Origin: Candidatus Omnitrophota bacterium
GTDB taxonomy: Bacteria > Omnitrophota > Gorgyraeia > Gygaellales > Profunditerraquicolaceae
Length of the DNA stretch: 64,000 nt
Assembly (NCBI GenBank): GCA_028717245.1
Contig: JAQUOD010000001.1
Location: 149,514-213,513, forward strand
Direction of reading: 5' to 3'
This document shows, piece after piece, positions 1-64,000 of the stretch. Both the position numbers and the translations under genes were made by a program. Within the stretch, counting starts at the first letter, position 1, and every line of letters starts with the position of its first letter. The notes beneath the pieces are model-generated. The model worked only from the letters and a program-made list of their open reading frames with translations, searched no databases and was not told the DNA's origin.

Positions 1-276
1 TAACCCCAAAAATAAAACCAGGATTATATCTAAAGCCAAGGCGATAAGAATCCAGGCCTTCTTATTGAAAAAATTATCTATAACATAACCTATTACCGGT
101 TTTACCAGCCAGGCAAACATAGTAAAGCTGCTTAAGAACATTATTTTTTCGGGGCTAAACTTTAGGGTTTCTTTCAGATAATAGAATAAACCCTGGGAGG
201 GAAGGCCTTCTATGCCTTGCGTAAAGTAAACAGCGCTGCTTAATACAAAGGCCCAGAATAGCTTTTTATTCAGCAC
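1..276 (-). CDS. Partial CDS for an MFS-type membrane transporter. It carries the N-terminal part and continues beyond the window start. The likely start codon is GTG at 276. It is absent from the ORF track.
   Basis: Reverse-complement translation of 1-276 reads ...LNKKLFWAFVLSSAVYFTQGIEGLPSQGLFYYLKETLKFSPEKIMFLSSFTMFAWLVKPVIGYVIDNFFNKKAWILIALALDIILVLFLGL. It has no stop codon and shows hydrophobic transmembrane segments with an MFS-like GxLxYYLKE pattern. It lies directly downstream of secG on the same strand. Confidence 0.4.
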   Translation of the reverse strand, partial: MLNKKLFWAFVLSSAVYFTQGIEGLPSQGLFYYLKETLKFSPEKIMFLSSFTMFAWLVKPVIGYVIDNFFNKKAWILIALALDIILVLFLGL

Positions 277-281
277 TTGAT

Positions 282-665
282 TTATCGAGCTTTTGGAACT
301 TCGGGGGATGAAGCGGTAGCAGACTTTTCTGTCGGTTTAGGCAGCTCTTGCTGGGCCTGTTCTATAGGATTATTAACGGGGGCTGCCGCAGTTGCCGGTG
401 CTGGTGGGGCGGTTGGTTTTGCGTCCTGCATTAAAGACCGGCTCTGCCTTACGGATAAAACTGCTAGGCTTAAACAGGTGACAAAAAATACAGCGGATAA
501 TACAGTGGTGGTGCGGCTTAAGAAAGCATTGGTTTTTGTGCCAAACATGGATTCTACGCCGGAGAAACTCTCAGCCAGGCCTCCGCCGCGGCCTCTTTGA
601 ATTAAAATGATGGTGATTAATAAAGTACAGGCAACCACATGTATAGTAATGATTAAAAATGTCAT
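282..665 (-). CDS. secG: Preprotein translocase subunit SecG
   Basis: The N-terminus has the SecG signature LLITIILIQRGRGGGLAESFSG...FGTK. The C-terminal tail is Ala/Pro-rich and low-complexity. The tpiA-secG arrangement is common in bacteria. Confidence 0.8.
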   Translation of the reverse strand: MTFLIITIHVVACTLLITIILIQRGRGGGLAESFSGVESMFGTKTNAFLSRTTTVLSAVFFVTCLSLAVLSVRQSRSLMQDAKPTAPPAPATAAAPVNNPIEQAQQELPKPTEKSATASSPEVPKAR

Positions 666-1459
666 TTCACCACCTCGCTTGCTTTCAATACAATCTCAGC
701 AAAACTATCCACGGTCAGGCTCGCTCCGCCTACTAAGGCTCCGTCAATATCCGGTTGACGCATCAATTCTGTAATGTTTTCCGGCTTTACGCTTCCGCCG
801 TATTGTATCCTTAGGGCATCGGCAATTTCTTTATTATACATCTTACGCAACAAACCGCGAATATAAATTTGCGCCTCCTGGGCTTGGGCAGGTGTGGCAG
901 TCCTACCTGTGCCTATGGCCCAAACCGGCTCATAGGCAATCACTATTTTTGCCACCTCGCTATCACTTATATCTTTAAGGCCGTTATGAATATGGTCATC
1001 CAATACCTGAAAAGTCTTACCGTCTTCCCTTTCTTTAAGGGTTTCGCCTACGCAAACAATGGGCGTAAGGCCATGCTTTAAGGCGGCTTTTATCTTTTTA
1101 TTTACGGATTCATTGGTTTCGCCGAAATACTGCCGGCGTTCAGAGTGGCCGATAATCACAAACTTGCATCCTATATCTTTGAGCATTATTGGAGAAACCT
1201 CTCCGGTAAAAGCGCCCTCATCCTGCCAATGCATATTTTGGGCGCCCAAGTGAATATTAGAATCCAGGATTATTTCGGAAACTTCGCTTAAGGCAGCATA
1301 GGGCGGACAAATTACAATATCTACCCCCTGATCATTTAATTTAAAAAGCGCCCTCTTTAAGCCATTGGCTAGTTCTATGGCCTCAACGATGGTTTTATAC
1401 ATCTTCCAGTTTCCGGCAATAATAGTTTTTCTCATATTATTTATCCGTGAGGGCAGCAA
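662..1459 (-). CDS. tpiA: Triosephosphate isomerase
   Basis: Classic TIM motifs are present: IIAGNWKM, IGHSERR and AYEPVWAIGTG. The length is 265 aa. Its start overlaps the secG start by 4 nt. Confidence 0.95.
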   Translation of the reverse strand: MLPSRINNMRKTIIAGNWKMYKTIVEAIELANGLKRALFKLNDQGVDIVICPPYAALSEVSEIILDSNIHLGAQNMHWQDEGAFTGEVSPIMLKDIGCKFVIIGHSERRQYFGETNESVNKKIKAALKHGLTPIVCVGETLKEREDGKTFQVLDDHIHNGLKDISDSEVAKIVIAYEPVWAIGTGRTATPAQAQEAQIYIRGLLRKMYNKEIADALRIQYGGSVKPENITELMRQPDIDGALVGGASLTVDSFAEIVLKASEVVK

Positions 1460-2618
1460 TACCTGGTAGAATTTTTCCCTCTAAGAATTCCAAACTTGCC
1501 CCGCCGCCGGTGGAAATATGCGTCATTTTATCTTCCAGTTTAAACTTAGCCACAGCCGCAGCAGTATCTCCGCCGCCGATAATCGTGGTGGCTTTAAGGG
1601 TACTTAGAAACTTGGCAATCTCTTCTGTTCCATGGCTAAAAGCATCCATCTCGAATATACCCAAGGGCCCGTTCCAAACTATTGTCCCGGCTTCTTTGAG
1701 GCTCTCCTTAAAAAATGCTACTGTCTTTGGCCCGATATCTACCGCAATCTTGCCTTCAGGGATATCCTCGCCTACAATTTCTGATTTAGCCTGCGGGTCA
1801 ATATTATCTACCACTAAGTTATCTATGGGTAATAAAATTTCTTTTTTGAGATTTTTGGCCTGATCTAAAATATTTCTGGCTAAATCCAGCTTATCCTTCT
1901 CCAGTTTAGAATTGCCGATAGATTTTCCCTGCGCCTTCAAAAAGGTATAAGCCATGCCCCCGCCTATGATAATAGCGTCGGCCTTAGGAAGCAGGTTTTC
2001 AATCACGTCTATCTTATCTGAAACCTTTGCCCCTCCCAGGATAACCATAAAAGGCCTTTGCGGTTTTGCTACGGCATTTCCCAGGTACTCGATTTCTTTT
2101 TCTAAAAGAAACCCCGCTGCGGATTTAAGATAGTGCGTAACCCCTTCGGTAGAGGCGTGTGCGCGGTGGGCCGTGCCAAAGGCGTCATTGACAAAGATAT
2201 CGGCTAAATCCGCTAATTCTTTGGCGAAACCTGCGTCATTTGCTTCCTCTTCAGCGTGAAACCTTAAGTTTTCCAAAAGGACGACTTTTTCCGGCACCTG
2301 TGCAATTCTTTCTTTAATATTATCGCCTACACAATCATTCAGGAAAGCCACAGGCACACCTAATAACTCTTGAAGCCTCACAGCCGCCGGATTAAGGCTG
2401 TATTTAGCCACTACCTTACCATCAGGCCTGCCTAAATGGCTCATCAGAATAATCTTCCTGGCGCCTGCCTGCAATATGTATTTTAGCGTAGGTAACGTTG
2501 CCTTGATACGCGTATCATCAGTAATATTTAAAGCGGCATCCTGCGGCACGTTAAAATCCACGCGCACCAGGACAACCTTGTCTTTTAAGTCAAGATCCTT
2601 TAAGGTCATTTTATTCAT
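1437..2618 (-). CDS. pgk: Phosphoglycerate kinase
   Basis: PGK motifs are present: VRVDFNVP and a hinge/C-domain GGGDTAAA-like region. The length is 393 aa. Its 3' end overlaps tpiA. Confidence 0.95.
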   Translation of the reverse strand: MNKMTLKDLDLKDKVVLVRVDFNVPQDAALNITDDTRIKATLPTLKYILQAGARKIILMSHLGRPDGKVVAKYSLNPAAVRLQELLGVPVAFLNDCVGDNIKERIAQVPEKVVLLENLRFHAEEEANDAGFAKELADLADIFVNDAFGTAHRAHASTEGVTHYLKSAAGFLLEKEIEYLGNAVAKPQRPFMVILGGAKVSDKIDVIENLLPKADAIIIGGGMAYTFLKAQGKSIGNSKLEKDKLDLARNILDQAKNLKKEILLPIDNLVVDNIDPQAKSEIVGEDIPEGKIAVDIGPKTVAFFKESLKEAGTIVWNGPLGIFEMDAFSHGTEEIAKFLSTLKATTIIGGGDTAAAVAKFKLEDKMTHISTGGGASLEFLEGKILPGIAALTDK

Positions 2619-2675
2619 ATAACAGCTCCTTAATTTTAGAGTATTTAATATATATTAAATAACCGTATTTGTCAA
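2619..2675 (-). promoter_or_regulatory. Sigma70-type promoter plus Shine-Dalgarno site for the pgk-tpiA-secG operon
   Basis: The minus strand reads TTGACA (2670-2675), a 17-nt spacer, TATATT (2647-2652), then AAGGAG (2626-2631) 7 nt upstream of the pgk ATG (2616-2618). Confidence 0.55.
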
Positions 2676-2721
2676 CCCCGTTAGATAACTTTATTTTAAT
2701 ATAGCGGCTTATCTAACGGGG
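2676..2721 (-). terminator. Perfect 13-bp inverted repeat (CCCCGTTAGATAA / TTATCTAACGGGG) with a 20-nt loop. It spans the stop codon of the upstream CDS and abuts the pgk -35 element. It is a possible weak intrinsic terminator or insulator hairpin.
   Basis: The arms lie at 2676-2688 and 2709-2721 and are exactly complementary. The following tract is only moderately U-rich, so terminator strength is uncertain. Confidence 0.35.
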
Positions 2722-4960
2722 GCAATCTTTTAGAAAAAATTGCTAATAATAGCAAACTGCTCAATTTTAAGAATATGATTATCATACAAGCGCCGAATAA
2801 ACCTAAGACAGGTAAAAGTATGGCTGCGCCGACAATCCCGGCTAACCAGCCTCCCATGAGGTCAGAAAAATAAAGCAATCCCGAAGTAGAACCTACCTGT
2901 GTTTTATCTTTTAGATACATCTTATTAGCCAGCGGAAACTCAAGGCCCACGAGTAAGCCCGAAATAAAAAACATGATGATAAATAGCATTAATGAAAATT
3001 TCGTATAGTTAAAAAATCCGGTAATTATCCAGGCGCTAAGATAAGAGAATAGAACTATTGCGGCTTCTAACTTAATGAATAGGCTCAAGCTATCTTTAAT
3101 CTTCCCGATGTGAGATGTCATAAAAATACTTCCCAGGGTAATCCCGGCCATAAATATACCCGTAAGCAGGCCTATCTTATGGTAAAGGTAACCGTAAACT
3201 ACCTGAAAGGTGAATATAAGGGTTAGATTTATGAGCATACCAAAAAAACCGGTAGTAGCCATACTATAAGCAATATTTAATTTAGGCTTACGGCAAAATA
3301 TAAAAAATAACATCAAAGTTATCGCAAAAATTAACAGCAGGATAACTTTAAAATTTAAATTTCCCAAACTTTGTAGAATATATGCAAAAATCGGAGAAAA
3401 TTGTTTGTTCCAAAGGACTGAAATCTGAAATACCGCAAAAGGCATAAAATCCCGGTTGATTTTTCTGGTAGCGCCCATCAAGGAACGGATAAACCATTCC
3501 AGGTGTTCCTTATCTAATCTGTAATCAAGATACGCGGGTACCAGCATATCGGTTTTAATATTACCCCGCTTTATTCTTTGCGTGATTATTCTAGAATCTA
3601 TAGCCATGATATCAGTGGAATCGGACGCCAGAAACATATTATAATCTCCCGGAATAATGCGTATATAAGGGTATGCTTTTTTTAAGGCGTTTAATATGCA
3701 GGCATTAAGGTCTCGCAATTCGCTGCTTAGATAAGCTAAAGAGCCCGGCAGACAGAATACCAGGATTCCTCCGGCATTTAATCTTTTTTTAATCAGCCCG
3801 AAAAACTCCTGGGTGAAAAAACGGCCGGTTGATAAATCGGCGGGCCCGGATAAACCAATCAACACAATATCATAGCGATTAAAGGTATTCTTAACAAAGA
3901 ACCTGGCGTCTTGATTTATTACCTTTACCCTTTCATCTTGGAGCTCTCTTTTAGTCAAATCAGAGGGATATTTTTTCAGCATATCTATAATCAACGGGTC
4001 AAGCTCTGCATAATCAATTTTTATAACGGGGTGTTTCCGGATTTCGTTTATTAACCCGCCGGCGCCGGCGCTTAAAATAAGGACCTCCCTTGGCTGGGGA
4101 TGGAATAACAAAGGGATATTTCCGAAATCCTGCACAAAGGCGATATCCGGGTAGGGCGTAGTGATTATAGGCAGGCCGTTATAAAAAAAGGTATGCTGCT
4201 GTTCTTTTTTAACGACTACGACATTACCATAAACAGAATTACGGTAATCCAAAACATCCTGCGTATTCCATTGTTTTTTAATAGCGTAATCTTGTATTTT
4301 ATTTAAAGCGCCGCTTGAGGATAGATATATCATTAAGAAAATCAAGAATAAGACAACATATTTGAACATTTTTGGGATATTTTTAAAGAAGAGGAGGCAA
4401 AGAATAAGATTAAACACAGCTATAATAGTTACTGTCTGGAAAGAATTAAAATATGGTATGAAAAAATAAGTAACAGCTACGCCACCGATAATCGTGCCGA
4501 TTGTCTCTAAGGTATACGCTTTGCCTATAGAATGAGCTGATTCTTTTATATACGAAGAATATATCTTACAAGCGCAACTGAATAATGCGCCGTGGCAAAA
4601 ACCTACGGGCAACATTATCAAAAACGAAGAATAAAATATCATAGGTAACCCTATCGCTTCCCCAAAAGGAATTCCCAATATCGGCTTTAAGGTGCGTGAT
4701 AAATACACGGATAACCCCAGCATAGAGGCAAAGGCTATCTGCAGGATGATAAATACATTTATTTTATTTTTAGCCCTGTCAATAAATCCTCCGATAATAT
4801 AAACGCCGGCTGCTTCAGAAATAACCCAATTGGCTAAGATCACCCCTAAGGTCAGCTCATTACCATAGAAACTCACCAATAATTCCCGTAAAAGCGTAAT
4901 CTGCGCTACTATCCCGCTTAGCCCTACCACGATAATAGATAACGTAAGTATATAACTCAT
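2696..4960 (-). CDS. Polytopic membrane protein with an embedded spermidine-synthase-like (SpeE-fold aminopropyltransferase/methyltransferase) domain
   Basis: The central motifs are LILSAGAGGLINEI...IDYAELDP...VINQDARFFVK...YDIVLIGLSGPAD, a SpeE-like Rossmann region. Many predicted transmembrane helices flank it on both sides. The length is 754 aa. Confidence 0.6.
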   Translation of the reverse strand: MSYILTLSIIVVGLSGIVAQITLLRELLVSFYGNELTLGVILANWVISEAAGVYIIGGFIDRAKNKINVFIILQIAFASMLGLSVYLSRTLKPILGIPFGEAIGLPMIFYSSFLIMLPVGFCHGALFSCACKIYSSYIKESAHSIGKAYTLETIGTIIGGVAVTYFFIPYFNSFQTVTIIAVFNLILCLLFFKNIPKMFKYVVLFLIFLMIYLSSSGALNKIQDYAIKKQWNTQDVLDYRNSVYGNVVVVKKEQQHTFFYNGLPIITTPYPDIAFVQDFGNIPLLFHPQPREVLILSAGAGGLINEIRKHPVIKIDYAELDPLIIDMLKKYPSDLTKRELQDERVKVINQDARFFVKNTFNRYDIVLIGLSGPADLSTGRFFTQEFFGLIKKRLNAGGILVFCLPGSLAYLSSELRDLNACILNALKKAYPYIRIIPGDYNMFLASDSTDIMAIDSRIITQRIKRGNIKTDMLVPAYLDYRLDKEHLEWFIRSLMGATRKINRDFMPFAVFQISVLWNKQFSPIFAYILQSLGNLNFKVILLLIFAITLMLFFIFCRKPKLNIAYSMATTGFFGMLINLTLIFTFQVVYGYLYHKIGLLTGIFMAGITLGSIFMTSHIGKIKDSLSLFIKLEAAIVLFSYLSAWIITGFFNYTKFSLMLFIIMFFISGLLVGLEFPLANKMYLKDKTQVGSTSGLLYFSDLMGGWLAGIVGAAILLPVLGLFGACMIIIFLKLSSLLLLAIFSKRLPPLDKPLY

Positions 4961-5025
4961 AGGTTACTAAATAAAAAATGCGGCTTTTCGCCGCACATCA
5001 AACCGCTATCTACCATACAATACGG

Positions 5026-6273
5026 TTATCCTATCTTTGTGTCAGTTTCTAGCTTAATATTATTCATTGCCGCAGCCCCTAAGCCGAGCAGTATCCAGAA
5101 CAATAATCCTAAATCAAGGGAATAAAAAATTGTATCTACGGCCATCTGCACGGAATACCCCAGTAGCGCAGCAAGGCTGGCCAATAAAATATACCAGGAA
5201 AATGTTTTTTGCTGTTCAATCACTGTTTTAATCCCATTATAGAAAAATAATACTAAGATAGCCAAAAACGAAACGAGCCCTATTATCCCTATCTCCGAAA
5301 GTATCTGCAGATAACAATTGTGGGCGTAAGACGGCCCGTATTGATAACTCTCTACTACAAACCTCTTAAAATTAAACATGAATGTCCCTAACCCTAATCC
5401 TATCCAGGGGTTGTACATAAACATCTTCCATCCTGCCTGCCAGAAAATTTTTCTTTCTATACTGCCGACATCGCCTAAAAGGGTAATATCAAAAACGAGA
5501 AGAAAATTATTCAAGCGGTTTTTTATTAAAGTAGGGTAAAACGGCTGTGTTACAATTATAAAAAGGCCCAGGAGCAAAAGAAATATGCCCACAGGATAAA
5601 TCCAGACGCCGATGAATAGTGCCGAGGCCATAAAACCGAACCACGCCCCCCGGGAAACCGTCAATATCAAGCAGATAAAAAGCAGGGCAAATAATCCTGA
5701 TAGAAAAAACCTGGCTGTTTTAGCGCGGGATCTAGCAAAAAAAACAGTGATTAAAAATGGGATTATAGCGTTTAAATAACAACCAAAATCGTTAGGAGTA
5801 GGGAAGGTTGCATAGATTCTGTCTACAAAGATGGTAGGGCGGTGGCGTATAAAATCCTTGCGGGTGAAATTCTGATATATCCCGTCGATCCCCAGGACTG
5901 CTGAAGAAAAAAAGAAAATATAAATAAAATTCTTCAGTCTTTTTTCGTTATTCAGGGTATCCACAAGCACGAAAAAGAATAATATATCCTGAATAGTTTT
6001 ACCGAAGAACGTCCTGGTGCTTATCTTGGGATTGGAGCTGATAAAAATTGAAATAAAACAGATAGCTAAATACGTAAGAATGGCTAAATTAAGGGGAGTT
6101 ACAGAAATACCTTTGCGTTGGGTAATTTTTTTGACTATATAGCATAGAATAGCTAAAGTACTGAATACCTCAATTGCAGCCTTAGAAACAGGAAAAAGAA
6201 GAGCTATGGCATATAATGAGGATAAGGCTACTTTATCGCAAATATCAACTATTCTTGATTTTTCCCAAGTCAT
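5026..6273 (-). CDS. Polytopic membrane protein, O-antigen ligase/polymerase-like (Wzy_C-type)
   Basis: The protein is 415 aa with about 10-12 hydrophobic segments and a larger loop region. It sits beside an initiating phosphotransferase. The family assignment rests on architecture only. Confidence 0.4.
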   Translation of the reverse strand: MTWEKSRIVDICDKVALSSLYAIALLFPVSKAAIEVFSTLAILCYIVKKITQRKGISVTPLNLAILTYLAICFISIFISSNPKISTRTFFGKTIQDILFFFVLVDTLNNEKRLKNFIYIFFFSSAVLGIDGIYQNFTRKDFIRHRPTIFVDRIYATFPTPNDFGCYLNAIIPFLITVFFARSRAKTARFFLSGLFALLFICLILTVSRGAWFGFMASALFIGVWIYPVGIFLLLLGLFIIVTQPFYPTLIKNRLNNFLLVFDITLLGDVGSIERKIFWQAGWKMFMYNPWIGLGLGTFMFNFKRFVVESYQYGPSYAHNCYLQILSEIGIIGLVSFLAILVLFFYNGIKTVIEQQKTFSWYILLASLAALLGYSVQMAVDTIFYSLDLGLLFWILLGLGAAAMNNIKLETDTKIG

Positions 6274-8068
6274 CTATCATTTCCTCTTTATCCAAAAGCC
6301 CCCGTATCTTTCTATAATGGACCCCGCAGCCCTTGCAGATTTTGACTATGTCATAAAAAACGCCTGCGTCTACCGAGGGAATAGCAATAATAACTTCTTT
6401 GATATTTTCCGTTTCTACCAATTCTTTAATCTGCTCCCTCGTTCCTAAAACGGGCACCCCCTGTATTTTATAACCGAGCTTAGCAGGGTCATCGTCAATA
6501 AGCCCGATAGGGTTATAGTTTAAAGCATTATTTCTCTTTATTTCTCTAATGACCAGTTCGCCGGCATCTCCTGCCCCGAAAATTAATACGTTTTTCCCTT
6601 CTTTATGCACCACATGGCTGAATAATTCGCCCAAGACTCTGAACAATACCCTGTATCCGGAGGCTAAGAATAATAACAAGAGCCAATCTATGAAAAATAC
6701 TGCCCGGGAAAACTCCTGGAACCGGAATAAGAAGGTAAAGATAATAACGGAGAAGGCAGACCCTAAGGTAACGGCCTTAAATATCGTAATCAAATCAGAT
6801 ATGCTGATATATTTCCAGACTCCCCGATACAGGCCAAAGATATAAAAGACCGATATCTTTATTAAAATCAGCCACAACAAGGATTTTTCCACTAATCGCA
6901 GATTAGTGCTTAATAATGACCCTTCGAATCTTAAGAAATAGGCAAAATAATAAGCCAGGCAAATAAAGACCAAATCCAGCAATACCTCTAATATCCTGCG
7001 TTTATACAACAATATATTATTCAAAATAGTCTTATTGTTTTTGAGCTCCTGCCATTTCTTATGATCGATAAATTCACCGTTATAGGAAAATGTTTCCGAT
7101 AGAAAAACCCCGAAAAATAACAATATGACGATAGCCAGAAAGGCTATAATCGAAATAGCAAATATATCCAGTTTAGAATACGAAAGCGCGATTAATCCAA
7201 AGGCTATACTTATAATATATAATAAAAAAACTGTTTTCTTCGGGGATAACCCCAAGGCGACCAAACGGTGCGAGGTATGGTCTGTCCCTCCTTCAAAAAT
7301 CTTTTTCCCCTGTAATTTTCTGATAATCATCACGAATATAGTATCGAAGATGGGGACGCTTAAAATAAATACCGGAATAAGTATTGTGGCAAAAAGATGC
7401 GAGATGTTACGCGTTGTCCCGCTTATTGAAATGAACGCTAGGGAATATCCCAGAAACATACTGCCGGAATCGCCCATAAAAATTTTAGCCGGATTCAGAT
7501 TATAAGGCAAAAAACCTAGAGTTGCACCAGCTAAAACCAGGCCAAATACCCCTAATATATTACTCCCGAATATCAGCGAAGAGCAGAATATCATTAATGA
7601 AGATATGGCGGCTATCCCCGCAGCTAATCCATCAATATTATCTAAAAGATTGAACGAATTCGTAACCCCCACTATCCATATCAAGGTCAGGGGTATAATC
7701 AAAATTTCATTTATCGGTAATCCTATAGCGGCTCCAAAAAAAACAGCAATACAGGCAGCGATAATTTGTAGGAATAACTTAGTATAAGGCCTGATATGAT
7801 ATTTATCGTCAAGTAGCCCCACAACAAACAGGAAGGTCGCCCCGATAAATAATCCTAATGTATCTTTATTTATAATTCCCAGCGCAAAGGCAGAAATCAT
7901 AGAAGCAAGATATATGCTTATACCCCCGAGGATTGCGGTAGGATATTTGTGCCAGCGGTCTGAACGCGGTTGGACCACCAGGCCATTTTTAATAGCGATG
8001 TGGCGCACCGTTGGCGTAAGAACCAGGCTAAGAATAAAGGGTATGAGGAAAAGTGTAAGATATTGCAT
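6245..8068 (-). CDS. Polyprenyl-phosphate HexNAc-1-phosphate transferase (WecA/MraY family) fused to a C-terminal CoA-binding (CapD/PglF N-terminal-like) domain
   Basis: The N-terminal membrane domain carries the motif NSFNLLDNIDGLAAGIAAIS and DSGSMFLGY, typical of MraY/WecA. The C-terminus has VLIFGAGDAGELVIREIK...NPIGLIDDDPAKLG...VIIAIPS, a Rossmann-like CoA-binding domain of the kind found in PglF/WbaP-type proteins. Confidence 0.75.
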   Translation of the reverse strand: MQYLTLFLIPFILSLVLTPTVRHIAIKNGLVVQPRSDRWHKYPTAILGGISIYLASMISAFALGIINKDTLGLFIGATFLFVVGLLDDKYHIRPYTKLFLQIIAACIAVFFGAAIGLPINEILIIPLTLIWIVGVTNSFNLLDNIDGLAAGIAAISSLMIFCSSLIFGSNILGVFGLVLAGATLGFLPYNLNPAKIFMGDSGSMFLGYSLAFISISGTTRNISHLFATILIPVFILSVPIFDTIFVMIIRKLQGKKIFEGGTDHTSHRLVALGLSPKKTVFLLYIISIAFGLIALSYSKLDIFAISIIAFLAIVILLFFGVFLSETFSYNGEFIDHKKWQELKNNKTILNNILLYKRRILEVLLDLVFICLAYYFAYFLRFEGSLLSTNLRLVEKSLLWLILIKISVFYIFGLYRGVWKYISISDLITIFKAVTLGSAFSVIIFTFLFRFQEFSRAVFFIDWLLLLFLASGYRVLFRVLGELFSHVVHKEGKNVLIFGAGDAGELVIREIKRNNALNYNPIGLIDDDPAKLGYKIQGVPVLGTREQIKELVETENIKEVIIAIPSVDAGVFYDIVKICKGCGVHYRKIRGLLDKEEMIDDLGKIKNS

Positions 8069-8127
8069 ACTTTAAGCTTTAAAATCAGTGCGTTATACTT
8101 TTTGTCTATTATTATAACATAAAAGCC

Positions 8128-9615
8128 CTATTTTGCTTTCAATATTTTTTTAGCGATGGTGACTGCGATTTTAACAAAATGGATAAGATACTCTTCGGGT
8201 TGCGGTCCAATGATATTAAACTTAACGATTATTTTTGTCCTAAATTTAAACCAAAATCCCGTCCATTGTAAACCCGGTACCCGTTTGGCCATATTGGTGC
8301 TTTTTACTACATTAACGCTTTTCATCAACCATTTTGCATATTTGGCATCTATGAATGGTAAGCATGTTTTTTCGTCCCAGTCAAATCTTGCCCAGCTTTC
8401 AAGTGTCTGGGGGGCTTTAAATCCCATTTCAATACACTTATAATATAAAGGCGTACCTGGATATGGTGTATATACAGACGGCCCCAAAAAATTAGCCCTG
8501 GGGTATTGTTCGTATAATTTTAACATAACCTTATAGGTCTGGAGCAAATCTTCTTTAGTCTCTTCAGGAAAACCGGCCATAAAGTGATAGCTAACACCCA
8601 AGCCGTATTTTCTTAATTTTTCATTTACCCTGAAGACTTCATCCAATTTAATATCTTTGTGTATTAAGTCTAAAATTCTGGGTGATCCGCTTTCAATGCC
8701 AAAAGTTAAAACATTACAACCGCTTTTTTTTAATAAAGCTATGAAGGAATCTTCATATTTGGCAAAATAATCTATTCTGCAATCGGCATGCCAGGCAATC
8801 CTGATGCCTCTTCTGATGATCTCAGTACAAATGTCAACAACCCTTTTTCTATCTACGAATAAATTGTCCCCGACAAAATTAATGCCGTCTAAGGAGAATT
8901 TTTTGGCGAGATATTCAATCTGCTCAACTATGCTGAAAGCTGCAAGGCCTCTCCATTTGCATTGATTGACGTTAATATTATAGCAAAATCCACACCTGTG
9001 GGGACAACCTCTATCTGTATGCAAGTCAAAGATGCGTTTACAATTCGGGTGAGAACTGCGTTTAGCTCTAATATATGTCTCGCAATCCAATAAATGATAC
9101 GGTAGCGAAGAAACACTATTTAGGTCGATGAACCGATCCTTCGGATTAGAATAGATTTTGCCGTTTTCTTTCCACCAGACATTCGGGATATCTGAAAGAG
9201 TGCTACCGCGCCTTAAAGCGGTGACTATCTTTAAAAAAGATTCCTCTCCCTCGCCTCTGACTACAATATCAACCAGGTCATCCCTGACTGTTTCTTCCGG
9301 AAGTATGCTTGCATGCAGGCCTCCCCAGACTATCGGTATGCCAGATCTACCCTTGATAATTTTGGCAAATCTTAGCCCTCCTAAAATTTGATTACCCGTC
9401 ATTGATGAGATACCTACGCAAACAGTAGAATCATTAAGTTCCCTGTCTAGATCATCAAGCCAGTGAAGATTGGTTTCTTCGTCTATAATCTTAACCTTGT
9501 AATTATTTTTCAGCAAAATCTGGCAGATAAATAATAATCCCAAGGGGAGCCTCGGGCTTAATGACCTGGCTTCTCCTTTAGAAATCTTGGGCCGGAATAA
9601 AATTATATCTGCCAT
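8128..9615 (-). CDS. B12-binding domain radical SAM protein (class B radical SAM family), paralog 1 of 6
   Basis: An N-terminal cobalamin-binding-like Rossmann domain is followed by a radical SAM CxxxCxxC motif (GCPHRCGFC). The length is 495 aa. Confidence 0.8.
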   Translation of the reverse strand: MADIILFRPKISKGEARSLSPRLPLGLLFICQILLKNNYKVKIIDEETNLHWLDDLDRELNDSTVCVGISSMTGNQILGGLRFAKIIKGRSGIPIVWGGLHASILPEETVRDDLVDIVVRGEGEESFLKIVTALRRGSTLSDIPNVWWKENGKIYSNPKDRFIDLNSVSSLPYHLLDCETYIRAKRSSHPNCKRIFDLHTDRGCPHRCGFCYNINVNQCKWRGLAAFSIVEQIEYLAKKFSLDGINFVGDNLFVDRKRVVDICTEIIRRGIRIAWHADCRIDYFAKYEDSFIALLKKSGCNVLTFGIESGSPRILDLIHKDIKLDEVFRVNEKLRKYGLGVSYHFMAGFPEETKEDLLQTYKVMLKLYEQYPRANFLGPSVYTPYPGTPLYYKCIEMGFKAPQTLESWARFDWDEKTCLPFIDAKYAKWLMKSVNVVKSTNMAKRVPGLQWTGFWFKFRTKIIVKFNIIGPQPEEYLIHFVKIAVTIAKKILKAK

Positions 9616-9672
9616 TTTAATGATACTTTATAGCTAACCTATAATTATATAGGATGAGAGGTTTATCTTAGT

Positions 9673-10869
9673 TTAAGCGAATAGGCTATCGTATAAATTT
9701 TGCGTATCCCTTATTAATCTCTCTCTGGCAAATTTAGTTTTTACGAAATCCCTGGCGCGTATACCTATATCTCGCCTTAAGGCATGATCCTGCGATATAA
9801 ACGTTAGGGCGGCAGCAAAAGTAATGGGATCTGGCAGCTTAACCAGTATGCCCCTTTCCAAAACCCCAAAATTATCCTTAGAATTATCTGCAAGGTGGGC
9901 ATTATCTCCCAGTAAGTCTTTGACTCCGCCAGCATCTGTTGCCACAACCGTCTTCCCCGAAGCCATAGCCTCAATTAAAGATACGGGTGTTCCTTCATTT
10001 AAAGAAGTCAAAACAACAATATCAAGGCCGTTATAAACATTTACTAAATCTCTCTGCCAGCCCAAAAAGGCTACCCGGCTATTAACATTAAGCCTGCACG
10101 CGTAAGCTTCTAAATCTTTTTTTAATTCTCCGTCTCCGATAATCTTGAATTTTAGCTGCGTCATAGGATTACTGGCGATAACCAGGGCTATTGTCTCTAA
10201 AAATAACCGGTGATTCTTAATCGGCACAAGCCTGCCTACAATACCAATATTCGAAACAATATTATCCCTGATGGGTATCTCTAAAAATTTGTCTAATTCA
10301 AGACCTAAGGGAATAACTTCAATTTTATCTTTTCTGCAGATGTGCAGGGCAAGCAGTTCGTTTTTAACGGAATCGCTTACAGTTATAATCCTAGAGCTGA
10401 ATACGGCCAAGAACCGTTCGATAAAAATAAATACCCTGGTTTGAACTTTATTGAAATACCCTTCAAAGATATGCCCGTGAAAGGTATGGATAAATTTAAT
10501 TTGTTTCTTTTTTAAAAGATGAAGTAAATTATAGGATATCCCGGCTAATCTGCCGAGGGTACCGGCTTTAGCCGTATGCGTATGAATTATATCGGGCTGT
10601 TCGATTTTTATAATATTGTATATTTTCTTAAATGCCTGCAGATCGCAGAAAAAACTCAATTCCCTTTTTAATTCGGGGATAAAAATAAGCTTTATATGTT
10701 TCTGGGACGCGTAATAAGACATATCACCCTCATTTTTACTTACGCTGCCGTAAACGAGTAAAGAATCAAATTTCGTTTTATCCAAACCCTCTGTCAGAAT
10801 AACCGTATTGATAGCGGGGCCGCCGATATTAAGCCTGGCAATAATTCTCAATATTTTTATTCTTTTCAT
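9673..10869 (-). CDS. Glycosyltransferase, GT-B fold, family 4-like
   Basis: The C-terminal motif EGTPVSLIEAMASGKTVVATDAGG is typical of GT4/GT1 enzymes. The length is 398 aa. Confidence 0.8.
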   Translation of the reverse strand: MKRIKILRIIARLNIGGPAINTVILTEGLDKTKFDSLLVYGSVSKNEGDMSYYASQKHIKLIFIPELKRELSFFCDLQAFKKIYNIIKIEQPDIIHTHTAKAGTLGRLAGISYNLLHLLKKKQIKFIHTFHGHIFEGYFNKVQTRVFIFIERFLAVFSSRIITVSDSVKNELLALHICRKDKIEVIPLGLELDKFLEIPIRDNIVSNIGIVGRLVPIKNHRLFLETIALVIASNPMTQLKFKIIGDGELKKDLEAYACRLNVNSRVAFLGWQRDLVNVYNGLDIVVLTSLNEGTPVSLIEAMASGKTVVATDAGGVKDLLGDNAHLADNSKDNFGVLERGILVKLPDPITFAAALTFISQDHALRRDIGIRARDFVKTKFARERLIRDTQNLYDSLFA

Positions 10870-10902
10870 TTTATTCTATTAAGATAACCCGGGGAAGGAT
10901 TT

Positions 10903-11874
10903 TTATGCTGGGCTTTTATTTTTCAAGTAACTGACGATATCTTTAATTATCCCGGACAAGGCATACGTGGGTTTGAATCCTATCAATTTATTAATTTTGG
11001 TTATATCGGGAACTCTGCGTTGCATATCCTCAAAACCTTCCTCATAGGCTTTTTCATAAGGGATATATTCTATTTTTGAATTACTTTGAGTGATTTTGAT
11101 TATTTCCCTTGCTAACTGCTCAATGGTAACTTCTTCCTGGCTGCCGATATTGAATACTTCACCTATTGCTTTCGGTTCATTTATCAGTTTAGTCAGTGCC
11201 CTAACTGTGTCTTTAACGTGCAAGAAACACCTGGATTGGTTACCCATGCCATACACGGTAATGGGCTCGTTTTTTAATGCCTGCGAGATAAAACGCGGCA
11301 TAACCATACCATAAGCACCGGTCTGGCGGGGCCCGACAGTATTAAAAAGGCGCACTATGAACGCGGGCAACTTCTTTTCCCGCCAATAAATATACGCTAA
11401 CATTTCATCAACTGCCTTAGCTGTAGAATAGCTCCAGCGGGCCTTTAAAGGAGAACCTAAAATTCTATCGTCATTTTCCTTTAGCGGCCCGTTAACATTC
11501 TTGCCGTATATTTCAGAGGTAGAGGCAATCAGAATTTTTTTGCGATACCTAAGCGCTGCATCCAGCACAACCTCGCTCCCCTTAATATTAGTAGTCAATG
11601 ACTCCAGCGGCTTTTTTACTATTAAATCAACTCCGACTGCCGCAGCCAAATGAAAAACACAGTCTATTTTCTCGACTAATTTATCTACCAGATTCGCATC
11701 TAAAATATCCCCTTCGACAAATTCAAAAGTTCTATTCTTCAACAGGTGCTCGATGTTTTCGTATCTTCCAGTAGAAAGATTGTCTAAAGCAATAACCTCA
11801 TTGTTGCCGATAAGTAATGCTTCAGTTAAATGCGAACCGATAAATCCCGCGCCACCCGTGATCAATGCCTTCAT
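10903..11874 (-). CDS. NAD-dependent nucleotide-sugar epimerase/dehydratase (extended SDR)
   Basis: The sequence has TGGAGFIGSHL for NAD binding and a YSTAK catalytic YxxxK motif. The length is 323 aa. Confidence 0.8.
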   Translation of the reverse strand: MKALITGGAGFIGSHLTEALLIGNNEVIALDNLSTGRYENIEHLLKNRTFEFVEGDILDANLVDKLVEKIDCVFHLAAAVGVDLIVKKPLESLTTNIKGSEVVLDAALRYRKKILIASTSEIYGKNVNGPLKENDDRILGSPLKARWSYSTAKAVDEMLAYIYWREKKLPAFIVRLFNTVGPRQTGAYGMVMPRFISQALKNEPITVYGMGNQSRCFLHVKDTVRALTKLINEPKAIGEVFNIGSQEEVTIEQLAREIIKITQSNSKIEYIPYEKAYEEGFEDMQRRVPDITKINKLIGFKPTYALSGIIKDIVSYLKNKSPA

Positions 11875-12449
11875 TTTTCCTCCACATCCAATCGTTTATA
11901 ATGATTTATCAATTTCAAGAATAAACTTGTACTTGCCAGGGTTTTTGGCCCTACCTCACAAAATAATCCAGCCAATCCCGTAGACAATAACATACCTCTA
12001 ATAATCCAGCCCGTCAATACCATATCTTTATTAACTAATACAGAAAAAATGGTGTTTGTTAAAATAACGACAACCATAATGATGCTTGCTGTTTTTACGG
12101 GTGAAAGATACGCATTTCTTCTGACGGCGACCAACAGACCTATAGTTGCACTTGTGCTTTTATAATCCATGGTTCTTAATTGCCATGCCTTAAATAAATT
12201 CCGCAAGCATTTAGCAAATTCGCTATTATCCAAAATTACCATATTGCATTCTCTATCTAACTCAGTAATCTTTTCCCAAAGAATATATTTAAAACTTGCT
12301 ATTATTTTGGTCCAGAATGTATTGAACGATCTGTATATTCGGTTATTCTTATACGCCTTATACAGCCGTCGTTCAATAGAACAAAAGGCTTCTGATGTCT
12401 TCTTTAATACCGATATAAAAAGGCTATTCCTTATTATGATTGCTAACAT
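11871..12449 (-). CDS. Hypothetical protein with C-terminal hydrophobic segments
   Basis: The ORF is 192 aa and its start overlaps the upstream stop by 4 nt (ATGA). I recognise no family. Confidence 0.3.
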   Translation of the reverse strand: MLAIIIRNSLFISVLKKTSEAFCSIERRLYKAYKNNRIYRSFNTFWTKIIASFKYILWEKITELDRECNMVILDNSEFAKCLRNLFKAWQLRTMDYKSTSATIGLLVAVRRNAYLSPVKTASIIMVVVILTNTIFSVLVNKDMVLTGWIIRGMLLSTGLAGLFCEVGPKTLASTSLFLKLINHYKRLDVEEK

Positions 12450-12518
12450 TATTTTTTTATTAAAGCATGGGTTATTTTACACAGCCCAACATTAACAGAG
12501 CCAAAATTATTCCTGTGG

Positions 12519-13130
12519 CTATATTGGTATAGTTTTATATTTATAAAGATTAGTTTTAAAAAGAAACGCTGAGCCAAGTTTAATATCTTGATTATTATAA
12601 TATAAATCGGCGCCCCTAACCTCTACCTTAAGCTTAAGTCTTACAGCAATTTGTTTTAATTCCGGGTCTTTTATCCATATTTTTTTCAATTCTCCATATT
12701 CATCATTCCCTAAATTATAACTATATTTAAATGGTTCAGGCTTCCCAACTACAGCGATTATTTCTCCCAGCACTTCGCCTTTTGTGCCGATTTCTTTCTC
12801 TCCTGCCTTTACATATGGTAAAAGATATGCCGGGACTTCAATAAAATTGCAAAGAATTTCAACCTCTAAAGATTTCTTTGGTACATGTTGCGCCTGTAGT
12901 GATTCTTTATTCTGTATTTGCTGCGCTTGCGATGCTTGTTGTGCCTGTAGCGCTTGTTGTGCCTGTAGCGCTTGTTGTGCCTGTAGCGCTTGTTGTTCAA
13001 GCTGCTTTGAAGTAGATAACTTATAACCAAAATAAAAGATAGGGGTTAAGCTTAATAAGAAGCTAATCACCAAAAAATCAATTACATTAATTTTACCGAA
13101 CAATCTGCCTTTTTCATCTATCACCTTCAT
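12519..13130 (-). CDS. Membrane-anchored protein with an internal (QQALQA)n repeat, possibly DUF4330-like
   Basis: The N-terminus is MKVIDEKGRLFGKINVIDFLVISFLL (a transmembrane anchor). It is followed by a Gln/Ala/Leu repeat and a C-terminal globular region. The length is 203 aa. Confidence 0.4.
   Translation of the reverse strand: MKVIDEKGRLFGKINVIDFLVISFLLSLTPIFYFGYKLSTSKQLEQQALQAQQALQAQQALQAQQASQAQQIQNKESLQAQHVPKKSLEVEILCNFIEVPAYLLPYVKAGEKEIGTKGEVLGEIIAVVGKPEPFKYSYNLGNDEYGELKKIWIKDPELKQIAVRLKLKVEVRGADLYYNNQDIKLGSAFLFKTNLYKYKTIPI
12905..12996. repeat. Tandem repeat with an 18-bp unit (GCCTGTAGCGCTTGTTGT), about 3 perfect copies plus degenerate copies, encoding the (QQALQA)n tract
   Basis: Perfect copies lie at 12943-12960, 12961-12978 and 12979-12996. 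Degenerate copies lie upstream. Confidence 0.85.
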
Positions 13131-13702
13131 ACTACTCCTCCCTCTGGCTTTAACTGTTTATGTTGTGTTTTTTTAACCTCGCAAGGACTACCGCACGCAA
13201 CTACAGAATCCGGAATATCGCTCACTACCACACTGCCGGCTCCAATAACAGAATTGTCGCCGATATTTGCTCCGGGGCATATCACCGCATGCGCGCCAAT
13301 CCAAACATTAGAACCGATTTTTACCATCTTTGGTATATGCCCGACGAATATCCGCGGTAAACCATTTGTTGTTTCAACCGCATGATTTGAAGATCCTATA
13401 AACACATGCGGGCCGATTAACACATTATCGCCTATCTCAATGCCGCCTCGGCCATCAATAAAAGCGCCGCTATTAATGGCTAAGCAATTTCCTGCGGAAA
13501 TATTATAGGTATGAGTAAGGTATGCATTGGAAAAAATTATCGATTTTTTACCTATTTTCTTGAACAACATTTTGTAAAGCGCGCGCCTTAAAATCATACC
13601 TTCGTATCCAGGCCAGAAACGAAATAATAATCCAATATATTCTTCCATGACAAGGCGGACTATTTGCCTAAGAGTATGTCGTCTCAAAAAAGAAAGAAGC
13701 AT
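13127..13702 (-). CDS. Hexapeptide-repeat (LbH) acyl/acetyltransferase, sugar O-/N-acetyltransferase-like
   Basis: Repeated [LIV]GxxxxI hexapeptides are present: IGDNVLIGPHVFIG...IGSNVWIGAHAVICPGANIGDNSVIGAGSVV. The length is 191 aa. Confidence 0.8.
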   Translation of the reverse strand: MLLSFLRRHTLRQIVRLVMEEYIGLLFRFWPGYEGMILRRALYKMLFKKIGKKSIIFSNAYLTHTYNISAGNCLAINSGAFIDGRGGIEIGDNVLIGPHVFIGSSNHAVETTNGLPRIFVGHIPKMVKIGSNVWIGAHAVICPGANIGDNSVIGAGSVVVSDIPDSVVACGSPCEVKKTQHKQLKPEGGVV

Positions 13703-13707
13703 AAGTT

Positions 13708-15084
13708 TTAATCCAAGTCGTTAAAACCCCGCCAACTCGCCTTAAGAAAATAAAGCGTATCTTTAAAAAGCTTCATTTTCGACTTGCCGGCAATCCTGGC
13801 TTTATAATGAATAGGCATTTCGATGATTTTCATTTTCAACTTAGAAGCTCCGAATAGTAGATCAAAATCGCCCCACTTGCACCGGCCCATTTTAATATAC
13901 GGTATATAGCTTCTAAGAAGCGACTTTGTCCCGCAGAGTACGTCGGTATTTCTCTGCCCAATCATAATACTTAAAATAATACCGAATATTTTGTTTCCAA
14001 TAAATCTCAAAAAACTCATCGCGCCTTCTTCAATTGGATACACCATGCGGGTACCGTTTATAAACTCGGCCCTGCCTCTTGTGATTGGTTCAATAAATCT
14101 GTGTAGCTCGACCGGAGATACGGACATATCCGCATCTAATATAATTATCACATCCCCGCCACATTCTTTAAATCCTCTTTCTAAGGCAATCCCTTTTCCT
14201 TGATTAGGCTTATAGGATAATAGTTTTATCGTGTGGCCCGACGACCTTTTTAGCTGCTCCACTACTTTGGCTGTGCCATCGGTTGAACCATCATCGACAA
14301 CAATAATTTCGGTATTCGGCACTAACCGAGGAATCGACTCTATACACTCTTTAATATTTTCGACTTCATTAAAACAAGGCACCACAATAGAACAGGAAAG
14401 ATCTTTATACGCAATTTTCGGCTTTGCAACAATAAATTGTAAACTACACAAATTATTAATCCCGGGGACGCGGCTGAATATTTTATTCGCAAGATAAGAA
14501 AAAAAAGGGATATAAAAAGGCAATAACAACCTATAACCCGCTTCAATTATATCATAATCCAAAAGATTAAGCATATTTATGACATCGCGGTTAGTAACGA
14601 AATTCCTGATTTTATCGCTTTCTTTTAACCGCAGAATCTCTAAGAGCTTTATTATCGGTTGCCAAAGCGGATTTACCGTCGTAATGATTATTTTTGAATC
14701 TGGCTTAAGATAAAGCTTAAGGGTAGAAAATAAGTCAATTATATCATCGGAATAATCTAATAAGTTAGACAGAACTATATAGTCAAATTTATCGCAGCCC
14801 CTTAGTCCGGAAATGTCTGCCACTTGAAACATTAACTCGGCATGCTTTTCTTTAGCTAAACAGATCATCTCTTCGCTTATATCAATGCCAAACCCCCTGG
14901 TTGGCATAAGGGCACTCAACAAATCTCCGGTTGCGCAGCCTATTTCTAATATACCTTTGCCTTGCGGGATGATGGATGAATAAAATCTCTGAATCGTCCT
15001 ATGATAATAGGCATACCGTTTTCTGTGCTTATCATAGGAAGGCGCTATTTTATTAAAATATTCTTTAACAATTAATTTATTCAT
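13708..15084 (-). CDS. Bifunctional N-terminal class I SAM methyltransferase and C-terminal GT2 polyprenyl-phosphate glycosyltransferase (DPM1/ArnC-like)
   Basis: The N-terminal half has ILEIGCATGDL (SAM motif I). The C-terminal half has IVVPCFNEVENI...VVDDGSTDGT...ILDADMS, the GT-A DXD pattern typical of Dpm1/ArnC. Confidence 0.75.
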   Translation of the reverse strand: MNKLIVKEYFNKIAPSYDKHRKRYAYYHRTIQRFYSSIIPQGKGILEIGCATGDLLSALMPTRGFGIDISEEMICLAKEKHAELMFQVADISGLRGCDKFDYIVLSNLLDYSDDIIDLFSTLKLYLKPDSKIIITTVNPLWQPIIKLLEILRLKESDKIRNFVTNRDVINMLNLLDYDIIEAGYRLLLPFYIPFFSYLANKIFSRVPGINNLCSLQFIVAKPKIAYKDLSCSIVVPCFNEVENIKECIESIPRLVPNTEIIVVDDGSTDGTAKVVEQLKRSSGHTIKLLSYKPNQGKGIALERGFKECGGDVIIILDADMSVSPVELHRFIEPITRGRAEFINGTRMVYPIEEGAMSFLRFIGNKIFGIILSIMIGQRNTDVLCGTKSLLRSYIPYIKMGRCKWGDFDLLFGASKLKMKIIEMPIHYKARIAGKSKMKLFKDTLYFLKASWRGFNDLD

Positions 15085-15725
15085 GCCTCATTCCTAAATT
15101 TACCTACAAAGTATAATGCGTTATCTAACCCGAAGATTTTAGGGTACAAAATCGAACGTTCTAACGCTAATTTCTTTTTCGCATTCGTCAATATCTCCTT
15201 GTGCCCCGAAGGGTGTATCTCTTTATCATCATAACCCAATATCGCAAATAATGCTTTGCTTAGTTTATTTCGAATCGGAAAACCAATGATAGCACTACTG
15301 CCTTTTTTGAGAACGCGGCTAATTTCATTAACTGCCAGCTCTAAATCCTTTATATGTTCCAAAACGCTCTGGCAGACTACAAGATTAAAGGCCTTATCTT
15401 TAAATGGCATATTACGTATATCCCCAAAAAATAATTGAATATTTTTTACCCCGCACTCTTTCATTACCAGCCCAACTTTATCCACGTCATTATGTATATC
15501 AATACCGTACAGCATAGAACATCTGCCTGCCAAAGTAGGCAAAAGAGCCCCCGGGCCAAATCCAATTTCCAGGATATTATCGTATTTATTGTCTAAAAGG
15601 CCTCTTACCATTTCAAACCTATGCCTGTAAAATAGGCCGATTAAAGGATGATACAGATACTCAGTAAAATCGTTTAATTCCTTAGTCCTAAACTGTATCC
15701 TTTTTATTGCCGCGGGTAAATTCAT
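15081..15725 (-). CDS. Class I SAM-dependent methyltransferase
   Basis: The motif ILEIGFGPGAL is a SAM-binding glycine-rich motif I. The length is 214 aa. Confidence 0.7.
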   Translation of the reverse strand: MNLPAAIKRIQFRTKELNDFTEYLYHPLIGLFYRHRFEMVRGLLDNKYDNILEIGFGPGALLPTLAGRCSMLYGIDIHNDVDKVGLVMKECGVKNIQLFFGDIRNMPFKDKAFNLVVCQSVLEHIKDLELAVNEISRVLKKGSSAIIGFPIRNKLSKALFAILGYDDKEIHPSGHKEILTNAKKKLALERSILYPKIFGLDNALYFVGKFRNEA

Positions 15726-15773
15726 TTTATGGCATTACAGAGCATCTTTTTTTTAGTTTTAGTTATAGATATT

Positions 15774-16463
15774 TTATATCTTCTCTAACACCACGGTAGC
15801 CTTAAAGGCGCTTATATATTTCAAGAAAGCAAATTTATCTTCAATGCTTAAAAACAAATTAAGCAGTATACGGGGAATCATGCTGGGATAATTAAAACCG
15901 CCTGATAACGGATACACTAAAAAATCATGGATTTCTTGTCTTAAGATAGAAAACTCATTCGCGAATAAATCATTTTGTTTACGATTTTTAAAAAATATTC
16001 CTGTTACCATTCCATTTTGTTGTATATTTTCAAAATGAAATAGCCTTAAAACCAAATAGGAAATAATAGAAATATACATATCGATAATAATTACTCTGCC
16101 CCCCTGTTTTAGAATCCTCGATGCCTCTTTAAAAAAAACAGTCAAATCCTTTAAGTGGTGAAAAACGTCAATACACACAAGGTTAACAAAGGAATGGTCT
16201 CTGAATGGAAAAATAAGATTCGCATCAAACACTAAATCAACCCCCCTTACACCTATGATATCACTCGTAACGCAAGATGGAAAAAAGCGCTTAAAATCTC
16301 CGAATCCGCTTCCGATTTCCAGCGTTTTTCCTCCGGCATTAAGATTTTTCGCGATTTGCTTATACCACCTGTAATACACAAGCTGCAATACCTTTTTTTT
16401 CTCAAAAATTAACCTGCGTTGCCCGATATCTTTTTCGTCTATCTTAATAATCATTGAAAGCAA
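15774..16463 (-). CDS. Class I SAM-dependent methyltransferase
   Basis: The motif TLEIGSGFGDF is motif I. The length is 229 aa. Confidence 0.65.
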   Translation of the reverse strand: MLSMIIKIDEKDIGQRRLIFEKKKVLQLVYYRWYKQIAKNLNAGGKTLEIGSGFGDFKRFFPSCVTSDIIGVRGVDLVFDANLIFPFRDHSFVNLVCIDVFHHLKDLTVFFKEASRILKQGGRVIIIDMYISIISYLVLRLFHFENIQQNGMVTGIFFKNRKQNDLFANEFSILRQEIHDFLVYPLSGGFNYPSMIPRILLNLFLSIEDKFAFLKYISAFKATVVLEKI

Positions 16464-17713
16464 GCCCGTTTTTTAAAGTAAGTTCGAAGTTTTAGAAAAA
16501 CTGAGGCGATCCCAAAAGAAGCCAAAATGAGAATTAACGCTTCTACGCTCCAGCGATGCCTGCCTTCGGCGTAATAAAAACTTTGCAATATAGAAAGCGC
16601 AAATAAAAAAAATACTAATAATAGGACGAATTTTCTAAGAGGATATTTTATAAAAGCGAGCCAAAACCCGATTGAGGCAAAAATTATCATGATTGTATAA
16701 TACGCTTTATATAACCCTAGCCACCTGGATGGATACAGGATCCCGCTTTGTGGGGAAAACCACCAGAAATAGAATATCTTTTTTGAAGTTAGAATTAAAA
16801 ATTTTAAAGGATTTTCTTTGATAAAACCGATTGCGGTATCTTTAAATAAATCCATTTGCCCCATCTCATCAAGCGTATATAGCTTTTGTTTAAATTCCGC
16901 CGGGCTGGTTTCAAAAACTGCAGTTCCGTTAGGTAAATATAACGTTCCGGTGGCATGGGGATTGTTGCCAATCCAAAGGCCTTCCCACTGGTTAGTCTGA
17001 ATCAAAAAAAATTGCTTATACCTTAATAAATTTCTGATGGACCAAGGCAACAAGAATATTGCAACGATGCACACCGAATACAGCATTATCTTAAGGGTTT
17101 CCTTTCTGTTTTGTTGATAGTAATAAAACCATAGGAATATTACGGGAAGAAAGGCAAGAAGCGTAGGGCGTTCTAAAGCTCCTAACCCCAAACATACGCC
17201 CAATATAATTTTATTTTTTAAGGACGCCCTATTGTAATTCTTTATTACCATCCACACTATGGCGCTTATTAATAAGGCATACAGGCTAAGCGAATGTACC
17301 TTAAGGGTAGAATAGACTATCAACCCGGGATGCAATGCTACTAATAGCATTGAGAGCAACCCAACCTTTTTATCAAAAATAGTCTTGCCGATACAAAAAA
17401 TAATGTAGCACATTAAGACATTAAAGATTATCTGGAGCCAAATGATATATGCAATTTCGTGACCAAACAATAGGTATACTAACGCACAAAGGTAGGGAAA
17501 AAGCGGGGCAATGGCTGAATAGTGCGGCGCATTATACCGGGGCAAAAGAAAACCTTTACCCTGAATCAGGTTGGTTGCGATTTCTTCATATTCGTAGACT
17601 TCAATAGAATGATGATGCGCCCCCCAGATAAAGACTACGGCCCTGACTAATGTCGCAATGAATAGAATGCTGACTATTAGCACAAAAACCCGGTTTATTT
17701 TGATGCGGGCCAT
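16451..17713 (-). CDS. GT-C fold membrane glycosyltransferase (ArnT/PMT-like, GT39/GT83-type)
   Basis: The protein has more than 10 hydrophobic segments, short loops and an extended first loop, which fits ArnT/PMT_2 topology. I place the start at the internal ATG (17713) to avoid a 32-nt overlap with the upstream gene. It pairs with the ArnC-like GT2 at 13708-15084. Confidence 0.5.
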   Translation of the reverse strand: MARIKINRVFVLIVSILFIATLVRAVVFIWGAHHHSIEVYEYEEIATNLIQGKGFLLPRYNAPHYSAIAPLFPYLCALVYLLFGHEIAYIIWLQIIFNVLMCYIIFCIGKTIFDKKVGLLSMLLVALHPGLIVYSTLKVHSLSLYALLISAIVWMVIKNYNRASLKNKIILGVCLGLGALERPTLLAFLPVIFLWFYYYQQNRKETLKIMLYSVCIVAIFLLPWSIRNLLRYKQFFLIQTNQWEGLWIGNNPHATGTLYLPNGTAVFETSPAEFKQKLYTLDEMGQMDLFKDTAIGFIKENPLKFLILTSKKIFYFWWFSPQSGILYPSRWLGLYKAYYTIMIIFASIGFWLAFIKYPLRKFVLLLVFFLFALSILQSFYYAEGRHRWSVEALILILASFGIASVFLKLRTYFKKRACFQ

Positions 17714-17717
17714 CGTA

Positions 17718-19586
17718 TTAGAGACCTCCTTTCCACCAATAATACGCAATCGCTAAATACTCGTGGATTATGCCTTTTATTTGTTTTAAGTCTATCCTCT
17801 TCGATATTTTCTTTGCCGGGCTAATGTCATGGCTATAGAAGCGGCTCTTAATCGGAGTATAAATAACGGTTATGCCGGGGGCATTTTTTCTAATTACTAA
17901 AGCGGCTCTACGCATATGGTAAGGAGAACTAATCAATAATACTTTTTTCCAGTTTCTTTTTAACAGGATCTCTTCTACAAACTTAATATTTTCATAGGTG
18001 TTCGCTGAGTTTTCCTCTAAAACGATGGCCTCATTAGGCACGCCTAAACTTATAGCCAAAGATTTCATTAGCTGGGCCTCCTTAAACACATACCCGTATC
18101 CTGTAGAGAATATTAAATGGCCGGCGTAGCCTTCATTGTACAATTTTACTGCATAGTCAACCCTTTCTTCATAACCCTGCCCTGCCTTGCCGGATTCGCC
18201 CACCCCTCCCCCCAAAACAACAATCGCATCTGCCTTTTGAGGCTTATTTACTATTTTAAGCGGTTCGGCCAAATACCAAATAACAGGTGTATAAAATATT
18301 AACAACCATAGGGCAAGAAAAATAAATGCGGACCCAAGAAACCTTCTTCTTGCTGTCCTGTAAATACGTTTGAATATTTCCTGCCAATCGGAATAACCGG
18401 TTATTTCTTTTTTTCTGATAGCGCCTTCTATTAAATTGCTCATCTCTTCGATACGTTTATCCCAGCTATGCCCTTTCGCTAACCTTATCCTCTCGCTAAT
18501 CAAATTACTATCCCTCTCTTCCAAGGCATTATTGATTTTCTTTATGAATTCTTCCTTTGTCCTGGCAATTAACACGAGATTCCCGTTTTCTCGGTTGAAA
18601 GCCATGATTTCCGGTATGTCGGTAGAAACTACCGGTTTGCCAAAAGCGTGGTATTCATTTAACTTTGTGGGATAAACGGTATTAGTATATTCGCTTTTTA
18701 AATAGGGTATAATACAGACGTCGAACTCTTTAATATAACCGGGTAACAGATGGAAATCTTTCTGCCCCAAGAAAATGATATTCGGTATTCCCCTTAAAGA
18801 TGATACGTCTGTCTGTATGGGCCCTACTAAAACGAAAGACCAATCAGGGTTAGCCTTTGCTACATACATCAACAAATTAAAATTTATATGGCGATGTATG
18901 CCTCCGATATAACCGATTATCGGTTTTTTTATATTCTTTATATCTACATAATTATATCCCGCCGGTAATTCTTTTTCGCTGTTAAATATATTTATATTTA
19001 CGCCGAATGGAAAAACATAAACATTATTATTAAGGCTCCTGCATTTTTCTGCCAAAACAGGCCCCTGGACAAATACCAAATCACACATTTTGATCAACTC
19101 ATCTTCGGTTTTCTTTAAATTTTTAGGATTGTTTACTAATTTATAAAAGTCTGCTATGCAGTAATATACTAATAACTTCTTCTCTATACTATTTATAATA
19201 TCTAAGGCTATCCCCGTAGGCAGGAATGTCCATATAATAGGGGCGTGAAAATCTACTATATCCTTCCATTTTTTTAGCGGCTTAAGCAGCAGATGTTTAT
19301 TAATCCATCGCGCAAACAAAGAATATTGGAAAGGCAAGATAACCGGTGAAAATATATACAGATTTTCCATCTCATTCCTGAAACCCCTGGTACCCTTAAA
19401 CCAATTAATAATTCTTTTCCGTAAACGGGGGATATCCCTGAATTTGGGGCTTCTTACTCCTGTGTTTTCTATAAAGAGCACCTTATTACCGTTTTTAGTA
19501 AAAATAGACATTATTTCTTGATGACCTTGCCAGACAAAATCCCAATCTATGCTTGATATACAAATAATATTATGGTTTTTTAACAT
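17718..19586 (-). CDS. Fusion protein with an N-terminal GT4-like glycosyltransferase and a C-terminal DUF218 (YdcF/ElyC/SanA-like) domain
   Basis: The GT-B C-terminal motif is FGKPVVSTDIPEI. A transmembrane segment follows. The DUF218 core is ADAIVVLGGG...HLIFSTGYG...NTYEN...SSPYHMRRA. The length is 622 aa. Confidence 0.65.
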   Translation of the reverse strand: MLKNHNIICISSIDWDFVWQGHQEIMSIFTKNGNKVLFIENTGVRSPKFRDIPRLRKRIINWFKGTRGFRNEMENLYIFSPVILPFQYSLFARWINKHLLLKPLKKWKDIVDFHAPIIWTFLPTGIALDIINSIEKKLLVYYCIADFYKLVNNPKNLKKTEDELIKMCDLVFVQGPVLAEKCRSLNNNVYVFPFGVNINIFNSEKELPAGYNYVDIKNIKKPIIGYIGGIHRHINFNLLMYVAKANPDWSFVLVGPIQTDVSSLRGIPNIIFLGQKDFHLLPGYIKEFDVCIIPYLKSEYTNTVYPTKLNEYHAFGKPVVSTDIPEIMAFNRENGNLVLIARTKEEFIKKINNALEERDSNLISERIRLAKGHSWDKRIEEMSNLIEGAIRKKEITGYSDWQEIFKRIYRTARRRFLGSAFIFLALWLLIFYTPVIWYLAEPLKIVNKPQKADAIVVLGGGVGESGKAGQGYEERVDYAVKLYNEGYAGHLIFSTGYGYVFKEAQLMKSLAISLGVPNEAIVLEENSANTYENIKFVEEILLKRNWKKVLLISSPYHMRRAALVIRKNAPGITVIYTPIKSRFYSHDISPAKKISKRIDLKQIKGIIHEYLAIAYYWWKGGL

Positions 19587-21896
19587 TTATTCACCTTGCT
19601 TATAACCCCAGGCTACCCAACCCGCCGTAGCTTTAATCTTCGTTATTTGGATATTATAAAAATTAAATTCATCAAATATCCTATATAGCTCATCGCGGCT
19701 GAATCTGTGCTCTACCGGAGCGGAAAATCTATCGTAAATATCTCCCCTCAAAGAGAATAAGGAACGGCCGAAATTGAAGGGTATTTTTTCATAGAGCGTA
19801 TAAGTAATCCTGTATCTTTTAAAAAATCTAGCCGGATAGGAGAATATTATCACAAATACGGGGGATATCAAGCAGGAAAAAAGATAAAGTATACGCGGCG
19901 GAATCTTAAGGGTAAACTTGCGAATAATATTGATTAACTTAATGCCAAGGTATTTTATTAGATTTTGCGCATGGTCCTCATATAGATAGAGAAAACACGG
20001 GCTGCCTTTTTTCAATACCCTGCCTATTTCTAAAAAGGCCTTTTTATAATCAGGTATATGGTGCAGGACGCCAAAAGAATAAACAAAGTCGCAAACCCCG
20101 TTTCTTAAAGGAATGTCTACTGCGGACCCTTTTATAATATTAACGTTATTCAGCTTACGGCTAAGCTTCGCGGCAACGTAAACGCCATCACTGATATCCA
20201 TGCCAATAACATGCAACATAGGATTATTTTTGGCCATAGCGAATGCATCCCATCCGCATCCGCAACCAATTTCTAACCCGCATGAGCCTCTGGTTATTTT
20301 TTCCGGTATCGTTTCTTGCATGAAATCCAGATGGTATTTTTTTGGGGGCGGCATATTATCACAGGTTGACCATAAGAAACCATACCTGAAACCGGTGTCC
20401 TTGGTAATAACGCGGCTATCCTTTTTTGATTTTAGTTTATTTTGTAACTGTAATTTATACTTTATGAAATATTTGGGGTCATATATCAATTTCAGTAATA
20501 TTTTGTAAAACACCTTAAACGGATGTCTAATTAAATATCGCATCTGGATCATTAATCTCTGGCGCATGACAAGAGAATATAGTCCATCTGTAGAAAAATT
20601 TTCAGTTGAAAAACTTGGATAGTCTGCCTTAAGGTCTTTATAGTTAAATTCACTGGGAATTAATTTTTTCTCTTTGCATAATTCCAGTAACCGCGTCCCT
20701 GGCAAGGGGGTAGCAAAAAAGAAGTTAACATTATCTGCCTGGAGTTTTTTCGCAAGTTTAAAAGTATTATTAAGGTGTTCGCGCGTTTCTCCCGGTAACC
20801 CCACTACAAAAAAAACCGCTGTTTCTATCTTTAATTTCTCTGCCTTATTTATTATGGGCTTTACCTGAGAAAGCATCAGGGGTTTTTTGATTATATTTTT
20901 TAAAACATGCTCATCTCCGGATTCGATTCCGATGCTTATCCTATAACAACCGCTCTGCTTCATCAGTTCCAGCATTCCATCGTCTAACGTCTGAAGAGCC
21001 ACCCCGTTGGGTACGCTCCATAAGAGATTAAATCCCTGCCTTATCATTTCTTTAAATATGGATTCTGCCCGATTTTTATCGAGAGTGAGGTTGTCATCTT
21101 CAAAGAGAAGCTCTTTAACGCCGAATTTATGGAAAAGATAGCTTATTTCCGACACTACCTGTCCTGCCGACCTTTTTCTATAATTCCTTCCCCATAGGTT
21201 ATGGATAGAACAGAATATACATTCAAAGGGGCACCCACGAGAGGTAATCATGGGTAGAAAAGGTGTTTTTTTTGCCGGGCTGCCATGGGGATTGTTAATC
21301 CTGAAATATTCCTCTAAGGGGAATATTTCCCAGTAAGGAAACGGTAGGCTGTCTAGATTTTCCAGATAATTTATTCTTGGGTTAATCTTTACGGAATCGT
21401 TATACCTAAAGCCAATCCCTTCTATATCCCGGATAGACCTTTTATTCTGAAGATGCTCCAAGAGTACTTTCAGGGTTATCTCGCCTTCTCCGATAACTAT
21501 AAAATCTACATTTTCATCCCTTAGGACATCTGCGGGAACCGCAGAGCAGTGCGCCCCGCCTAAAATGGTCACAATCCTTTTATCTATTTCCTTAACTATT
21601 TTACATATCGCATGGACATTCTCTGATTGAGATGAAAATAAACAGGATATGCCCACGGCATCCGGAGAAAAGTCTTTTACTCTTTTACCGATATCTTCAA
21701 AGGATAATCCGTATCTTAAGCATTCCATATCCACGCTGGCTTCTTTCTCGTAACCTTCGGCTAATGCATCTAAAACCGCAACTTGATAAGCATCTTTTAA
21801 TACAGCAGCTAGATATGCAAGGCCAAGAGGCGGATGACATTTCTTGGCCTCAGTTTTAAAAATAGTAAAAGGCGGCTGAATTAATAATATTTTCAT
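19587..21896 (-). CDS. Fusion of a B12-binding radical SAM domain and a class I SAM methyltransferase with a C-terminal membrane segment (B12-rSAM paralog 2 of 6)
   Basis: The sequence has an N-terminal B12-like domain and the radical SAM motif GCPFECIFC. The class I motif GLEIGCGCGWDAF lies around aa 540. A hydrophobic helix sits near the C-terminus. The length is 769 aa. Confidence 0.8.
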   Translation of the reverse strand: MKILLIQPPFTIFKTEAKKCHPPLGLAYLAAVLKDAYQVAVLDALAEGYEKEASVDMECLRYGLSFEDIGKRVKDFSPDAVGISCLFSSQSENVHAICKIVKEIDKRIVTILGGAHCSAVPADVLRDENVDFIVIGEGEITLKVLLEHLQNKRSIRDIEGIGFRYNDSVKINPRINYLENLDSLPFPYWEIFPLEEYFRINNPHGSPAKKTPFLPMITSRGCPFECIFCSIHNLWGRNYRKRSAGQVVSEISYLFHKFGVKELLFEDDNLTLDKNRAESIFKEMIRQGFNLLWSVPNGVALQTLDDGMLELMKQSGCYRISIGIESGDEHVLKNIIKKPLMLSQVKPIINKAEKLKIETAVFFVVGLPGETREHLNNTFKLAKKLQADNVNFFFATPLPGTRLLELCKEKKLIPSEFNYKDLKADYPSFSTENFSTDGLYSLVMRQRLMIQMRYLIRHPFKVFYKILLKLIYDPKYFIKYKLQLQNKLKSKKDSRVITKDTGFRYGFLWSTCDNMPPPKKYHLDFMQETIPEKITRGSCGLEIGCGCGWDAFAMAKNNPMLHVIGMDISDGVYVAAKLSRKLNNVNIIKGSAVDIPLRNGVCDFVYSFGVLHHIPDYKKAFLEIGRVLKKGSPCFLYLYEDHAQNLIKYLGIKLINIIRKFTLKIPPRILYLFSCLISPVFVIIFSYPARFFKRYRITYTLYEKIPFNFGRSLFSLRGDIYDRFSAPVEHRFSRDELYRIFDEFNFYNIQITKIKATAGWVAWGYKQGE

Positions 21897-22816
21897 TATC
21901 TATACATAATACGTAATTTAAGTAATGCGGCTAAATACCCGATTACTGCTTTATAATTAAAAGGATATTCGCATATCGACTTCTTATACCATTCTTTACT
22001 TTCTTCAAAATTATTTTTATGATGGAATGCCCTTCCGGCAGCACACATAACCGAAGACCTGCGTTTTCTTATCCTCTCCAGAAGGTCTTTATCTTGATGG
22101 CCGAATTTGGAAAAATGCGAATCTAAAAGAGAAAGCATATTTAAGGCATTTACTTCTGTACTCCGTAAAAAAGCACCTGTTTCCGTCACCCTATAGTACC
22201 CCAATACATCGAGTATAAAATAGAACCGGAATCTCATAGCTAATCTCAACCAGTACTCGTAGTCTTCGATCGTAAAAAGATTCTTTTCTTCGCAAAACCT
22301 GAGGGCATCATCAAAAAAAATACTTCTGCGAATAACTACTGCGGAGGTATGCAAACAGTTACCGTCCAGTAAAAGCTTTTTGTACATCTGGTCTACATGC
22401 GGGCCGTAAGATGTGTATCTTAGGATTTTATTACCGTGTATTATAGCCTCATTATGACAAACTAAACCTACCTGCGGCATATCGTTTAATATCTGCCTGC
22501 ATTTATCCAGTTTATCCTTATGCCAAAAATCATCCCCGTCCAAAAGGGCTATATATCTGCCCTTAGATAGTGAAATTCCTTTATTCCTTGCGCATGCGGG
22601 CAGGCCGCTATTTTCCTGATAAAAATATTTAACCCTGCTATCGGGAAAGGATAATACGATTTCGTGAATATTATCGGTAGAACCGTCATCAAGCACTATT
22701 ATTTCAAAATCTTGATATGTCTGCTGTAAAACAGACTCTATGGCCATAGCGATGTATTTAGCATGATTGTATGCTACGATCACAACGCTAAATTCCGGAG
22801 TTTCTTTAGTTGCCAT
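21896..22816 (-). CDS. Glycosyltransferase family 2 (GT-A)
   Basis: The motifs FSVVIVAYNHAKYI...IIVLDDGSTD and LDGDDFW are present. The length is 306 aa. Confidence 0.8.
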   Translation of the reverse strand: MATKETPEFSVVIVAYNHAKYIAMAIESVLQQTYQDFEIIVLDDGSTDNIHEIVLSFPDSRVKYFYQENSGLPACARNKGISLSKGRYIALLDGDDFWHKDKLDKCRQILNDMPQVGLVCHNEAIIHGNKILRYTSYGPHVDQMYKKLLLDGNCLHTSAVVIRRSIFFDDALRFCEEKNLFTIEDYEYWLRLAMRFRFYFILDVLGYYRVTETGAFLRSTEVNALNMLSLLDSHFSKFGHQDKDLLERIRKRRSSVMCAAGRAFHHKNNFEESKEWYKKSICEYPFNYKAVIGYLAALLKLRIMYR

Positions 22817-23708
22817 CTCTTCTTAAACCCTTCATCCTGATAAGTCCATCCCTTAATCCTAAAGGAATAAATCCTAATTCTTTTTCTAATTTCAAAGTCA
22901 GATATGATGTGTTTTTGGGCCTGGGCGCTATATGGGGAAAAAAACTGCTATCTACCGGCCTGATTAAGTCTTTATCCAGGCCAAAAATATCTGCAATAAT
23001 TATCGCGTATTCGTAACGGTTGACTATATCTTTGCCTGCGATATGATAAATGCCATGCTTATCTTTATCTATAAGGGACAGGATAACGTCAGCGCAATGG
23101 TATGCCGAGAGAGGGTTCTCATACACATCATTTACCATATTCACCCTTTCTTTTTTATTCAGTTTGTCCAGAAGGAAAGTAACTAAATTTTTTCTCTCAT
23201 TAGGATTATTCCAGCCATACATCAATATCGGACGGACTATTATGTATTTATTAAAAGTTTCTCTTATTCTCTTCTCGCACTCTAATTTTATTCTCCCATA
23301 ATTATTTATAGGGTTAGGCTCATCTTCTTCTCTATAAGGGGCGTTTTCTCCGTCAAAGACTGCGTTGGTTGATACATATAATAACCGTGCACCAGTCTCT
23401 TTACATAATTCTATGATATTTTGAGTCCCGATAACATTAGAGCGATATGCCTCTTCGTAATGCTGCTGGCAAAAATCGACATCAGCTATGCCGGTAGTAT
23501 GAATAACAACTTCTATATTATTATTTTCATTAAATATTTTCTGCATAGCGTTTTTATCTTGAATATCAGAACAATAATACTTTAGATTTTTAGTGTTTGC
23601 CATCTTATATTTCCCCAGGTATATACCTGTTATATTATGAGAAAATACATTCATTTCTACGAGTGATTTACCTAATAAACCAGTTACGCCAGTTATTAAA
23701 ATATTCAT
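22806..23708 (-). CDS. SDR-family NAD(P)-dependent sugar reductase/epimerase (RmlD-like)
   Basis: The N-terminal motif ILITGVTGLLG is a Rossmann motif. The length is 300 aa, which is RmlD-sized. Confidence 0.6.
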   Translation of the reverse strand: MNILITGVTGLLGKSLVEMNVFSHNITGIYLGKYKMANTKNLKYYCSDIQDKNAMQKIFNENNNIEVVIHTTGIADVDFCQQHYEEAYRSNVIGTQNIIELCKETGARLLYVSTNAVFDGENAPYREEDEPNPINNYGRIKLECEKRIRETFNKYIIVRPILMYGWNNPNERKNLVTFLLDKLNKKERVNMVNDVYENPLSAYHCADVILSLIDKDKHGIYHIAGKDIVNRYEYAIIIADIFGLDKDLIRPVDSSFFPHIAPRPKNTSYLTLKLEKELGFIPLGLRDGLIRMKGLRRDGN

Positions 23709-25516
23709 TTTAAAAGAGATAACCAGGCCTCTTCCCTGGTTGGTTCAGTAATAATATCGCCTGCCGGAAACGAAATATCCCCGTTGAAATTTATCAAATC
23801 TAAGTCAATCTCTTGTTTCTCCGTTATTTTATACGGCTTAAGACCCAGATCTTCAAGAATATCCAAATCTATCAATTCAGTATCTATTTTATAAACAGGT
23901 ATCCCTTTATTTAAAGCTTCTAAGGCTGCGGTTGTTGAGGAGTAAACGACCACATCAATCTCTTTTAAAATTTCATCTAACGGGCTCAAATTAACTATTG
24001 CTGCCTTAGCCGCCTTTCTTATCGCCTTTCTTAATTTATTATTGAATAATTCTGGGCGGGGTTTAACATATAACTTAAAGCTATGATTTTTTGAAACCAC
24101 ATTTCCCAAGTAATAAATAAGTTCCAGGCTGCGGGAAAGAGGTACCTGTAAGATAAATAATACGTTCTTTTCTGATTGATTTCCTCTCTTGACAAAACCG
24201 TCTTTTTCCGTTTTCTTTGCATATCTAATTGAGCCGCCGTTTATTATTTTTGTTTCCTCAAAACCCGCCGAATTCAAAACCTTTTCATAATGGGAACTAT
24301 TTGTGATTATGTAGTCTGGACAGGGAGTAAATTTATATTCTTGCGGGCTTAAGAAATGGTTTATTTCCATTGAAGATAATGTTGAATGCTGGTAACCCGC
24401 GCTTACAATACTATGATTAGCATTCTGAATAGCCAGAAGAATCATTTTCTCCCAAGGCTGGTTCTCAAAGGGATAGGTAACAAGTTTAAGCTGCTTATTC
24501 TCGTTAAAATAATTTTTGTAAGCGTAATATAAACACAGCCTGACCCAAAAAGAAGTCGAAGCTGATTCCTGGAGATATTCTCTAAAGAATAATGTGCTGT
24601 AGTCAGTACTTTGTAAAATTTGCGCCCTTTTATCAGATGGCATAATGGGATGTGTGAAAATTGTTCTCAGCCAATCCCCTATCTTTAAATAAAAATTAGG
24701 CAAAAAATAATTTCCTTTCACCTTCAAGATTATATTTTCAAGAAGACCGGAAAAGTCAATCTGTGAGCCCATTATTACTTTATGACCTTTTTTTTCATAA
24801 ATATCCCCGATAAGCGCAAGTTTATAAATATCCCTGAAGGCGCCTTCTTTAAAAGAGCGCTTATCAAAAAAAGTAAATACCATTACTTCAGCAGCAGAAT
24901 CATTTATTGATTTAAGCCTTTTAAAGAATTTTATTTTCAGATATCCTTCAAACAAAAAAAGAATAATTTTACGCCACAAGAATAAAGCAGTAGCTAACCT
25001 GGCTTTTATCCGATAATAGATAATTGAAACTAACATCCTAAGACAGACCCCTTTTATAAGAACAGAATTTATCCCTGTTTTATGGACTCCTGTTTCCAAA
25101 AGCCGATGCAAATAGGGATCTTCAATTATCACCAATAATGGAATTGTACGTAAAGATTTATCAAGCGCCCAACCTTGTATCAGGTTAAAATAGCAGAACA
25201 AAAGAAAGAAATCGGTTTGAAACGGAGATTTAGAAGCGAGCCTCGCTGCCCACCAGCGCAAATCATCCTTATATTGCAGATTAATCTTAGCAATCCAATC
25301 TAAAAAAGGTTCCTTTAAATCACGCGATAATTTATATAATTCTTTGGCGTAGCAGTACCTTTTGGTTCTAGAAAATAGAGTTTCAATCTTCTGTTTGCGT
25401 TCAATGTCAATCCCAAAATAACACCATCTCCATTCAGCTCCAATGGGAAAATCTCTTGCGTAATTTATAATCTGCCCTGCAGAACCTATTACTATTTTTT
25501 TTGATGTATCATACAT
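23705..25516 (-). CDS. Orphan 603-aa protein with a TagB/TagF-like GT-B C-terminal donor-binding motif. It is a putative transferase for a CMP/CDP-activated donor.
   Basis: The C-terminal segment IDVVVYSSTTAALEALNKGIPVYKI resembles the D-x-[LI]-[IV]-T-D-Y-S-S...KP-[IV] signature of CDP-glycerol glycerophosphotransferases. It is paralogous in pattern to 53979-55856 and 55860-57695. Confidence 0.4.
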   Translation of the reverse strand: MYDTSKKIVIGSAGQIINYARDFPIGAEWRWCYFGIDIERKQKIETLFSRTKRYCYAKELYKLSRDLKEPFLDWIAKINLQYKDDLRWWAARLASKSPFQTDFFLLFCYFNLIQGWALDKSLRTIPLLVIIEDPYLHRLLETGVHKTGINSVLIKGVCLRMLVSIIYYRIKARLATALFLWRKIILFLFEGYLKIKFFKRLKSINDSAAEVMVFTFFDKRSFKEGAFRDIYKLALIGDIYEKKGHKVIMGSQIDFSGLLENIILKVKGNYFLPNFYLKIGDWLRTIFTHPIMPSDKRAQILQSTDYSTLFFREYLQESASTSFWVRLCLYYAYKNYFNENKQLKLVTYPFENQPWEKMILLAIQNANHSIVSAGYQHSTLSSMEINHFLSPQEYKFTPCPDYIITNSSHYEKVLNSAGFEETKIINGGSIRYAKKTEKDGFVKRGNQSEKNVLFILQVPLSRSLELIYYLGNVVSKNHSFKLYVKPRPELFNNKLRKAIRKAAKAAIVNLSPLDEILKEIDVVVYSSTTAALEALNKGIPVYKIDTELIDLDILEDLGLKPYKITEKQEIDLDLINFNGDISFPAGDIITEPTREEAWLSLLK

Positions 25517-25531
25517 ACTACAGTTTTTGGC

Positions 25532-26248
25532 TTATTTTTTTAAGTATTTTTTAATCCACTCTTCTGTTTTTTTAAAATCCTCTTCCTTATGGACATCACA
25601 ACATTCATCTATAATAAACGGTTTTATATTGTTACCCATAAAAGCCCAGGGCTGCTGGCCGTTTTTTGAAAATATTGTTTTTTTTACATTTAGTACCCAG
25701 AAATTATGACAGAGAAAATATGACGGTTCCAACTCTTGCCTGTTTGTAGATATCGTTTTATTCTTAAAATCAAAAAAAGGCTCCAAAAATCCCTTCTTAT
25801 TAATCCTTTTCGCCCTAAAAGGATGGCGATCTAAATCTAAACAAACAGGAACAACTGCAGAAACCGATTTATTTGTTAAGATTTCTTTAATACAAATATC
25901 TATCCATTCTGTCTTTATCACTGCGGAATTTGCCAAGAGCACAATTAAGATGTCCGGTTTAAGTTTATCTAGCCTTTCTATTTCTCTCAAGGCATGCCTT
26001 ATGGCTTCAACGTGTTTTGAATTGGGCCTCGCCAGATATTCCGGCCTTAATATTTTTTTATATCCTATCCTACCCACAATTTCCAAAATCTTCTCGCTGT
26101 CACTACTGGCATAAAAATAGGAAATATATTTTGAGCGCCTGGCTGCTCTAGCGGGATAGCTAACCAAAGGTTTATTAAAAAGGGGTAGAATATTTTTATC
26201 TGCCAAGGTACTGCTGGCTTTTCCTGTTAATAATGCTGTTATTTTCAT
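25532..26248 (-). CDS. Divergent cytidylyltransferase (CMP-ulosonate synthetase family, NeuA/KdsB-like)
   Basis: The N-terminus is ITALLTGKASSTLADKNILPLFNKPLVSY, which aligns with the IxARxxSxRxPxKNxxxxxGxPLI pattern of acylneuraminate cytidylyltransferases but is divergent. The length is 238 aa. Confidence 0.5.
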   Translation of the reverse strand: MKITALLTGKASSTLADKNILPLFNKPLVSYPARAARRSKYISYFYASSDSEKILEIVGRIGYKKILRPEYLARPNSKHVEAIRHALREIERLDKLKPDILIVLLANSAVIKTEWIDICIKEILTNKSVSAVVPVCLDLDRHPFRAKRINKKGFLEPFFDFKNKTISTNRQELEPSYFLCHNFWVLNVKKTIFSKNGQQPWAFMGNNIKPFIIDECCDVHKEEDFKKTEEWIKKYLKK

Positions 26249-26268
26249 CGCGGTCTCCTGATAAAACG

Positions 26269-26937
26269 CTAAATTTGGAGCTCCTTTTTAAAGAATAGAG
26301 AAATTAAGTCGCTGGCTATAGTCAGGTCTGTGATGTCTTTAATCTCCATAGAAGCCAGCATATCGATTTCGTATAAATACGGCCTTATGCCGAAGTAGTT
26401 TTTATATTTTATATATATATCCTTTCTGGCTATGAAACAACCGTTAGTAATTTTATAAACCGGTTTAAGAGAATTTCTGTTTACAACCTTAGTCATCTCG
26501 AAATTAAGGGCCTGGTTTTTAAAAATAATGTATTCCTGTAACCTGGAAACCGAAATGAGGCTGTCGTATCCTGAACCCAATTTTAAGAATTTCTTCAGCA
26601 TATTATTAAAATCAATTACGCTGACAAAAGGCGAAGTCACATGCGTCCAGATAATAATTTCTTTATCTATTTCCTTTACGCATTCGATAATAGCTTTTGA
26701 CATATCGATTTTATGCCTTTTGATTATATTAACACCATAGGCTTTAGCTATTTTCGCAATCTTAGACGAAGGGGTAGAGATAAAAATATTTTCTCCCCTG
26801 ATAAGGTTTTTCACCTGAGCAATCTTCCATTCCAATAAAGTTAAATCACCGAACCTGACTAAATCGCCGTCTTCGCTATACCTGTTTTTTTCTAAAGCCG
26901 GGATAACTACTGCTGCATTTTTATACATTTTAATCAC
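26269..26937 (-). CDS. Divergent cytidylyltransferase (CMP-ulosonate synthetase family-like)
   Basis: The sequence has AAVVIPALEKNRY...GDLTLLEWKI and an IIWTHVTSPF (QxTSP-like) motif. The length is 222 aa. Confidence 0.5.
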   Translation of the reverse strand: MIKMYKNAAVVIPALEKNRYSEDGDLVRFGDLTLLEWKIAQVKNLIRGENIFISTPSSKIAKIAKAYGVNIIKRHKIDMSKAIIECVKEIDKEIIIWTHVTSPFVSVIDFNNMLKKFLKLGSGYDSLISVSRLQEYIIFKNQALNFEMTKVVNRNSLKPVYKITNGCFIARKDIYIKYKNYFGIRPYLYEIDMLASMEIKDITDLTIASDLISLFFKKELQI

Positions 26938-27701
26938 AATCTCCTTTCCAACTGCGTAAGCCTGGCTATTTCTGCTTCTATAAACAGATCATTTATCTCT
27001 TTTTTCGAGAGTATATATAACTCTTCAAATTTTAAGGCCGCCCTTAAGGCATTGGGATTATTCAGTATTATCTGCGCGGGTAAAATTACTTTTCTCGTTT
27101 CGATCTTATCGAATAATCTAAGGATCTTCTTATGCTTCCTAAATATCTCCAGGCTCCTTGCGCTGATACCACCTCCGATGCATGCCTGTAAATTATAATG
27201 TTTGATCTTACGTCCGACATTTTCTAAAATATTAAGAATAAAATTAGTATCGGGATGAATATTTTCATCAAAATAAGACTCGCTTAAATCAGTCCGGCCT
27301 ATCGTAATACCGTCAATCTTATCCTTTGCGTATCCCAATATCTCATCAATTTGGTTTACGGCGCTTTTTGTTTCTATATTTAAAATTAGCTGCAGCTTTG
27401 TCTTTTTATAAATATTTTTAGATGCCTGGACAAATTTCCTGACCCCGAATTTGCTTTCTACCATAGGCGCGATCAAACCATCTACCCCGATATCCACTGA
27501 ATTTTTTATATCGGTTACCGCCTCCACTCCGCCGATTTTCAAGAATAATTTAACCCCTATCCTCGATGTCAATCTCCTTAACTTCACCGCATCCCTGAAT
27601 GAAGATCCTTCTGCTTCAAATTCCGCTTTAATTCCCTTAAGGCCGTATTGTTGTTTTAATTTTTCCAGCTGCTCAAATAATTTATTCTCCAGTCCGTACA
27701 T
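26934..27701 (-). CDS. HpcH/HpaI-family (class II, pyruvate-dependent) aldolase/lyase
   Basis: The motifs GVDGLIAPMVES, NIETKSAVNQIDEIL and DGITIGRTDLS match the conserved HpcH/HpaI/CitE blocks. The length is 255 aa. Confidence 0.65.
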   Translation of the reverse strand: MYGLENKLFEQLEKLKQQYGLKGIKAEFEAEGSSFRDAVKLRRLTSRIGVKLFLKIGGVEAVTDIKNSVDIGVDGLIAPMVESKFGVRKFVQASKNIYKKTKLQLILNIETKSAVNQIDEILGYAKDKIDGITIGRTDLSESYFDENIHPDTNFILNILENVGRKIKHYNLQACIGGGISARSLEIFRKHKKILRLFDKIETRKVILPAQIILNNPNALRAALKFEELYILSKKEINDLFIEAEIARLTQLERRL

Positions 27702-27702
27702 T

Positions 27703-28461
27703 TTAAGCTCCTAAGATTTTTTTTATTTTATAAATGGCTTCTTTTTCGCATTCCGAATTATTATCTGTTAACACGTATCCCCATCCAGCATGGATCCTTA
27801 CCAGACCCGTAATTCCGCCGCAAGAACATAAATGGTCTCTAGAGTCATCTATGATAAGGGACTTGCGCACCCGGTATTTATCTATTATAAATTTAACGAC
27901 CCCGCCCTTTGAATTGAACCTTTTGTAATATTTCCCGTCATATATATTATCGCTGGAAAAATTAACCTTATGGACTTTTAGCAGCTGTAAAACTGTATCC
28001 TTATCTTTTGTGGTGATAATAAAAAAAGGGGGCTTTGCCTCCTTAATTATTTCCGAAATCTTATATAAAAAATTATATGGGGTATTTAAAGAAAGCCAAA
28101 ATTTAGGGTATTTTACCCTGATATATCTTCTGGCTTTTAAAAAACGTTTTTCAAAAATCTGCTTTTCTAGAGAATCTATATTACAATGTAACCTAAAGTC
28201 CCGCGCAATATCAATGCTCCTATCTTCTGACTTTTTATCTATCGCTTTAAGTAAATCATAATAATCTGTGGCGCAATTGATAAGGAACCTGTATTTCTTG
28301 AAGATTTTAAAATGTTCGGATTCAAAGTTAATGCTACCGATAGAGCGTTTATTCGTAGTGGCAAGCGTACTTACGCAATAAGCCTCTTTTAGGGTATCGA
28401 AGAGTACTCCATCTAAGTCCAAAAAGATTGCCTTATCAATTACTTTGCTCTTATTTGCCAA
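27703..28461 (-). CDS. HAD-superfamily hydrolase (phosphatase-like)
   Basis: The N-terminal motif IFLDLDGVLFDT is HAD motif I (DxDGxL). The length is 252 aa. Confidence 0.6.
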   Translation of the reverse strand: MANKSKVIDKAIFLDLDGVLFDTLKEAYCVSTLATTNKRSIGSINFESEHFKIFKKYRFLINCATDYYDLLKAIDKKSEDRSIDIARDFRLHCNIDSLEKQIFEKRFLKARRYIRVKYPKFWLSLNTPYNFLYKISEIIKEAKPPFFIITTKDKDTVLQLLKVHKVNFSSDNIYDGKYYKRFNSKGGVVKFIIDKYRVRKSLIIDDSRDHLCSCGGITGLVRIHAGWGYVLTDNNSECEKEAIYKIKKILGA

Positions 28462-29520
28462 TTATCTTCTCCAGATTTTAATAAATGTTTGCCAAAATCG
28501 TTGCATATATGCTTTATTGCCGATGGTGACCCGAATATAGTCATTTAAAAAACCCTGTCTAAATCTGCCGTTTACCAGGATACCGTCCTTTGCCAGACTA
28601 TTTATAATCTCATCTACCCGCTTCCCGCACTTAATCAATATAAAGTTCGCATGCCCCCGGAGGTATTCTATTGCCTCTATGTCGAGTTTTTGTGCTAGAT
28701 ATTGTTTACCCTCATGCGCATCTTTAATTAAATCGTTAATAACGGCGGGGTTATCCAGCAGCTTTTGGCCAACTAATACCGCTAATCCATTTACGTCAAA
28801 AGTGGGCTTTACTTTTCTTAAATACTCTATTATTTTGTTTGATGCCGCGGCATAACCTAATCTTAGCGCAGCCATACCCAGTAGCTTAGAGAATGTCCTC
28901 AGCACAATAAGATTGGGATAAATTTTTACCTTTTCTATTACGGAATGAGGATAAAAATAAAAATATGCCTCATCCACCACTATAAGCACATCATTATTTG
29001 CTGCTTTTTTGATAATTTCAATTAAATCCCCTTTTTCTAAAACGCTTCCCGTAGGATTATTAGGGTTTACCACTACCGCAAGGCGTATGTCCCTGGAAAG
29101 CACATTCATGAATTCTTTAACGGGGAAAGACATATCGTTCTTATAATCTAATATTACGGGTTTAGCTTCAAACATCTGACAATATACCGGATACATGGCA
29201 AAGGTAGGATTGGTTAGTAAAACCCTGTCCCCCTTCGATACGTATGCATCAAAGATATATTTTATGGCTGCGTCTGAGCCATTTGTCAAACAGATATTTC
29301 CCGGTTTAAGGTTACTATGTTCGGCTACCTTCTTTTGCAGCAGCTTGTATTCAGGATAAGTAGATAGAGACCCAGGATCAACGCCGGAAAAAATCTTTTT
29401 TAAAAAAGTATCCGGCAGACCCGGAATTCCCTCGTTCATATCTAAATGCAAAAGTCCCTTGCGTCCTTCTTCTAATTTAGCCCTATATAGCCGCGCCAGA
29501 TGAAGCTTAGTTTTTATCAT
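28462..29520 (-). CDS. PLP-dependent aminotransferase class I/II (HisC/CobD-like)
   Basis: The motifs VVNPNNPTGSV and RTFSKLLGMAALRLGYAAA (PLP-lysine motif) are present. I move the start to the internal ATG at 29520 (MIKTKLHL...) because the track start at 29643 would overlap the upstream radical SAM gene by 137 nt. Confidence 0.8.
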   Translation of the reverse strand: MIKTKLHLARLYRAKLEEGRKGLLHLDMNEGIPGLPDTFLKKIFSGVDPGSLSTYPEYKLLQKKVAEHSNLKPGNICLTNGSDAAIKYIFDAYVSKGDRVLLTNPTFAMYPVYCQMFEAKPVILDYKNDMSFPVKEFMNVLSRDIRLAVVVNPNNPTGSVLEKGDLIEIIKKAANNDVLIVVDEAYFYFYPHSVIEKVKIYPNLIVLRTFSKLLGMAALRLGYAAASNKIIEYLRKVKPTFDVNGLAVLVGQKLLDNPAVINDLIKDAHEGKQYLAQKLDIEAIEYLRGHANFILIKCGKRVDEIINSLAKDGILVNGRFRQGFLNDYIRVTIGNKAYMQRFWQTFIKIWRR

Positions 29521-30484
29521 GGATTGGTTTTTTAATCTGCGCTGTCCGCCACGGACAACCATTGCAGGCTTTGACTTCATGAGAACGACCTTTATGATGT
29601 AATGCGCGTGCCTGATTGACCCTATCATCATGCCAAGAGTCATAAATGCTTCTAGTTTTTACATTTCCAATATCAAGCAGGTGCAGGTCATCATTATTAC
29701 AAGGCATAATCGTTCCATCCCATTCAATGGTCATACGTTGCCATAACTGAGGGCAGGCCCAGTTGTTGATTAAATCTTCTTTTCGATTTATGCTATCCTT
29801 GTAATCAACCGCAGCTACCTCATCACAGCGGTTTTTCCAAAAAGATTTGTAAGTTTCGAGGTCTAAATCAGAAAAATAAACAGTCTGAATTCTTATTCGA
29901 GGAAAATTCACCCCTCTTTTACGACGCAGGTCTAATAATGCGTCTATATTTTTTATAATGGTATTGAATTTTGCCCCGATCCTCTGCTTCTCAAAAATTT
30001 CAGGGTCTACCCCATCAATAGAAATTGAAATGCGGTCTAATCCGGCACCTATCATTTCTTCGCTCTTTTCTTTAGTCAGCAGCACGCCATTAGTATTAAA
30101 ATAAACATCTAAAATACCTTTTTTCTTTGCATAAGAAACCATCTTTGCTATTTCCTCGTGCAATAATGGTTCACCGCGATAACTTAATTTTATTGCCCAA
30201 AGCCTATTTTCCGAACCCTCGTCTATAATCCTTTTATATAAATCTATATCCATATCGCTTAGTTTGGTATTTTTAAGTAGATGCAACTTGTCGCAGAATG
30301 TGCATTTAATATTACAGCGATTGGTTATCTCAATATCCAAATGCATGGGGAAATCCCTAACGATAAAATTAGTGGGATATTCTACCCAACATCTACGGTA
30401 TTCTTTATACTCCCCTGACTGTTCTTCAGAAAAAGATGTGCCAGCGAGAGAATAAAAATTCGAGTTTGGTTTTATATAGGCCAT
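29507..30484 (-). CDS. Radical SAM protein with a C-terminal SPASM/twitch-type Cys-rich domain (BtrN/anSME-like)
   Basis: The N-terminal CxxxCxxC motif is NRCNIKCTFC. C-terminal cysteines lie at ...WACPQLW...MPCNND...CNGCPW. The length is 325 aa. Confidence 0.8.
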   Translation of the reverse strand: MAYIKPNSNFYSLAGTSFSEEQSGEYKEYRRCWVEYPTNFIVRDFPMHLDIEITNRCNIKCTFCDKLHLLKNTKLSDMDIDLYKRIIDEGSENRLWAIKLSYRGEPLLHEEIAKMVSYAKKKGILDVYFNTNGVLLTKEKSEEMIGAGLDRISISIDGVDPEIFEKQRIGAKFNTIIKNIDALLDLRRKRGVNFPRIRIQTVYFSDLDLETYKSFWKNRCDEVAAVDYKDSINRKEDLINNWACPQLWQRMTIEWDGTIMPCNNDDLHLLDIGNVKTRSIYDSWHDDRVNQARALHHKGRSHEVKACNGCPWRTAQIKKPIHDKN

Positions 30485-30516
30485 TTTATTTATATCTATT
30501 CATCATATAAAAAATT

Positions 30517-31965
30517 TTAACTACGTTTAGGCAGCATTATATTACCGCCCAATTTAGCTATCTTTCTAAATCTCCTGAAGAACGGCCCTAAAAATATATT
30601 ACGCTCCAACCTCTCATAGTTACTTATCCAAAGAACCCGCCTTGCTCTTAATAGGTCGATGTCTTTATAGACCAGATATTGAAATCTTTTGTATAATTTC
30701 ATAAGTTTGGCATTCTTAATAGTGGGTAAAGTAAGCCTTGACTGTCGCCTATCAAAAAATTTACATGGGTTATTCTTCCTTAATAAACCTTTCTCTCGGC
30801 AGTAATCCCCCAGCTCCGTACCTTCGTAAGGGCTAAATATATTTACTCCAGTTACCGTAGGATTCATTTTTCTATTAAAATTTATTGTCTCTAAAATAGT
30901 TTCCTCTGTTTCGTTAGGAACCCCGATAATATTTACTGACTGCGTCTCAAGACCCGCCTCTTTTGCCCACGTAAATACATTCTCCAATTGTGCCTTTGTA
31001 ATATCCCTTTTAAAAACAACATTCCTGATATAATCGTTAGCGGATTCTACGGCTAAGAAAATCCTATAGCATCCGGCATCTTTAAGCCTAAAAAGAATAT
31101 CTTTAGTGCAGACATCCGGCCTGATGTGACACATAAAGGAAAGTTTAAATCTTTTCTTGTAATTAGGTAAGAAATCATCTAGCCAATTTCTATTTAAGAT
31201 AAAAAGGTCATCGATAAAATATAGTTTGTCGAATGTATATTTGGTTTTTAGCACATCTATCTCTTCAAGGCTCTTTTCTACGCTATTATATCTTATAATA
31301 TTATTTTCTTCTCCGTAAACGCGCGCAATCGCATAATTAGAACAATAGGTACAATGAAAAGGGCATCCGCGGCTGGTCATTATTGTCGCCATGCTGTTAT
31401 TTTCGTTTATAATGGACTGGTAATCATAAATATCCCTGTCCGGAAAAGGCAAATCCTCGAGATTTTTAACCCTGGGCCTTAATTTGTTCTTTACTAATCT
31501 ATTTGTATCTACATAGCAAAAATTATCCGTATCCTGATAGCGGGCACCTGCCCGGACATTCGAAACGAAATCTACGAATGAAGACTCGCTCTCTCCTATA
31601 AAAAACCCGTCAAATAAGAAAGAAGAAAAAAGAGATTCAGGGAATATGGTCGGATGTACACCGCCGCATACAATAATACCTTTATGAATCCGCTTTATCA
31701 TTTTTGCCAATTCGCAAATAAATACAAACTGCGAAGAAACTGCCGAAAAACCGATAACTTTAGGCCTCTCCTCTAAAACAGCTTTTAATACCTTTTTATA
31801 ATCCTTTTTAGACCGAACAATAATCAGTTTTGGCTGAAAACCGCTATTCTTAAGAACGCTGGATAAATATCCTATTCCAAAACTATAAACATCAGAGTGA
31901 AACCCATTTATATTGGTGTAAACAAATAAAACATCCGCCCCCTTAGACACTTTCCTCTCTCCCAT
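30517..31965 (-). CDS. B12-binding domain radical SAM protein, paralog 3 of 6
   Basis: The sequence has an N-terminal B12-like domain and GCPFHCTYCSN. The length is 482 aa. Confidence 0.8.
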   Translation of the reverse strand: MGERKVSKGADVLFVYTNINGFHSDVYSFGIGYLSSVLKNSGFQPKLIIVRSKKDYKKVLKAVLEERPKVIGFSAVSSQFVFICELAKMIKRIHKGIIVCGGVHPTIFPESLFSSFLFDGFFIGESESSFVDFVSNVRAGARYQDTDNFCYVDTNRLVKNKLRPRVKNLEDLPFPDRDIYDYQSIINENNSMATIMTSRGCPFHCTYCSNYAIARVYGEENNIIRYNSVEKSLEEIDVLKTKYTFDKLYFIDDLFILNRNWLDDFLPNYKKRFKLSFMCHIRPDVCTKDILFRLKDAGCYRIFLAVESANDYIRNVVFKRDITKAQLENVFTWAKEAGLETQSVNIIGVPNETEETILETINFNRKMNPTVTGVNIFSPYEGTELGDYCREKGLLRKNNPCKFFDRRQSRLTLPTIKNAKLMKLYKRFQYLVYKDIDLLRARRVLWISNYERLERNIFLGPFFRRFRKIAKLGGNIMLPKRS

Positions 31966-31972
31966 AACGTCT

Positions 31973-33781
31973 TTAACTTATGTTACCTACTTCCTCTTGA
32001 TGTATAAATTTTCTAAAAATATCGGAATTTTGTAATAGCGCCTTAAAACTGCCCTGGTCAATAATCCTGCCGGCATGCATGACATAAATATGGTCGGCCT
32101 GCTCAAGGGTACTGGCGCGGTGCGCCACAAATATAACGGTTAAATCTTTCTTAAAATCCTTAAGCGCCGCATATAGCCTTGCCTCGGTATGGCCGTCTAA
32201 GGCAGAGGTAGCTTCATCAAGAATGAGGATCTGCGGGTCCCTGTATAAAGCCCTGGCTATGCCGATTCTCTGCCTCTGCCCTCCGGATAGTCTGATACCT
32301 TTTTCGCCTACCACGGTTTTAGTTGCCTGCGGTAAATCCTTAATTACAGACTCCAACTGCGCTATCTCAGTTGCCTGTTTAAGTTTCGCAAAATCAATCT
32401 TATCTGCGGCAATACCAAAGGCGATATTCGCCTCTATAGTATCGTCTATAAGAAAAATATGCTGCGGGACATAGCTTATATTTTTACGGTATTCCAGGAT
32501 ATTCCCCGGGTTGACTGCTGCACGGCCATAATACAAAGTGCCTTTTGCTGGAGTTAACAAGCCCATTACGACATCTATTAACGTACTCTTTCCTGCCCCT
32601 GTTTCGCCTGCAAAGGCAATAAATTTATGCTTTGGAATGATAAGGCTGAATTCCTTAAGAATAGGTAAAGCGGCTGTTTTATACTGGAAGGTGATATTTT
32701 CTAAACGGATATCCTCGGGCCCTTGTGGGAACTCCATATTAATAGAAACATCTTCGTTAATTCTCTCTTCGGCAGTATCTTCTTTTAAGATTTCATAAAC
32801 AATATCCAGGTTATAAGAATAATATTTAATGCTATTGTAATTATTGTAGATGTTCTGTACGCAGGGTAAGACCTTCAGTGCCGCCAATCCAAAAACCATC
32901 ATCATCGGGATTAAGTCTGCCGGATTTCTATGAAAATACGCACTTACCAACAGCATCATCAGTGTAAAGGCCAGTAAAACCATATCTAAAACATTGCGCG
33001 GCAAAGTGGAAATAACGTTAAATTTTACCTCGCTGTCAGATGCCGTCATAGATGCCCGGGCATATCTCTCTACAAAAAAGGGCTGTTTATTATATACCTT
33101 GATCTCTTTGACTGCCTGCAGGGACTCAAGCCCAAATTTAAACAGCTGTTCTGAGGCCTTCATTAACTGGAAAGAATAAACTACAATCCTTTTTCTAAGA
33201 AAAAGGTTTGTAGTTAGTAAGGTAAGTGTAAACATAAGCCCCAGGAATAACGTTAAGAATGGATACATAGCAAGGAGTAAGCAAGAAATTGCCAGGAGAA
33301 TAAAGGTGTCGGTAACCATTGATAAGAGGGCCAAGAGAAAATAACTGGAAAATTGGCTTACCGCGGTAGTTGCATTCTTAAATAATATTGCGCTGTTATT
33401 TTGCAAATGAAATGGGTATGGCCTGCTCAAATAAGAGGCCAGGACTTTGGTTGTCAAACGGATGAAAATATTTCCTGCCATCTTTTTTTGTATATACCGC
33501 ACAAAAATATTATATAGTGACTTAAAAACAAACAAACCAAAAGCAACGGCTATTAAAAAGGTAAGAAAAGTATTGTTATCTTTAGCCCCGGATAATTGAT
33601 AAAGCCGCAGGAGATTTTTCGAAGTCTGAATCTTATCCTGGTTCACGAATAGATGCATTATAGGCATGATAATACCGATACCGAATGATTCTAAAGCCGC
33701 AAGGAGTAATGTCCCGAAAAAAACAAATATTATTTTCTTCTTTTCTGATTTTGTAAGGATAAATCTGAGTTTATCTAACAT
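31973..33781 (-). CDS. ABC exporter with fused transmembrane and ATP-binding domains (MsbA-like flippase)
   Basis: Six N-terminal transmembrane helices are followed by Walker A GETGAGKST, the ABC signature LSGGQRQR and Walker B ILILDEATSALD. The length is 602 aa. Confidence 0.9.
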   Translation of the reverse strand: MLDKLRFILTKSEKKKIIFVFFGTLLLAALESFGIGIIMPIMHLFVNQDKIQTSKNLLRLYQLSGAKDNNTFLTFLIAVAFGLFVFKSLYNIFVRYIQKKMAGNIFIRLTTKVLASYLSRPYPFHLQNNSAILFKNATTAVSQFSSYFLLALLSMVTDTFILLAISCLLLAMYPFLTLFLGLMFTLTLLTTNLFLRKRIVVYSFQLMKASEQLFKFGLESLQAVKEIKVYNKQPFFVERYARASMTASDSEVKFNVISTLPRNVLDMVLLAFTLMMLLVSAYFHRNPADLIPMMMVFGLAALKVLPCVQNIYNNYNSIKYYSYNLDIVYEILKEDTAEERINEDVSINMEFPQGPEDIRLENITFQYKTAALPILKEFSLIIPKHKFIAFAGETGAGKSTLIDVVMGLLTPAKGTLYYGRAAVNPGNILEYRKNISYVPQHIFLIDDTIEANIAFGIAADKIDFAKLKQATEIAQLESVIKDLPQATKTVVGEKGIRLSGGQRQRIGIARALYRDPQILILDEATSALDGHTEARLYAALKDFKKDLTVIFVAHRASTLEQADHIYVMHAGRIIDQGSFKALLQNSDIFRKFIHQEEVGNIS

Positions 33782-34922
33782 GGCCTTTCTTATCGGCTAT
33801 TGGAAAAAGCAGTAGATGATTATATATATGTTGGATTTCTTCATAATGTTCAGAAGGGGGCGTGCCTGTAGAACTCACCAAATCATCCATTCTTATTTGG
33901 CATGCAGGAAATAATTTTCTATATAATAACCTTATTCCCCCATACATCCAACTAGTTATCCTAAAATGATTTAAAATATCTTTTATTTCGCATATTAAGA
34001 GCTTCTTTTTTGCAGATTTTATTCCTTTCATATAATTAGCTAAATAAATGGACATGGCATCATCAATCGCTGTCTTTAATTCTTCTATATCTAATGCATC
34101 CGATTGATATTTTTTACTTAGATGTATTAATAAGCCTTCCTTAAATTTAGAATATTTTTCCTTAAAACAACCTTTCTTAATAAAATCATTTAGCCAAAAG
34201 ACTTGCCTATTAGATTTTATATTGCCCCCCTTATCTCTGGCTGTATAAAACACATCTAAACATTTCATTTTTCCATAAATTAAAGTAAGCATAGATAGAA
34301 ATAACTCACCGAATACGGGATCGCTTGTGAATTCTTTTAATTCTTTAAAGATCGTTCTTAAAAAATCACTTCTGTGTACCCCATAGAAAGTAGGCACATA
34401 ATTCAACAAATGATAAATTAACCTTTCTTTTGGTTCAGAAAAGGTAACTGAGGAATGCTGAATTATACGCCCGCGATAAAAATGCTGTTTGTTTTCTTGG
34501 GCGTGTTTTAGCCAAAAGGCAAAACCTAAACCATATACAACTGTGAAATCATCGTTCTTCTTAAGAAAACTTATAGACTGTTCTATGCCTTGCGGGGTTA
34601 TAAAATCATCATCTGCGCATATTACGCAATATTCACTTTTTATATGGCATAATACACTGCATATTTTACTAAGCATGTTAATATCGGCCGGGTATTCATT
34701 AAGATATAATATGCCTAAGCCGGGAAATTGTTCTATAATTTTTTTATTTTGTTTTTTATTTTCACAGGAGCTAGAATCTGCGATTATTATTTTATATTTA
34801 TTACGATCTAAATATTCATTATAATAACTCAGTAGTCTTTTTAAGTAATAAGACCTGTTATAAGTAGGTATCACTATGGTACATCCACCGTTATCGTCTC
34901 TCTTTTTAATTTTCATTCTCAC
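33771..34922 (-). CDS. Glycosyltransferase family 2-like
   Basis: The N-terminal motif CTIVIPTYNRSYYLKRLL is a GT-A motif. An acidic DDD pattern lies around aa 105. The length is 383 aa. Confidence 0.65.
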   Translation of the reverse strand: MRMKIKKRDDNGGCTIVIPTYNRSYYLKRLLSYYNEYLDRNKYKIIIADSSSCENKKQNKKIIEQFPGLGILYLNEYPADINMLSKICSVLCHIKSEYCVICADDDFITPQGIEQSISFLKKNDDFTVVYGLGFAFWLKHAQENKQHFYRGRIIQHSSVTFSEPKERLIYHLLNYVPTFYGVHRSDFLRTIFKELKEFTSDPVFGELFLSMLTLIYGKMKCLDVFYTARDKGGNIKSNRQVFWLNDFIKKGCFKEKYSKFKEGLLIHLSKKYQSDALDIEELKTAIDDAMSIYLANYMKGIKSAKKKLLICEIKDILNHFRITSWMYGGIRLLYRKLFPACQIRMDDLVSSTGTPPSEHYEEIQHIYNHLLLFPIADKKGHVR

Positions 34923-36097
34923 TCGTTAATCTTATCGGAAGCCCTTATTTTATCCCTTAGTATTTCCTCGACTAAATACTCTGCAATACGTTTACTAAAA
35001 TCAGCGGTATAATGGCATGAATCTAAGTATTCATAGCCTTTAATTTGCAGTTTATGTAAATCTAGATATTTGAAAGAATTCAATATATCTGCTTGTAACA
35101 ATAATCGATAACCTTTACTAGCAGCCATATAATACGCCCTTTCTTCTTTTAGGGCCGCCTTGTCTAAAAATAAGTTTTTCTCTAGCGGATAATCGTATAC
35201 AGGAATCGGTTGAAGTACAAATATGCATTTAATATCGTACTGATTACATATTCCTTTAATGGCTCTCCAGTTAAATATCAATTCCTTACTAGCCTGTTCT
35301 ATTGATTTCTCATCGTATTGTAATAAATGATTACCGATTTTATGATTAACTCCTAATAATTTTGATAATTCACCTTTCCAGAAAATATACGGCTCAAATA
35401 CATATTTTTTAAATATTTTTTCATAAGTTAATAATCTTTTATTGCTTTCCTCGGGCCACCTTAGCGCAACTCGACAAAAATCATTCAACCCATCAATAAA
35501 AATTACGTAATCTGGAGTTCTGCCATGCATAATGAGTCTCTCAAGATACCTCTTTTCATATTTAGAATAACCAGAACAGATAGCGTAATTAAAAACATTA
35601 TATAAAAATCCTTTATCTTTTTTATTAAGCCCGTCTTGGACATATGAGGCGATAGTTTCATTATCGGGAAGCCTATATCCCCAAGTTGTAGAACCCCCAA
35701 AAATAAATATATTTTTCTGCTTCTTATCTTGTGAATATCCTCTTTGATTTGCGATTATCCTGTATCCTTCTTTTGAAACATTAACATACCTTGAACGATA
35801 AGATGCCTGGTATTCTCTTGTCGGTTCTATGGGGTATCCCTCTGAATCTTTCAGGATATCCTTAATTTCACCGATGCCTTTTCCTGGATAAACTCTTAAT
35901 AATTGTTGCTTGATACTATTATCCTGCTCTAAATTATTATCCTGAAATATTTTTATTATTTTTGCTTTTCCAGATTGAAAATAATTATAAGGTTTAATAA
36001 ATAAATTCATAAGTAAAATAAAAATCAGGAAGATAAAAATTACTGATCCTACAATATAAGAAGCCCATAAATAAAAACTTAATATTTTCTTTATCAT
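34919..36097 (-). CDS. Membrane-anchored SGNH/GDSL-like hydrolase (putative glycan O-acetylesterase/acyltransferase)
   Basis: There is an N-terminal transmembrane helix. SGNH-like blocks occur in the correct order: FIFGGSTTWG (block I), IDGLNDF (GxND) and LDSCHY (DxxH). The length is 392 aa. Confidence 0.5.
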   Translation of the reverse strand: MIKKILSFYLWASYIVGSVIFIFLIFILLMNLFIKPYNYFQSGKAKIIKIFQDNNLEQDNSIKQQLLRVYPGKGIGEIKDILKDSEGYPIEPTREYQASYRSRYVNVSKEGYRIIANQRGYSQDKKQKNIFIFGGSTTWGYRLPDNETIASYVQDGLNKKDKGFLYNVFNYAICSGYSKYEKRYLERLIMHGRTPDYVIFIDGLNDFCRVALRWPEESNKRLLTYEKIFKKYVFEPYIFWKGELSKLLGVNHKIGNHLLQYDEKSIEQASKELIFNWRAIKGICNQYDIKCIFVLQPIPVYDYPLEKNLFLDKAALKEERAYYMAASKGYRLLLQADILNSFKYLDLHKLQIKGYEYLDSCHYTADFSKRIAEYLVEEILRDKIRASDKINE

Positions 36098-36101
36098 AAA
36101 G

Positions 36102-36827
36102 CTATTTTATTCTTTTAAGATAACCGTTAGGGCTTGTTGATATATAAAGTTTATTAAAGTCTTTATCTATGATAAAGTCTCTATTTTTCTTTAAAAAATC
36201 AGATATGGCTTCCATCGGACCGTTTTTTCTGTAATTTTCGCCACAAACTCCACTCTTAACTAATGTGGATGTTATAGTATCAAAAACTACGATATACGAA
36301 CCTACATTAACAAACTGTTTGTATAATAATAATTCTTTTAATACGTGTTTTCTATGATGGTTTGAATCCAAACACACTATCGCCCTGGATTCTTTTTTAA
36401 CAAATACCCGTATTGCCTCCATCACCTCATCTGAAGTCGAATCTCCTTGAATAATTTTAATTCTCTTAAATAAAGGATGCGCCTCAATAACTTTTCTATT
36501 ATGTTTTCTAAAATCTATGTCAATACCTATAACTCTTCCTTTCCCCAAAAGCTCAAGCAAAGATGCATAAAAGATTAATCCGCCGCCATGGGCAATTCCT
36601 GTTTCGATAACGAAATCTGGTTTCGCTTTAAATATCAATTCCTGCATGAGCACCATATCAGCGGGAGTCTGGATAACAGGTATGCCAAACCATTCGACCT
36701 CATAATCAATTTTATTTTTAGTTGAGGCCTTAAGCCATTCTAACGCTGCTTTCCGCAGATATTTTTCGTCTTTATTCTCACATCTAGCAACATGTTTTCT
36801 TAAAGACAACATATCCCAATTAATCAT
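36102..36827 (-). CDS. CmcI/cephalosporin-hydroxylase-family class I methyltransferase (sugar O-methyltransferase-like)
   Basis: The motif PDFVIETGIAHGGGLIFYASLL...VIGIDID is typical of the CmcI/rhamnosyl-O-methyltransferase family. The length is 241 aa. Confidence 0.6.
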   Translation of the reverse strand: MINWDMLSLRKHVARCENKDEKYLRKAALEWLKASTKNKIDYEVEWFGIPVIQTPADMVLMQELIFKAKPDFVIETGIAHGGGLIFYASLLELLGKGRVIGIDIDFRKHNRKVIEAHPLFKRIKIIQGDSTSDEVMEAIRVFVKKESRAIVCLDSNHHRKHVLKELLLYKQFVNVGSYIVVFDTITSTLVKSGVCGENYRKNGPMEAISDFLKKNRDFIIDKDFNKLYISTSPNGYLKRIK

Positions 36828-38524
36828 TTGTGTAATAAGGTTTCCCCGCTTGTAGGGGATAAACTAATATGGTATTTTTCCAATAACACCCGCGAATCTT
36901 CCGACTCATCCGCTAATTTACATAACTTTTTAATGGCCCCCTTAGCTTCTCTTGCTTTCCTTTGCCCCTTCAGCGCCTGCCATAAACCCCATTGAGCAAA
37001 CAGATGATTAGGAAAATTTCTGAGTAGACCTCGAAAAGTCAGCTCTGCTTCTTCATATTTTTTCTCTTTTAAAAATTTATTATTAATAAAATTTATACGG
37101 ATATTAGCATCATACTGAATATCTTTTACCTGTTCAGGATTAAAATCGGGGGTCATAACTGAAGAACGGCCATATACATGGTCGCTCATATCTCCTGCTA
37201 AGTAGCCTTTTTCATTGGCTAAGTCGTACATCTCGCTACCTACCAAGGGTGTAAAAATCTTTACTTCTGACCAATCGATGTTTAAATCAACAGCAAATTG
37301 TACAGTATCACGCATCATCTCTATCGTCTCACCAATAAACCCCACAATATAAAATGCTCTAACGCTAATACCATGCTTCTTTAATAACCCGATTTTTTCT
37401 TTTACTAAATTCAGATCTAAATTCTTCTTTAAGATATGTTTTTGGATGTATTTATTTCCACTCTCAATAGCTATAGTACATGATTTCATGCCCGCCATTT
37501 TTAGATTTACGATTGACTCTTCATCTAATTTCCAGATAGCCAGGCCGTTTGGAAATTCTAAATTAAAACGGTCGCGATATTTTTCAAAAAGTGTCTTACA
37601 AAACTGAATTGTCCTGTTGGTTGAAAAATTAAACATATCGTCTTGAATGAGAAGATTATTTATATCATACTTATCAACAAGCCAATCTATATGATTGATT
37701 ATATATCCTATTGAATGGGCACGGATTCTTTTCCCATGTGTACCGTGGGCAGCACAAAAAGTGCAACTCATAGGGCAACCGCGAGTTGTAAAAATTGAGG
37801 CCGATCTCGCAGACTTTTTATTCGTTAAAGAACCTACTCTCTCGGCATCAATAGAATTACCAGTATAATCATCTACCTGGGGCAATAAATCCCATGCCGG
37901 CATGGGTAAACTATCCAAATCCTCAATAATAGCAGCTTTTTTATTTGGTTTATCGAGGCATATTAAATCAACAATATGAGGGTTATTGGCAACTTTCTGG
38001 TCTACGGTATGAGCTTTAATTACATTAAGCAACCAAACAAGCTCTTTCTCGGCTTCGCCTAATATAATATAATCGCAGATACCTGCTTTTAAAATATCGC
38101 GATACATAATTGTAGGATAACTCCCACCTAAAATAATTTTAGTATAAGGATAAATCTGTTTACACCTAATACACATTTTCTCTACGGTGCTCGAGGATAC
38201 ATTAAACAAGCCACTGATTCCTAAAATATCAATCTCGTTACTTTTTAAAACAGTGTCAAAATAGTCTTTAAAGAAATTTGATAAATCATTTTTTTTAAAA
38301 TAATTTTCCCCTCTGCATTTGTAAAATTCCCTATGAAGATCATATATCTGAACTTTATGACCCGCTTCTCTTAATGCACCTGCAAGATATAATATACCCA
38401 GAGGTGCGGCGGGCCTCCAATCTACGCTTTTAGTAAAATCGCAATAACCTTTCTTGATTTTATCAATCTCCTCTTCGAGTATTTTTATTGAAAAATTTGG
38501 TGATACAACCAATAAGATTTTCAT
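36824..38524 (-). CDS. B12-binding domain radical SAM protein with a C-terminal helical/TPR-like extension, paralog 4 of 6
   Basis: The radical SAM motif is GCPMSCTFCAAH. The length is 566 aa. Confidence 0.8.
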   Translation of the reverse strand: MKILLVVSPNFSIKILEEEIDKIKKGYCDFTKSVDWRPAAPLGILYLAGALREAGHKVQIYDLHREFYKCRGENYFKKNDLSNFFKDYFDTVLKSNEIDILGISGLFNVSSSTVEKMCIRCKQIYPYTKIILGGSYPTIMYRDILKAGICDYIILGEAEKELVWLLNVIKAHTVDQKVANNPHIVDLICLDKPNKKAAIIEDLDSLPMPAWDLLPQVDDYTGNSIDAERVGSLTNKKSARSASIFTTRGCPMSCTFCAAHGTHGKRIRAHSIGYIINHIDWLVDKYDINNLLIQDDMFNFSTNRTIQFCKTLFEKYRDRFNLEFPNGLAIWKLDEESIVNLKMAGMKSCTIAIESGNKYIQKHILKKNLDLNLVKEKIGLLKKHGISVRAFYIVGFIGETIEMMRDTVQFAVDLNIDWSEVKIFTPLVGSEMYDLANEKGYLAGDMSDHVYGRSSVMTPDFNPEQVKDIQYDANIRINFINNKFLKEKKYEEAELTFRGLLRNFPNHLFAQWGLWQALKGQRKAREAKGAIKKLCKLADESEDSRVLLEKYHISLSPTSGETLLHK

Positions 38525-38531
38525 CTGTGCT

Positions 38532-39392
38532 TTACCTATTGAAACAGCTATATAATTTAAGTTCCTTAGATAAAAGTTTTCCTTCTAAATACCTATCGAG
38601 CATACCTTTATTAATCAATTGATATATAATTTTTAAATGCGCGGGGGTAAATTCACCACGTAGAAATAATTTTCCTGTTATTGGTGAAATATACGGCTTT
38701 AATGGAATATTTCTTATTAGTGAATCAATCAATTTCAATGCAGGCTGGGCAGCTTGGATAACTGTTTTACAAAATATATCATGTATGGAATCCCCTTTCG
38801 CAAAGACTGTTTTTTGTTGATGATAAATAGCGCCATGATCTACTTGCTGGTCTATCTGGTGTAAAGTTATCCCTATATGGTTGGGATTTTGTAAATAGAG
38901 GGGCCAAAGGAGGGTATCTGAACTTCTGTAGTAAGGGGATAGACCTAGATGTAAATTAATAGCTATACAATCTGTTAAAGCATCCAATACCTTTTTTCCT
39001 ATCATCCCAATCCCAAAAGAAAAGGTTACGGAAGGCCAAACTTTATTTATAAATCTTACTGTTTTGTCAGAGCTTAATGTTTCTGAATTAACATATAAAA
39101 CGTCATTACAGTTATCTAAATGGAACACGTCTTCTTTATAATATTCTGACTCCACTTCATCTCTTGTTTTCAAATGCTTATTTATTAGTTCGATTGCCTC
39201 TTTATCCAATTTATTATTATCATCGTCATACTTTCCAATATAATCCCCCTTGGTAATTTCTTGTATAATTAAACTAGAATTTGGATATTTATCCAAAAGC
39301 TTATTCACAATATACTTATATCTCCTGTTGAGACCTGAAAATATTAGTAATTTTTTAGCTGTTTTTTTCATTTTAGAATCTTTATCATACAC
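38532..39392 (-). CDS. Formyltransferase-family protein (Fmt/ArnA-N-like, sugar N-formyltransferase candidate)
   Basis: The motifs INLHLGLSPYYRSS (NxHxSLLPxxRG-like) and GITLHQIDQQVDHGAI (GxTxHxxxxxxDxGxI-like) are present. The length is 286 aa. Confidence 0.55.
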   Translation of the reverse strand: MYDKDSKMKKTAKKLLIFSGLNRRYKYIVNKLLDKYPNSSLIIQEITKGDYIGKYDDDNNKLDKEAIELINKHLKTRDEVESEYYKEDVFHLDNCNDVLYVNSETLSSDKTVRFINKVWPSVTFSFGIGMIGKKVLDALTDCIAINLHLGLSPYYRSSDTLLWPLYLQNPNHIGITLHQIDQQVDHGAIYHQQKTVFAKGDSIHDIFCKTVIQAAQPALKLIDSLIRNIPLKPYISPITGKLFLRGEFTPAHLKIIYQLINKGMLDRYLEGKLLSKELKLYSCFNR

Positions 39393-39468
39393 TTTTGCTG
39401 CTGGGATAATAATTTCATCCTGGCGAAACCACTATGAATGTATCTTCATTATATTACCTATCCATATA

Positions 39469-40608
39469 TCATCTTTTATTTTTATCAAATTCAAGAATTG
39501 CGTCTATCACATACTGTATCTGGCGATCGGTTAACTCAACAAAGAAAGGTAACACCACATACTCCTGCCATATCCGCATAGCAATAGGGATTTGCACTTT
39601 GTAATTCTTATAAAGCGGATGCAGGGGTACTGGCATTGTATGAACACCCGTTGCTATGCCTTTGCGCTGCATAAAAATAATAAATTCGTCTCTTTTATTA
39701 ACCCGGACCATAAAGTCATAATAGGGGGTTGCTAAATCATACGGAAAGGCTGGTTTAACGCTGCTACAATCTTTGATGCCTTCTAAATACTGCTTAATAA
39801 TCTCTATCCTCCTATAATTCATATAATCCAGCTTCTTTAGCTGCGCCAAACCAATTGCAGCCGCGACATCATTCATATTGTATTTATATCCAAGGTCTTT
39901 AATTTCATAATACCAGTGATAGGCATCGGTTTTATCCTTATCCTGGACTTCTTTAAACCGCTGCCAAGTACCTGAACTCATACCGACCTGACGATTACCT
40001 CTGATTTTTTCTATCAATTCCTCGTTGTCCGAAGAAACCATTCCACCATCTCCGGTAGTCAGGCATTTTTTTTCTTCGAAACTAAAACAGTTTACATCTG
40101 CCCAGGTACCGAGCTTCTTACCCTTGTATTGACCTCCAGCGCAGTGTGCGCAGTCAGAAATAACTTTAAGATTGCGACTTCTGGCCCAAGGCATTAATTC
40201 ATCCATAGGAACGGGATGGCCTCCAAAATGTACAGGAATAATCGCTACACAATCATCGCTATATTTCCTTTTCATATCTTCAAGGTCCATCTGGAGGGTC
40301 TCTTCTTCAACATCTACAAATAGAGGTATAAGATTATTATAAAGAGCGGCATTTGCAGTCGAAATAAAGGTCATAGCGGGAACAAACACTTTTTTACCTT
40401 TGGGAAATTTATAAGCCCAGAGCGCTAAGTGTAACGCGGCCGTACCTGAATTTACGGCAACAGAAGCCCTGCAGCCAAGGTATTTACTCCAAGCTATTTC
40501 AAATTCTGCTACTTTAGGGCCATTACCCAACCACGCCCTCTTAAAAATATCTTTGATGTTCTGTAATTCTTGTCTGCCAACGTATGGTTTTACCAGTCTG
40601 ATTTTCAT
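39469..40608 (-). CDS. DegT/DnrJ/EryC1/StrS-family PLP sugar aminotransferase
   Basis: The motifs VISDCAHCAGGQYKGK and FSFEEKKCLTTGDGGM (PLP-lysine region) are present. The length is 379 aa. Confidence 0.9.
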   Translation of the reverse strand: MKIRLVKPYVGRQELQNIKDIFKRAWLGNGPKVAEFEIAWSKYLGCRASVAVNSGTAALHLALWAYKFPKGKKVFVPAMTFISTANAALYNNLIPLFVDVEEETLQMDLEDMKRKYSDDCVAIIPVHFGGHPVPMDELMPWARSRNLKVISDCAHCAGGQYKGKKLGTWADVNCFSFEEKKCLTTGDGGMVSSDNEELIEKIRGNRQVGMSSGTWQRFKEVQDKDKTDAYHWYYEIKDLGYKYNMNDVAAAIGLAQLKKLDYMNYRRIEIIKQYLEGIKDCSSVKPAFPYDLATPYYDFMVRVNKRDEFIIFMQRKGIATGVHTMPVPLHPLYKNYKVQIPIAMRIWQEYVVLPFFVELTDRQIQYVIDAILEFDKNKR

Positions 40609-40647
40609 AGTAACCTTATCTGTTTACTATATTAACTTATTGCATCT

Positions 40648-41211
40648 TTAGAGACTTATTGATCCATAGGTTTTAATAAATTCTTTAAAACTCTTTGCAG
40701 CTGTGTCTCTTTCGGATATAATATGGTTTCTATTTAAAGGCCAATCGATATCTAAATCCAGATCATTCCATTTAATAATACCTTGGCTTTCAGGATTATG
40801 GTAATTATCCATTTTATATAAAACAACGCAACGGTTAGTTAATGAACACATCCCGAGAGCAAAGCCCCGCGGAACATACAACATTTTCTTATTATCTGCT
40901 GAAAGAATTATGCCTTCCCATTCGCCAAAAGTAGAAGATTTTTTTCTTAAATCCACAAATACCTTAAACACTTTTCCCTGCACAACTCGAATAAGCTTGG
41001 TCTCTGAATACGGAGGAAATTGAAAATGCAGTCCTCTTATCGTACCTTTTTTCTTAGAATAAGAATGATTTTCCTGAACCCACTTTCGTTGTAACCCATA
41101 TTTCTTAAACACCTTTTCATCATATGTCCTCATAAAGAACCCCCGCCGGTCTTTTTGAGGTTCTAGTTCAATTTCAAACACTCCCTTGATTTCTTTTTCT
41201 TTTATCAACAT
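40648..41211 (-). CDS. RmlC-like cupin (nucleotide-sugar 3,5-epimerase or keto-isomerase)
   Basis: The motif GVFEIELEPQKDRRGFFMRTY...RGLHFQ is typical of dTDP-4-dehydrorhamnose 3,5-epimerase-like proteins. The length is 187 aa. Confidence 0.75.
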   Translation of the reverse strand: MLIKEKEIKGVFEIELEPQKDRRGFFMRTYDEKVFKKYGLQRKWVQENHSYSKKKGTIRGLHFQFPPYSETKLIRVVQGKVFKVFVDLRKKSSTFGEWEGIILSADNKKMLYVPRGFALGMCSLTNRCVVLYKMDNYHNPESQGIIKWNDLDLDIDWPLNRNHIISERDTAAKSFKEFIKTYGSISL

Positions 41212-41234
41212 ATTATTAGCTATTATCTTACAGA

Positions 41235-42215
41235 TTAATCATTAACATAAATTATCTTACTCCCTTGCGGTTCAAATGCAAAAGAGACTTCTTTTAAATT
41301 TGATAAAGCCTTTCGGACGTTATCCTGCTTATCTTCTTCGCAATAAAATAATAAGAAGCCGCCCCCACCAGAACCCAGAATTTTTCCACCCTCGGCTCCA
41401 GCATCTATCGCTTCTTCATAATAAGAATTTATTAAAGGATTTGTAATATTGCTTGCTAACTTTTTTTTAAGCCCCCATCCCTTATTTAAAATATTTCCGA
41501 ATTCCGAAAGGCGATTACTCTCCAATGCCGCTCGTAGTTCCTTAGACAACCCCACCATTTCCCTTAGGATATGGGAATTATTCTTAATATTTCTTTTCTG
41601 CTCTGTTAATACGCTATCCGACCGGCTATTAATAGCTGTATAGAATAAAAGTAAGTTTTTATTGAGCTCCACTTTTGTCTCATTTTTGAAAATAATCGGA
41701 TCTATAAATACGCTTTGATCAGTATTAAATTGTATATGATTAAAACCGCCATAGGCAGCAGCATACTGGTCCTGTTTTCCAATGGGATGGCCGAGAACAT
41801 CTATTTCAATCTCGCACGCCTCCCTAGCTAACGTCTCAGCAGATACATGCTCTCCCTTGTAAGCGTGAAGTGCATTCAAGGTCCCAACAGTCAGGCTACT
41901 CGATGCCCCTAAACCTGACCCCTCGTGAGCAGGTAACATATCGGACATATAAACAATATCTATACCCTTGGTAATTCCGACCAATCGTAAGGCCTCCCTC
42001 ACAAGGTTATGCTCAATTTTGTCTATATTATCGACGTACTCAATTTTTGAATAACCGACTCGAATACCATCATCAAATTTTTTATTTACTGTTATGTATA
42101 TATACTTATTTATGGCCGTACTCACTACGGCACCGGAATTCTGCTGATAATATTCCTTGAAGTCGGAGCCGCCTCCCACAAAACTCATTCTTAATGGCGT
42201 TCTAGAAATAATCAT
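41235..42215 (-). CDS. GHMP-family sugar kinase (HddA-like heptose-7-phosphate/sugar-1-kinase candidate)
   Basis: The GHMP ATP-binding motif PAHEGSGLGASSSLTVG is present. The length is 326 aa. Confidence 0.8.
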   Translation of the reverse strand: MIISRTPLRMSFVGGGSDFKEYYQQNSGAVVSTAINKYIYITVNKKFDDGIRVGYSKIEYVDNIDKIEHNLVREALRLVGITKGIDIVYMSDMLPAHEGSGLGASSSLTVGTLNALHAYKGEHVSAETLAREACEIEIDVLGHPIGKQDQYAAAYGGFNHIQFNTDQSVFIDPIIFKNETKVELNKNLLLFYTAINSRSDSVLTEQKRNIKNNSHILREMVGLSKELRAALESNRLSEFGNILNKGWGLKKKLASNITNPLINSYYEEAIDAGAEGGKILGSGGGGFLLFYCEEDKQDNVRKALSNLKEVSFAFEPQGSKIIYVND

Positions 42216-42227
42216 TTTAAGAATTAT

Positions 42228-43469
42228 TTAATTAACTTTTAATAAATATGGCTTTTTGGGAAAAGGGATCAAATAATCCCTCTTATATCCATTTAGCTGG
42301 CAATCTGCAATTATTTCATCTTTAAAATTCCAGGCTAATATAAATAGCAGATCGGGTTTGATTCTAAGCCCCTCCTCTATTGACAGTATCGGGATTGAAG
42401 AACCGGGGGAATAAAGCCCTTGTTTTAATCTATTGTTATCAATTATTGCTCGAATATCAGAATTTGTAAAACCGCAAAAGTTTAAATAAGTAGCGCTTCT
42501 CGCCGAAGCCCCGAAACCTACTATTGCTTTACCGCGAAATGCTTTTATTATCTTCCTCGATTCTTTTCTGTGCTTTTTGCATTTGTCTGCAAAGTTTTGC
42601 CAAGATTTTAATTTATTTACCGATAGTCTCTTTTCTTTATCCACCAACTGATTATATCTTAAACTCTTTTTCCGCTTATTCTTTGAGAAATACATCACAT
42701 AGGAACCGCCGCTGATAGGACTGAGGTCAATACGAAACGGAAATAAATTGAATTTATTAAGTAAATACTCCATAGTCTTAATTGAAAAATAACACAGGTG
42801 TTCATGGTATATTGAATCGTAATGTAAATCCTGCAGGATTTTTCCAGCGTAATGAAACTCAATAATGCCTATCCCGTCTTTTGCCAGACATCTGTGGATA
42901 CTGCGAATCACATCAGTAAGGTCGCTGACATGCGGAATAACATTCCTGGCAATAACTACTTTTGCTTCGCCGTAATTAGATTTTATTTGACCCGCCATCT
43001 TATGATCCCAATATCTATTTAGTGTTTCTATCCCGGACTTTTTAGATAACCCGGCAATATTTTTTGCGGGCTCAATCCCTAATACCCTATATCCTCCTTT
43101 TACAAAAGGCTTAAGAAAAGTGCCATCGTTAGAGGCAATCTCTACAATTAGCTCCTCTGGTTTAGCTTTTGTTAACCCAATTGTTCTTTTATAAAAAGTT
43201 TCTGCGTACTTTTGGGTTGTTTCAGATATTCCGGTAACCCAAACATAATTATTAAACAAAATTTCCTTCTTCAGTGTTTCTTTTAATTGAACCAATGAAC
43301 AGTTTGGACAAAAAACTAATGTTAAAGGATATCTCCTTTCTAAATCGCTAATCCTTTTTTTAAATGAATTAGCCAAGGGTTGATTACCCAAAAAAAGCAA
43401 AGGAACAATATCTTTAGACCCGCAAATCCTACAATTCTTAATCCGCTTGTATTCTTTATCTAGAGCCAT
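42228..43469 (-). CDS. NDP-sugar C-methyltransferase-like class I SAM methyltransferase with an N-terminal zinc-ribbon and a C-terminal C-methyltransferase domain
   Basis: The N-terminus is CRICGSKDIV...CPNCSLVQ (4-Cys). A central class I domain follows. The 413-aa length and architecture match TylC3/EvaC-type sugar C-methyltransferases. Confidence 0.65.
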   Translation of the reverse strand: MALDKEYKRIKNCRICGSKDIVPLLFLGNQPLANSFKKRISDLERRYPLTLVFCPNCSLVQLKETLKKEILFNNYVWVTGISETTQKYAETFYKRTIGLTKAKPEELIVEIASNDGTFLKPFVKGGYRVLGIEPAKNIAGLSKKSGIETLNRYWDHKMAGQIKSNYGEAKVVIARNVIPHVSDLTDVIRSIHRCLAKDGIGIIEFHYAGKILQDLHYDSIYHEHLCYFSIKTMEYLLNKFNLFPFRIDLSPISGGSYVMYFSKNKRKKSLRYNQLVDKEKRLSVNKLKSWQNFADKCKKHRKESRKIIKAFRGKAIVGFGASARSATYLNFCGFTNSDIRAIIDNNRLKQGLYSPGSSIPILSIEEGLRIKPDLLFILAWNFKDEIIADCQLNGYKRDYLIPFPKKPYLLKVN

Positions 43470-44499
43470 TTAACCAGTTTAAATTCTTATCTATCTTTTT
43501 TTCTCTAAGAAGATATTCCATCTGCTTAAGCCTATTACAGGCTTTTCCTCTGAATTGCTGCTCGCTAAAATTATTTTTCTTAAAAAACTCAATGAGCTCC
43601 TTGCCTCCTTTATCTAAATCGCATTCTGGATAAAAATATTCGCCTAAGACATTAAATATTTTCTTAAAACTTATTTTATAAGTTCGCGCATCCGTTCCGT
43701 GCTCACCGGTGAATACCAGGGTACTACCGGGAACAACCTGTTGCGCTGCCTCAGCGAGCTGACGGATAGTAAAGTTGCCGTTCTTAATCCCGATATTAAA
43801 GGACTCGCCTGAGATTAAATGCTGGGGTGCCCTTAACCCAGCGATGAATGCCTGTGACGCATCCCTTACGTGAATGACAGGCCGCCAAGGGGTCCCGTCA
43901 CTTTTAATTTCAATTTTACCCGTAGTATATGCGCAGGCAACCAGGTTATTGAATACGATATCGCAACGAAACCTGGGGCTAGGGCCAAATACAGTAGAAG
44001 GGCGCATGCAAACTACCGTAAAATCACTGGAATTCAAATTTTTTAATTCACATTCGGCATCCCATTTGGTTCTGGCATAAGCAGTTAAAGGGTTCTTCGT
44101 ACTTTTATCCTCATCTAACTCTTCATCCGTATTAGAGATACCATACATACTCTGAGATGAAGCATAGACAAACCTTTTAATGCCTGCTTTTTTTGCGTAA
44201 TTAGCTAATTTCATTGTCCCTTTAAAATTTATCTCTTCTGTCAGGTACGGATCCAACTGGCCCAGGGGGTCATTAGAAAGTGCTGCTAAATGGATTATCG
44301 CATCTATCCCATCTAAATCTTCAGTGCTTACATCCCGGATATCCTTTTTTTTCTGTTTTATCGGCTGATGCAATGCGCAGATTTCAGAGCCGGCATAATA
44401 ATCCGTATCATATCCGGTAACGTTATATCCAAGCCCCAATAGCATTTCTGTTAATACTGCTCCGATATAGCCCCTATTACCGGTTACCAAGATATTCAT
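43456..44499 (-). CDS. NAD-dependent nucleotide-sugar epimerase/dehydratase (extended SDR)
   Basis: The sequence has ILVTGNRGYIGAVL and the YARTK YxxxK motif. The length is 347 aa. Confidence 0.8.
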   Translation of the reverse strand: MNILVTGNRGYIGAVLTEMLLGLGYNVTGYDTDYYAGSEICALHQPIKQKKKDIRDVSTEDLDGIDAIIHLAALSNDPLGQLDPYLTEEINFKGTMKLANYAKKAGIKRFVYASSQSMYGISNTDEELDEDKSTKNPLTAYARTKWDAECELKNLNSSDFTVVCMRPSTVFGPSPRFRCDIVFNNLVACAYTTGKIEIKSDGTPWRPVIHVRDASQAFIAGLRAPQHLISGESFNIGIKNGNFTIRQLAEAAQQVVPGSTLVFTGEHGTDARTYKISFKKIFNVLGEYFYPECDLDKGGKELIEFFKKNNFSEQQFRGKACNRLKQMEYLLREKKIDKNLNWLNGSR

Positions 44500-44508
44500 C
44501 TACAAGCT

Positions 44509-44516
44509 CCCCCCCC
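44509..44516. repeat. Homopolymeric C8/G8 tract. It lies on the minus strand in the Shine-Dalgarno position of the CDS at 43456-44499.
   Basis: The minus-strand read is ...AATGGGGGGGGAGCTTGTAG-ATG. G8 is unusual in sequence of about 35% GC. Confidence 0.85.
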
Positions 44517-44531
44517 ATTAGAAACATTATT

Positions 44532-45077
44532 TTATTTATAGTCTTTTGCTATAGCTATTTTTTCAACTACAGCAGTCAACCAGATATTATGAACCGACTC
44601 TACGATATTATAAACCTTACTATCAACCCAGAAATTAATATCCCCCATCTTTCTCAAGGGATTATCGGCATTAAACCCGGATAAGGTAATCAGGTTAGCT
44701 CCCAGTTTTTTAGCTTTCTGCGCCGCATTAATAATATTCTGGGATTCTCCGCTGCTACTTATCAAAATTACGGCGTCGTCCTTATCCGCGTAACATTCAA
44801 TAGCCCGCTCCAGCCATTTCTCGTACCCATAATCATTGGCAAAACAAGTAATCAAATCCGCCTCATTAAAGTTTACTGAACGCACCTTGGCATTTTTAGT
44901 CAAATCAACGGATATGTGGCTGGCTATCGCTGCGCTCGCCCCGTTACCGGATATTATTACTTTCTTTCCTCTTTTATTTACGCTTAATATTAAATCAACG
45001 GTCTTATTTAAAAGCCCGGTATCTACACTATTTAATCCCTGGTTAATTTGATTAAAATAATCCTTAAAAAAGTCCAT
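44532..45077 (-). CDS. SIS-domain sugar-phosphate isomerase (GmhA-like sedoheptulose-7-phosphate isomerase)
   Basis: The motifs VIISGNGASAAIASHISVDL and ILISSSGESQNIINAA are typical of GmhA. I place the start at the internal ATG (45077) to avoid an 83-nt overlap. Confidence 0.75.
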   Translation of the reverse strand: MDFFKDYFNQINQGLNSVDTGLLNKTVDLILSVNKRGKKVIISGNGASAAIASHISVDLTKNAKVRSVNFNEADLITCFANDYGYEKWLERAIECYADKDDAVILISSSGESQNIINAAQKAKKLGANLITLSGFNADNPLRKMGDINFWVDSKVYNIVESVHNIWLTAVVEKIAIAKDYK

Positions 45078-45081
45078 CTGC

Positions 45082-45837
45082 TCACCGTCCTTTAAAATAA
45101 TTATTGGGAATAGACTCAAAGCCTCTTTCGGCAACTGCCGATTCAAAATTTTTAAGGCTATCAAGATTAGTAATATAGTAGTATTGTTTATCGGTAAGAT
45201 AGGCCGTAAGCTGCTTTTTTAAAATCAGCCGGGGAAGGATATGCTCTTCAAAGGATATATTTTCATTTATGCCAAGGTTTAAAATATTTTTATTCACAAT
45301 AAAATAACCGATATCAACACCATTGAGGCCGCTGGATTTTCTGCTCTTATTATAAGCCCTGACAAGTTTATCTTTTCCTACGCTGATATTATTTTCATAA
45401 CCGTATTCTCCGGTTCCTCTTTTATTGGTAAATACGGTTGTCAGGACTTTGGTCTTTTTTTCATCGTATAAATTCAACATCTGCTTCAATTCCATCGGCC
45501 AATAATTATCACCGTAAAGAAGTAAAAAATAATTATCCAATAAGCGGCGGGCGTTCAATAGCCTCCTGCCGGTCTGGTCTTCGGCTCTTCCGGGAAAACA
45601 TTCGATTTCTATTCCTTCATGGGCCAATTTCTCGTATCTTTTAATAATAGCCTCTCCCTTATAACCCGTTAATATCAAAATATGCTTAATCCCGGCCTGG
45701 ATTACGGAATTAATCAGGTAATCCAAAAACGGGGCTCCATTAACAGCAACTAAAGGCTTGGGGATTTCATCCGTTAACGGCCTTAATCTTTCTCCTCTGC
45801 CGCCGGCTAATACAACAGCTTGATTTAACTTAATCAT
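45082..45837 (-). CDS. Sugar-1-phosphate nucleotidyltransferase (HddC/GmhD-like)
   Basis: The motif AVVLAGGRGERLRPLTDEIPKPLV is the G-loop of NTP-transferases. I place the start at the internal ATG (45837). Confidence 0.75.
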   Translation of the reverse strand: MIKLNQAVVLAGGRGERLRPLTDEIPKPLVAVNGAPFLDYLINSVIQAGIKHILILTGYKGEAIIKRYEKLAHEGIEIECFPGRAEDQTGRRLLNARRLLDNYFLLLYGDNYWPMELKQMLNLYDEKKTKVLTTVFTNKRGTGEYGYENNISVGKDKLVRAYNKSRKSSGLNGVDIGYFIVNKNILNLGINENISFEEHILPRLILKKQLTAYLTDKQYYYITNLDSLKNFESAVAERGFESIPNNYFKGR

Positions 45838-46531
45838 ATCCCTTAAAAAATTCTGCCAGCTTAAGATGAAAATTATCATCAATGTCTATGGACCTTTCTT
45901 TAGGCATTACATAAGCAAAGGTCTTGTTTCCCATAAACCCTTTTTGGCGTATTATATAATCACAAAAACCCACATAAACTGCTCCATTAAGCCGATAAAA
46001 TAACGGTAATTCCTGCCTATTCTTATTTCTAGCCTTGGGATTAATAAAGCCTTTCATGCATCCATTCTTTGGTAATGTATTTGTCCAGTTTAGAGGGTAA
46101 TCTATTCCGCATACCGAAACTATGGCTTTTGCGTTCTTTGAAAAAAGAAACCTTATCGCTCCATCGATATCTTTGGTTGACCTTAAGGGAGATGTCGGCT
46201 GCAACAGAATAAGCAAGTCATAAACTTTCTGGCCATTCTTTTTTAACCATTTCAATGTATGTAGAATATAATCAATGGCTTTGCTGTTATCTACTGCGAA
46301 CTTTCCGGGCCTGAAGAACGGCACCTCGGCTCCGTATTTTTTAGAGATATCAGCTATTTCTTTATCTTCAGTTGAAACAATAATTCTATCTATGTATTTG
46401 CTTTTTCTTGCTTCTTCTATCGTCCACGCAATCAAGGGCTTTCCGGATAGAGGTTTTATATTTTTTCGCAAAACCCCCTTACTTGCGCCTCTAGCAGGAA
46501 TTAAAGCCAATATTTTCTTTCCTTTATACAT
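45830..46531 (-). CDS. Acylneuraminate cytidylyltransferase-family CMP-sugar synthetase (NeuA/LegF-like)
   Basis: The motifs ILALIPARGASKGVLRKNIKPLSGKPLI and LQPTSPLR are present. The length is 233 aa. Confidence 0.8.
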   Translation of the reverse strand: MYKGKKILALIPARGASKGVLRKNIKPLSGKPLIAWTIEEARKSKYIDRIIVSTEDKEIADISKKYGAEVPFFRPGKFAVDNSKAIDYILHTLKWLKKNGQKVYDLLILLQPTSPLRSTKDIDGAIRFLFSKNAKAIVSVCGIDYPLNWTNTLPKNGCMKGFINPKARNKNRQELPLFYRLNGAVYVGFCDYIIRQKGFMGNKTFAYVMPKERSIDIDDNFHLKLAEFFKGYD

Positions 46532-46545
46532 TTGCCTAAAATTTC

Positions 46546-47625
46546 CTATTCTATAATTTTTAACTTCTCAATTGCCTTTTTATATTCTTCCCAATGCCCG
46601 ATATCGATATATTCGCTTTCGTTGACCGGATAAGTTATAACCTTCTTATTATTTTCAATTAAAGTTTTTATTAAATCAGTCATATCAAAATATGAATTTT
46701 TAGGAATAAACCGCAGGGATTCTTTATTTAATATATAAACTCCCGTATTAATCGTGAAGGTATACTCCGGTTTCTCAATGGTTTCCGTAACCTCTCCCCC
46801 CTCTTTAAATCTTATCACGCCATATGGGACCTTATAATGTTGTATGGAGGATAAGATTGTCAGTAGCGCTTTTTGTTCTTTATGCAAATTCAATACTTCT
46901 TCGAAGTTCGCTTCAACGATTACATCACAATTTGAAAGAATAAAATTATCGCAGATCTTTCCTTCCATAAGTTTCAGGCTGGCTGCGGTCCCCGAATATT
47001 CGCTGTCCCAGACATAATGCACGGCATAATCTTTTTCTATGCTGTCAAAATACGATTCTATCATTTTGCCTTTATAATTTAAGGTCAGGTAATATTCATT
47101 AATCCCACTCCTGCGGAATTTATCTATGATAATCTCAATAATCGGTTTCTCGCCGATAGGAATCAGGGCCTTAGGGAAAATATTGCTAAACGGCTCCAGC
47201 CGCGTACCCTTGCCTCCGGCCATAATCACTGCGGGGACGCTGACTTTACCGATATTGAAAAGCCCCTGGCTGCCGTCAGAGAACGCCTTATCCCAGGTTA
47301 TAAAATCTATTACCCGCTCTGCCTTATCTGTTATCGGGATAAGATCTATTTTATTTTTGATGAACATTTCCCTCGCTTCTTCTATGGAGAAGGCATCTTG
47401 ATTTATAAATATCGGCTTCTTATTATAGATATCCCTGATATTTCCTTCCAGGCTTTTGCCCTTTAATATATACCGCCTGATATCACCATCGGTGATTGTG
47501 CCCAGCAGCTTGTCTTTCTTGTCTACTACCGACAGGACTTTCGTTGCAGTCTTATCTAATTTCTTTAAGGCATCTTTTATAGACTCATCCTCTTGGATTA
47601 AGATATTTTTCGTTAACATACGCAT
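46546..47625 (-). CDS. CBS-pair domain fused to a sugar-1-phosphate nucleotidyltransferase (PtmE-like)
   Basis: An N-terminal tandem CBS region (...GTITDGDIRR...) is followed by the NTP-transferase G-loop VIMAGGKGTRLEPFSNIFPKALIPI. The length is 359 aa. Confidence 0.7.
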   Translation of the reverse strand: MRMLTKNILIQEDESIKDALKKLDKTATKVLSVVDKKDKLLGTITDGDIRRYILKGKSLEGNIRDIYNKKPIFINQDAFSIEEAREMFIKNKIDLIPITDKAERVIDFITWDKAFSDGSQGLFNIGKVSVPAVIMAGGKGTRLEPFSNIFPKALIPIGEKPIIEIIIDKFRRSGINEYYLTLNYKGKMIESYFDSIEKDYAVHYVWDSEYSGTAASLKLMEGKICDNFILSNCDVIVEANFEEVLNLHKEQKALLTILSSIQHYKVPYGVIRFKEGGEVTETIEKPEYTFTINTGVYILNKESLRFIPKNSYFDMTDLIKTLIENNKKVITYPVNESEYIDIGHWEEYKKAIEKLKIIE

Positions 47626-47633
47626 CTCCTCTA

Positions 47634-49022
47634 TTAAAGGTGCCGAAAGCCCCTAAAATTAACGTCTCTGTCTATATGCAGTTTCCTATTTTGCTCCATT
47701 GCCTCGCTAAGTTTCTTTTGGAAATAAAACTCTAATAACCTGTTATTCGCCTCATATAAACAGCGGTAAAATTCATCGTCGCTCATATCCGTAAAATTTA
47801 CCGCTAATAAGTCCGTATTGAGATGCTTATTTTCGTAAAAATCTTCGCAGTCCTTAATCAGGCCTTTTTCAATGGCATAATAATAGAGGGGGCTGCCCGG
47901 ATAAGGCGTTACCGGACGGATAGTCCGCATTTGAGCCCCGTCGCTATATTTCAATAAAAATTCAACTCCCTTTTTTAAGGTTTCCTGATTATCGCCGATA
48001 TTACCAAAAATTATATTTAAGCCTGGGCTTATCCCGGATTTTAGCGTAGCCTCAACCCCCCTGATTATCTGGTCAGTCGTCAATCCCTTATGCATATTCT
48101 TTAAAACATCATTATCCATCGCTTCGATACCATAGTTTATGAATACGCACCCGGCTCTTTTCATTAAATTCAGCACTTCGGGTGTGGCATAATTTAACCT
48201 GCCGTTACAAGACCACTTTACTCCCACATTATCCCTTATGAAATCTTCGCATAAGCGCATTGTCCTTTCTTTAGAGGACATGAGCAGTTCGTCGGAAAAC
48301 GCAATATAAGTTATGCCGTACATTCTTTTTAAAAACATGATTTCATCAATAATGCCTTTGCTGCTGCGCGACCTGAATCCCGTATCCATGCGGTAACAAA
48401 ATGTGCATTTAAAAGTGCATCCCCTGCCGGATAGTACAGATATAACAAAATCCGTTCTGGAGGCATTGGGCATTCTCGCCAAACGGTAATAATCCATGGG
48501 AAAAAGCTCATAGGCCGGAAAGGGTATTTTATCTATATCTTCTATCAGGGGCCTCCTCTCATTAATCACCGCCTTATCCCCGTCTAAATACGCTATCCCC
48601 TTAATCTTGGATAAAGACTGTTGATGCCTAACTGCATCAAGCAACTCCACAACGGTTATTTCTCCCTCGCCGATAACAACGGCATCCGCCTTGGTTTTCT
48701 TAAGGTAAAATTCCGGCTCAGGCGAGGGGCCGTGGCCGCCGATAATGTAAAATGGCCGGTTTACCGAGTTGTTTATTGCCTGCGAAAGGCCTAAAAGTTT
48801 CCTATACTGGTAATATCCGCCTACAATACCCAAGCCGATGATATCAAATTTATTCTGGTCCAAGTATTCGGTAAGGTGGCTGTCCGGATAATGGAATTTA
48901 TCCTGGTTGTATATTTTAACTTCGTGCCCTTCTTTTATGAGTACCGCGGCAATATAAGCTAAGCCTTGCGGCAGCCTATGCATATATGAATCGTCATCGT
49001 AAGCTACTAATAATACTTTCAT
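47634..49022 (-). CDS. B12-binding domain radical SAM protein, paralog 5 of 6. It is a close paralog of 57716-59098.
   Basis: The radical SAM motif is GCTFKCTFCYR. The N- and C-termini are alignable by eye with 57716-59098 (MKVLLVAYDDDS.../...NFRGFRHL versus MKILFVLYDNES.../...SFRGTRH). Confidence 0.8.
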   Translation of the reverse strand: MKVLLVAYDDDSYMHRLPQGLAYIAAVLIKEGHEVKIYNQDKFHYPDSHLTEYLDQNKFDIIGLGIVGGYYQYRKLLGLSQAINNSVNRPFYIIGGHGPSPEPEFYLKKTKADAVVIGEGEITVVELLDAVRHQQSLSKIKGIAYLDGDKAVINERRPLIEDIDKIPFPAYELFPMDYYRLARMPNASRTDFVISVLSGRGCTFKCTFCYRMDTGFRSRSSKGIIDEIMFLKRMYGITYIAFSDELLMSSKERTMRLCEDFIRDNVGVKWSCNGRLNYATPEVLNLMKRAGCVFINYGIEAMDNDVLKNMHKGLTTDQIIRGVEATLKSGISPGLNIIFGNIGDNQETLKKGVEFLLKYSDGAQMRTIRPVTPYPGSPLYYYAIEKGLIKDCEDFYENKHLNTDLLAVNFTDMSDDEFYRCLYEANNRLLEFYFQKKLSEAMEQNRKLHIDRDVNFRGFRHL

Positions 49023-50206
49023 AACCCTTGCCTCTCTTTATTTTTAACAGGGATATCGTAAAACTCTTTCTTGATGATATTTTTCAGGCCGTAATTCTTA
49101 AGGATCTTCTTAATCCTAGGTGCTGTTTTTCCGTCGCCATAGGGATTAGCAACTCCCCTAAGCATACTTTGGAATTTTCTGCTGTATAACTTCCTTATGG
49201 CATTAGTTATCTCTTTTTTTATGGGCCGACAATCTATGATACTTTTGGCCTTAATTCTGCCTTTCTGCCTATCCCCTATATTTATGGTCCCGATTTTAAA
49301 ACTGGGGGCCTCTATGATACCGCTTGAGGAATTACCCACTATGGCATCGACAAATTGCATTGTGGATAGATACAGGCGTTGCCCCATTGAGGTAAATGCA
49401 ACAGCCTTAGAGGAATTCTTTGCTACATATTCATCAATCAGCTTATTAATTATTCTTCCATCCATATCAGCATTTGCCTTAGTAAAGATAAGGGCTGTCT
49501 CCCTCAATTCATCCAAAGATTGAAGCAAACTACGAAATTGTGCTCCTGAAGTATTATTTTCCAGAGTAACCGGATGATAAGTAATTAATAAATTATGTTT
49601 ATTAAATTTAAAATGCAGTTCTTGTTCTATCGCCTTTTTTGACAAAAGCCTCAGTTTTTTTAGATTATCTAATCCCAGTGCCCCTACCTTAAAGACCCTC
49701 ACAGGGTATTCGCCCAATTGGATAACCCTTCTTCTATATTCTTCGGCAGAAGTAAAATGTAAATGGCTCATTTTGGTTATCGCATGCCTGAATGCCTCAT
49801 CAATGACGCCGAATGTCGCTTCTCCGCCATGAATATGGGCAATAGGGATTCTCAATACCAGAGCTGCAACCGCAGCAGAAAAGGCCTCAAACCTATCCCC
49901 AACAATAACGATTATATCCGGCCCTAAGGCCTTAAATGCCTTAGAAAAACTGATCAGCCCTGCCCCCACGGCCCTGCTCAATCCGAATGGGGTATCAGAA
50001 TTAAGCGAAATACCTACTTTTTTATCTATCTTAAAACCGTCCTTTTCGATTTCTTTATAGGTTGATCCGAACTCTGGCAATAAATGCATGCCGGAAACAA
50101 CAAGCTGCAGCTTTAAGGCAGGATCGTTCTTTATAACAATTAGTAAAGGCCTTAAAATACCGTATTCTGCCCTTGTTCCGGTAAAAACGCAGATTTTTCT
50201 TTTCAT
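49019..50206 (-). CDS. UDP/GDP-N-acetylhexosamine 2-epimerase (hydrolysing), NeuC/LegG-like
   Basis: The N-terminal motif ICVFTGTRAEYGILRPL and the overall 395-aa length match NeuC-family enzymes. Confidence 0.85.
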   Translation of the reverse strand: MKRKICVFTGTRAEYGILRPLLIVIKNDPALKLQLVVSGMHLLPEFGSTYKEIEKDGFKIDKKVGISLNSDTPFGLSRAVGAGLISFSKAFKALGPDIIVIVGDRFEAFSAAVAALVLRIPIAHIHGGEATFGVIDEAFRHAITKMSHLHFTSAEEYRRRVIQLGEYPVRVFKVGALGLDNLKKLRLLSKKAIEQELHFKFNKHNLLITYHPVTLENNTSGAQFRSLLQSLDELRETALIFTKANADMDGRIINKLIDEYVAKNSSKAVAFTSMGQRLYLSTMQFVDAIVGNSSSGIIEAPSFKIGTINIGDRQKGRIKAKSIIDCRPIKKEITNAIRKLYSRKFQSMLRGVANPYGDGKTAPRIKKILKNYGLKNIIKKEFYDIPVKNKERQGL

Positions 50207-51207
50207 AATTCTATTAATGAATCCTTTTTAAAAAAAAATTTTGCCATCCTGCCGATTACATCATCCCATTTCATCGGATTTAAACCAGAGGCAGGCCTTT
50301 TAGTTGTAATATTAGCTGCAGTAAAATATTCTCCCTTACTGATATTTCTTGCTGCGACTATGCTTTTACGGGCTATTATTTTATTCTTGCGTTCTGAGCA
50401 AGATGCTTTTTTGATTCCGTTACCAAGGGCCTTTTCTATATTTCTTATCCCATTTATCATTGCCTTAAGTTCTTTCGGTTCCAAAGATGCCTTATGGTCA
50501 GGACCTTTCATATTTCTATCCAGGGTAAAATGTTTCTCTATCACAAATGCGCCCAGGGCTACTGCGGCTATAGGAACCTCAATACCGATAGTATGGTCGG
50601 AATAGCCTACCCTAACCTTAAAAGCCTCTTTTATCGTGAGCATAGCGCGTAGATTGGCATCTTCAAAGGGAGTCGGATATTCGGTATTACAATGGAGTAA
50701 TGTTATTTTTTCTTTTGCCGTCCCCGCCTCAGTAAGCACATCCAGCGCGTTTTTTATCTCGCGTAGGTCCGACATACCGGTTGAAAGTATAATTTTTTTC
50801 TTCAATCTCCCGATCTTTCTCAAATATGGAAGATTGGTAATTTCCCCCGAGGGGATCTTAAACATATTAATACCGAGCTTATCCAATAGTTCAATGCTTT
50901 CTAAATCAAAAGGTGATGATAAAAATATAATCTTTTTTCTTTTACAGTAATGCATAAGCTCTTTATGGGCATCGAACGTTAATTCTAATTTCTTTATCAT
51001 TTCAAATTGAGATTCTTCCTTATCAGTGGTTTTCTTTTGGTATTCAGCCTTAGGGGCAAGCTTGGTCAGTAATCTATCGGCTTTAAATGTCTGGAATTTT
51101 ACCGCATCGGCCCCTGCTTCTACAGCTATATCAATCATTCTTTTAGCTGTTTTAATGCTCCCGTTATGGTTTACGCCTGCCTCTGCAATAATAAAAGTTT
51201 TACCCAT
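50203..51207 (-). CDS. NeuB-family nonulosonic acid synthase (LegI/NeuB-like) with a C-terminal SAF domain
   Basis: The N-terminus is FIIAEAGVNHNGSIKTAKRMIDIAVEAGADAVKFQTF. The length is 334 aa. Confidence 0.9.
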   Translation of the reverse strand: MGKTFIIAEAGVNHNGSIKTAKRMIDIAVEAGADAVKFQTFKADRLLTKLAPKAEYQKKTTDKEESQFEMIKKLELTFDAHKELMHYCKRKKIIFLSSPFDLESIELLDKLGINMFKIPSGEITNLPYLRKIGRLKKKIILSTGMSDLREIKNALDVLTEAGTAKEKITLLHCNTEYPTPFEDANLRAMLTIKEAFKVRVGYSDHTIGIEVPIAAVALGAFVIEKHFTLDRNMKGPDHKASLEPKELKAMINGIRNIEKALGNGIKKASCSERKNKIIARKSIVAARNISKGEYFTAANITTKRPASGLNPMKWDDVIGRMAKFFFKKDSLIEL

Positions 51208-51215
51208 AATAAGTC

Positions 51216-51875
51216 TTATCTATTAGCATTATATTCAAACTTATGGCCATACAATTCTATGTACGCCCCGGGCATACCAGGATAGGCAGTCGCCTTTACG
51301 CGTTTTTTTATCTCTTCCTGCGGCATAGCCGCTTCTATTCGGCATAATTCCTCTAATTCTGAGCGAGTATAGGGCTTCCTCTTCCATGTTTCGTTAGAAA
51401 AAGGAATGATATTTTTAGTGAGAATAGAGTCCATAATTTCATAAAATAAAGTGTACATACATTCGTAACTTTTTATACTTAGGGTATATACGGAATCATT
51501 TCTTAACATTGAGAATCTTTTAACCGCGATTATTTTACCGCTATCGACATTCTTTTCCATTAAATGGGCGGTAATGCCGTAATACTTTTCTTGATTGTAT
51601 ATGGCAAAATTAAAACAGCCTATACCCGGATACTCTGGCGGGCCAGGATGAAAGTTTATACTCCATAATGCTGTTTTATTTAAAATTTGCTCCGGAATTA
51701 GCCACGGAGACAAATAAGAGATTAATATATCCTGAGAGCCGTTGAGCGCCTCTAGAGGAATAGATTCTCCTCTTTCCCCTTCATAGATAGCTACAGTATC
51801 AAAGTTTTTCTTTAAGTATTCTTTCACTTCATTAACTGTGGGTTTATCCGGTTTAGTAAACAGAGCGATTTTCAT
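51216..51875 (-). CDS. Formyltransferase-family protein (putative sugar N-formyltransferase)
   Basis: The motifs SINFHPGPPEYPG and GITAHLMEKNVDSGKI match the formyl_trans_N core blocks. The length is 219 aa. Confidence 0.55.
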   Translation of the reverse strand: MKIALFTKPDKPTVNEVKEYLKKNFDTVAIYEGERGESIPLEALNGSQDILISYLSPWLIPEQILNKTALWSINFHPGPPEYPGIGCFNFAIYNQEKYYGITAHLMEKNVDSGKIIAVKRFSMLRNDSVYTLSIKSYECMYTLFYEIMDSILTKNIIPFSNETWKRKPYTRSELEELCRIEAAMPQEEIKKRVKATAYPGMPGAYIELYGHKFEYNANR

Positions 51876-51882
51876 ATTAATA

Positions 51883-52974
51883 TTAAAGCGATTCTTTTAT
51901 AATCTTACATATATAGCGTATATCGTTTTCAGAATTTAGCGTCGAACTCGGCAAGCATAAGCCTTTTTCGTAAATATAGCGAGAATTATCGTAACGTCCT
52001 TGTCTATATTTTTTATATGGAGGGAACTCTGTCACGGGCATAAAGATCCTACGCGTGGGAATTCCCTTTACACTTAATTTTCTCCTTAATATTACTATGT
52101 CAACTTTATCACCGAAAGTAATGCAGGTGAGCCAAGAAGAGCTATCTGCCCCCTCGTACTCGTCTTGAAAACGGATATTTCTGATTCCCTTCATTTCATT
52201 TCGGTAAATAGCCTTAAATCTCTTTTTCTTGGCAAGGAACCCATTCAATCTCTTTAATTGCGCCAGGCCTAAAACCGCTTCTATATTAGTCATTCTGTAA
52301 TTGAAGCCGACTTCAGGATAGAAATACCCCCTTGACTCATCCCGAGCTTGGTTTACTAAAAACTTTATGTGTCCTAATCTCTTTTTGCTATTCCCCACTA
52401 CCATACCGCCGCCACCCGTAGTTATTATTTTATTTCCGTTAAAGCTAAAACAACCCAAATCTCCATATGTCCCTGTATATTTTCCTTTATATTTTGCCCC
52501 GAGGCTCTCGGTAGCATCTTCTATCACATAAATATTGTATTTGCGTGCGATTTTCATTATTTCATCCATATTACAGGGATTACCGTAAAAATGGACAGGT
52601 ATTATTGCTCTGGTCTTTTTGGTTATTTTTTTTTCAATCTTTTCAGGAGATATGTTCCAGGTTCTTATATCCACATCTACAAAAACCGGCTTTGCCCCTA
52701 CATATATAACAGGGTTTACTGTAGCGATGAAGGTCAGATTCGGAACAATTACTTCGTCTCCTTTACCTATCCTAAGCTCATATAAGGCGATATGCAGGGC
52801 AGCTGTACCGCTCTGCGTTGAAACGGCTTTTTTTGTCTCCAAATATTTAGCAAATTTTTCTTCAAATTCTGAAACATAAGGCCCGTATGTGGAAATGAAT
52901 CCTTTATCAATAGTTGTATTAATATAATTTTTCTCCAAGCGGCCAATATTAGGGGCGTCTAGTTCAATAAACAC
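51883..52974 (-). CDS. DegT/DnrJ/EryC1/StrS-family PLP sugar aminotransferase (LegC/PseC-like)
   Basis: The sequence has the FSFNGNKIITTGGGGM lysine region. The length is 363 aa. Confidence 0.9.
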   Translation of the reverse strand: MFIELDAPNIGRLEKNYINTTIDKGFISTYGPYVSEFEEKFAKYLETKKAVSTQSGTAALHIALYELRIGKGDEVIVPNLTFIATVNPVIYVGAKPVFVDVDIRTWNISPEKIEKKITKKTRAIIPVHFYGNPCNMDEIMKIARKYNIYVIEDATESLGAKYKGKYTGTYGDLGCFSFNGNKIITTGGGGMVVGNSKKRLGHIKFLVNQARDESRGYFYPEVGFNYRMTNIEAVLGLAQLKRLNGFLAKKKRFKAIYRNEMKGIRNIRFQDEYEGADSSSWLTCITFGDKVDIVILRRKLSVKGIPTRRIFMPVTEFPPYKKYRQGRYDNSRYIYEKGLCLPSSTLNSENDIRYICKIIKESL

Positions 52975-53966
52975 TCTTTCTCTCCTAAGTCTGGCGAAGT
53001 ATTGTAGTACTTTTTATCCTCGGGGTTATTAATTAGGCCTGACTTCAATAAATTAAGAACTTCCTTTACTCCGTCTACAACTGTGAATTCCTTTCTAATG
53101 TTTAATAACCTTCGAAGCTTTGAAAAATCTACCTTATAATCCCTTAAATCATACCCACTTTTAACTAATTCTATTTTAGTTTCCGGCATAAATGTTTTAA
53201 CAATTTGGGCGATCTGTATCTTCTGATAATTCTCTTCATTGAAACCCAGGTTAAAAACATTATTCTTGACCCTTTCAAAATCTTTAACCATTTGGATAAT
53301 TATCTTGGCGGCATCAACCACATGAATATAGGGCCTTTGACTGTAAGGAAGAAAAATATCCAAATATTTCTTGGTGTGGGCATTCATCGTGAAATCATTT
53401 ACGGTCAAATCAAACCTCATTCTTGGCGAATAACCATATACGGTAGAAAGCCGGCAGATAACCCAATCTAAATTTTTAACCTTATCCAATAAATGCCTCT
53501 CCACTCCTACCTTTGTTTCTGCATATAAAGAAAGGGGCTTTAAGGGCGATTCCTCGTTTGCCATGCCTTGCGAGACTCCGTAGTTAGAACAGGTTGATAA
53601 AAATATGATGCCGGTAGCTTCTGATTTCTGAATTTTTTCTATTAACCGTATAGACATATCATAATTAATAAGGCGAGTTAATACGGGAAATTTTTTGCTC
53701 GCAGGGTCCCCCACTACTGCAGCTGCGTGGATAATAATATCTATGTCCTTTAAGAATCCATCCAGCAATTCCTCCCTGCATAAATCCTCTCTTATAAATT
53801 CATAATTAGGATTATGGGAATACTCTAAAGGAACTTCCTTATCAAACCAAAGATGGTCAACTACCCTTACTTTAAAATTATTACGCAGGGATAAATCTGC
53901 AATTACTGAGCCGATATATCCGGCTCCGCCAGTTATTAAGATCCTTTTTTTTAGATTTGTCCCCAT
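52959..53966 (-). CDS. NAD-dependent nucleotide-sugar 4,6-dehydratase/epimerase (LegB-like candidate)
   Basis: The sequence has ILITGGAGYIGSVI and the YAETK YxxxK motif. The length is 335 aa. Confidence 0.75.
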   Translation of the reverse strand: MGTNLKKRILITGGAGYIGSVIADLSLRNNFKVRVVDHLWFDKEVPLEYSHNPNYEFIREDLCREELLDGFLKDIDIIIHAAAVVGDPASKKFPVLTRLINYDMSIRLIEKIQKSEATGIIFLSTCSNYGVSQGMANEESPLKPLSLYAETKVGVERHLLDKVKNLDWVICRLSTVYGYSPRMRFDLTVNDFTMNAHTKKYLDIFLPYSQRPYIHVVDAAKIIIQMVKDFERVKNNVFNLGFNEENYQKIQIAQIVKTFMPETKIELVKSGYDLRDYKVDFSKLRRLLNIRKEFTVVDGVKEVLNLLKSGLINNPEDKKYYNTSPDLGEKECLLN

Positions 53967-53978
53967 TATTCGTATTTT

Positions 53979-55856
53979 TTAATTAACCTGATGCGCCGTT
54001 TGACTTGATAATGTTAATTCGTACAGATTATTTCTCAATCTTTCCAGGGCCTTATCATCATCAAAGGCATCGTATTCTCTTATTTCTTTCTCACTGATGA
54101 CATCTCGGCAAGTAAATCTTCCGTTTAAAATATCATTCAATTGCTTAAACAGAAGGTCTTTATCCTCAAATACAAATATGTTTTCATATTTCTTGGCGAA
54201 GGGATGGCATTTATTGCCTGTATTATCAAAATAAAGGGCGTTTTTACCGCATATCAATGCTACTGTTGACGGGCTGTTTAATCCCATACTTACACATACA
54301 TCCGAAACAGCCAAAGCTTCCTCAAAACCAAATTCTAAAGGGTTCAAATAGAAAAAGTTAGTGCAACTTGTCAAGCCATCATATATTTTTCTATATTCAG
54401 CAGCTCTCTCCCCCAGATATCTTAAGACTATTTGTTTATCAACTTTTGGTTTTAACAAAACATTGATACCCTTATTATTTCTACAGAACTCTTTTATTAT
54501 TTCCAGATATCTAAGAAAAAAACTGCTGGTAAGATGCAAGCTATCGTCAAAAGAATTATCAAAAAATGTCACTATTTTCCCCCCATTCTTGATATTAAGT
54601 TTTTGAGAAATAATTTTTTCTTTATTACCAATCGCCTGATTAAATTCCTGCTTAAATATGCATCCAATATTAATCTTGGTATCTATAAAAGTATACGCCG
54701 AGTGAAAATCATAATGTATGTCGCTCCAGGTAAAATAAATATTATGCGCGCAGAAGGCATAGCTGTATCCTTTAAAAGCGGTTAAATCGCTCCAGTTGAA
54801 AATAGTATTTTTTGCGCCATATTTGTTTAGAATAATTGTTGTTACATTATCATCGTAGTTTATTGATGAAATATTGTATTTTATCCTGTATGAATTCATT
54901 AATACTTCAATGGGAAAACACCTTTTATGGAATAAAAATATATAATAGAATAGGTATGATTTTTTGTTTAAGAGCAATCGTAAGTAAGTTGCTAAAGGTA
55001 GTAAAAAATAGAAGGACAAAATATCAAAAATATTTTTGTTGATATTAATCCTTAATTCCGGCACAGAAACAGTATCAAAACCTCTTTTATTTGCTTCTTT
55101 AAAAAAATTATCAACTCGGTCTTGGTATCGGTTATTAAATTCCAATATTAACAAATCGCTTTTCTTAAATTTAATATTATCTACCACGATATCATCCCTT
55201 AGTGTCTTTTGGTAGAACCCTGATGCAGCTTCTTTGGATATTTTATAGTCCTTTATACTTTTGTTAAAAACCACCCCCCTTCTAATGAATTCTATAAATA
55301 ACCATCCGTAATATAAGCATAGAAAAAACGGTTCCCACAAAAGAAATACATGCTTTATCTTATATTTAACTCCGTATTTTGCTTCCATGTATCCAAGCAT
55401 AAAATCATTAATAGGGTTTTTACTGATCAGTATAGCTCTCTCTTTTAAACCAGATAACCTCACTGAATGCAAACTCTTTAATAAGATAAACACATGGTTT
55501 GAAATTTCCCTCTTTATATATGCTTCAAATTTGTCTGTATTAAGAATTCTATTGTAATAGCTAATGACTTTATTATCATTTCCAATTATTTTATTGTAAA
55601 AATTATTAGTTAAATCCACTGTTTCCGCGTGAATTTCATATATTAAACCCTCATAATCTTCTAAACATGTTTTATATTCTTTAACTGATTTTTTAACATA
55701 TCCCCTGACAAAAGGAATAAGGTTTATGCACGGGGGTATTTGAGAACCGATTATTGTCAAGCAATGATTCCTGATCCAGCACCATAAAATAATATTCAAA
55801 TTTTCAAACTCGTTTCTTCCGAATAAAGCGATATAATTTTTTCTAATGCTTAGCAT
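53979..55856 (-). CDS. Orphan 625-aa protein with a TagB/TagF-like GT-B C-terminal motif. It is a paralog-like relative of 23705-25516 and 55860-57695.
   Basis: The C-terminal segment is SDVCVSMGLNSPSTVALICGKNALYF (D-x-h-h-[ST]-x-x-x-S-[ST]...GK-x-h). Confidence 0.4.
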   Translation of the reverse strand: MLSIRKNYIALFGRNEFENLNIILWCWIRNHCLTIIGSQIPPCINLIPFVRGYVKKSVKEYKTCLEDYEGLIYEIHAETVDLTNNFYNKIIGNDNKVISYYNRILNTDKFEAYIKREISNHVFILLKSLHSVRLSGLKERAILISKNPINDFMLGYMEAKYGVKYKIKHVFLLWEPFFLCLYYGWLFIEFIRRGVVFNKSIKDYKISKEAASGFYQKTLRDDIVVDNIKFKKSDLLILEFNNRYQDRVDNFFKEANKRGFDTVSVPELRININKNIFDILSFYFLLPLATYLRLLLNKKSYLFYYIFLFHKRCFPIEVLMNSYRIKYNISSINYDDNVTTIILNKYGAKNTIFNWSDLTAFKGYSYAFCAHNIYFTWSDIHYDFHSAYTFIDTKINIGCIFKQEFNQAIGNKEKIISQKLNIKNGGKIVTFFDNSFDDSLHLTSSFFLRYLEIIKEFCRNNKGINVLLKPKVDKQIVLRYLGERAAEYRKIYDGLTSCTNFFYLNPLEFGFEEALAVSDVCVSMGLNSPSTVALICGKNALYFDNTGNKCHPFAKKYENIFVFEDKDLLFKQLNDILNGRFTCRDVISEKEIREYDAFDDDKALERLRNNLYELTLSSQTAHQVN

Positions 55857-55859
55857 AAA

Positions 55860-57695
55860 TTACTTCCCATTATGCTGAAAAACGCAGCATTCTAACTTAG
55901 AATACAAAGAACTATCTGACAATTTAATATCTACTTGATATTGTTTACCATCGGACTCCAGAAAATCTTTAATAAGCGGCTTAATATCATTAAATTCTTG
56001 GAATGTAGTGAGGCTTTTACCAAAGAATTCTCTGGCGCCTTTCCTAATGGAAAGGCCTTCCCTAACAAAAGCTAATACCGGAATCTTATTTACTGCTGCC
56101 TGGTAAAAGGAAGAGCTTGGATTGTCGGTTAAAAACATATCGCAATTTTTCAAATTTGTTAATAAGGAATCCATCCTAGCAGAAACATTTGTAAACTTTC
56201 TGGTTGTAATATATTTATAAATTGGGCTTATATTCCCGCTATTTAATGTCGGCAGGCCTTTCCAGATAAAATCATAATCGGTTAACGTAGACAGAAAATC
56301 TATCAATTGTAATTGAAATCTGTAATACCATGTGGATGTATATTCAGCCCCGTCCAGCCTGTTTATTGTTTCCTGAAAAAAGCCCGGCGCATAAAGTATT
56401 CTTTTCTTCCTTTTATTAATAGATTTACGCCTTATCCGCGATAACTTTAACCAATCAACATTAATCATAATTTTGGTCTGATACCCCCTACGCTTAGTTA
56501 CCATTTCAAAATATTCTTTCCCTTCATCGTCATTGGCGAAAAAAATATCTGCAAAACGAAGCTCTGTTATATCCCACATTAAATTTGCGAAAACATTACC
56601 TCCATGGCAGCCGGAGACATTTGTAATACTAGCACTGTTTTTCCCCAGATGCACCAGGGCCTCGTTTACCGTTAAGTTATTCAGGTAAGGATAAATAATA
56701 TACTTAAGATTAACTTTTTCTGTAAAAGACAAAAGGGTATCATAAAATGCGGTTAACTTAGGAATATAACTCTCAAAAAGATAATCTATGCGCGGTTTAA
56801 TCAGGTTTTTAAAATCGATACCGCAGAGTTCTTTCCAGGTGTCAAAAATAAAGTCTGAAATCATACTTTTCTCACGTGGCGGATTAAAAGTCTTATTTAT
56901 CAAAAAATCTATTTCTATCTTTGCGCTTGGTGAATACCTATAAATCTTTTCATCTTCCTTTTTTATAAAAACATTCCAACCGTTTTTATAGAAATCCTTA
57001 ATCCACAGCCTTACCCCATAATCAGTCCCTATAAAAAGAACTGATTTGTTGGCATGGATTTTTGACCTGCCATTTAGCTTGCATTTAATTCCGGTCAATA
57101 AACTATCTATTGCAAAGCGTAACTGCCGCACAATAACCTTAGTTTTTCCAGAACAAGGCACTCTTTTCCTCAATCCGGGAGAAGGCAATAGATGATTAAT
57201 AATTTTTATATCCTTATTTTTACAAATAACCGGCAATACATGATAAAATACTGAATTATCTACCATATAAATCCTATCATCAATATATTCTTTAAAATTA
57301 TAGCCATAATATACTATTGACTTACAAGAAAATTTATCGAGTATTTTCTCTATAAGTTTTGTATAAATATAAATGGGGTCAAGCAGCAACCTTAAATTAT
57401 AGAAAAGAAGATCGCCTATTTCTAAATTTCTAGCTTTAACCTCGGCTATTTCTTTAAAAACCCTATTTAATTCTTGAGAAATTAACAACTCTGTATTAAA
57501 TAATTTCTCCGACATCCGATAGAAAACGGTTAATTCTGATTCAGACAGGCAATCTTCAAGAATTAGGTAGGATATATTTCTCCTACCTAATTCAAAACAT
57601 ACATCAGGATTTAAAGCTACTATTTTTAAGCCGCCCGCCATGAGGTCCCTATCAAACCTCTCAGCAAAAATAAGCGTAGTAGTATTATTTACCAT
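55860..57695 (-). CDS. Orphan 611-aa protein with a TagB/TagF-like GT-B C-terminal motif
   Basis: The C-terminal segment CDMFLTDNPSSSFYQAAVNKIPVLAF closely matches the DxLITDYSS...KP[IV] signature of CDP-glycerol glycerophosphotransferases. Confidence 0.45.
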   Translation of the reverse strand: MVNNTTTLIFAERFDRDLMAGGLKIVALNPDVCFELGRRNISYLILEDCLSESELTVFYRMSEKLFNTELLISQELNRVFKEIAEVKARNLEIGDLLFYNLRLLLDPIYIYTKLIEKILDKFSCKSIVYYGYNFKEYIDDRIYMVDNSVFYHVLPVICKNKDIKIINHLLPSPGLRKRVPCSGKTKVIVRQLRFAIDSLLTGIKCKLNGRSKIHANKSVLFIGTDYGVRLWIKDFYKNGWNVFIKKEDEKIYRYSPSAKIEIDFLINKTFNPPREKSMISDFIFDTWKELCGIDFKNLIKPRIDYLFESYIPKLTAFYDTLLSFTEKVNLKYIIYPYLNNLTVNEALVHLGKNSASITNVSGCHGGNVFANLMWDITELRFADIFFANDDEGKEYFEMVTKRRGYQTKIMINVDWLKLSRIRRKSINKRKKRILYAPGFFQETINRLDGAEYTSTWYYRFQLQLIDFLSTLTDYDFIWKGLPTLNSGNISPIYKYITTRKFTNVSARMDSLLTNLKNCDMFLTDNPSSSFYQAAVNKIPVLAFVREGLSIRKGAREFFGKSLTTFQEFNDIKPLIKDFLESDGKQYQVDIKLSDSSLYSKLECCVFQHNGK

Positions 57696-57715
57696 CGTCT
57701 TTAAAAGTTTAAATT

Positions 57716-59098
57716 TTAATGGCGTGTTCCTCTAAAGGAATAATCATTTTCATAATAGACTCTTCGGAAATCTTCTATACATTTATCTTCCATGTAGTCG
57801 TAATAGGACGTTATTATTTTTTTATTAGCCTCAAACATTAAATCGGTAAATTCATCGTCCGGGATTTCGGTGAAATTCACTGTTAATAGCTCTAAATTTT
57901 TATGTTTGCGATAAAAATCTTCCGGCCCCTTCAGCAGCCCTTTTTTAATGGCTAAATCGTAAAGAGGAGACCCCGGATACGGCGTTACCGGCCTGATTGT
58001 CCTGAGCTGTCCATAATCATTATATTTATGAAGAAAATCCAATGACCTCTTTAGCGTTTTTTGATTATCGCCAATATTCCCGAATATTATATTGAATAAA
58101 GGCCGGATTCCTCTCTCAAGAGTAAGCCTTATTCCATTCTCTATATCAATGGTAGTTAGTTCTTTATTCATCTTTCTTAAGGCATCGTCGTCGAATTGCT
58201 CAATACCATAATCAATAGCAACGCACCCGCTACGCTTCATTATGTCTAATACTTTAGCATTGGCTTTATTTAGCCTGCCTGTACAGAAATAATTAATATT
58301 AAGATTATTTTTTAAAAATTTTCCACAGATATCAAAGATTCTTTTTTCATTTAGCATAAAGAGTTCATCAAAGAACCATACGTAATTTATATTATAATCC
58401 CGTTTATATTTTTTAACCTCTTCAACTATATTATCCGAGGAACGAAGCCTTATGTCTTTTTCCAACCGATAGCAAAAATTACAATGATAGACACATCCTC
58501 TCTGCGCACTAACGCTTATACCCCGATCCAACGGCGAAGTAAAATACGTCGATTTAATGTAGAATTCCATAGGCAGCGAATCCAAATAAGGCGAAGGAAT
58601 TGAATCTAGATCCATAATAGGCTTTTCCCTGGGATTAACGATAACCCTATCGCCGTCACGAAAGGCAATCCCATTAACGTTTGATAAATTTTCGTTATTA
58701 TCAAGCGCCTTAATAATATTTAAAAACGGTATTTCTCCTTCTCCCATAACAACAGCATCTGCTCCGCAATATCTTATAAAATATTCCGGGACAGGAGAAG
58801 GCCCGTGTCCCCCTAAAACTATAAATGGTTTCTTTTTTAAACTCGTTATTGCATCGCAGATCTTCTTTATCTTTATGTGTTGAAAATACCCCGCAACGAA
58901 ACCCATAGCAACAACATCAAAGTGATTTCTCTTCAAGTATTCATGAAGATGGTCCTCATTATAATGGTAGACATCCTGGCAATAATAGGTTGTCTCTCTG
59001 TATCCGTGTTCCCTTAAATAAGCTGCAACATAGGTAATCCCGATGGGTAAGATATTATCCCTGCTTTCGTTATCATATAAAACGAATAAAATTTTCAT
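57716..59098 (-). CDS. B12-binding domain radical SAM protein, paralog 6 of 6
   Basis: The radical SAM motif is GCVYHCNFCYR. The length is 460 aa. Confidence 0.8.
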   Translation of the reverse strand: MKILFVLYDNESRDNILPIGITYVAAYLREHGYRETTYYCQDVYHYNEDHLHEYLKRNHFDVVAMGFVAGYFQHIKIKKICDAITSLKKKPFIVLGGHGPSPVPEYFIRYCGADAVVMGEGEIPFLNIIKALDNNENLSNVNGIAFRDGDRVIVNPREKPIMDLDSIPSPYLDSLPMEFYIKSTYFTSPLDRGISVSAQRGCVYHCNFCYRLEKDIRLRSSDNIVEEVKKYKRDYNINYVWFFDELFMLNEKRIFDICGKFLKNNLNINYFCTGRLNKANAKVLDIMKRSGCVAIDYGIEQFDDDALRKMNKELTTIDIENGIRLTLERGIRPLFNIIFGNIGDNQKTLKRSLDFLHKYNDYGQLRTIRPVTPYPGSPLYDLAIKKGLLKGPEDFYRKHKNLELLTVNFTEIPDDEFTDLMFEANKKIITSYYDYMEDKCIEDFRRVYYENDYSFRGTRH

Positions 59099-60384
59099 CT
59101 GTATTTCCTTTCTAATAAAGTTATGATTTTTTCTATGCCTATTGCAATATCCCGCATATCGGATTTACGATGAGGCATTCTGACATATTCGTTTATCATC
59201 ATCTGTTCAAAGTGCAGTTTTTCCGCATTAGGGCAAGTGCCTTTAAAATAATTTGTCTTTATATTCTTATTTTCTAAGGCGCTCCAGGGGTAACCATTTT
59301 TGAATGCCTTCTTTTGCCGATATAAAGGCTGCAAATAGAGCGGCTTTGTATATCCCGCAGAGAACTTAACCCCTTCAGCATTCATCAAATCAATTATTTT
59401 CTCCCTTTTTACATTGTATTTTTCCGATAGATAACGCAAAGGATAAACATAATATGTACTATAACAATTCTTTCTTTCTTTCGGAGTAATAAAACAATCA
59501 AATTTATTAAGGTTGCAATTTAAATATTCAACTAACCCTAGTCTTATTTTATTGAAATTATTTAACTTTTTTAATTGCTCAATACCAATGGCCGCCTGTA
59601 ATTCTGTTAGCCTAAAATTAAAACCGACTATATTAACTATATTCTTGTAACCGGCGTTATCAACTACGGCTTCTCCATGATTTCTTATTAATGCTAACCG
59701 GTAAGCGAGTTCCCGATTGTTCGTTACACAAACTCCACCCTCCCCTGTCTGTATTGTTTTATTTACATTTAAACTAAAAATACCAATATCTCCAAAAGTT
59801 CCTACATATTGCTCTCTATATTTTGCTCCATGCGCCTGAGCGCAGTCTTCAATGATTTTTAAATTATGTTTTTTTGCTATTTTAAGAATCCCAGACATAT
59901 CTGCGGGAATGCCGAATTGATGCACAACTAATATCGCTTTTGTCCTAGGTGTTATTTTTTCTTCGATGGATTCCGGCTTTAAGCAACCTGTGTCTAACTC
60001 AACATCCGCAAAAATCGGGATTGCTCCATAAATCAATGCACAGGCTGCGCAGGCAGACATTGTATAAGGCGAAACGATAACCTCATCCCCGTATCCTAAC
60101 TCAAGTGCCCCAATTGCCGCATAAAGCCCGGAAGTTGCGCTATTCATGGAAATAGCATACTTTATGCCATAGTATTCTGCCCATATTTTCTCTAGCCTAC
60201 GAACCCATGGTCCCCCCCAAAAACTAAAAGGCGGGTCGGGTTTATAGGACCCTTCAAATAAAGAAAACTGTCCCCTTTTAAGCACTTTTAATACAGCGCG
60301 CCTCTCCTCTTTGCCTGTAGTAATATTACCAAGCCAGGGCTTTGTGCGAACCGGCCTACCACTATTGATAGCTAATTTTGCCAT
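59095..60384 (-). CDS. DegT/DnrJ/EryC1/StrS-family PLP sugar aminotransferase
   Basis: The sequence has the FSLNVNKTIQTGEGGV lysine region. The length is 429 aa. Confidence 0.9.
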   Translation of the reverse strand: MAKLAINSGRPVRTKPWLGNITTGKEERRAVLKVLKRGQFSLFEGSYKPDPPFSFWGGPWVRRLEKIWAEYYGIKYAISMNSATSGLYAAIGALELGYGDEVIVSPYTMSACAACALIYGAIPIFADVELDTGCLKPESIEEKITPRTKAILVVHQFGIPADMSGILKIAKKHNLKIIEDCAQAHGAKYREQYVGTFGDIGIFSLNVNKTIQTGEGGVCVTNNRELAYRLALIRNHGEAVVDNAGYKNIVNIVGFNFRLTELQAAIGIEQLKKLNNFNKIRLGLVEYLNCNLNKFDCFITPKERKNCYSTYYVYPLRYLSEKYNVKREKIIDLMNAEGVKFSAGYTKPLYLQPLYRQKKAFKNGYPWSALENKNIKTNYFKGTCPNAEKLHFEQMMINEYVRMPHRKSDMRDIAIGIEKIITLLERKYR

Positions 60385-61367
60385 TTCAATGCCCTATCTC
60401 TTATTTCCCATAAAGACACCATTGTTTTACTTACTTCTTCGATTCCAATTTCGGACAATATAGCTGCGTCATTATCCGCAAGATAATCTATAATCTTATT
60501 AAATAAATTCCTAAGGGGAGATTCGCTCTTTAACATGGTGATTTTATTAATATTTCTTAATTCTTTTTCGCCTGAGTTGTTTATTAAAACTTTATCTATA
60601 AAAATATTTTCCCCGAAATCCATAATTCTTATTCGGCCGGATTCAAGCCTCATTTCTATCTCATATAGCTGATAATATTCTTCTGGAAAACTTTCCATAA
60701 AAATTTTTGCATCTGGATAATCCAGGGATATCAACTTGGCATCCACACAGAAATCATTTCCTCTACCCTTAGCGCCGATTTCAGCTGAAATCACCCTGAA
60801 TTCTGAACCTGTAATCATGCGTAAGGTATCCAAAATATGTACCCCGTTATTTAATAAACCGCCGTAATATATGGCGCGGATTGACAGCATCTTCCCAAAA
60901 TCGCCTCTTTTTATTATTTCTCTTACTCTTTGCAACCCGCGATGGAACCGGTAGGTGTGGTTAACAATAAGTTTAGTGCAAGTGTCTGCCAACATTTTTT
61001 TAATCTTAATTAATTCTGCTTTATTTAAGCATATTGGCTTTTCCACAAGAAGGATTCGCGGACGATTAGTATGCTGCAAAATTTTTTTTGCTAAAGTAAA
61101 ATGAGTGCGGTTTGGGGTACACAGTAAAATTATGTCTAACTTCTTGTTATCTAAAAGCTCATCCACATTTACATATTTATCTTTTATGCCCCACGTCCTG
61201 CAGAATTTATTCAGTTTTTTAATATCTTTATCGCATGCTGCTTCTAAATCTATATTCTTATTCTTTCTGCATACCTTAGCATGAGTGAAAGCGCCATCTT
61301 TATTATGGGGGGCATCAAACAAACCTGCTATTTTTCCTGTTCCTATAATAGCGGCTTTATATTTCAT
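60372..61367 (-). CDS. Gfo/Idh/MocA-family NAD(P)-dependent oxidoreductase
   Basis: The sequence has the KAAIIGTGKIAGLF N-terminal Rossmann motif and the NHTYRFH region. I favour the internal ATG start at 61367. Confidence 0.7.
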   Translation of the reverse strand: MKYKAAIIGTGKIAGLFDAPHNKDGAFTHAKVCRKNKNIDLEAACDKDIKKLNKFCRTWGIKDKYVNVDELLDNKKLDIILLCTPNRTHFTLAKKILQHTNRPRILLVEKPICLNKAELIKIKKMLADTCTKLIVNHTYRFHRGLQRVREIIKRGDFGKMLSIRAIYYGGLLNNGVHILDTLRMITGSEFRVISAEIGAKGRGNDFCVDAKLISLDYPDAKIFMESFPEEYYQLYEIEMRLESGRIRIMDFGENIFIDKVLINNSGEKELRNINKITMLKSESPLRNLFNKIIDYLADNDAAILSEIGIEEVSKTMVSLWEIRDRALKWQN

Positions 61368-62130
61368 CTTTACGATATTGCTTCCAGCGTCGGTAAATAT
61401 TCTTATTTGTTGCAATCAACTCGGGATGTTTCTGTAAAAATTTAATTACATCGTGAATTGTAAAATTTGGACTAACCGGGTATAAGTTCTCAATGACGGC
61501 CTTGATAATTATAAAATCTTCCTTTGTATCCAACTCAATCGCTATATCTGGACAGTATAATTGGGGCGGGGCCTCAATATTATGAAGACGGTAACGCTTA
61601 GGGTGCTGCCTGATATATAATGTCCCGTGTTCTCTCACATCGGGGGAAACTGCTCTTTCTGAAGCATCCTCTAAAGTACTTGTTGAATAAACCTCGACCT
61701 CTGCGCCGGAAGGAAAAGTGGTCTTTAAATCATTACTTACAAAATCATATTTATCCATATTTTCAATATAAAACTTAATCATATTATCGATAATTTCCGG
61801 GTCAACAAGCGGCCCGTCACCGAATATTTCTACGCCTATATCTGCATCATAAGTTTTTAATGCATTGAGTATCCTATCCAGAACATCCTCCTCGCTTCCC
61901 CTGAAACAGGCTACTCCTATTTTTTGACAATAGGCTTCAATGACATTGTTCTCGGGATTCAAGGAGGTGGCAACGACTATCTCATCAATTAATTCGGACA
62001 TCATTACTCTTTCTACTAAATACCCCAATATAGGTTTTCCTATAATATCTATCATAACTTTACCGGGGAGTCTCTCTGAATTCATTCTTACACAAATAAC
62101 AGCAACTATCTTAAGACCCTTATCTTTCAT
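61357..62130 (-). CDS. Cytidylyltransferase, SpsF/PseF-like (CMP-nonulosonate synthetase candidate)
   Basis: The motif LKIVAVICVRMNSERLPGKVMIDIIGKPIL is a CTP-transferase G-loop. The length is 257 aa. Confidence 0.7.
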   Translation of the reverse strand: MKDKGLKIVAVICVRMNSERLPGKVMIDIIGKPILGYLVERVMMSELIDEIVVATSLNPENNVIEAYCQKIGVACFRGSEEDVLDRILNALKTYDADIGVEIFGDGPLVDPEIIDNMIKFYIENMDKYDFVSNDLKTTFPSGAEVEVYSTSTLEDASERAVSPDVREHGTLYIRQHPKRYRLHNIEAPPQLYCPDIAIELDTKEDFIIIKAVIENLYPVSPNFTIHDVIKFLQKHPELIATNKNIYRRWKQYRKDEI

Positions 62131-63218
62131 TTTGCGATAATTAAATCTACAATGTTTTGCAGAATATCATCTCTAACAAAAGGAAATCGTTTAATAACTT
62201 TGCGCTCGTTTTTCAACTCCCCGGAAATATTTTCCTTTAACCAATCATAAAGGTTATTTTTATCATAAATACTTTTTATAATATTAAGGCGGACTGCAGT
62301 ACATAACTGTGGCCCTATGAGATGAGGTTGATAAGACACAACTAAGCATCCTAAAATAGCTGCTTCTAATAACGCCATTGAACGCATGCCGACTACCAAG
62401 TCGCTATGCCAAAGCAACGATAATAAATCCGCTTTTAAAATGGTAAGCCACCCTACAACTCCGTCGCCTAATGGCGCTAATTCGCCCCTTTGGTAGCTAG
62501 GGTGCAATTTTTCTATAACTGTGCAACTTTTTCCGATTTTCCTTAAAGCATCAAAAATATCTTGCCTAACAGTATGTTCGGTGTATCCGATGAATTGTCC
62601 CAGCAGACCCGATTCGCCTGGACTTGAGCTATAATCGACACTATGGGTTTCATGTAAAAAAGCAATTATCGGTTTAGGTTTATCTTGAATAAAATCCGGC
62701 GGGGCTGGCGGAGTGGTTAAAAATTTCTCGGCATCAAATGTAAAAATAGACAGGGACGGGTTTCCAGTTATAAATAAACGGTCTAACGGAATCCCTTCAG
62801 CGGCAGCTTCATTTCGGGCTTTTTCATCTTGGCAACAAATAATATCCGGTAAATAAGAAAGCTCACCATCCTCTTTTTGGAATCTAAAATAATAATTAAA
62901 CCATTCATCTAAAATAACAATGCTTCTAATCCCAAGTTTCCTGGCCGCTATGATTAAAAGACGTTCCGGGCTATGATAACGCGTAGTACCACACACTATA
63001 GCTATTGGGGAGATTTCTTTTAGAAGATTAACTGCTGCCGCTTCAGAATTGATATCCTTGGATTCTATAACTTTAATGCCTCGGGTATCAAATAACGTTA
63101 GCATCTCTTCTGATGTAGCTAGCAAAGGGATAAAACCTTTATTTTGTATATATAATAACAGAGGAGATAAGTTCCTTGCTCCTCCAACATCCGTAGCACA
63201 AAATAATAGCTTTTTCAT
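62127..63218 (-). CDS. PseG/SpsG-like GT-B (MurG-like) protein, a candidate nucleotide-sugar hydrolase
   Basis: The N-terminal Gly-rich motif is LLFCATDVGGARNL. The two-Rossmann architecture, 363-aa length and position between a cytidylyltransferase and a NeuB-like synthase match the spsE-F-G/pseI-F-G arrangement. Confidence 0.5.
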   Translation of the reverse strand: MKKLLFCATDVGGARNLSPLLLYIQNKGFIPLLATSEEMLTLFDTRGIKVIESKDINSEAAAVNLLKEISPIAIVCGTTRYHSPERLLIIAARKLGIRSIVILDEWFNYYFRFQKEDGELSYLPDIICCQDEKARNEAAAEGIPLDRLFITGNPSLSIFTFDAEKFLTTPPAPPDFIQDKPKPIIAFLHETHSVDYSSSPGESGLLGQFIGYTEHTVRQDIFDALRKIGKSCTVIEKLHPSYQRGELAPLGDGVVGWLTILKADLLSLLWHSDLVVGMRSMALLEAAILGCLVVSYQPHLIGPQLCTAVRLNIIKSIYDKNNLYDWLKENISGELKNERKVIKRFPFVRDDILQNIVDLIIAK

Positions 63219-63241
63219 TTCAGCCTTACCATATTCAATTC

Positions 63242-64000
63242 TTATATAAATCTGTTTCTCACAAATTCTTTTATCTCTTCTTCGCTTCTCCTGGGAACTT
63301 TATTTTCGTCACCTAATAACTGTTGTGTTATCGTAATGTTACTAATTAAACTTTTTAACTCACTTGGGGTAACTGAAAGTATATGGTCAGTGCCATCTTT
63401 ACATGCCTTATCGAAAGTAAAATGTTTCTCAATTACTCTTGCGCCTAATGCCACGGCAATAAGACATGCGAGTTCACCGATTGTATGGTCAGAATAACCT
63501 ATTTCATATTCTGGAAATTCCTTTTGCAGCGTCCTTACCGCGGATACATTTGCCTCCATATCTTTGCAGGGATATTGAGTTACGCAATGCAAAATATAGC
63601 ATTTCCTTACTTTATTTAAATGAGAAAGAGATTTCTTTATTTCCGTAATATTCGCCATACCCGTGGATAAAAATACGGTATCGGCATGCTCATTTACGTA
63701 ATCAAGCAAAGAAAGATTAAGCATCATTCCTGAAGCAATCTTTATCTCCTTAAGCCCTAACCCCTCGCAAAGAAACCTGGCTCTTTCCAGGCTAAAGGGG
63801 GAACTTAAGAATTTAACTCTGCACATCTGGGCGTATTCCTTCAGCGAAAAATGCGCTTCATCTGAAATATGCACCCTTTTAAACCAGCCGTATTCCGGGT
63901 CGTCTTTACTGAAGTTTTCCGGCTTATAGGACTGGAATTTTACATAATCCGCTCCGGCGGAAGCCGCTTCTTTAATCATCCTTTTGGCCAATCCTATATC
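63242..64000 (-). CDS. NeuB-family nonulosonic acid synthase (PseI/SpsE-like). It is partial, with the N-terminus beyond the window end.
   Basis: The ORF stays open to position 64000 (...DIGLAKRMIKEAASAGADYVKFQ...). It has the conserved NeuB core and the YSDHTIG metal/substrate motif. Confidence 0.85.
   Translation of the reverse strand, partial: DIGLAKRMIKEAASAGADYVKFQSYKPENFSKDDPEYGWFKRVHISDEAHFSLKEYAQMCRVKFLSSPFSLERARFLCEGLGLKEIKIASGMMLNLSLLDYVNEHADTVFLSTGMANITEIKKSLSHLNKVRKCYILHCVTQYPCKDMEANVSAVRTLQKEFPEYEIGYSDHTIGELACLIAVALGARVIEKHFTFDKACKDGTDHILSVTPSELKSLISNITITQQLLGDENKVPRRSEEEIKEFVRNRFI

Follow-up and report, generated by a model that had tools for sequence, protein, structure and literature searches.

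A candidate nonulosonic acid gene module with a predicted sugar N-formyltransferase in the acetyltransferase position

Eight adjoining genes probably form one operon-like module, predicted from their sequences to make a sialic-acid-like nine-carbon surface sugar. Our preferred reading, to which we give a probability of about 0.6, is that it yields the CMP-activated form of a 5,7-diamino nonulosonic acid, N-formylated and belonging to the legionaminic (D-gluco-derived) series, with the formyl probably in place of a usual acetyl group. The run lies in a 64-kb window, i.e., the whole stretch of 64,000 nucleotides that was analysed. The original prediction had placed it at 45830-53966, and eight ORFs, all on the minus strand, were found back to back exactly there, with family-match scores in Pfam and NCBIfam profile searches that are far beyond chance (Table 1). 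The SDR and LegC genes overlap by 16 nt, NeuB and NeuC by 4 nt, and NeuC and the radical SAM gene by 4 nt, the remaining gaps being 7-14 nt. An identical locus is present in an Omnitrophota MAG, and domain and family searches of the window placed GDP-heptose genes directly downstream (45082-45882, 44532-45164 and 41235-42215).

Table 1. Genes of the predicted module, with positions in the window and the family match for each product
Product	Position	Strand	Family match
CMP-nonulosonic acid synthetase (putative)	45830-46531	-	Pfam CTP_transf_3, E 5e-22
CBS-pair sugar-1-phosphate nucleotidylyltransferase, PtmE-like architecture	46546-47625	-	Pfam CBS x2 + NTP_transferase, E 6e-35
B12-binding radical SAM enzyme, 462-aa family	47634-49022	-	Pfam B12-binding + Radical_SAM
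Hydrolysing NDP-sugar 2-epimerase, LegG/NeuC type	49019-50206	-	NeuC_NnaA TIGR03568, 486 bits, cutoff 236
Nonulosonic acid synthase, NeuB/LegI type	50203-51207	-	NeuB_NnaB TIGR03569, 517 bits, cutoff 400; Pfam NeuB + SAF
Sugar N-formyltransferase (FT, predicted), 219 aa	51216-51875	-	Pfam Formyl_trans_N, E 2e-11
LegC-type PLP aminotransferase	51883-52974	-	TIGR04181, 413 bits, cutoff 420
Extended SDR, 6vo6-related, non-LegB	52959-53966	-	LegB TIGR04180, 48 bits, cutoff 475

The product of the sixth gene listed is probably a sugar N-formyltransferase (FT), for which sequence and structural model predict formyl transfer to an NDP-amino sugar. Its residues N74, H76 and D111 align with N102, H104 and D140 of ArnA, and all three are invariant among 19 aligned family members. 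Lack of this Asn/His/Asp triad had been named beforehand as a potential refutation; the triad is kept. The AlphaFold model of FT (pLDDT 94.8) matched sugar N-formyltransferases in Foldseek (E 6e-16, TM 0.78), and the closest structures were the 4-N-formyltransferases Rv3404c, WbtJ, VioF and WbkC (TM 0.75-0.80). These four enzymes share with FT the two-domain fold, the triad and the small size, whereas their identity to it is only 17-21%, their N-terminal halves are longer than that of FT, and their substrates, i.e., dTDP- or GDP-4-amino-4,6-dideoxyhexoses, lie outside nonulosonic pathways. FT belongs to a conserved family of 219-aa proteins with more than 870 homologues, and NeuB, NeuC or LegC was found nearby in 45 of 52 well-flanked loci.

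The FT gene is placed between LegC and NeuB, which is the slot of the NeuD/PglD acetyltransferase in Leg clusters that lack FT. The order LegB-LegC-FT-NeuB-NeuC repeats in L003, L004, L015, L021, L024, L028 and the Ca. Brocadia locus L082, with true LegB above its cutoff (476-508 bits); the FT-less order LegB-LegC-PglD/NeuD-NeuB-NeuC was observed in L086, L090, L094, L106, L123, L134 and L163. FT and NeuD/PglD are nearly mutually exclusive in nonulosonic (NulO) loci: NeuD/PglD was found in 4 of the 33 loci with FT, compared to 10 of the 19 FT-less Leg-type control loci (Fisher p = 0.003). Genes for NeuD/PglD, GNAT and PIG-L proteins were looked for across the 64-kb window and none was found. 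The window's only hexapeptide protein (13127-13702) was rejected as NeuD/PglD, with 68 bits against the TIGR03570 cutoff of 161 and a LacA/MaaA/WcaF-like character. The proposal that a formyltransferase holds the LegH/PglD N-acetyltransferase slot is supported by the triad, the fold, the position from LegC to NeuB, and the near-mutual exclusion with NeuD/PglD.

A NeuD/PglD-family domain is fused or adjacent to FT in loci of Bacteroidota and in some others. The fusion proteins (L054, 4221-5555; L039, 7281-8654) matched TIGR03570 at 200-205 bits (cutoff 161) together with the FT models, and adjacent NeuD and FT genes occur within full nonulosonic clusters (L016). Both arrangements need two different amines, so that the target of the FT family may instead be N2 of the hexose (later N5 of the sugar acid). 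Were this so in the window, which we regard as unlikely, the pathway would be the same, with the CBS enzyme making GDP-GlcN, FT replacing the acetylation by GlmU, and the 4-amine left free or acylated by an enzyme encoded elsewhere, to give a 5-formamido-7-amino (or 7-acyl) sugar acid. PtmE of C. jejuni is said to make GDP-GlcN, in work by Schoenhofen et al. in 2009. A gene for a PIG-L deacetylase directly follows FT in at least eight loci and may point to the exchange of an acetyl for a formyl group at N2. Formylation at N5 has a parallel in the 5-N-formyl-Leg of Halorubrum sp. PV6 (PMC6137143), and in the Ca. Kuenenia sugars, where one amine is free and the other formylated, the position of the formyl is not assigned (preprint 10.64898/2026.04.20.719630). 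Against N2 as the target stand the location of FT in exactly the slot of PglD, its large degree of mutual exclusion with PglD in nonulosonic clusters, the 4-N-formyltransferases that are its structural neighbours, and the absence of a deacetylase from the 64-kb window. No precedent is known to us for a 4-amine that stays free during the reactions of LegG and NeuB. We favour the 4-amine as the predicted target of FT.

The neighbouring enzymes were compared with curated families and solved structures. The aminotransferase, predicted from its sequence to install the 4-amino group, scored just below the LegC cutoff (Table 1) and at 264 bits for PseC; its best PDB match was 7b0m (508 bits, approximately 66% identity), with GDP-perosamine synthases and PglE next. 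Identity to the LegC proteins adjoining true LegB in L003, L004, L006 and L008 is 63-71%, and identity to Bacteroidota LegC-like proteins only approximately 37%. The forecast of a NeuC-like hydrolysing 2-epimerase was correct: beyond its TIGR03568 score, the best PDB match was 5zlr/5xvs, i.e., 'GDP/UDP-N,N'-diacetylbacillosamine 2-epimerase (hydrolyzing)', at 330 bits, making LegG the nearest of the solved 2-epimerases. Likewise, the synthase is of the expected NeuB-like (Neu/Leg) rather than PseI type, since it passes the TIGR03569 cutoff and misses that of PseI (319 bits, cutoff 340), where 'Neu/Leg type' denotes both LegI and Neu5Ac synthase, which the HMMs used do not separate. The best NCBIfam match of the CMP-transferase was PseF, at 156 bits below the cutoff of 206. 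The CBS-nucleotidyltransferase, PtmE-like in its domain architecture, would supply an NDP-hexosamine, probably GDP-linked, and its synteny extends to 26 of the 52 loci with FT and to many of those with the radical SAM gene. The scores of LegC and the CMP-transferase, both short of curated cutoffs, count against the reading that we prefer.

The original prediction had called the SDR a dehydratase and the run gene-for-gene analogous to the GDP-GlcNAc-based legionaminic acid route; the SDR is not of the LegB type, and the run does not match the C. jejuni route gene for gene, as an SDR of another family fills the LegB slot. LegB is an NAD-dependent NDP-GlcNAc 4,6-dehydratase with a Ser/Thr-x-Glu acid-base motif. 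The SDR was rejected as a LegB 4,6-dehydratase on its TIGR04180 score, which lies far below the cutoff that the true LegB proteins of related loci exceed, and it is only 18-21% identical to those proteins. Its best PDB matches were 6vo6/6vo8 (E 5e-61), with 40% identity to 6vo6 over the full length, and its next-best relatives were 4-epimerases. Relative to the T-S-T-S-E-V-Y-G motif of LegB, the SDR has S-T-C-S-N-Y-G, and the Asp/Glu dehydratase pair is missing, i.e., neither residue is found at the two positions following the catalytic Thr in the motif alignment. Every dehydratase class known to us has Asp or Glu at those positions. The Cys of the motif (Cys126) is kept in 140 of 151 SDR family members, and 6vo6 has Asn there. 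Going by the depositor's molecule name, we take 6vo6/6vo8 to be Cj1427, a C4-dehydrogenase of C. jejuni. Turnover of Cj1427 requires 2-oxoglutarate (PMC10680097; PMC9978623). The putative Cj1427 (6vo6) is likewise without the Asp/Glu pair, whereas it differs from the SDR in the Asn that replaces the conserved Cys, in its heptose substrate, and in feeding epimerases and reductases instead of an aminotransferase; the Cys-for-Asn difference calls for caution in transferring its function.

From its sequence, the SDR is predicted to make an NDP-sugar 4-ketone. Because it is not LegB, neither deoxygenation at C6 (later C9) nor the name 'legionaminic', which depends on it, is proven, and the sugar formed may not be 9-deoxy. 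To a form of our preferred route in which the SDR oxidises C4 only, without 4,6-dehydration, we give somewhat less than an even chance. The terminal hydroxyl would then be kept, the NADH of the SDR would be recycled via 2-oxoglutarate released by LegC, and the product, a 5,7-diamino-3,5,7-trideoxy acid, would amount to 7-formamido-7-deoxy-Neu5Ac, whose core is not known to have been described. The kinship to 6vo6, the missing Asp/Glu pair, the 4-epimerases as next relatives and the existence of SDR-DegT fusions (P0395) speak for C4 oxidation alone. On the other side, a near-invariant Cys stands where dehydratases have Asp and 6vo6 has Asn, so that the chemistry may differ from that of Cj1427, whose equation with 6vo6 is itself presumed; some SDR-family members are PglF-like in architecture (Bac_transf + CoA_binding_3 + SDR) and occur in bacillosamine-like layouts; and the LegC partner is orthologous to enzymes acting on 6-deoxy substrates.

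Another alternative divides the run between two products: the SDR, LegC and FT would make an NDP-4-formamido hexose or heptose for a glycan, and NeuC, NeuB and the cytidylyltransferase would, independently of them, make an ordinary Neu5Ac-type sialic acid from UDP-GlcNAc. A trio of SDR, LegC-like protein and FT does occur without NeuB or NeuC in Chitinophagaceae loci (L055 and others), where it adjoins a PglC-like initiating transferase; the one relative of the SDR that has been characterised (6vo6, if it is Cj1427) acts on GDP-heptose, genes for which lie directly downstream of the run; and TIGR03568 and TIGR03569 bear the names of Neu5Ac enzymes. We nevertheless consider a division highly improbable. 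The 2-epimerase is far nearer to LegG than to other solved 2-epimerases, the LegC identities tie the aminotransferase to proteins of complete Leg-type clusters whose partner is a true LegB, the PtmE-like CBS-nucleotidyltransferase is typical of Leg and not of Neu5Ac clusters, and fusions of the SDR family with a CMP-transferase exist (P0357).

The B12-radical SAM gene was indeed present, but as a recurrent module of Leg-type clusters and not, as 'inserted' had implied, as a peculiarity of this one. Its product matched B12-binding PF02310 at 50 bits and Radical_SAM PF04055 at 73 bits, and it is a member of a closely conserved family of 462-aa proteins, with homologues of 64-79% identity in many phyla. 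The cysteines of the CxxxCxxC core (C202/C206/C209) are invariant in this family, whose alignment columns average 77% identity across phyla. In 25 of 29 well-flanked metagenomic loci, NeuB, NeuC or a CMP-transferase was found near it, and FT in none of the 29; the family occurs independently of FT. The searchable literature yielded no report of this protein in association with nonulosonic clusters. Class B radical SAM enzymes, which comprise methylases (GenK, Fom3, CysS) and non-methylases (AprD4, BchE, HpnJ, OxsB), share its N-terminal B12-binding domain and CxxxCxxC core, whereas the window protein reached the cutoff of no named radical SAM family. All scored far below, with the non-methylases BchE (143 bits, cutoff 481) and HpnJ leading in that order, and AprD4 was the best PDB match (77 bits). 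C-methylation is the leading guess for its reaction, plausible but unproven.

In the route that we favour, the CBS-nucleotidyltransferase would first make an NDP- (probably GDP-) linked GlcN or GlcNAc, the SDR would oxidise C4, and the LegC-type aminotransferase would put on the 4-amine. FT, instead of LegH/PglD, would then formylate this amine with N10-formyl-tetrahydrofolate as donor. The LegG-type enzyme would free the nucleotide and epimerise C2, the NeuB-type synthase would add PEP, and the cytidylyltransferase would form the CMP-sugar, the predicted product being a 5-acetamido-7-formamido sugar acid. One extra radical modification, most likely a C-methyl, would come from the B12-radical SAM enzyme at the stage of the hexose, the free acid or the CMP-sugar.

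The GDP-linked route to CMP-legionaminic acid in C. jejuni reportedly consists of PtmE, LegB, LegC, LegH, LegG, LegI and LegF, in the account attributed to Schoenhofen et al. in 2009; the legionaminic core is a 5,7-diamino-3,5,7,9-tetradeoxy-D-glycero-D-galacto acid. Common to that pathway and the window are the CBS-nucleotidyltransferase, the LegG-type and NeuB-type enzymes and, in the window as probable members, the LegC-type aminotransferase and the CMP-transferase, in one co-directional cluster. The window differs in the other-family SDR at the LegB slot, FT at the LegH slot, and the added B12-radical SAM gene. The C. jejuni pathway is summarised in PMC6137143.

Formyltransferases in such clusters have already been reported, i.e., PseJ, the Halorubrum 5-N-formyl-Leg system and the Ca. 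Kuenenia preprint. PseJ (PDB 6ci2; cited in PMC11040635) is the formyltransferase of Pse5Ac7Fo biosynthesis; as predicted for FT, it acts in a nonulosonic acid pathway where an N-acetyltransferase would otherwise do so, whereas its pathway is of the pseudaminic (L-altro) series. Close kinship of FT to PseJ was not found: sequence similarity is marginal (E 1e-3, 22 bits), and PseJ was outside the best 50 structural matches. In Halorubrum sp. PV6, a Leg pathway likewise has a predicted formyltransferase, and the sugar was identified chemically (PMC6137143), whereas the formyl is on N5 and the cluster also holds LegH and NeuD. Among anammox bacteria, Ca. Kuenenia has CMP-nonulosonic acids with one formylated amine and a Leg-like cluster holding a formyltransferase (10.64898/2026.04.20.719630), and the FT of Ca. 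Brocadia L082, in a similar cluster, is 62% identical to that of the window. The Leg-like cluster of anammox bacteria, like the window, has an FT of the same family between LegC and NeuB, no NeuD/PglD, and GDP-heptose genes nearby. Besides a true LegB, the anammox clusters encode a PIG-L deacetylase, a class I methyltransferase and a radical SAM protein of the SPASM kind, none of which is in the window, whereas the window has the 6vo6-like SDR and the B12-radical SAM enzyme.

All eight open reading frames of the predicted module were found on the minus strand, packed so closely that neighbours overlap or are separated by no more than 16 nt, and were assigned to families with Pfam and NCBIfam models (see the table). 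The same locus is contained in a Candidatus Omnitrophica MAG. Judged by its gene content, the region encodes a putative legionaminic-type nonulosonic acid pathway, the product of which is very probably an N-formylated sugar. PDB matches of the NeuB homologue did not tell Leg, Neu and Pse synthases apart, and 7b0m, the best match of the LegC aminotransferase, is about 60-63% identical to the LegC of all loci and hence uninformative for placement. Because the aminotransferase and the formyltransferase are 60-71% identical to their counterparts in LegB-type clusters, whereas the SDR is at most 44% identical to any SDR among the fetched formyltransferase loci, the cluster looks like a recombinant.

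The catalytic triad, on which the original prediction had staked the formyltransferase assignment, is retained: N74, H76 and D111 align with N102, H104 and D140 of ArnA, and are invariant across 19 diverse homologues. An AlphaFold model built on the alignment of these homologues (pLDDT 94.8) had only sugar N-formyltransferases as its best solved-structure matches. The top matches were Rv3404c, WbtJ, VioF and WbkC (TM 0.75-0.80, E about 1e-15), which act on the 4-amine of NDP-4-amino-4,6-dideoxyhexoses, and both ArnA and Met-tRNA formyltransferase ranked below these 4-N-formyltransferases. Similarity to PseJ, the formyltransferase of the pseudaminic pathway, is marginal (E 1e-3). The family, of about 219 residues, has more than 870 members; 80 of its loci were fetched from species-representative genomes of more than 10 phyla, archaea included, and homologues of the window genes were located in them by tblastn. 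Among the 52 loci flanked by 4 kb or more on each side, 45 have NeuB, NeuC or LegC near the formyltransferase. The nearest relatives (Omnitrophota, Planctomycetota including Brocadia, Nitrospirota and others) share the order LegB-LegC-formyltransferase-NeuB-NeuC, with a LegB that passes the LegB model at 476-508 bits (cutoff 475).

For comparison, Leg-type clusters lacking the formyltransferase were gathered via the radical SAM gene as a control set. Between LegC and NeuB, control loci L086, L090, L094, L106, L123, L134 and L163 carry a NeuD/PglD-family acetyltransferase, and a gene of this family was detected in 10 of 19 controls as against 4 of 33 formyltransferase-bearing nonulosonic loci (Fisher p = 0.003). 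Genes for a NeuD/PglD-type acetyltransferase, a GNAT or a PIG-L deacetylase were not found in the 64-kb window. The sole hexapeptide protein of the window was considered as the missing LegH and rejected, since it resembles O-acetyltransferases of the LacA/MaaA/WcaF type and is encoded at a distance of 38 kb. That the formyltransferase stands in for LegH is supported most strongly by this pattern of slot position and NeuD/PglD counts.

The slot of the formyltransferase, its mutual exclusion with NeuD/PglD and its structural kinship with 4-N-formyltransferases together favour a predicted formylation at N4/N7 in the window. The same three points speak against formylation of the hexose 2-amine, the future N5, to which we assign about one chance in four or five. 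This alternative draws on Chitinophagaceae and some Planctomycetota, in which a NeuD/PglD-family domain scoring above cutoff either forms the N-terminal part of a fusion with the formyltransferase or is encoded by an adjoining gene; since two acyltransferases need two amines, the formyltransferase of these lineages is suggested to act on the hexose 2-amine. Fusions of an above-cutoff NeuD/PglB/VioB-family domain to a formyltransferase domain of the window family were observed in comparison loci L054 (4221-5555) and L039 (7281-8654), and further in L053, L058, L064, L066, L070, L076 and L081; we know of no description of this architecture. The sugar of Halorubrum provides a precedent for a formyl group on N5 (PMC6137143). 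In addition, a PIG-L-type deacetylase gene follows the formyltransferase gene directly in at least eight loci (L005, L007, L010, L011, L014, L029, L030 and L032), which suggests that the two enzymes act as a pair; this pairing could represent an acetyl-to-formyl swap at N2, or equally well the creation of a free amine. In the sugars of Kuenenia, the position of the formyl group was left unassigned (10.64898/2026.04.20.719630).

A dehydratase of the LegB type was not borne out: the SDR in this slot scores 48 bits with the LegB model, against a cutoff of 475, and shares 18-21% identity with true LegB proteins from related loci. Its best solved relative, matched over the full length at 40% identity (E 5e-61), is 6vo6/6vo8, deposited as 'Putative sugar-nucleotide epimerase/dehydratease', which we take to be C. 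jejuni Cj1427. Cj1427 acts without dehydration, and requires 2-oxoglutarate for turnover (PMC10680097; PMC9978623). Relative to the motif T-S-T-S-E-V-Y-G of LegB-type proteins, the window SDR has S-T-C-S-N-Y-G. The family comprises 1,270 clusters at E <= 1e-30, and comparison of 150 representatives showed the Cys conserved in 140 of 151 sequences and the next Ser in 149 of 151, with no acidic residue appearing; 6vo6 differs in having Asn at the Cys site. Members occur fused with a DegT aminotransferase (as in P0395), with CBS and CMP-transferase domains (P0357), with GNAT (P0328, GNAT plus CBS) and with Bac_transf plus CoA_binding_3 in a PglF-like arrangement (P0396), and in Chitinophaga the Cys-motif SDR is found in a bacillosamine-like layout. 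These fusions and this layout clearly point to a family that supplies 4-keto sugars to aminotransferases, nonulosonic pathways included. Perhaps the enzyme also removes the 6-hydroxyl, via the Cys; if it does not, the product would keep its 9-hydroxyl and would not strictly be a legionaminic acid. An N-terminal CBS pair is common among family members. The single-sequence AlphaFold model of the SDR (pLDDT 42) was too poor for use.

The radical SAM gene had been regarded as an insertion into the module, and this did not hold up. The protein combines a B12-binding domain with a CxxxCxxC motif that is invariant in its 462-residue family, and the family is unusually conserved, with 64-79% identity among Omnitrophota, Nitrospirota, Thermodesulfobacteriota, Bacillota and Rhodospirillaceae; at least 592 relatives were detected in a metagenome scan. 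NeuB, NeuC or a CMP-transferase lies nearby in 25 of 29 loci that have flanks of 4 kb or more on each side, the CMP-transferase often directly adjoining, and in none of these 29 was the formyltransferase found. A flagellin island of Bacillota has the order flagellins-LegB-LegC-PglD-NeuC-radical SAM-NeuB-CBS-pair nucleotidyltransferase-CMP-transferase, and LM-1, a cultured magnetotactic strain, also carries the gene in such a cluster. From these neighbours and the absence of the formyltransferase, the enzyme emerges as a recurrent accessory of Leg-type clusters, independent of both the formyltransferase and the type of SDR. The protein scores below the cutoff of every named family; BchE and HpnJ, both non-methylases, give the best scores, and among solved proteins the nearest relative is AprD4, a diol dehydratase. 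A role as a deoxygenating substitute for the missing LegB was rejected, because the gene is found mostly alongside a true LegB. Enzymes of this class usually act as C-methylases. In the literature searched, no paper linking radical SAM enzymes to nonulosonic, legionaminic or pseudaminic sugars was found. CMP-activated ulosonic acids with a ten-carbon backbone have been described from Magnetospirillum without a biosynthetic explanation (10.64898/2026.04.20.719630), and a C-methylating enzyme of this family would fit as their source. With the Thalassospiraceae copy as query, only Rhodospirillaceae and LM-1 were matched and no orthologue was found in Magnetospirillum gryphiswaldense, so that the link to the C10 sugars is speculative.

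Nonulosonic acids occur on flagella, S-layers and capsules, where they influence phage and host recognition, and mass spectrometry detects their diversity faster than it is assigned to genes. Two parts of the cluster are new, the SDR with a Cys motif that occupies the LegB slot and the conserved partner of the B12-radical SAM type; the families of both are widespread in the sequence collections searched. We give a probability of roughly one quarter to the reading in which the radical SAM family represents a widespread but so far unrecognised type of tailoring enzyme for Leg-type sugars that would add a backbone carbon or a C-methyl branch, and would be the missing enzyme of the C10 acids; here it would act alongside the formyltransferase and the Cys-type SDR, and a formylated, C-methylated acid with a new core would result. 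The window locus and some 250 related loci point to three gene-level markers that could serve to predict sugar structures from genomes, namely the 219-residue formyltransferase family substituting for the N-acetyltransferase, the large Cys-motif SDR family substituting for LegB, and the very conserved B12-radical SAM enzyme. If the SDR works without dehydration, the sugar core would be new, and carbon methylation by the radical SAM enzyme, if it occurs, would account for the C10 ulosonic acids that have been described. The host is an uncultured member of the Omnitrophota, for which we know of no description of surface glycans.

From about 5,000 to its end, the window is a single co-directional glycan locus with an O-antigen-ligase-like gene, an initiating transferase, several glycosyltransferases and an ABC exporter. 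Also among its genes are six for B12-binding radical SAM proteins and one for a radical SAM protein of the SPASM type. The Thermodesulfovibrionales locus L085 is crowded with B12-radical SAM genes in the same way. Two large proteins beside the module have no Pfam domain except a weak 'PFTS polysaccharide' motif, and may transfer or polymerise the sugar acid; similar large unannotated proteins stand beside the radical SAM gene in L085 and in the LM-1 locus (L168). The heptose-type region resembles a pathway to an amino-heptose that is both C-methylated and N-formylated, judged by an HddC-like nucleotidyltransferase, an SIS isomerase, an SDR (motif SSQSMYG, likewise without Asp/Glu), a TylC3-like C-methyltransferase, a GHMP kinase, an RmlC-like epimerase, a DegT aminotransferase, a B12-radical SAM protein, a CmcI-like methyltransferase and a second formyltransferase-like protein. 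A second ulosonic-acid-like module contains a NeuB homologue, which the window end truncates, a protein of 363 aa that matches Epimerase_2 only faintly, a KdsB-like cytidylyltransferase, a GFO/IDH/MocA oxidoreductase, a DegT aminotransferase and a B12-radical SAM protein. Two CTP_transf_3 cytidylyltransferases, an HpcH/HpaI-aldolase-like protein, a weak HAD-like protein, a class I/II aminotransferase and the SPASM protein would make up a third CMP-linked pathway.

Features of the window, with family scores or remarks
Feature	Position	Strand	Score or remark
SecG, triosephosphate isomerase, phosphoglycerate kinase	282-2618		low-coordinate edge of glycan locus
O-antigen-ligase-like gene; GT4-family initiating transferase fused to CoA-binding/PglD_N-like domain	5026-8068		start of locus
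B12-binding radical SAM	8128-9615		
Hexapeptide protein	13127-13702		
B12-binding radical SAM	19587-21896		fused to class I methyltransferase domain
Putative third CMP-linked pathway	25532-30484		
SPASM radical SAM	29507-30484		
B12-binding radical SAM	30517-31965		
Heptose-type pathway with second formyltransferase	36102-45882		directly downstream of nonulosonic acid module
B12-binding radical SAM	36824-38524		
Second formyltransferase-like protein	38532-39392		286 aa
Cytidylyltransferase	45830-46531	-	Pfam/NCBIfam
Nucleotidyltransferase with CBS pair	46546-47625	-	Pfam/NCBIfam
B12-binding radical SAM protein	47634-49022	-	Pfam/NCBIfam
NeuC/LegG-type hydrolysing 2-epimerase	49019-50206	-	486 bits vs cutoff 236
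NeuB-type synthase	50203-51207	-	517 bits vs cutoff 400; PseI 319 bits, below its cutoff
Formyltransferase-fold protein	51216-51875	-	Pfam/NCBIfam
LegC-family aminotransferase	51883-52974	-	413 bits vs cutoff 420
Extended SDR	52959-53966	-	Pfam/NCBIfam
Large protein	53979-55856		625 aa
Large protein	55860-57695		611 aa
B12-binding radical SAM	57716-59098		
Second ulosonic-acid-like module	57716-63991		

The replacement of LegH by a formyltransferase has published precedents, and is not new in kind. PseJ is a formyltransferase in the equivalent role for Pse5Ac7Fo (PDB 6ci2; PMC11040635), and Halorubrum sp. PV6, which bears 5-N-formyl-legionaminic acid, has a predicted formyltransferase in its Leg cluster (PMC6137143). 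For Ca. Kuenenia, CMP-nonulosonic acids with one amine free and one formylated have been reported in a 2026 preprint, together with +14 Da forms, and a Leg-like cluster with a deacetylase and a formyltransferase was indicated (10.64898/2026.04.20.719630). On a contig of Ca. Brocadia, a formyltransferase 62% identical to that of the window is found in the order LegB-LegC-formyltransferase-NeuB-methyltransferase-NeuC-PIG-L-SPASM radical SAM-CMP-transferase-CBS-nucleotidyltransferase, which agrees in content with the account given of the Ca. Kuenenia cluster (10.64898/2026.04.20.719630).

What the first reader, a model, noticed from the sequence alone, without database searches (positions are those of the whole stretch)
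59095..64000. Second, pseudaminic-acid-like nonulosonic module (spsC-F-G-E/pseC-F-G-I-like) running off the window end
A DegT aminotransferase, a Gfo/Idh/MocA oxidoreductase, a PseF/SpsF-like cytidylyltransferase, a PseG/SpsG-like GT-B protein and a second NeuB-family synthase lie in tight overlap. Two distinct NeuB-type synthases within 14 kb imply two different nonulosonic acids made by one organism. The Gfo/Idh/MocA enzyme is not part of the canonical Pse pathway. The PseB and PseH equivalents are missing and may lie beyond coordinate 64000.
Basis: partly seen in the sequence, partly recalled or inferred. Interest (0 to 1): 0.55.

Follow-up and report, generated by a model that had tools for sequence, protein, structure and literature searches.

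The report
Uncharacterised amino-sialic-acid-like sugar gene cassette
The five genes are real and form a second sialic-acid-type sugar pathway in an uncultured Omnitrophota bacterium, but it is not the pseudaminic acid pathway: it is a copy of a widespread, unstudied gene cassette that probably makes a different, still unknown amino sugar acid for the cell surface.

Summary
Observation confirmed. Five tightly packed minus-strand genes lie at 59095-64000: a NeuB-family synthase, a 363-aa GT-B protein, an SpsF-type cytidylyltransferase, a Gfo/Idh/MocA oxidoreductase and a DegT aminotransferase. The second NeuB, at 50203-51207, is only 39% identical.

The pseudaminic-acid reading is not supported.
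- No protein reaches the PseB, C, G, H, I or F model cut-offs.
- The "PseG-like" protein folds like a UDP-GlcNAc 2-epimerase (NeuC/WecB).
- The synthase scores higher on the NeuB model than on the PseI model. It has no SAF domain and carries Met where N. meningitidis NeuB has Glu134.
- The identical 95-kb contig shows what lies beyond 64000: a GT2, a GalE-like SDR, a short DegT and a regulator. There is no PseB and no PseH.

The quartet 2-epimerase-like / cytidylyltransferase / Gfo / DegT recurs in MAG contigs from Planctomycetota, Omnitrophota, Proteobacteria, Acidobacteriota, Peribacteria and DPANN archaea. A NeuB is usually adjacent and a canonical NeuC never is. About half the full loci also carry a KdnB-like oxidase.

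Best reading: a CMP-activated amino-ulosonic acid made by oxidation and transamination rather than 4,6-dehydration. The product is unknown and I found no paper describing the cassette. I rate it a new variant of a known kind, of moderate interest.

The parts
63242..64000 (-). NeuB-family PEP-condensing synthase ('NeuBs271'). The window holds the C-terminal 252 of 271 aa; the start lies 57 nt beyond the window. It has no SAF domain and carries Met at the position of N. meningitidis NeuB Glu134. NCBI MDD4979787.
   Evidence: PF03102 at 221 bits. Full length from L001 9162-9977. NeuB_NnaB 255 bits (cut-off 399.65), PseI 181 (cut-off 340). Best PDB hit is 6ncs, a 290-aa SAF-less synthase, E 6e-47. 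In the alignment to 1xuu, E25, K53, Q55, K129, S132, H215, E234, H236 and D247 are kept and E134 is Met. The Planctomycetales orthologue has the same KIASGMM motif.
62127..63218 (-). 363-aa protein with a UDP-GlcNAc 2-epimerase-like GT-B fold ('Epi363'). It belongs to a large family with no Pfam or NCBIfam model. Proposed role: the NeuC/LegG-equivalent that releases the hexosamine substrate for NeuB. NCBI MDD4979788, annotated 'hypothetical protein'.
   Evidence: No family hit above cut-off. AF2 model pLDDT 94.3, pTM 0.90. The top 50 Foldseek PDB hits are all UDP-GlcNAc or UDP-sugar 2-epimerases, E down to 2.5e-13, TM 0.6-0.69. 1105 representative clusters at E<=1e-30. None of 21 related loci has a canonical NeuC.
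61357..62130 (-). SpsF-type CTP_transf_3 cytidylyltransferase ('CTP257'). Proposed CMP-ulosonic acid synthetase. NCBI MDD4979789, annotated 'glycosyltransferase family protein'.
   Evidence: PF02348 at 115.6 bits. Best PDB hit 6oew 'cytidylyltransferase', E 5e-38, followed by KdsB structures. KdsB-type models 81 bits, PseF 33 bits, all below cut-off. The RLPGK motif is visible in the sequence.
60372..61367 (-). Gfo/Idh/MocA NAD(P)-dependent oxidoreductase ('Gfo331'). Proposed to oxidise a sugar hydroxyl to the ketone that DegT429 aminates. NCBI MDD4979790.
   Evidence: PF01408 at 66 bits. Best NCBIfam hits are IolG (65 bits) and archaeal UDP-GlcNAc 3-dehydrogenase (54 bits), both far below cut-off. 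PDB hits are weak; YjhC 6o15 at 2e-7. GTGKIAG and EKP motifs are present. Always next to the DegT429 orthologue.
59095..60384 (-). 429-aa DegT/DnrJ/EryC1 PLP aminotransferase ('DegT429'), the most conserved member of the cassette. NCBI MDD4979791.
   Evidence: PF01041 at 303.5 bits. PseC 244 and LegC 197 bits, both below cut-off. Top PDB hits: glutamine:scyllo-inosose aminotransferases 3e-53, perosamine synthase 3e-51, KdnA 5k8b 1e-49. The 120 best homologues are 61-77% identical across phyla.
57716..59098 (-). B12-binding radical SAM enzyme ('rSAM460'). It overlaps the DegT429 stop by 4 nt. Probable accessory tailoring enzyme of the module, for example C-methylation.
   Evidence: PF02310 + PF04055. 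46.5% identical to rSAM462 at 47634-49022, which sits inside the second NulO module. B12-rSAM genes also accompany the cassette in L004, L017 and L023.
45830..53966 (-). The other nonulosonic-acid module, used for comparison: GalE-like SDR, LegC-family aminotransferase, formyltransferase-like protein, NeuB+SAF, NeuC, B12-rSAM, CBS-nucleotidyltransferase and CMP-NulO synthetase.
   Evidence: NeuB_NnaB 516.6 bits (passes 399.65). NeuC_NnaA 486 bits (passes 235.9). LegC family 413.4 vs 420. Formyl_trans_N. PseF model 155.6 vs 205.7.

Best explanation
The five genes are the 3' part of one operon in a >59-kb surface-glycan locus of a Candidatus Omnitrophota MAG. The operon reads regulator - DegT322 - SDR307 - GT2 - NeuBs271 - Epi363 - CTP257 - Gfo331 - DegT429 - B12-rSAM.

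They make up one variant of a conserved, uncharacterised cassette for a CMP-activated amino-ulosonic (sialic-acid-like) sugar that is neither pseudaminic acid nor canonical legionaminic or neuraminic acid.

Proposed route. The gene functions are inferred from family and fold. The order of steps and the position of amination are inferences.
1. Epi363, a divergent UDP-GlcNAc-2-epimerase-fold enzyme, takes the place of NeuC/LegG. It releases a 2-epimerised (N-acetyl)hexosamine from a nucleotide sugar.
2. The NeuB-family synthase condenses that sugar with PEP.
3. Gfo331 oxidises a hydroxyl to a ketone, and the adjacent, translationally coupled DegT429 transaminates it. A second dehydrogenase/aminotransferase pair adds another amino group. 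That pair is SDR307 + DegT322 here and a KdnB-like Fe-ADH + DegT400 in the commoner variant.
4. CTP257 activates the product as the CMP-sugar for transfer onto a polyprenol-linked glycan.

The cassettes contain no 4,6-dehydratase. The amino groups are therefore probably introduced without 6-deoxygenation, unlike in the Pse, Leg and Aci pathways, which give 9-deoxy sugars.
For: -
- Tight coupling of the genes, and a promoter-like site only ahead of the regulator gene.
- The quartet Epi363-CTP-Gfo-DegT429 is present and contiguous or near-contiguous in every related locus long enough to show it. These are 15 genome-contig loci plus 5 metagenome contigs, from Planctomycetales, Omnitrophota, Alphaproteobacteria, Acidobacteriota, Thermodesulfobacteriota, Peribacteria, Undinarchaeota and Pacearchaeota.
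- A NeuB lies within a few kb in most of these loci. A canonical NeuC lies in none of the 21.
- Among the type-A cassettes with Pfam-annotated gene calls, three (L018, L019, L023) show no SDR dehydratase in the ~20 kb shown, and L022 has only an end-truncated SDR about 3.5 kb upstream. In L004-L007 the phmmer screen found SDR-like ORFs only outside the cassettes.
- The Fe-ADH of the common variant is a close KdnB homologue: 5k8c at E 2e-85 and 290 bits over its full length, with the next non-KdnB hit at 1e-25. KdnB oxidises the terminal carbinol of free Kdo, so this is a precedent for amination after condensation. It co-occurs with DegT400 in 7 loci.
- DegT429's best solved relatives include enzymes that act on substrates not bound to a nucleotide: inosose aminotransferases and KdnA.
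- SDR307 lacks the Thr-Asp-Glu dehydratase motif, having STIWVY instead. It scores 131 vs 475 on LegB and 71 vs 407.75 on PseB.
Against: - No enzyme was assayed and the product is unknown.
- The substrate and carbon position attacked by Gfo331/DegT429 cannot be read from the sequence. Their solved relatives are roughly equidistant. Known Gfo/DegT pairs (WbpB/WbpE, GnnA/GnnB, NtdC/NtdA) act on C3 of hexose derivatives before any condensation.
- I did not map Epi363's catalytic residues onto NeuC or WecB. hhalign against a single NeuC gave only 0.8% probability, and hydrolysing versus non-hydrolysing activity is undetermined.
- NeuBs271 lacks the SAF domain, which supplies Arg314 in NmNeuB, and has Met at Glu134. 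Its chemistry could therefore differ, or its activity could be low.
- The window variant has no KdnB homologue, so the KdnB argument applies to it only by analogy.
- No N-acyltransferase lies inside the module.
- The conserved small GT2 has no place in the scheme.
Confidence: 0.55

Rival explanations
1. Pseudaminic-acid-like pathway: DegT429 = PseC, Epi363 = PseG, NeuBs271 = PseI, CTP257 = PseF, with PseB and PseH encoded upstream.
For: All five belong to the same broad superfamilies as PseC, G, I and F. PseC is the top NCBIfam model for DegT429 at 244 bits.
Against: Every Pse equivalog cut-off is missed by a wide margin. Epi363 matches 2-epimerases, not PseG. NeuBs271 scores higher on NeuB_NnaB than on PseI and lacks the ASFE motif seen in the PseI-type NeuBs of L010 and L011. 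Upstream there is no PseB-type inverting dehydratase and no GNAT.
Confidence: 0.04
2. A UDP-linked legionaminic-acid pathway of the B. subtilis sps type. SDR307 + DegT322 would act as the dehydratase and aminotransferase, Epi363 as the LegG/SpsG equivalent, NeuBs271 as LegI/SpsE and CTP257 as LegF/SpsF. Gfo331 + DegT429 would serve precursor supply or decoration, with Gfo331 possibly PtmF-like.
For: The sps genes make Leg (PMC7439481). CTP257 homologues are widely labelled SpsF. A small SpsA-like GT2 is adjacent. The synthase is nearer the Neu/Leg class. A 2-epimerase fold fits Leg/Neu stereochemistry. PtmF of Leg clusters is annotated as an oxidoreductase in Leg clusters (PMC4481668); that it belongs to the Gfo/Idh/MocA family is from my own knowledge.
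Against: SDR307 lacks the dehydratase motif and scores LegB 131/475. There is no N-acetyltransferase. The commoner form of the cassette has no SDR inside it and has a KdnB-like oxidase instead. A weak second Gfo (possibly PtmF-like, untested) co-exists with the Gfo331 orthologue in L009 and L014, matching it only at E~1e-7. The organism already has a Leg/Neu-type module 6 kb downstream.
Confidence: 0.17
3. An ordinary Neu5Ac/Kdn-type or Kdo-type CMP-sugar pathway (Epi363 + NeuB + CTP257). The co-located Gfo331/DegT429 pair would make an unrelated amino sugar, such as a UDP-GlcNAc3N or kanosamine-type sugar, for the same glycan.
For: Gfo/DegT pairs are well-known makers of 3-amino hexoses (WbpB/WbpE, GnnA/GnnB, NtdC/NtdA; established knowledge). 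NtdA and WbpE are among the PDB hits. The archaeal UDP-GlcNAc 3-dehydrogenase model hits Gfo331 at E 1e-14. The locus encodes many other sugar pathways.
Against: The four genes stay contiguous, often overlapping, across bacterial and archaeal phyla while the rest of each locus differs. This argues for one pathway. In Magnetococcales the CTP-Gfo-DegT trio stands alone as a unit.
Confidence: 0.15
4. Not an ulosonic acid at all. Gfo331 (IolG-like) and DegT429 (glutamine:scyllo-inosose aminotransferase-like) would make an aminocyclitol that is then cytidylylated.
For: The best NCBIfam model for Gfo331 is inositol 2-dehydrogenase. The best PDB hits for DegT429 are inosose aminotransferases.
Against: Both similarities are far below family cut-offs (65 vs 355 bits). 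CTP_transf_3 enzymes activate 2-keto-3-deoxy acids (established knowledge). Linkage to NeuB and to a 2-epimerase-fold protein is near-universal.
Confidence: 0.04

Closest known systems
Neu5Ac / legionaminic acid pathways (NeuC/LegG - NeuB/LegI - NeuA/LegF)
   Same: The same three-step logic: a 2-epimerase-fold enzyme, a NeuB-family PEP condensation and a CTP_transf_3 activation. The synthase scores best on the NeuB_NnaB model.
   Different: The 2-epimerase-like protein is a separate, unannotated family with 13-17% identity to solved epimerases. The synthase lacks SAF and Glu134. The cytidylyltransferase is SpsF/KdsB-like rather than NeuA/LegF-like. There is no 4,6-dehydratase and no acetyltransferase. 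An extra Gfo/DegT pair is present.
Kdo8N pathway of Shewanella (KdnB oxidase + KdnA aminotransferase acting on free Kdo, then KdsB)
   Same: Oxidation followed by transamination of an ulosonic acid after condensation. The commoner form of the cassette carries a close KdnB homologue (290 bits to 5k8c). DegT429 hits KdnA at 1e-49. The N-terminal half of CTP257 is KdsB-like.
   Different: The window variant has no KdnB homologue. The condensing enzyme is NeuB-type, not KdsA. A Gfo/Idh/MocA enzyme is the invariant dehydrogenase.
B. subtilis sps operon (SpsA, C, E, F, G; legionaminic acid, PMC7439481)
   Same: Shared gene families: GT2, DegT, NeuB-family synthase, SpsF-type cytidylyltransferase and a GT-B protein.
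   Different: SpsE has a SAF domain (1vli, 385 aa). From my own knowledge, SpsG is PseG-like, whereas Epi363 is 2-epimerase-like. sps needs the SpsM dehydratase and the SpsD acetyltransferase, and neither has a counterpart here. sps has no Gfo/Idh/MocA enzyme.
WbpB/WbpE, GnnA/GnnB and NtdC/NtdA oxidoreductase-aminotransferase pairs
   Same: A Gfo/Idh/MocA dehydrogenase is coupled to an adjacent DegT-fold aminotransferase to turn a sugar hydroxyl into an amine.
   Different: Those pairs act on C3 of UDP-GlcNAc(A) or Glc-6-P. Gfo331 and DegT429 are only distantly related to them: WbpE at 3e-33, NtdA at 9e-39, and no WbpB among the PDB hits. Here the pair is locked to NeuB/cytidylyltransferase genes.
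Leptospira SAF-less 'NeuAc synthetase' (PDB 6ncs) and 'cytidylyltransferase' (PDB 6oew)
   Same: These are the closest solved relatives of NeuBs271 (E 6e-47) and CTP257 (E 5e-38). 6ncs is also SAF-less.
   Different: From my own knowledge they are structural-genomics entries without an assigned product. 6ncs has Asp, not Met, at the Glu134 position.

Membership tests
Pseudaminic acid pathway (PseB/C/H/G/I/F) | PseB: inverting UDP-GlcNAc 4,6-dehydratase (TIGR03589, cut-off 407.75) | tested here: not met
   The only SDR in the operon, SDR307 (L001 7455-8378), scores 71.2 bits and has STIWVY at the Thr-Asp-Glu position of RmlB-type dehydratases; the PseB-type T-x9-M/Y-x3-K motif was not examined.
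Pseudaminic acid pathway (PseB/C/H/G/I/F) | PseC aminotransferase (TIGR03588, cut-off 423.5) | tested here: not met
   DegT429 scores 244.4 bits and DegT322 149.6 bits.
Pseudaminic acid pathway (PseB/C/H/G/I/F) | PseH GNAT N-acetyltransferase | tested here: not met
   There is no GNAT or hexapeptide gene in the module or in the 10 kb upstream in L001.
Pseudaminic acid pathway (PseB/C/H/G/I/F) | PseG UDP-sugar hydrolase (MurG-like GT-B) | tested here: not met
   Epi363 has no NCBIfam hit. The top 50 structural matches are all 2-epimerases and none is PseG.
Pseudaminic acid pathway (PseB/C/H/G/I/F) | PseI synthase (TIGR03586, cut-off 340.25) and PseF (TIGR03584, cut-off 205.7) | tested here: not met
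   NeuBs271 scores 180.8 on PseI, below its NeuB_NnaB score of 254.9. CTP257 scores 33.3 on PseF.
Legionaminic acid pathway (LegB/C/H/G/I/F) | LegB 4,6-dehydratase (TIGR04180, 475) and LegC (TIGR04181, 420) | tested here: not met
   SDR307 scores 131 bits. DegT429 scores 197.5 and DegT322 133.7.
Legionaminic acid pathway (LegB/C/H/G/I/F) | LegG/NeuC hydrolysing 2-epimerase (TIGR03568 / PF02350) | tested here: inconclusive
   By sequence the models are not met (PF02350 16.5 vs 30.6; no TIGR03568 hit). The fold clearly matches. I did not map the catalytic residues.
NeuB family (PF03102) sialic-acid-type synthases | NeuB TIM-barrel domain with metal ligands and PEP-binding residues | tested here: met
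   221 bits against a cut-off of 22.1. E25, K53, Q55, K129, S132, H215, E234, H236 and D247 of NmNeuB are conserved.
NeuB family (PF03102) sialic-acid-type synthases | C-terminal SAF domain (Arg314) and Glu134 | tested here: not met
   The protein ends at residue 271 with no SAF hit. Position 134 is Met, as in the Planctomycetales orthologue. SAF-less NeuBs are a known environmental clade (PMC8208679).
Kdo8N-type post-condensation amination (KdnB/KdnA) | KdnB-family Fe-ADH oxidase next to a DegT aminotransferase | tested here: not met
   It is present in type-A cassettes (L022 Fe-ADH vs 5k8c, 290 bits). It is absent from the window and from L001 (tblastn found no hit).
Gfo/Idh/MocA + DegT oxidation-transamination pairs | Adjacent NAD-dependent Gfo/Idh/MocA dehydrogenase (EKP motif) and PLP-Lys DegT aminotransferase | tested here: met
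   PF01408 at 66 bits and PF01041 at 303 bits. There is a 13-nt overlap between the genes. The EKP motif and the SLNVNK lysine are visible in the sequences. Substrate and regiochemistry cannot be tested with these tools.
Conserved Epi363-CTP-Gfo-DegT cassette (defined here) | All four genes are syntenic, a NeuB is nearby and no canonical NeuC is present | tested here: met
   The window matches the pattern seen in 20 other loci.

The most novel reading that the evidence does not exclude
The cassette encodes a previously undescribed biosynthetic route to a new class of CMP-activated poly-amino ulosonic acid. The amino groups would be installed by dehydrogenase/aminotransferase pairs (Gfo/DegT plus KdnB-like/DegT or SDR/DegT), possibly after the PEP condensation, rather than through a 4-keto-6-deoxy nucleotide sugar. 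The product would keep O or N at the terminal carbon. The free-sugar step would be carried out by a new, Pfam-less family of 2-epimerase-fold enzymes. The route would be widespread in uncultured bacteria, CPR and DPANN archaea.
Probability: 0.35. Interest if true: 0.7.

Novelty: new variant of a known kind. Interest (0 to 1): 0.55.

Why it matters
Nonulosonic acids such as sialic, legionaminic and pseudaminic acid shape how microbial surfaces are recognised by hosts, phages and neighbours. Only a handful of biosynthetic routes to them are known.

This module points to a further route that is phylogenetically very broad. It reaches from Omnitrophota and Planctomycetota to CPR bacteria and DPANN archaea, and it lacks the hallmark 4,6-dehydratase. 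It includes a protein family of more than 1000 sequence clusters that current databases leave as "hypothetical".

It gives a concrete set of eight or nine genes to express in order to identify a possibly new sugar. Recent mass-spectrometry surveys have reported unassigned CMP-linked ulosonic acids in environmental bacteria (SugarBase preprint). It also shows that automatic "SpsF / PseG / NeuB" labels cannot be read as "pseudaminic acid".

Tried and rejected
- Pse membership: tested with NCBIfam equivalog models and rejected.
- Recent duplication of NeuB: rejected, 39% identity.
- hhalign of the Epi363 family against the window's own NeuC gave 0.8% probability. This is too weak to transfer catalytic residues.
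- Literature searches found no description of the cassette: nonulosonic + Omnitrophica; nonulosonic/Gfo/aminotransferase/cytidylyltransferase; KdnA/KdnB; Fe-ADH + NeuB + SpsF; triamino nonulosonic.
- The plasmid collection gave only a distant Azospirillum argentinense p6 variant: a 44%-identical fused DegT, a 232-aa SAF-less NeuB, and a Gfo next to an SpsF-like gene. No glycan structure is linked to it.
- The homologue searches returned almost only metagenomic proteins, so no cultured organism with a known glycan could be tied to the cassette. A Leptospira paper lists a kdnB annotation, but I did not examine its genomic context.
- I found no KdnB homologue in the window or in L001.
- The promoter and terminator scan is not above chance overall. 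Only the 11/12 match in the sole intergenic gap (L001 5798-5826) is worth noting.

Full report
**1. What is in the sequence**

From about 5 kb to 64 kb, every substantial ORF in the window is on the minus strand. The finding therefore reads, in the direction of transcription, as follows.

| Gene (my label) | Window coordinates | Size |
|---|---|---|
| NeuB-like synthase (NeuBs271) | 63242->64000 | 271 aa in full |
| Unannotated protein (Epi363) | 62127-63218 | 363 aa |
| CTP_transf_3 cytidylyltransferase (CTP257) | 61357-62130 | 257 aa |
| Gfo/Idh/MocA oxidoreductase (Gfo331) | 60372-61367 | 331 aa |
| DegT aminotransferase (DegT429) | 59095-60384 | 429 aa |

The junctions between successive genes are +23, -4, -11 and -13 nt. 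The next gene, a B12-binding radical SAM enzyme (57716-59098), overlaps DegT429 by 4 nt. Pfam confirms four of the five family assignments. The 363-aa protein has only a sub-threshold Epimerase_2 hit.

**2. Extending the contig**

An exact look-up of the 363-aa protein found a 94,965-bp Logan contig (L001). It is identical to the window over all 11,874 shared bases. NCBI carries the same proteins from a Candidatus Omnitrophica/Omnitrophota MAG under accessions MDD4979787-91.

The NeuB-like gene starts 57 nt beyond the window. It encodes 271 aa consisting of a NeuB domain only, with no SAF domain.

Upstream on the same strand lie four more genes:
- a 248-aa GT2;
- a 307-aa GalE-like SDR;
- a short (322-aa) DegT;
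- a 186-aa MarR/CudC-like regulator.

The regulator gene is preceded by the only real intergenic gap, which holds an 11/12 sigma-70-like match. A divergent B12-radical SAM gene lies beyond that gap. There is no PseB-type dehydratase and no GNAT or hexapeptide acetyltransferase.

**3. The pseudaminic-acid label fails**

Scores against NCBIfam equivalog models:

| Protein | Model | Score (bits) | Cut-off (bits) |
|---|---|---|---|
| DegT429 | PseC | 244 | 423.5 |
| CTP257 | PseF | 33 | 205.7 |
| CTP257 | KdsB-type models | up to 81 | not reached |
| NeuBs271 | PseI | 181 | 340 |
| NeuBs271 | NeuB_NnaB | 255 | 399.65 |
| SDR307 | PseB | 71 | 407.75 |

Two further points:
- NeuBs271 scores higher on the NeuB_NnaB model than on the PseI model.
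- SDR307 has STIWVY where RmlB-type 4,6-dehydratases have Thr-Asp-Glu.

The supposed PseG gave a confident AlphaFold model from a 37-sequence alignment (pLDDT 94.3, pTM 0.90). All 50 of its best PDB matches are UDP-GlcNAc or UDP-sugar 2-epimerases: WecB, MnaA, SiaA/NeuC and WbpI-like enzymes. E-values reach 2.5e-13, with TM-scores of 0.6-0.69 at 13-17% identity.

**4. The two synthases**

NeuBs271 and the downstream NeuB334 (50203-51207) share 39% identity.
- NeuB334 has a SAF domain and passes the NeuB_NnaB cut-off (516.6 bits).
- NeuB334 sits with a bona fide NeuC (486 bits), a LegC-family aminotransferase (413 vs 420), a formyltransferase-like protein, a CBS-nucleotidyltransferase and a CMP-NulO synthetase.

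So the organism has two complete, non-redundant modules.

Aligned to N. meningitidis NeuB (1xuu), NeuBs271 keeps E25, K53, Q55, K129, S132, H215, E234, H236 and D247. It has Met at the proposed catalytic Glu134 and lacks the SAF domain that provides Arg314. The Planctomycetales orthologue has the identical KIASGMM motif, so this is a conserved state and not decay. SAF-less NeuBs are a recognised but uncharacterised environmental clade (PMC8208679). The closest solved structure, 6ncs, is one of them.

**5. A conserved cassette**

I used the 363-aa family as a handle.
- One scan of species-representative genomes returned 15 loci, all from MAGs: Planctomycetales, Undinarchaeota, Omnitrophota, Xanthobacteraceae, Rhodospirillales, other Pseudomonadota, Peribacteria (CPR), Pacearchaeota, Vicinamibacterales and Acidobacteria.
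- Contig look-ups added Thermodesulfobacteriota, Magnetococcales and further metagenome contigs.

In every locus long enough to judge, the four genes Epi363, CTP257, Gfo331 and DegT429 occur together, mostly contiguous and in the same order. DegT429 is the most conserved of the four. Its 120 best database homologues are 61-77% identical.

A NeuB lies within a few kb in most loci. None of the 21 related loci has a canonical NeuC. That fits Epi363 filling the NeuC role.

Family sizes:
- The Epi363 family has 1105 representative clusters at E<=1e-30 and 3569 at E<=1e-10 in a library of 1.84 billion proteins, yet it has no Pfam or NCBIfam model.
- Orthologues of CTP257 and DegT429 number in the thousands. 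They carry only generic names such as 'SpsF', 'glycosyltransferase family protein' and 'perosamine synthetase'.

**6. Variants of the cassette**

- Type A is the commonest form (L004-L007, L018, L022, L023). It reads Fe-ADH - GT2 (about 220 aa) - DegT (about 395 aa) - NeuB+SAF (motif KIASAD) - Epi363 - CTP - Gfo - DegT429. A GNAT, formyltransferase, methyltransferase or B12-radical SAM gene often follows.
- The type-A Fe-ADH is a close homologue of KdnB, the 3-deoxy-D-manno-octulosonate 8-oxidase of the Shewanella Kdo8N pathway. It matches 5k8c at E 2e-85 and 290 bits over its full length, and the next non-KdnB hit is at 1e-25.
- Type B is the window's form, shared with a Planctomycetales MAG (L002/L017). 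It replaces Fe-ADH + DegT400 + NeuB-SAF with DegT322 + SDR307 + the SAF-less NeuBs271 and keeps the small GT2. The window and L001 contain no KdnB homologue.
- Peribacteria carry a third arrangement: CTP-Gfo-DegT-Epi363-SDR-DegT.

The quartet is therefore the invariant core. The second dehydrogenase/aminotransferase pair and the synthase are interchangeable.

**7. How it most likely works**

Shown: the gene families, the fold of Epi363, the synteny, the lack of a 4,6-dehydratase inside the type-A cassettes, and the absence of a canonical NeuC or PseG from every related locus.

Inferred:
- Epi363 converts a nucleotide-HexNAc to a free 2-epimerised hexosamine.
- NeuB condenses that sugar with PEP.
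- Gfo331 and DegT429 convert a hydroxyl into an amine through a ketone. The second dehydrogenase/aminotransferase pair adds another amine.
- CTP257 makes the CMP-sugar.

The KdnB homology in type A is a precedent for amination after condensation. So is the similarity of DegT429 to aminotransferases that use nucleotide-free ketones (inosose aminotransferases and KdnA). Without a 4,6-dehydratase, the product would not be a 9-deoxy sugar like Pse, Leg or Aci.

Not determined:
- which carbon Gfo331 and DegT429 attack;
- whether they act before or after condensation;
- whether Epi363 hydrolyses its substrate;
- what the conserved GT2 does;
- the consequences of the Glu134-to-Met change.

**8. Rivals**

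- A B. subtilis-type Leg pathway remains possible (about 0.17). It is weakened by the non-dehydratase SDR, the missing acetyltransferase and the SDR-free type-A cassettes.
- The Gfo/DegT pair might make an unrelated 3-amino sugar, as WbpB/WbpE, GnnA/GnnB and NtdC/NtdA do (about 0.15). Against this, the four genes stay locked together across domains of life while everything around them changes.
- An aminocyclitol reading (about 0.04) has only sub-threshold similarity behind it. So does the Pse reading (about 0.04).

**9. Context**

The module belongs to a single-strand glycan locus of more than 59 kb. The locus also holds:
- four CTP_transf_3 genes;
- six B12-radical SAM genes;
- an HpcH/HpaI aldolase;
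- a heptose-type module;
- many glycosyl- and methyltransferases;
- an ABC exporter;
- a GT4 (WecA/MraY-like) initiating transferase fused to a PglD-like domain;
- a Wzy_C protein.

Glycolytic housekeeping genes follow the locus. The CMP-sugar is thus most likely built into a polyprenol-linked surface polysaccharide or protein glycan. Two large proteins without Pfam domains (53979-57695) lie between the two NulO modules and are candidate transferases. I did not test them.

**10. Novelty and verdict**

I found no paper describing this cassette. A 2026 preprint reports unassigned CMP-activated ulosonic acids in environmental bacteria, including higher-carbon and N-formyl or free-amine forms. So unassigned chemistry of this kind does exist.

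The logic of the pathway is known: epimerase, PEP condensation, CMP activation, and oxidation followed by transamination. The combination is new, as are the missing dehydratase, the unannotated epimerase-fold family and the SAF-less Met134 synthase. I rate it a new variant of a known kind, with interest about 0.55. It is worth an expression and mass-spectrometry experiment, but it is not a categorically new system.

Noticed in passing
window 45830-53966 (-): The 'first' NulO module is itself non-canonical. Its SDR (52959-53966) scores only 47.8 bits on the LegB model (cut-off 475) and has STCSNYG where RmlB-type dehydratases have Thr-Asp-Glu. A formyltransferase-like protein (51216-51875) sits where LegH/NeuD acetyltransferases normally are. 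This hints at an N-formylated NulO that may not be 9-deoxy.
   Followed up: partly
window 57716-59098, 47634-49022, 36824-38524, 30517-31965, 19587-21896, 8128-9615; L001 4184-5641: One glycan locus holds six B12-binding radical SAM genes, and a seventh lies just upstream in L001. The two next to the NulO modules (460 and 462 aa) are 46.5% identical paralogues, one per module. They may be sugar C-methylases or other tailoring enzymes; compare the higher-carbon CMP-ulosonic acids reported in Magnetospirillum.
   Followed up: partly
window 25532-29643 (-): A possible third keto-acid sugar module: two more CTP_transf_3 cytidylyltransferases (25532-26248, 26269-26937), an HpcH/HpaI-type pyruvate aldolase (26934-27701), a protein without domains (27703-28461) and a class I/II aminotransferase (28462-29643). 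A radical SAM/SPASM gene follows (29507-30484). An HpcH/HpaI gene also lies near the cassette in L019.
   Followed up: no
window 53979-57695 (-): Two large proteins (611 and 625 aa) between the two NulO modules have no Pfam hit. The 625-aa one has a weak PFTS-motif match (TIGR04417, E 4e-4; PF27878 in the precomputed annotation). They are candidate transferases or polymerases for the CMP-sugars. A fragment homologous to the 611-aa protein lies near the cassette in the Omnitrophota locus L004.
   Followed up: no
window 39469-45882 (-): A heptose-type nucleotide-sugar module: NTP transferase, SIS isomerase and GHMP kinase. It comes with tailoring enzymes: an SDR epimerase, a sugar C-methyltransferase (Methyltransf_13/14), a 3,5-epimerase and a DegT aminotransferase. 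A formyltransferase-like protein lies at 38532-39392.
   Followed up: partly
window 5026-8068 and 31973-33781 (-): The locus ends with a GT4 (WecA/MraY-like) initiating transferase fused to CoA-binding and PglD_N domains (6245-8068) and a Wzy_C/O-antigen-ligase-like protein (5026-6273). An ABC exporter lies at 31973-33781. PGK and TIM follow at 662-2618. This marks the boundary of a glycan island of more than 59 kb transcribed in one direction.
   Followed up: partly
L001 5869-6429 (equivalent to about 2.8-3.4 kb beyond window position 64000): A MarR/TrmB-like winged-helix protein opens the operon. Its best NCBIfam match is the choline regulator CudC (67 bits, below cut-off). A TTGACA-17-TATCAT promoter-like site with an extended -10 TG lies 43 nt upstream at L001 5798-5826.
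   Followed up: partly
L020 (Azospirillum argentinense plasmid p6, NZ_CP032327.1 132818-157981): A cultured organism carries a distant relative of the gene set. It has a 780-aa DegT fusion (44% identical to DegT429 over 396 aa), a 232-aa SAF-less NeuB-family protein, a GNAT, methyltransferases, and a Gfo/Idh/MocA gene next to an SpsF-like 'glycosyltransferase family protein'. It has no Epi363 homologue. It could serve as an experimental entry point.
   Followed up: partly
L021 and L023: A DUF4910/DUF2172/HTH_47 (aminopeptidase-like) protein paired with a formyltransferase accompanies the cassette in two unrelated contigs, one from Magnetococcales and one from a metagenome. Its role is unknown.
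   Followed up: no
window 2696-4960 (-): A 754-aa protein with a central spermine/spermidine synthase domain sits between the glycan locus and the glycolytic genes.
   Followed up: no
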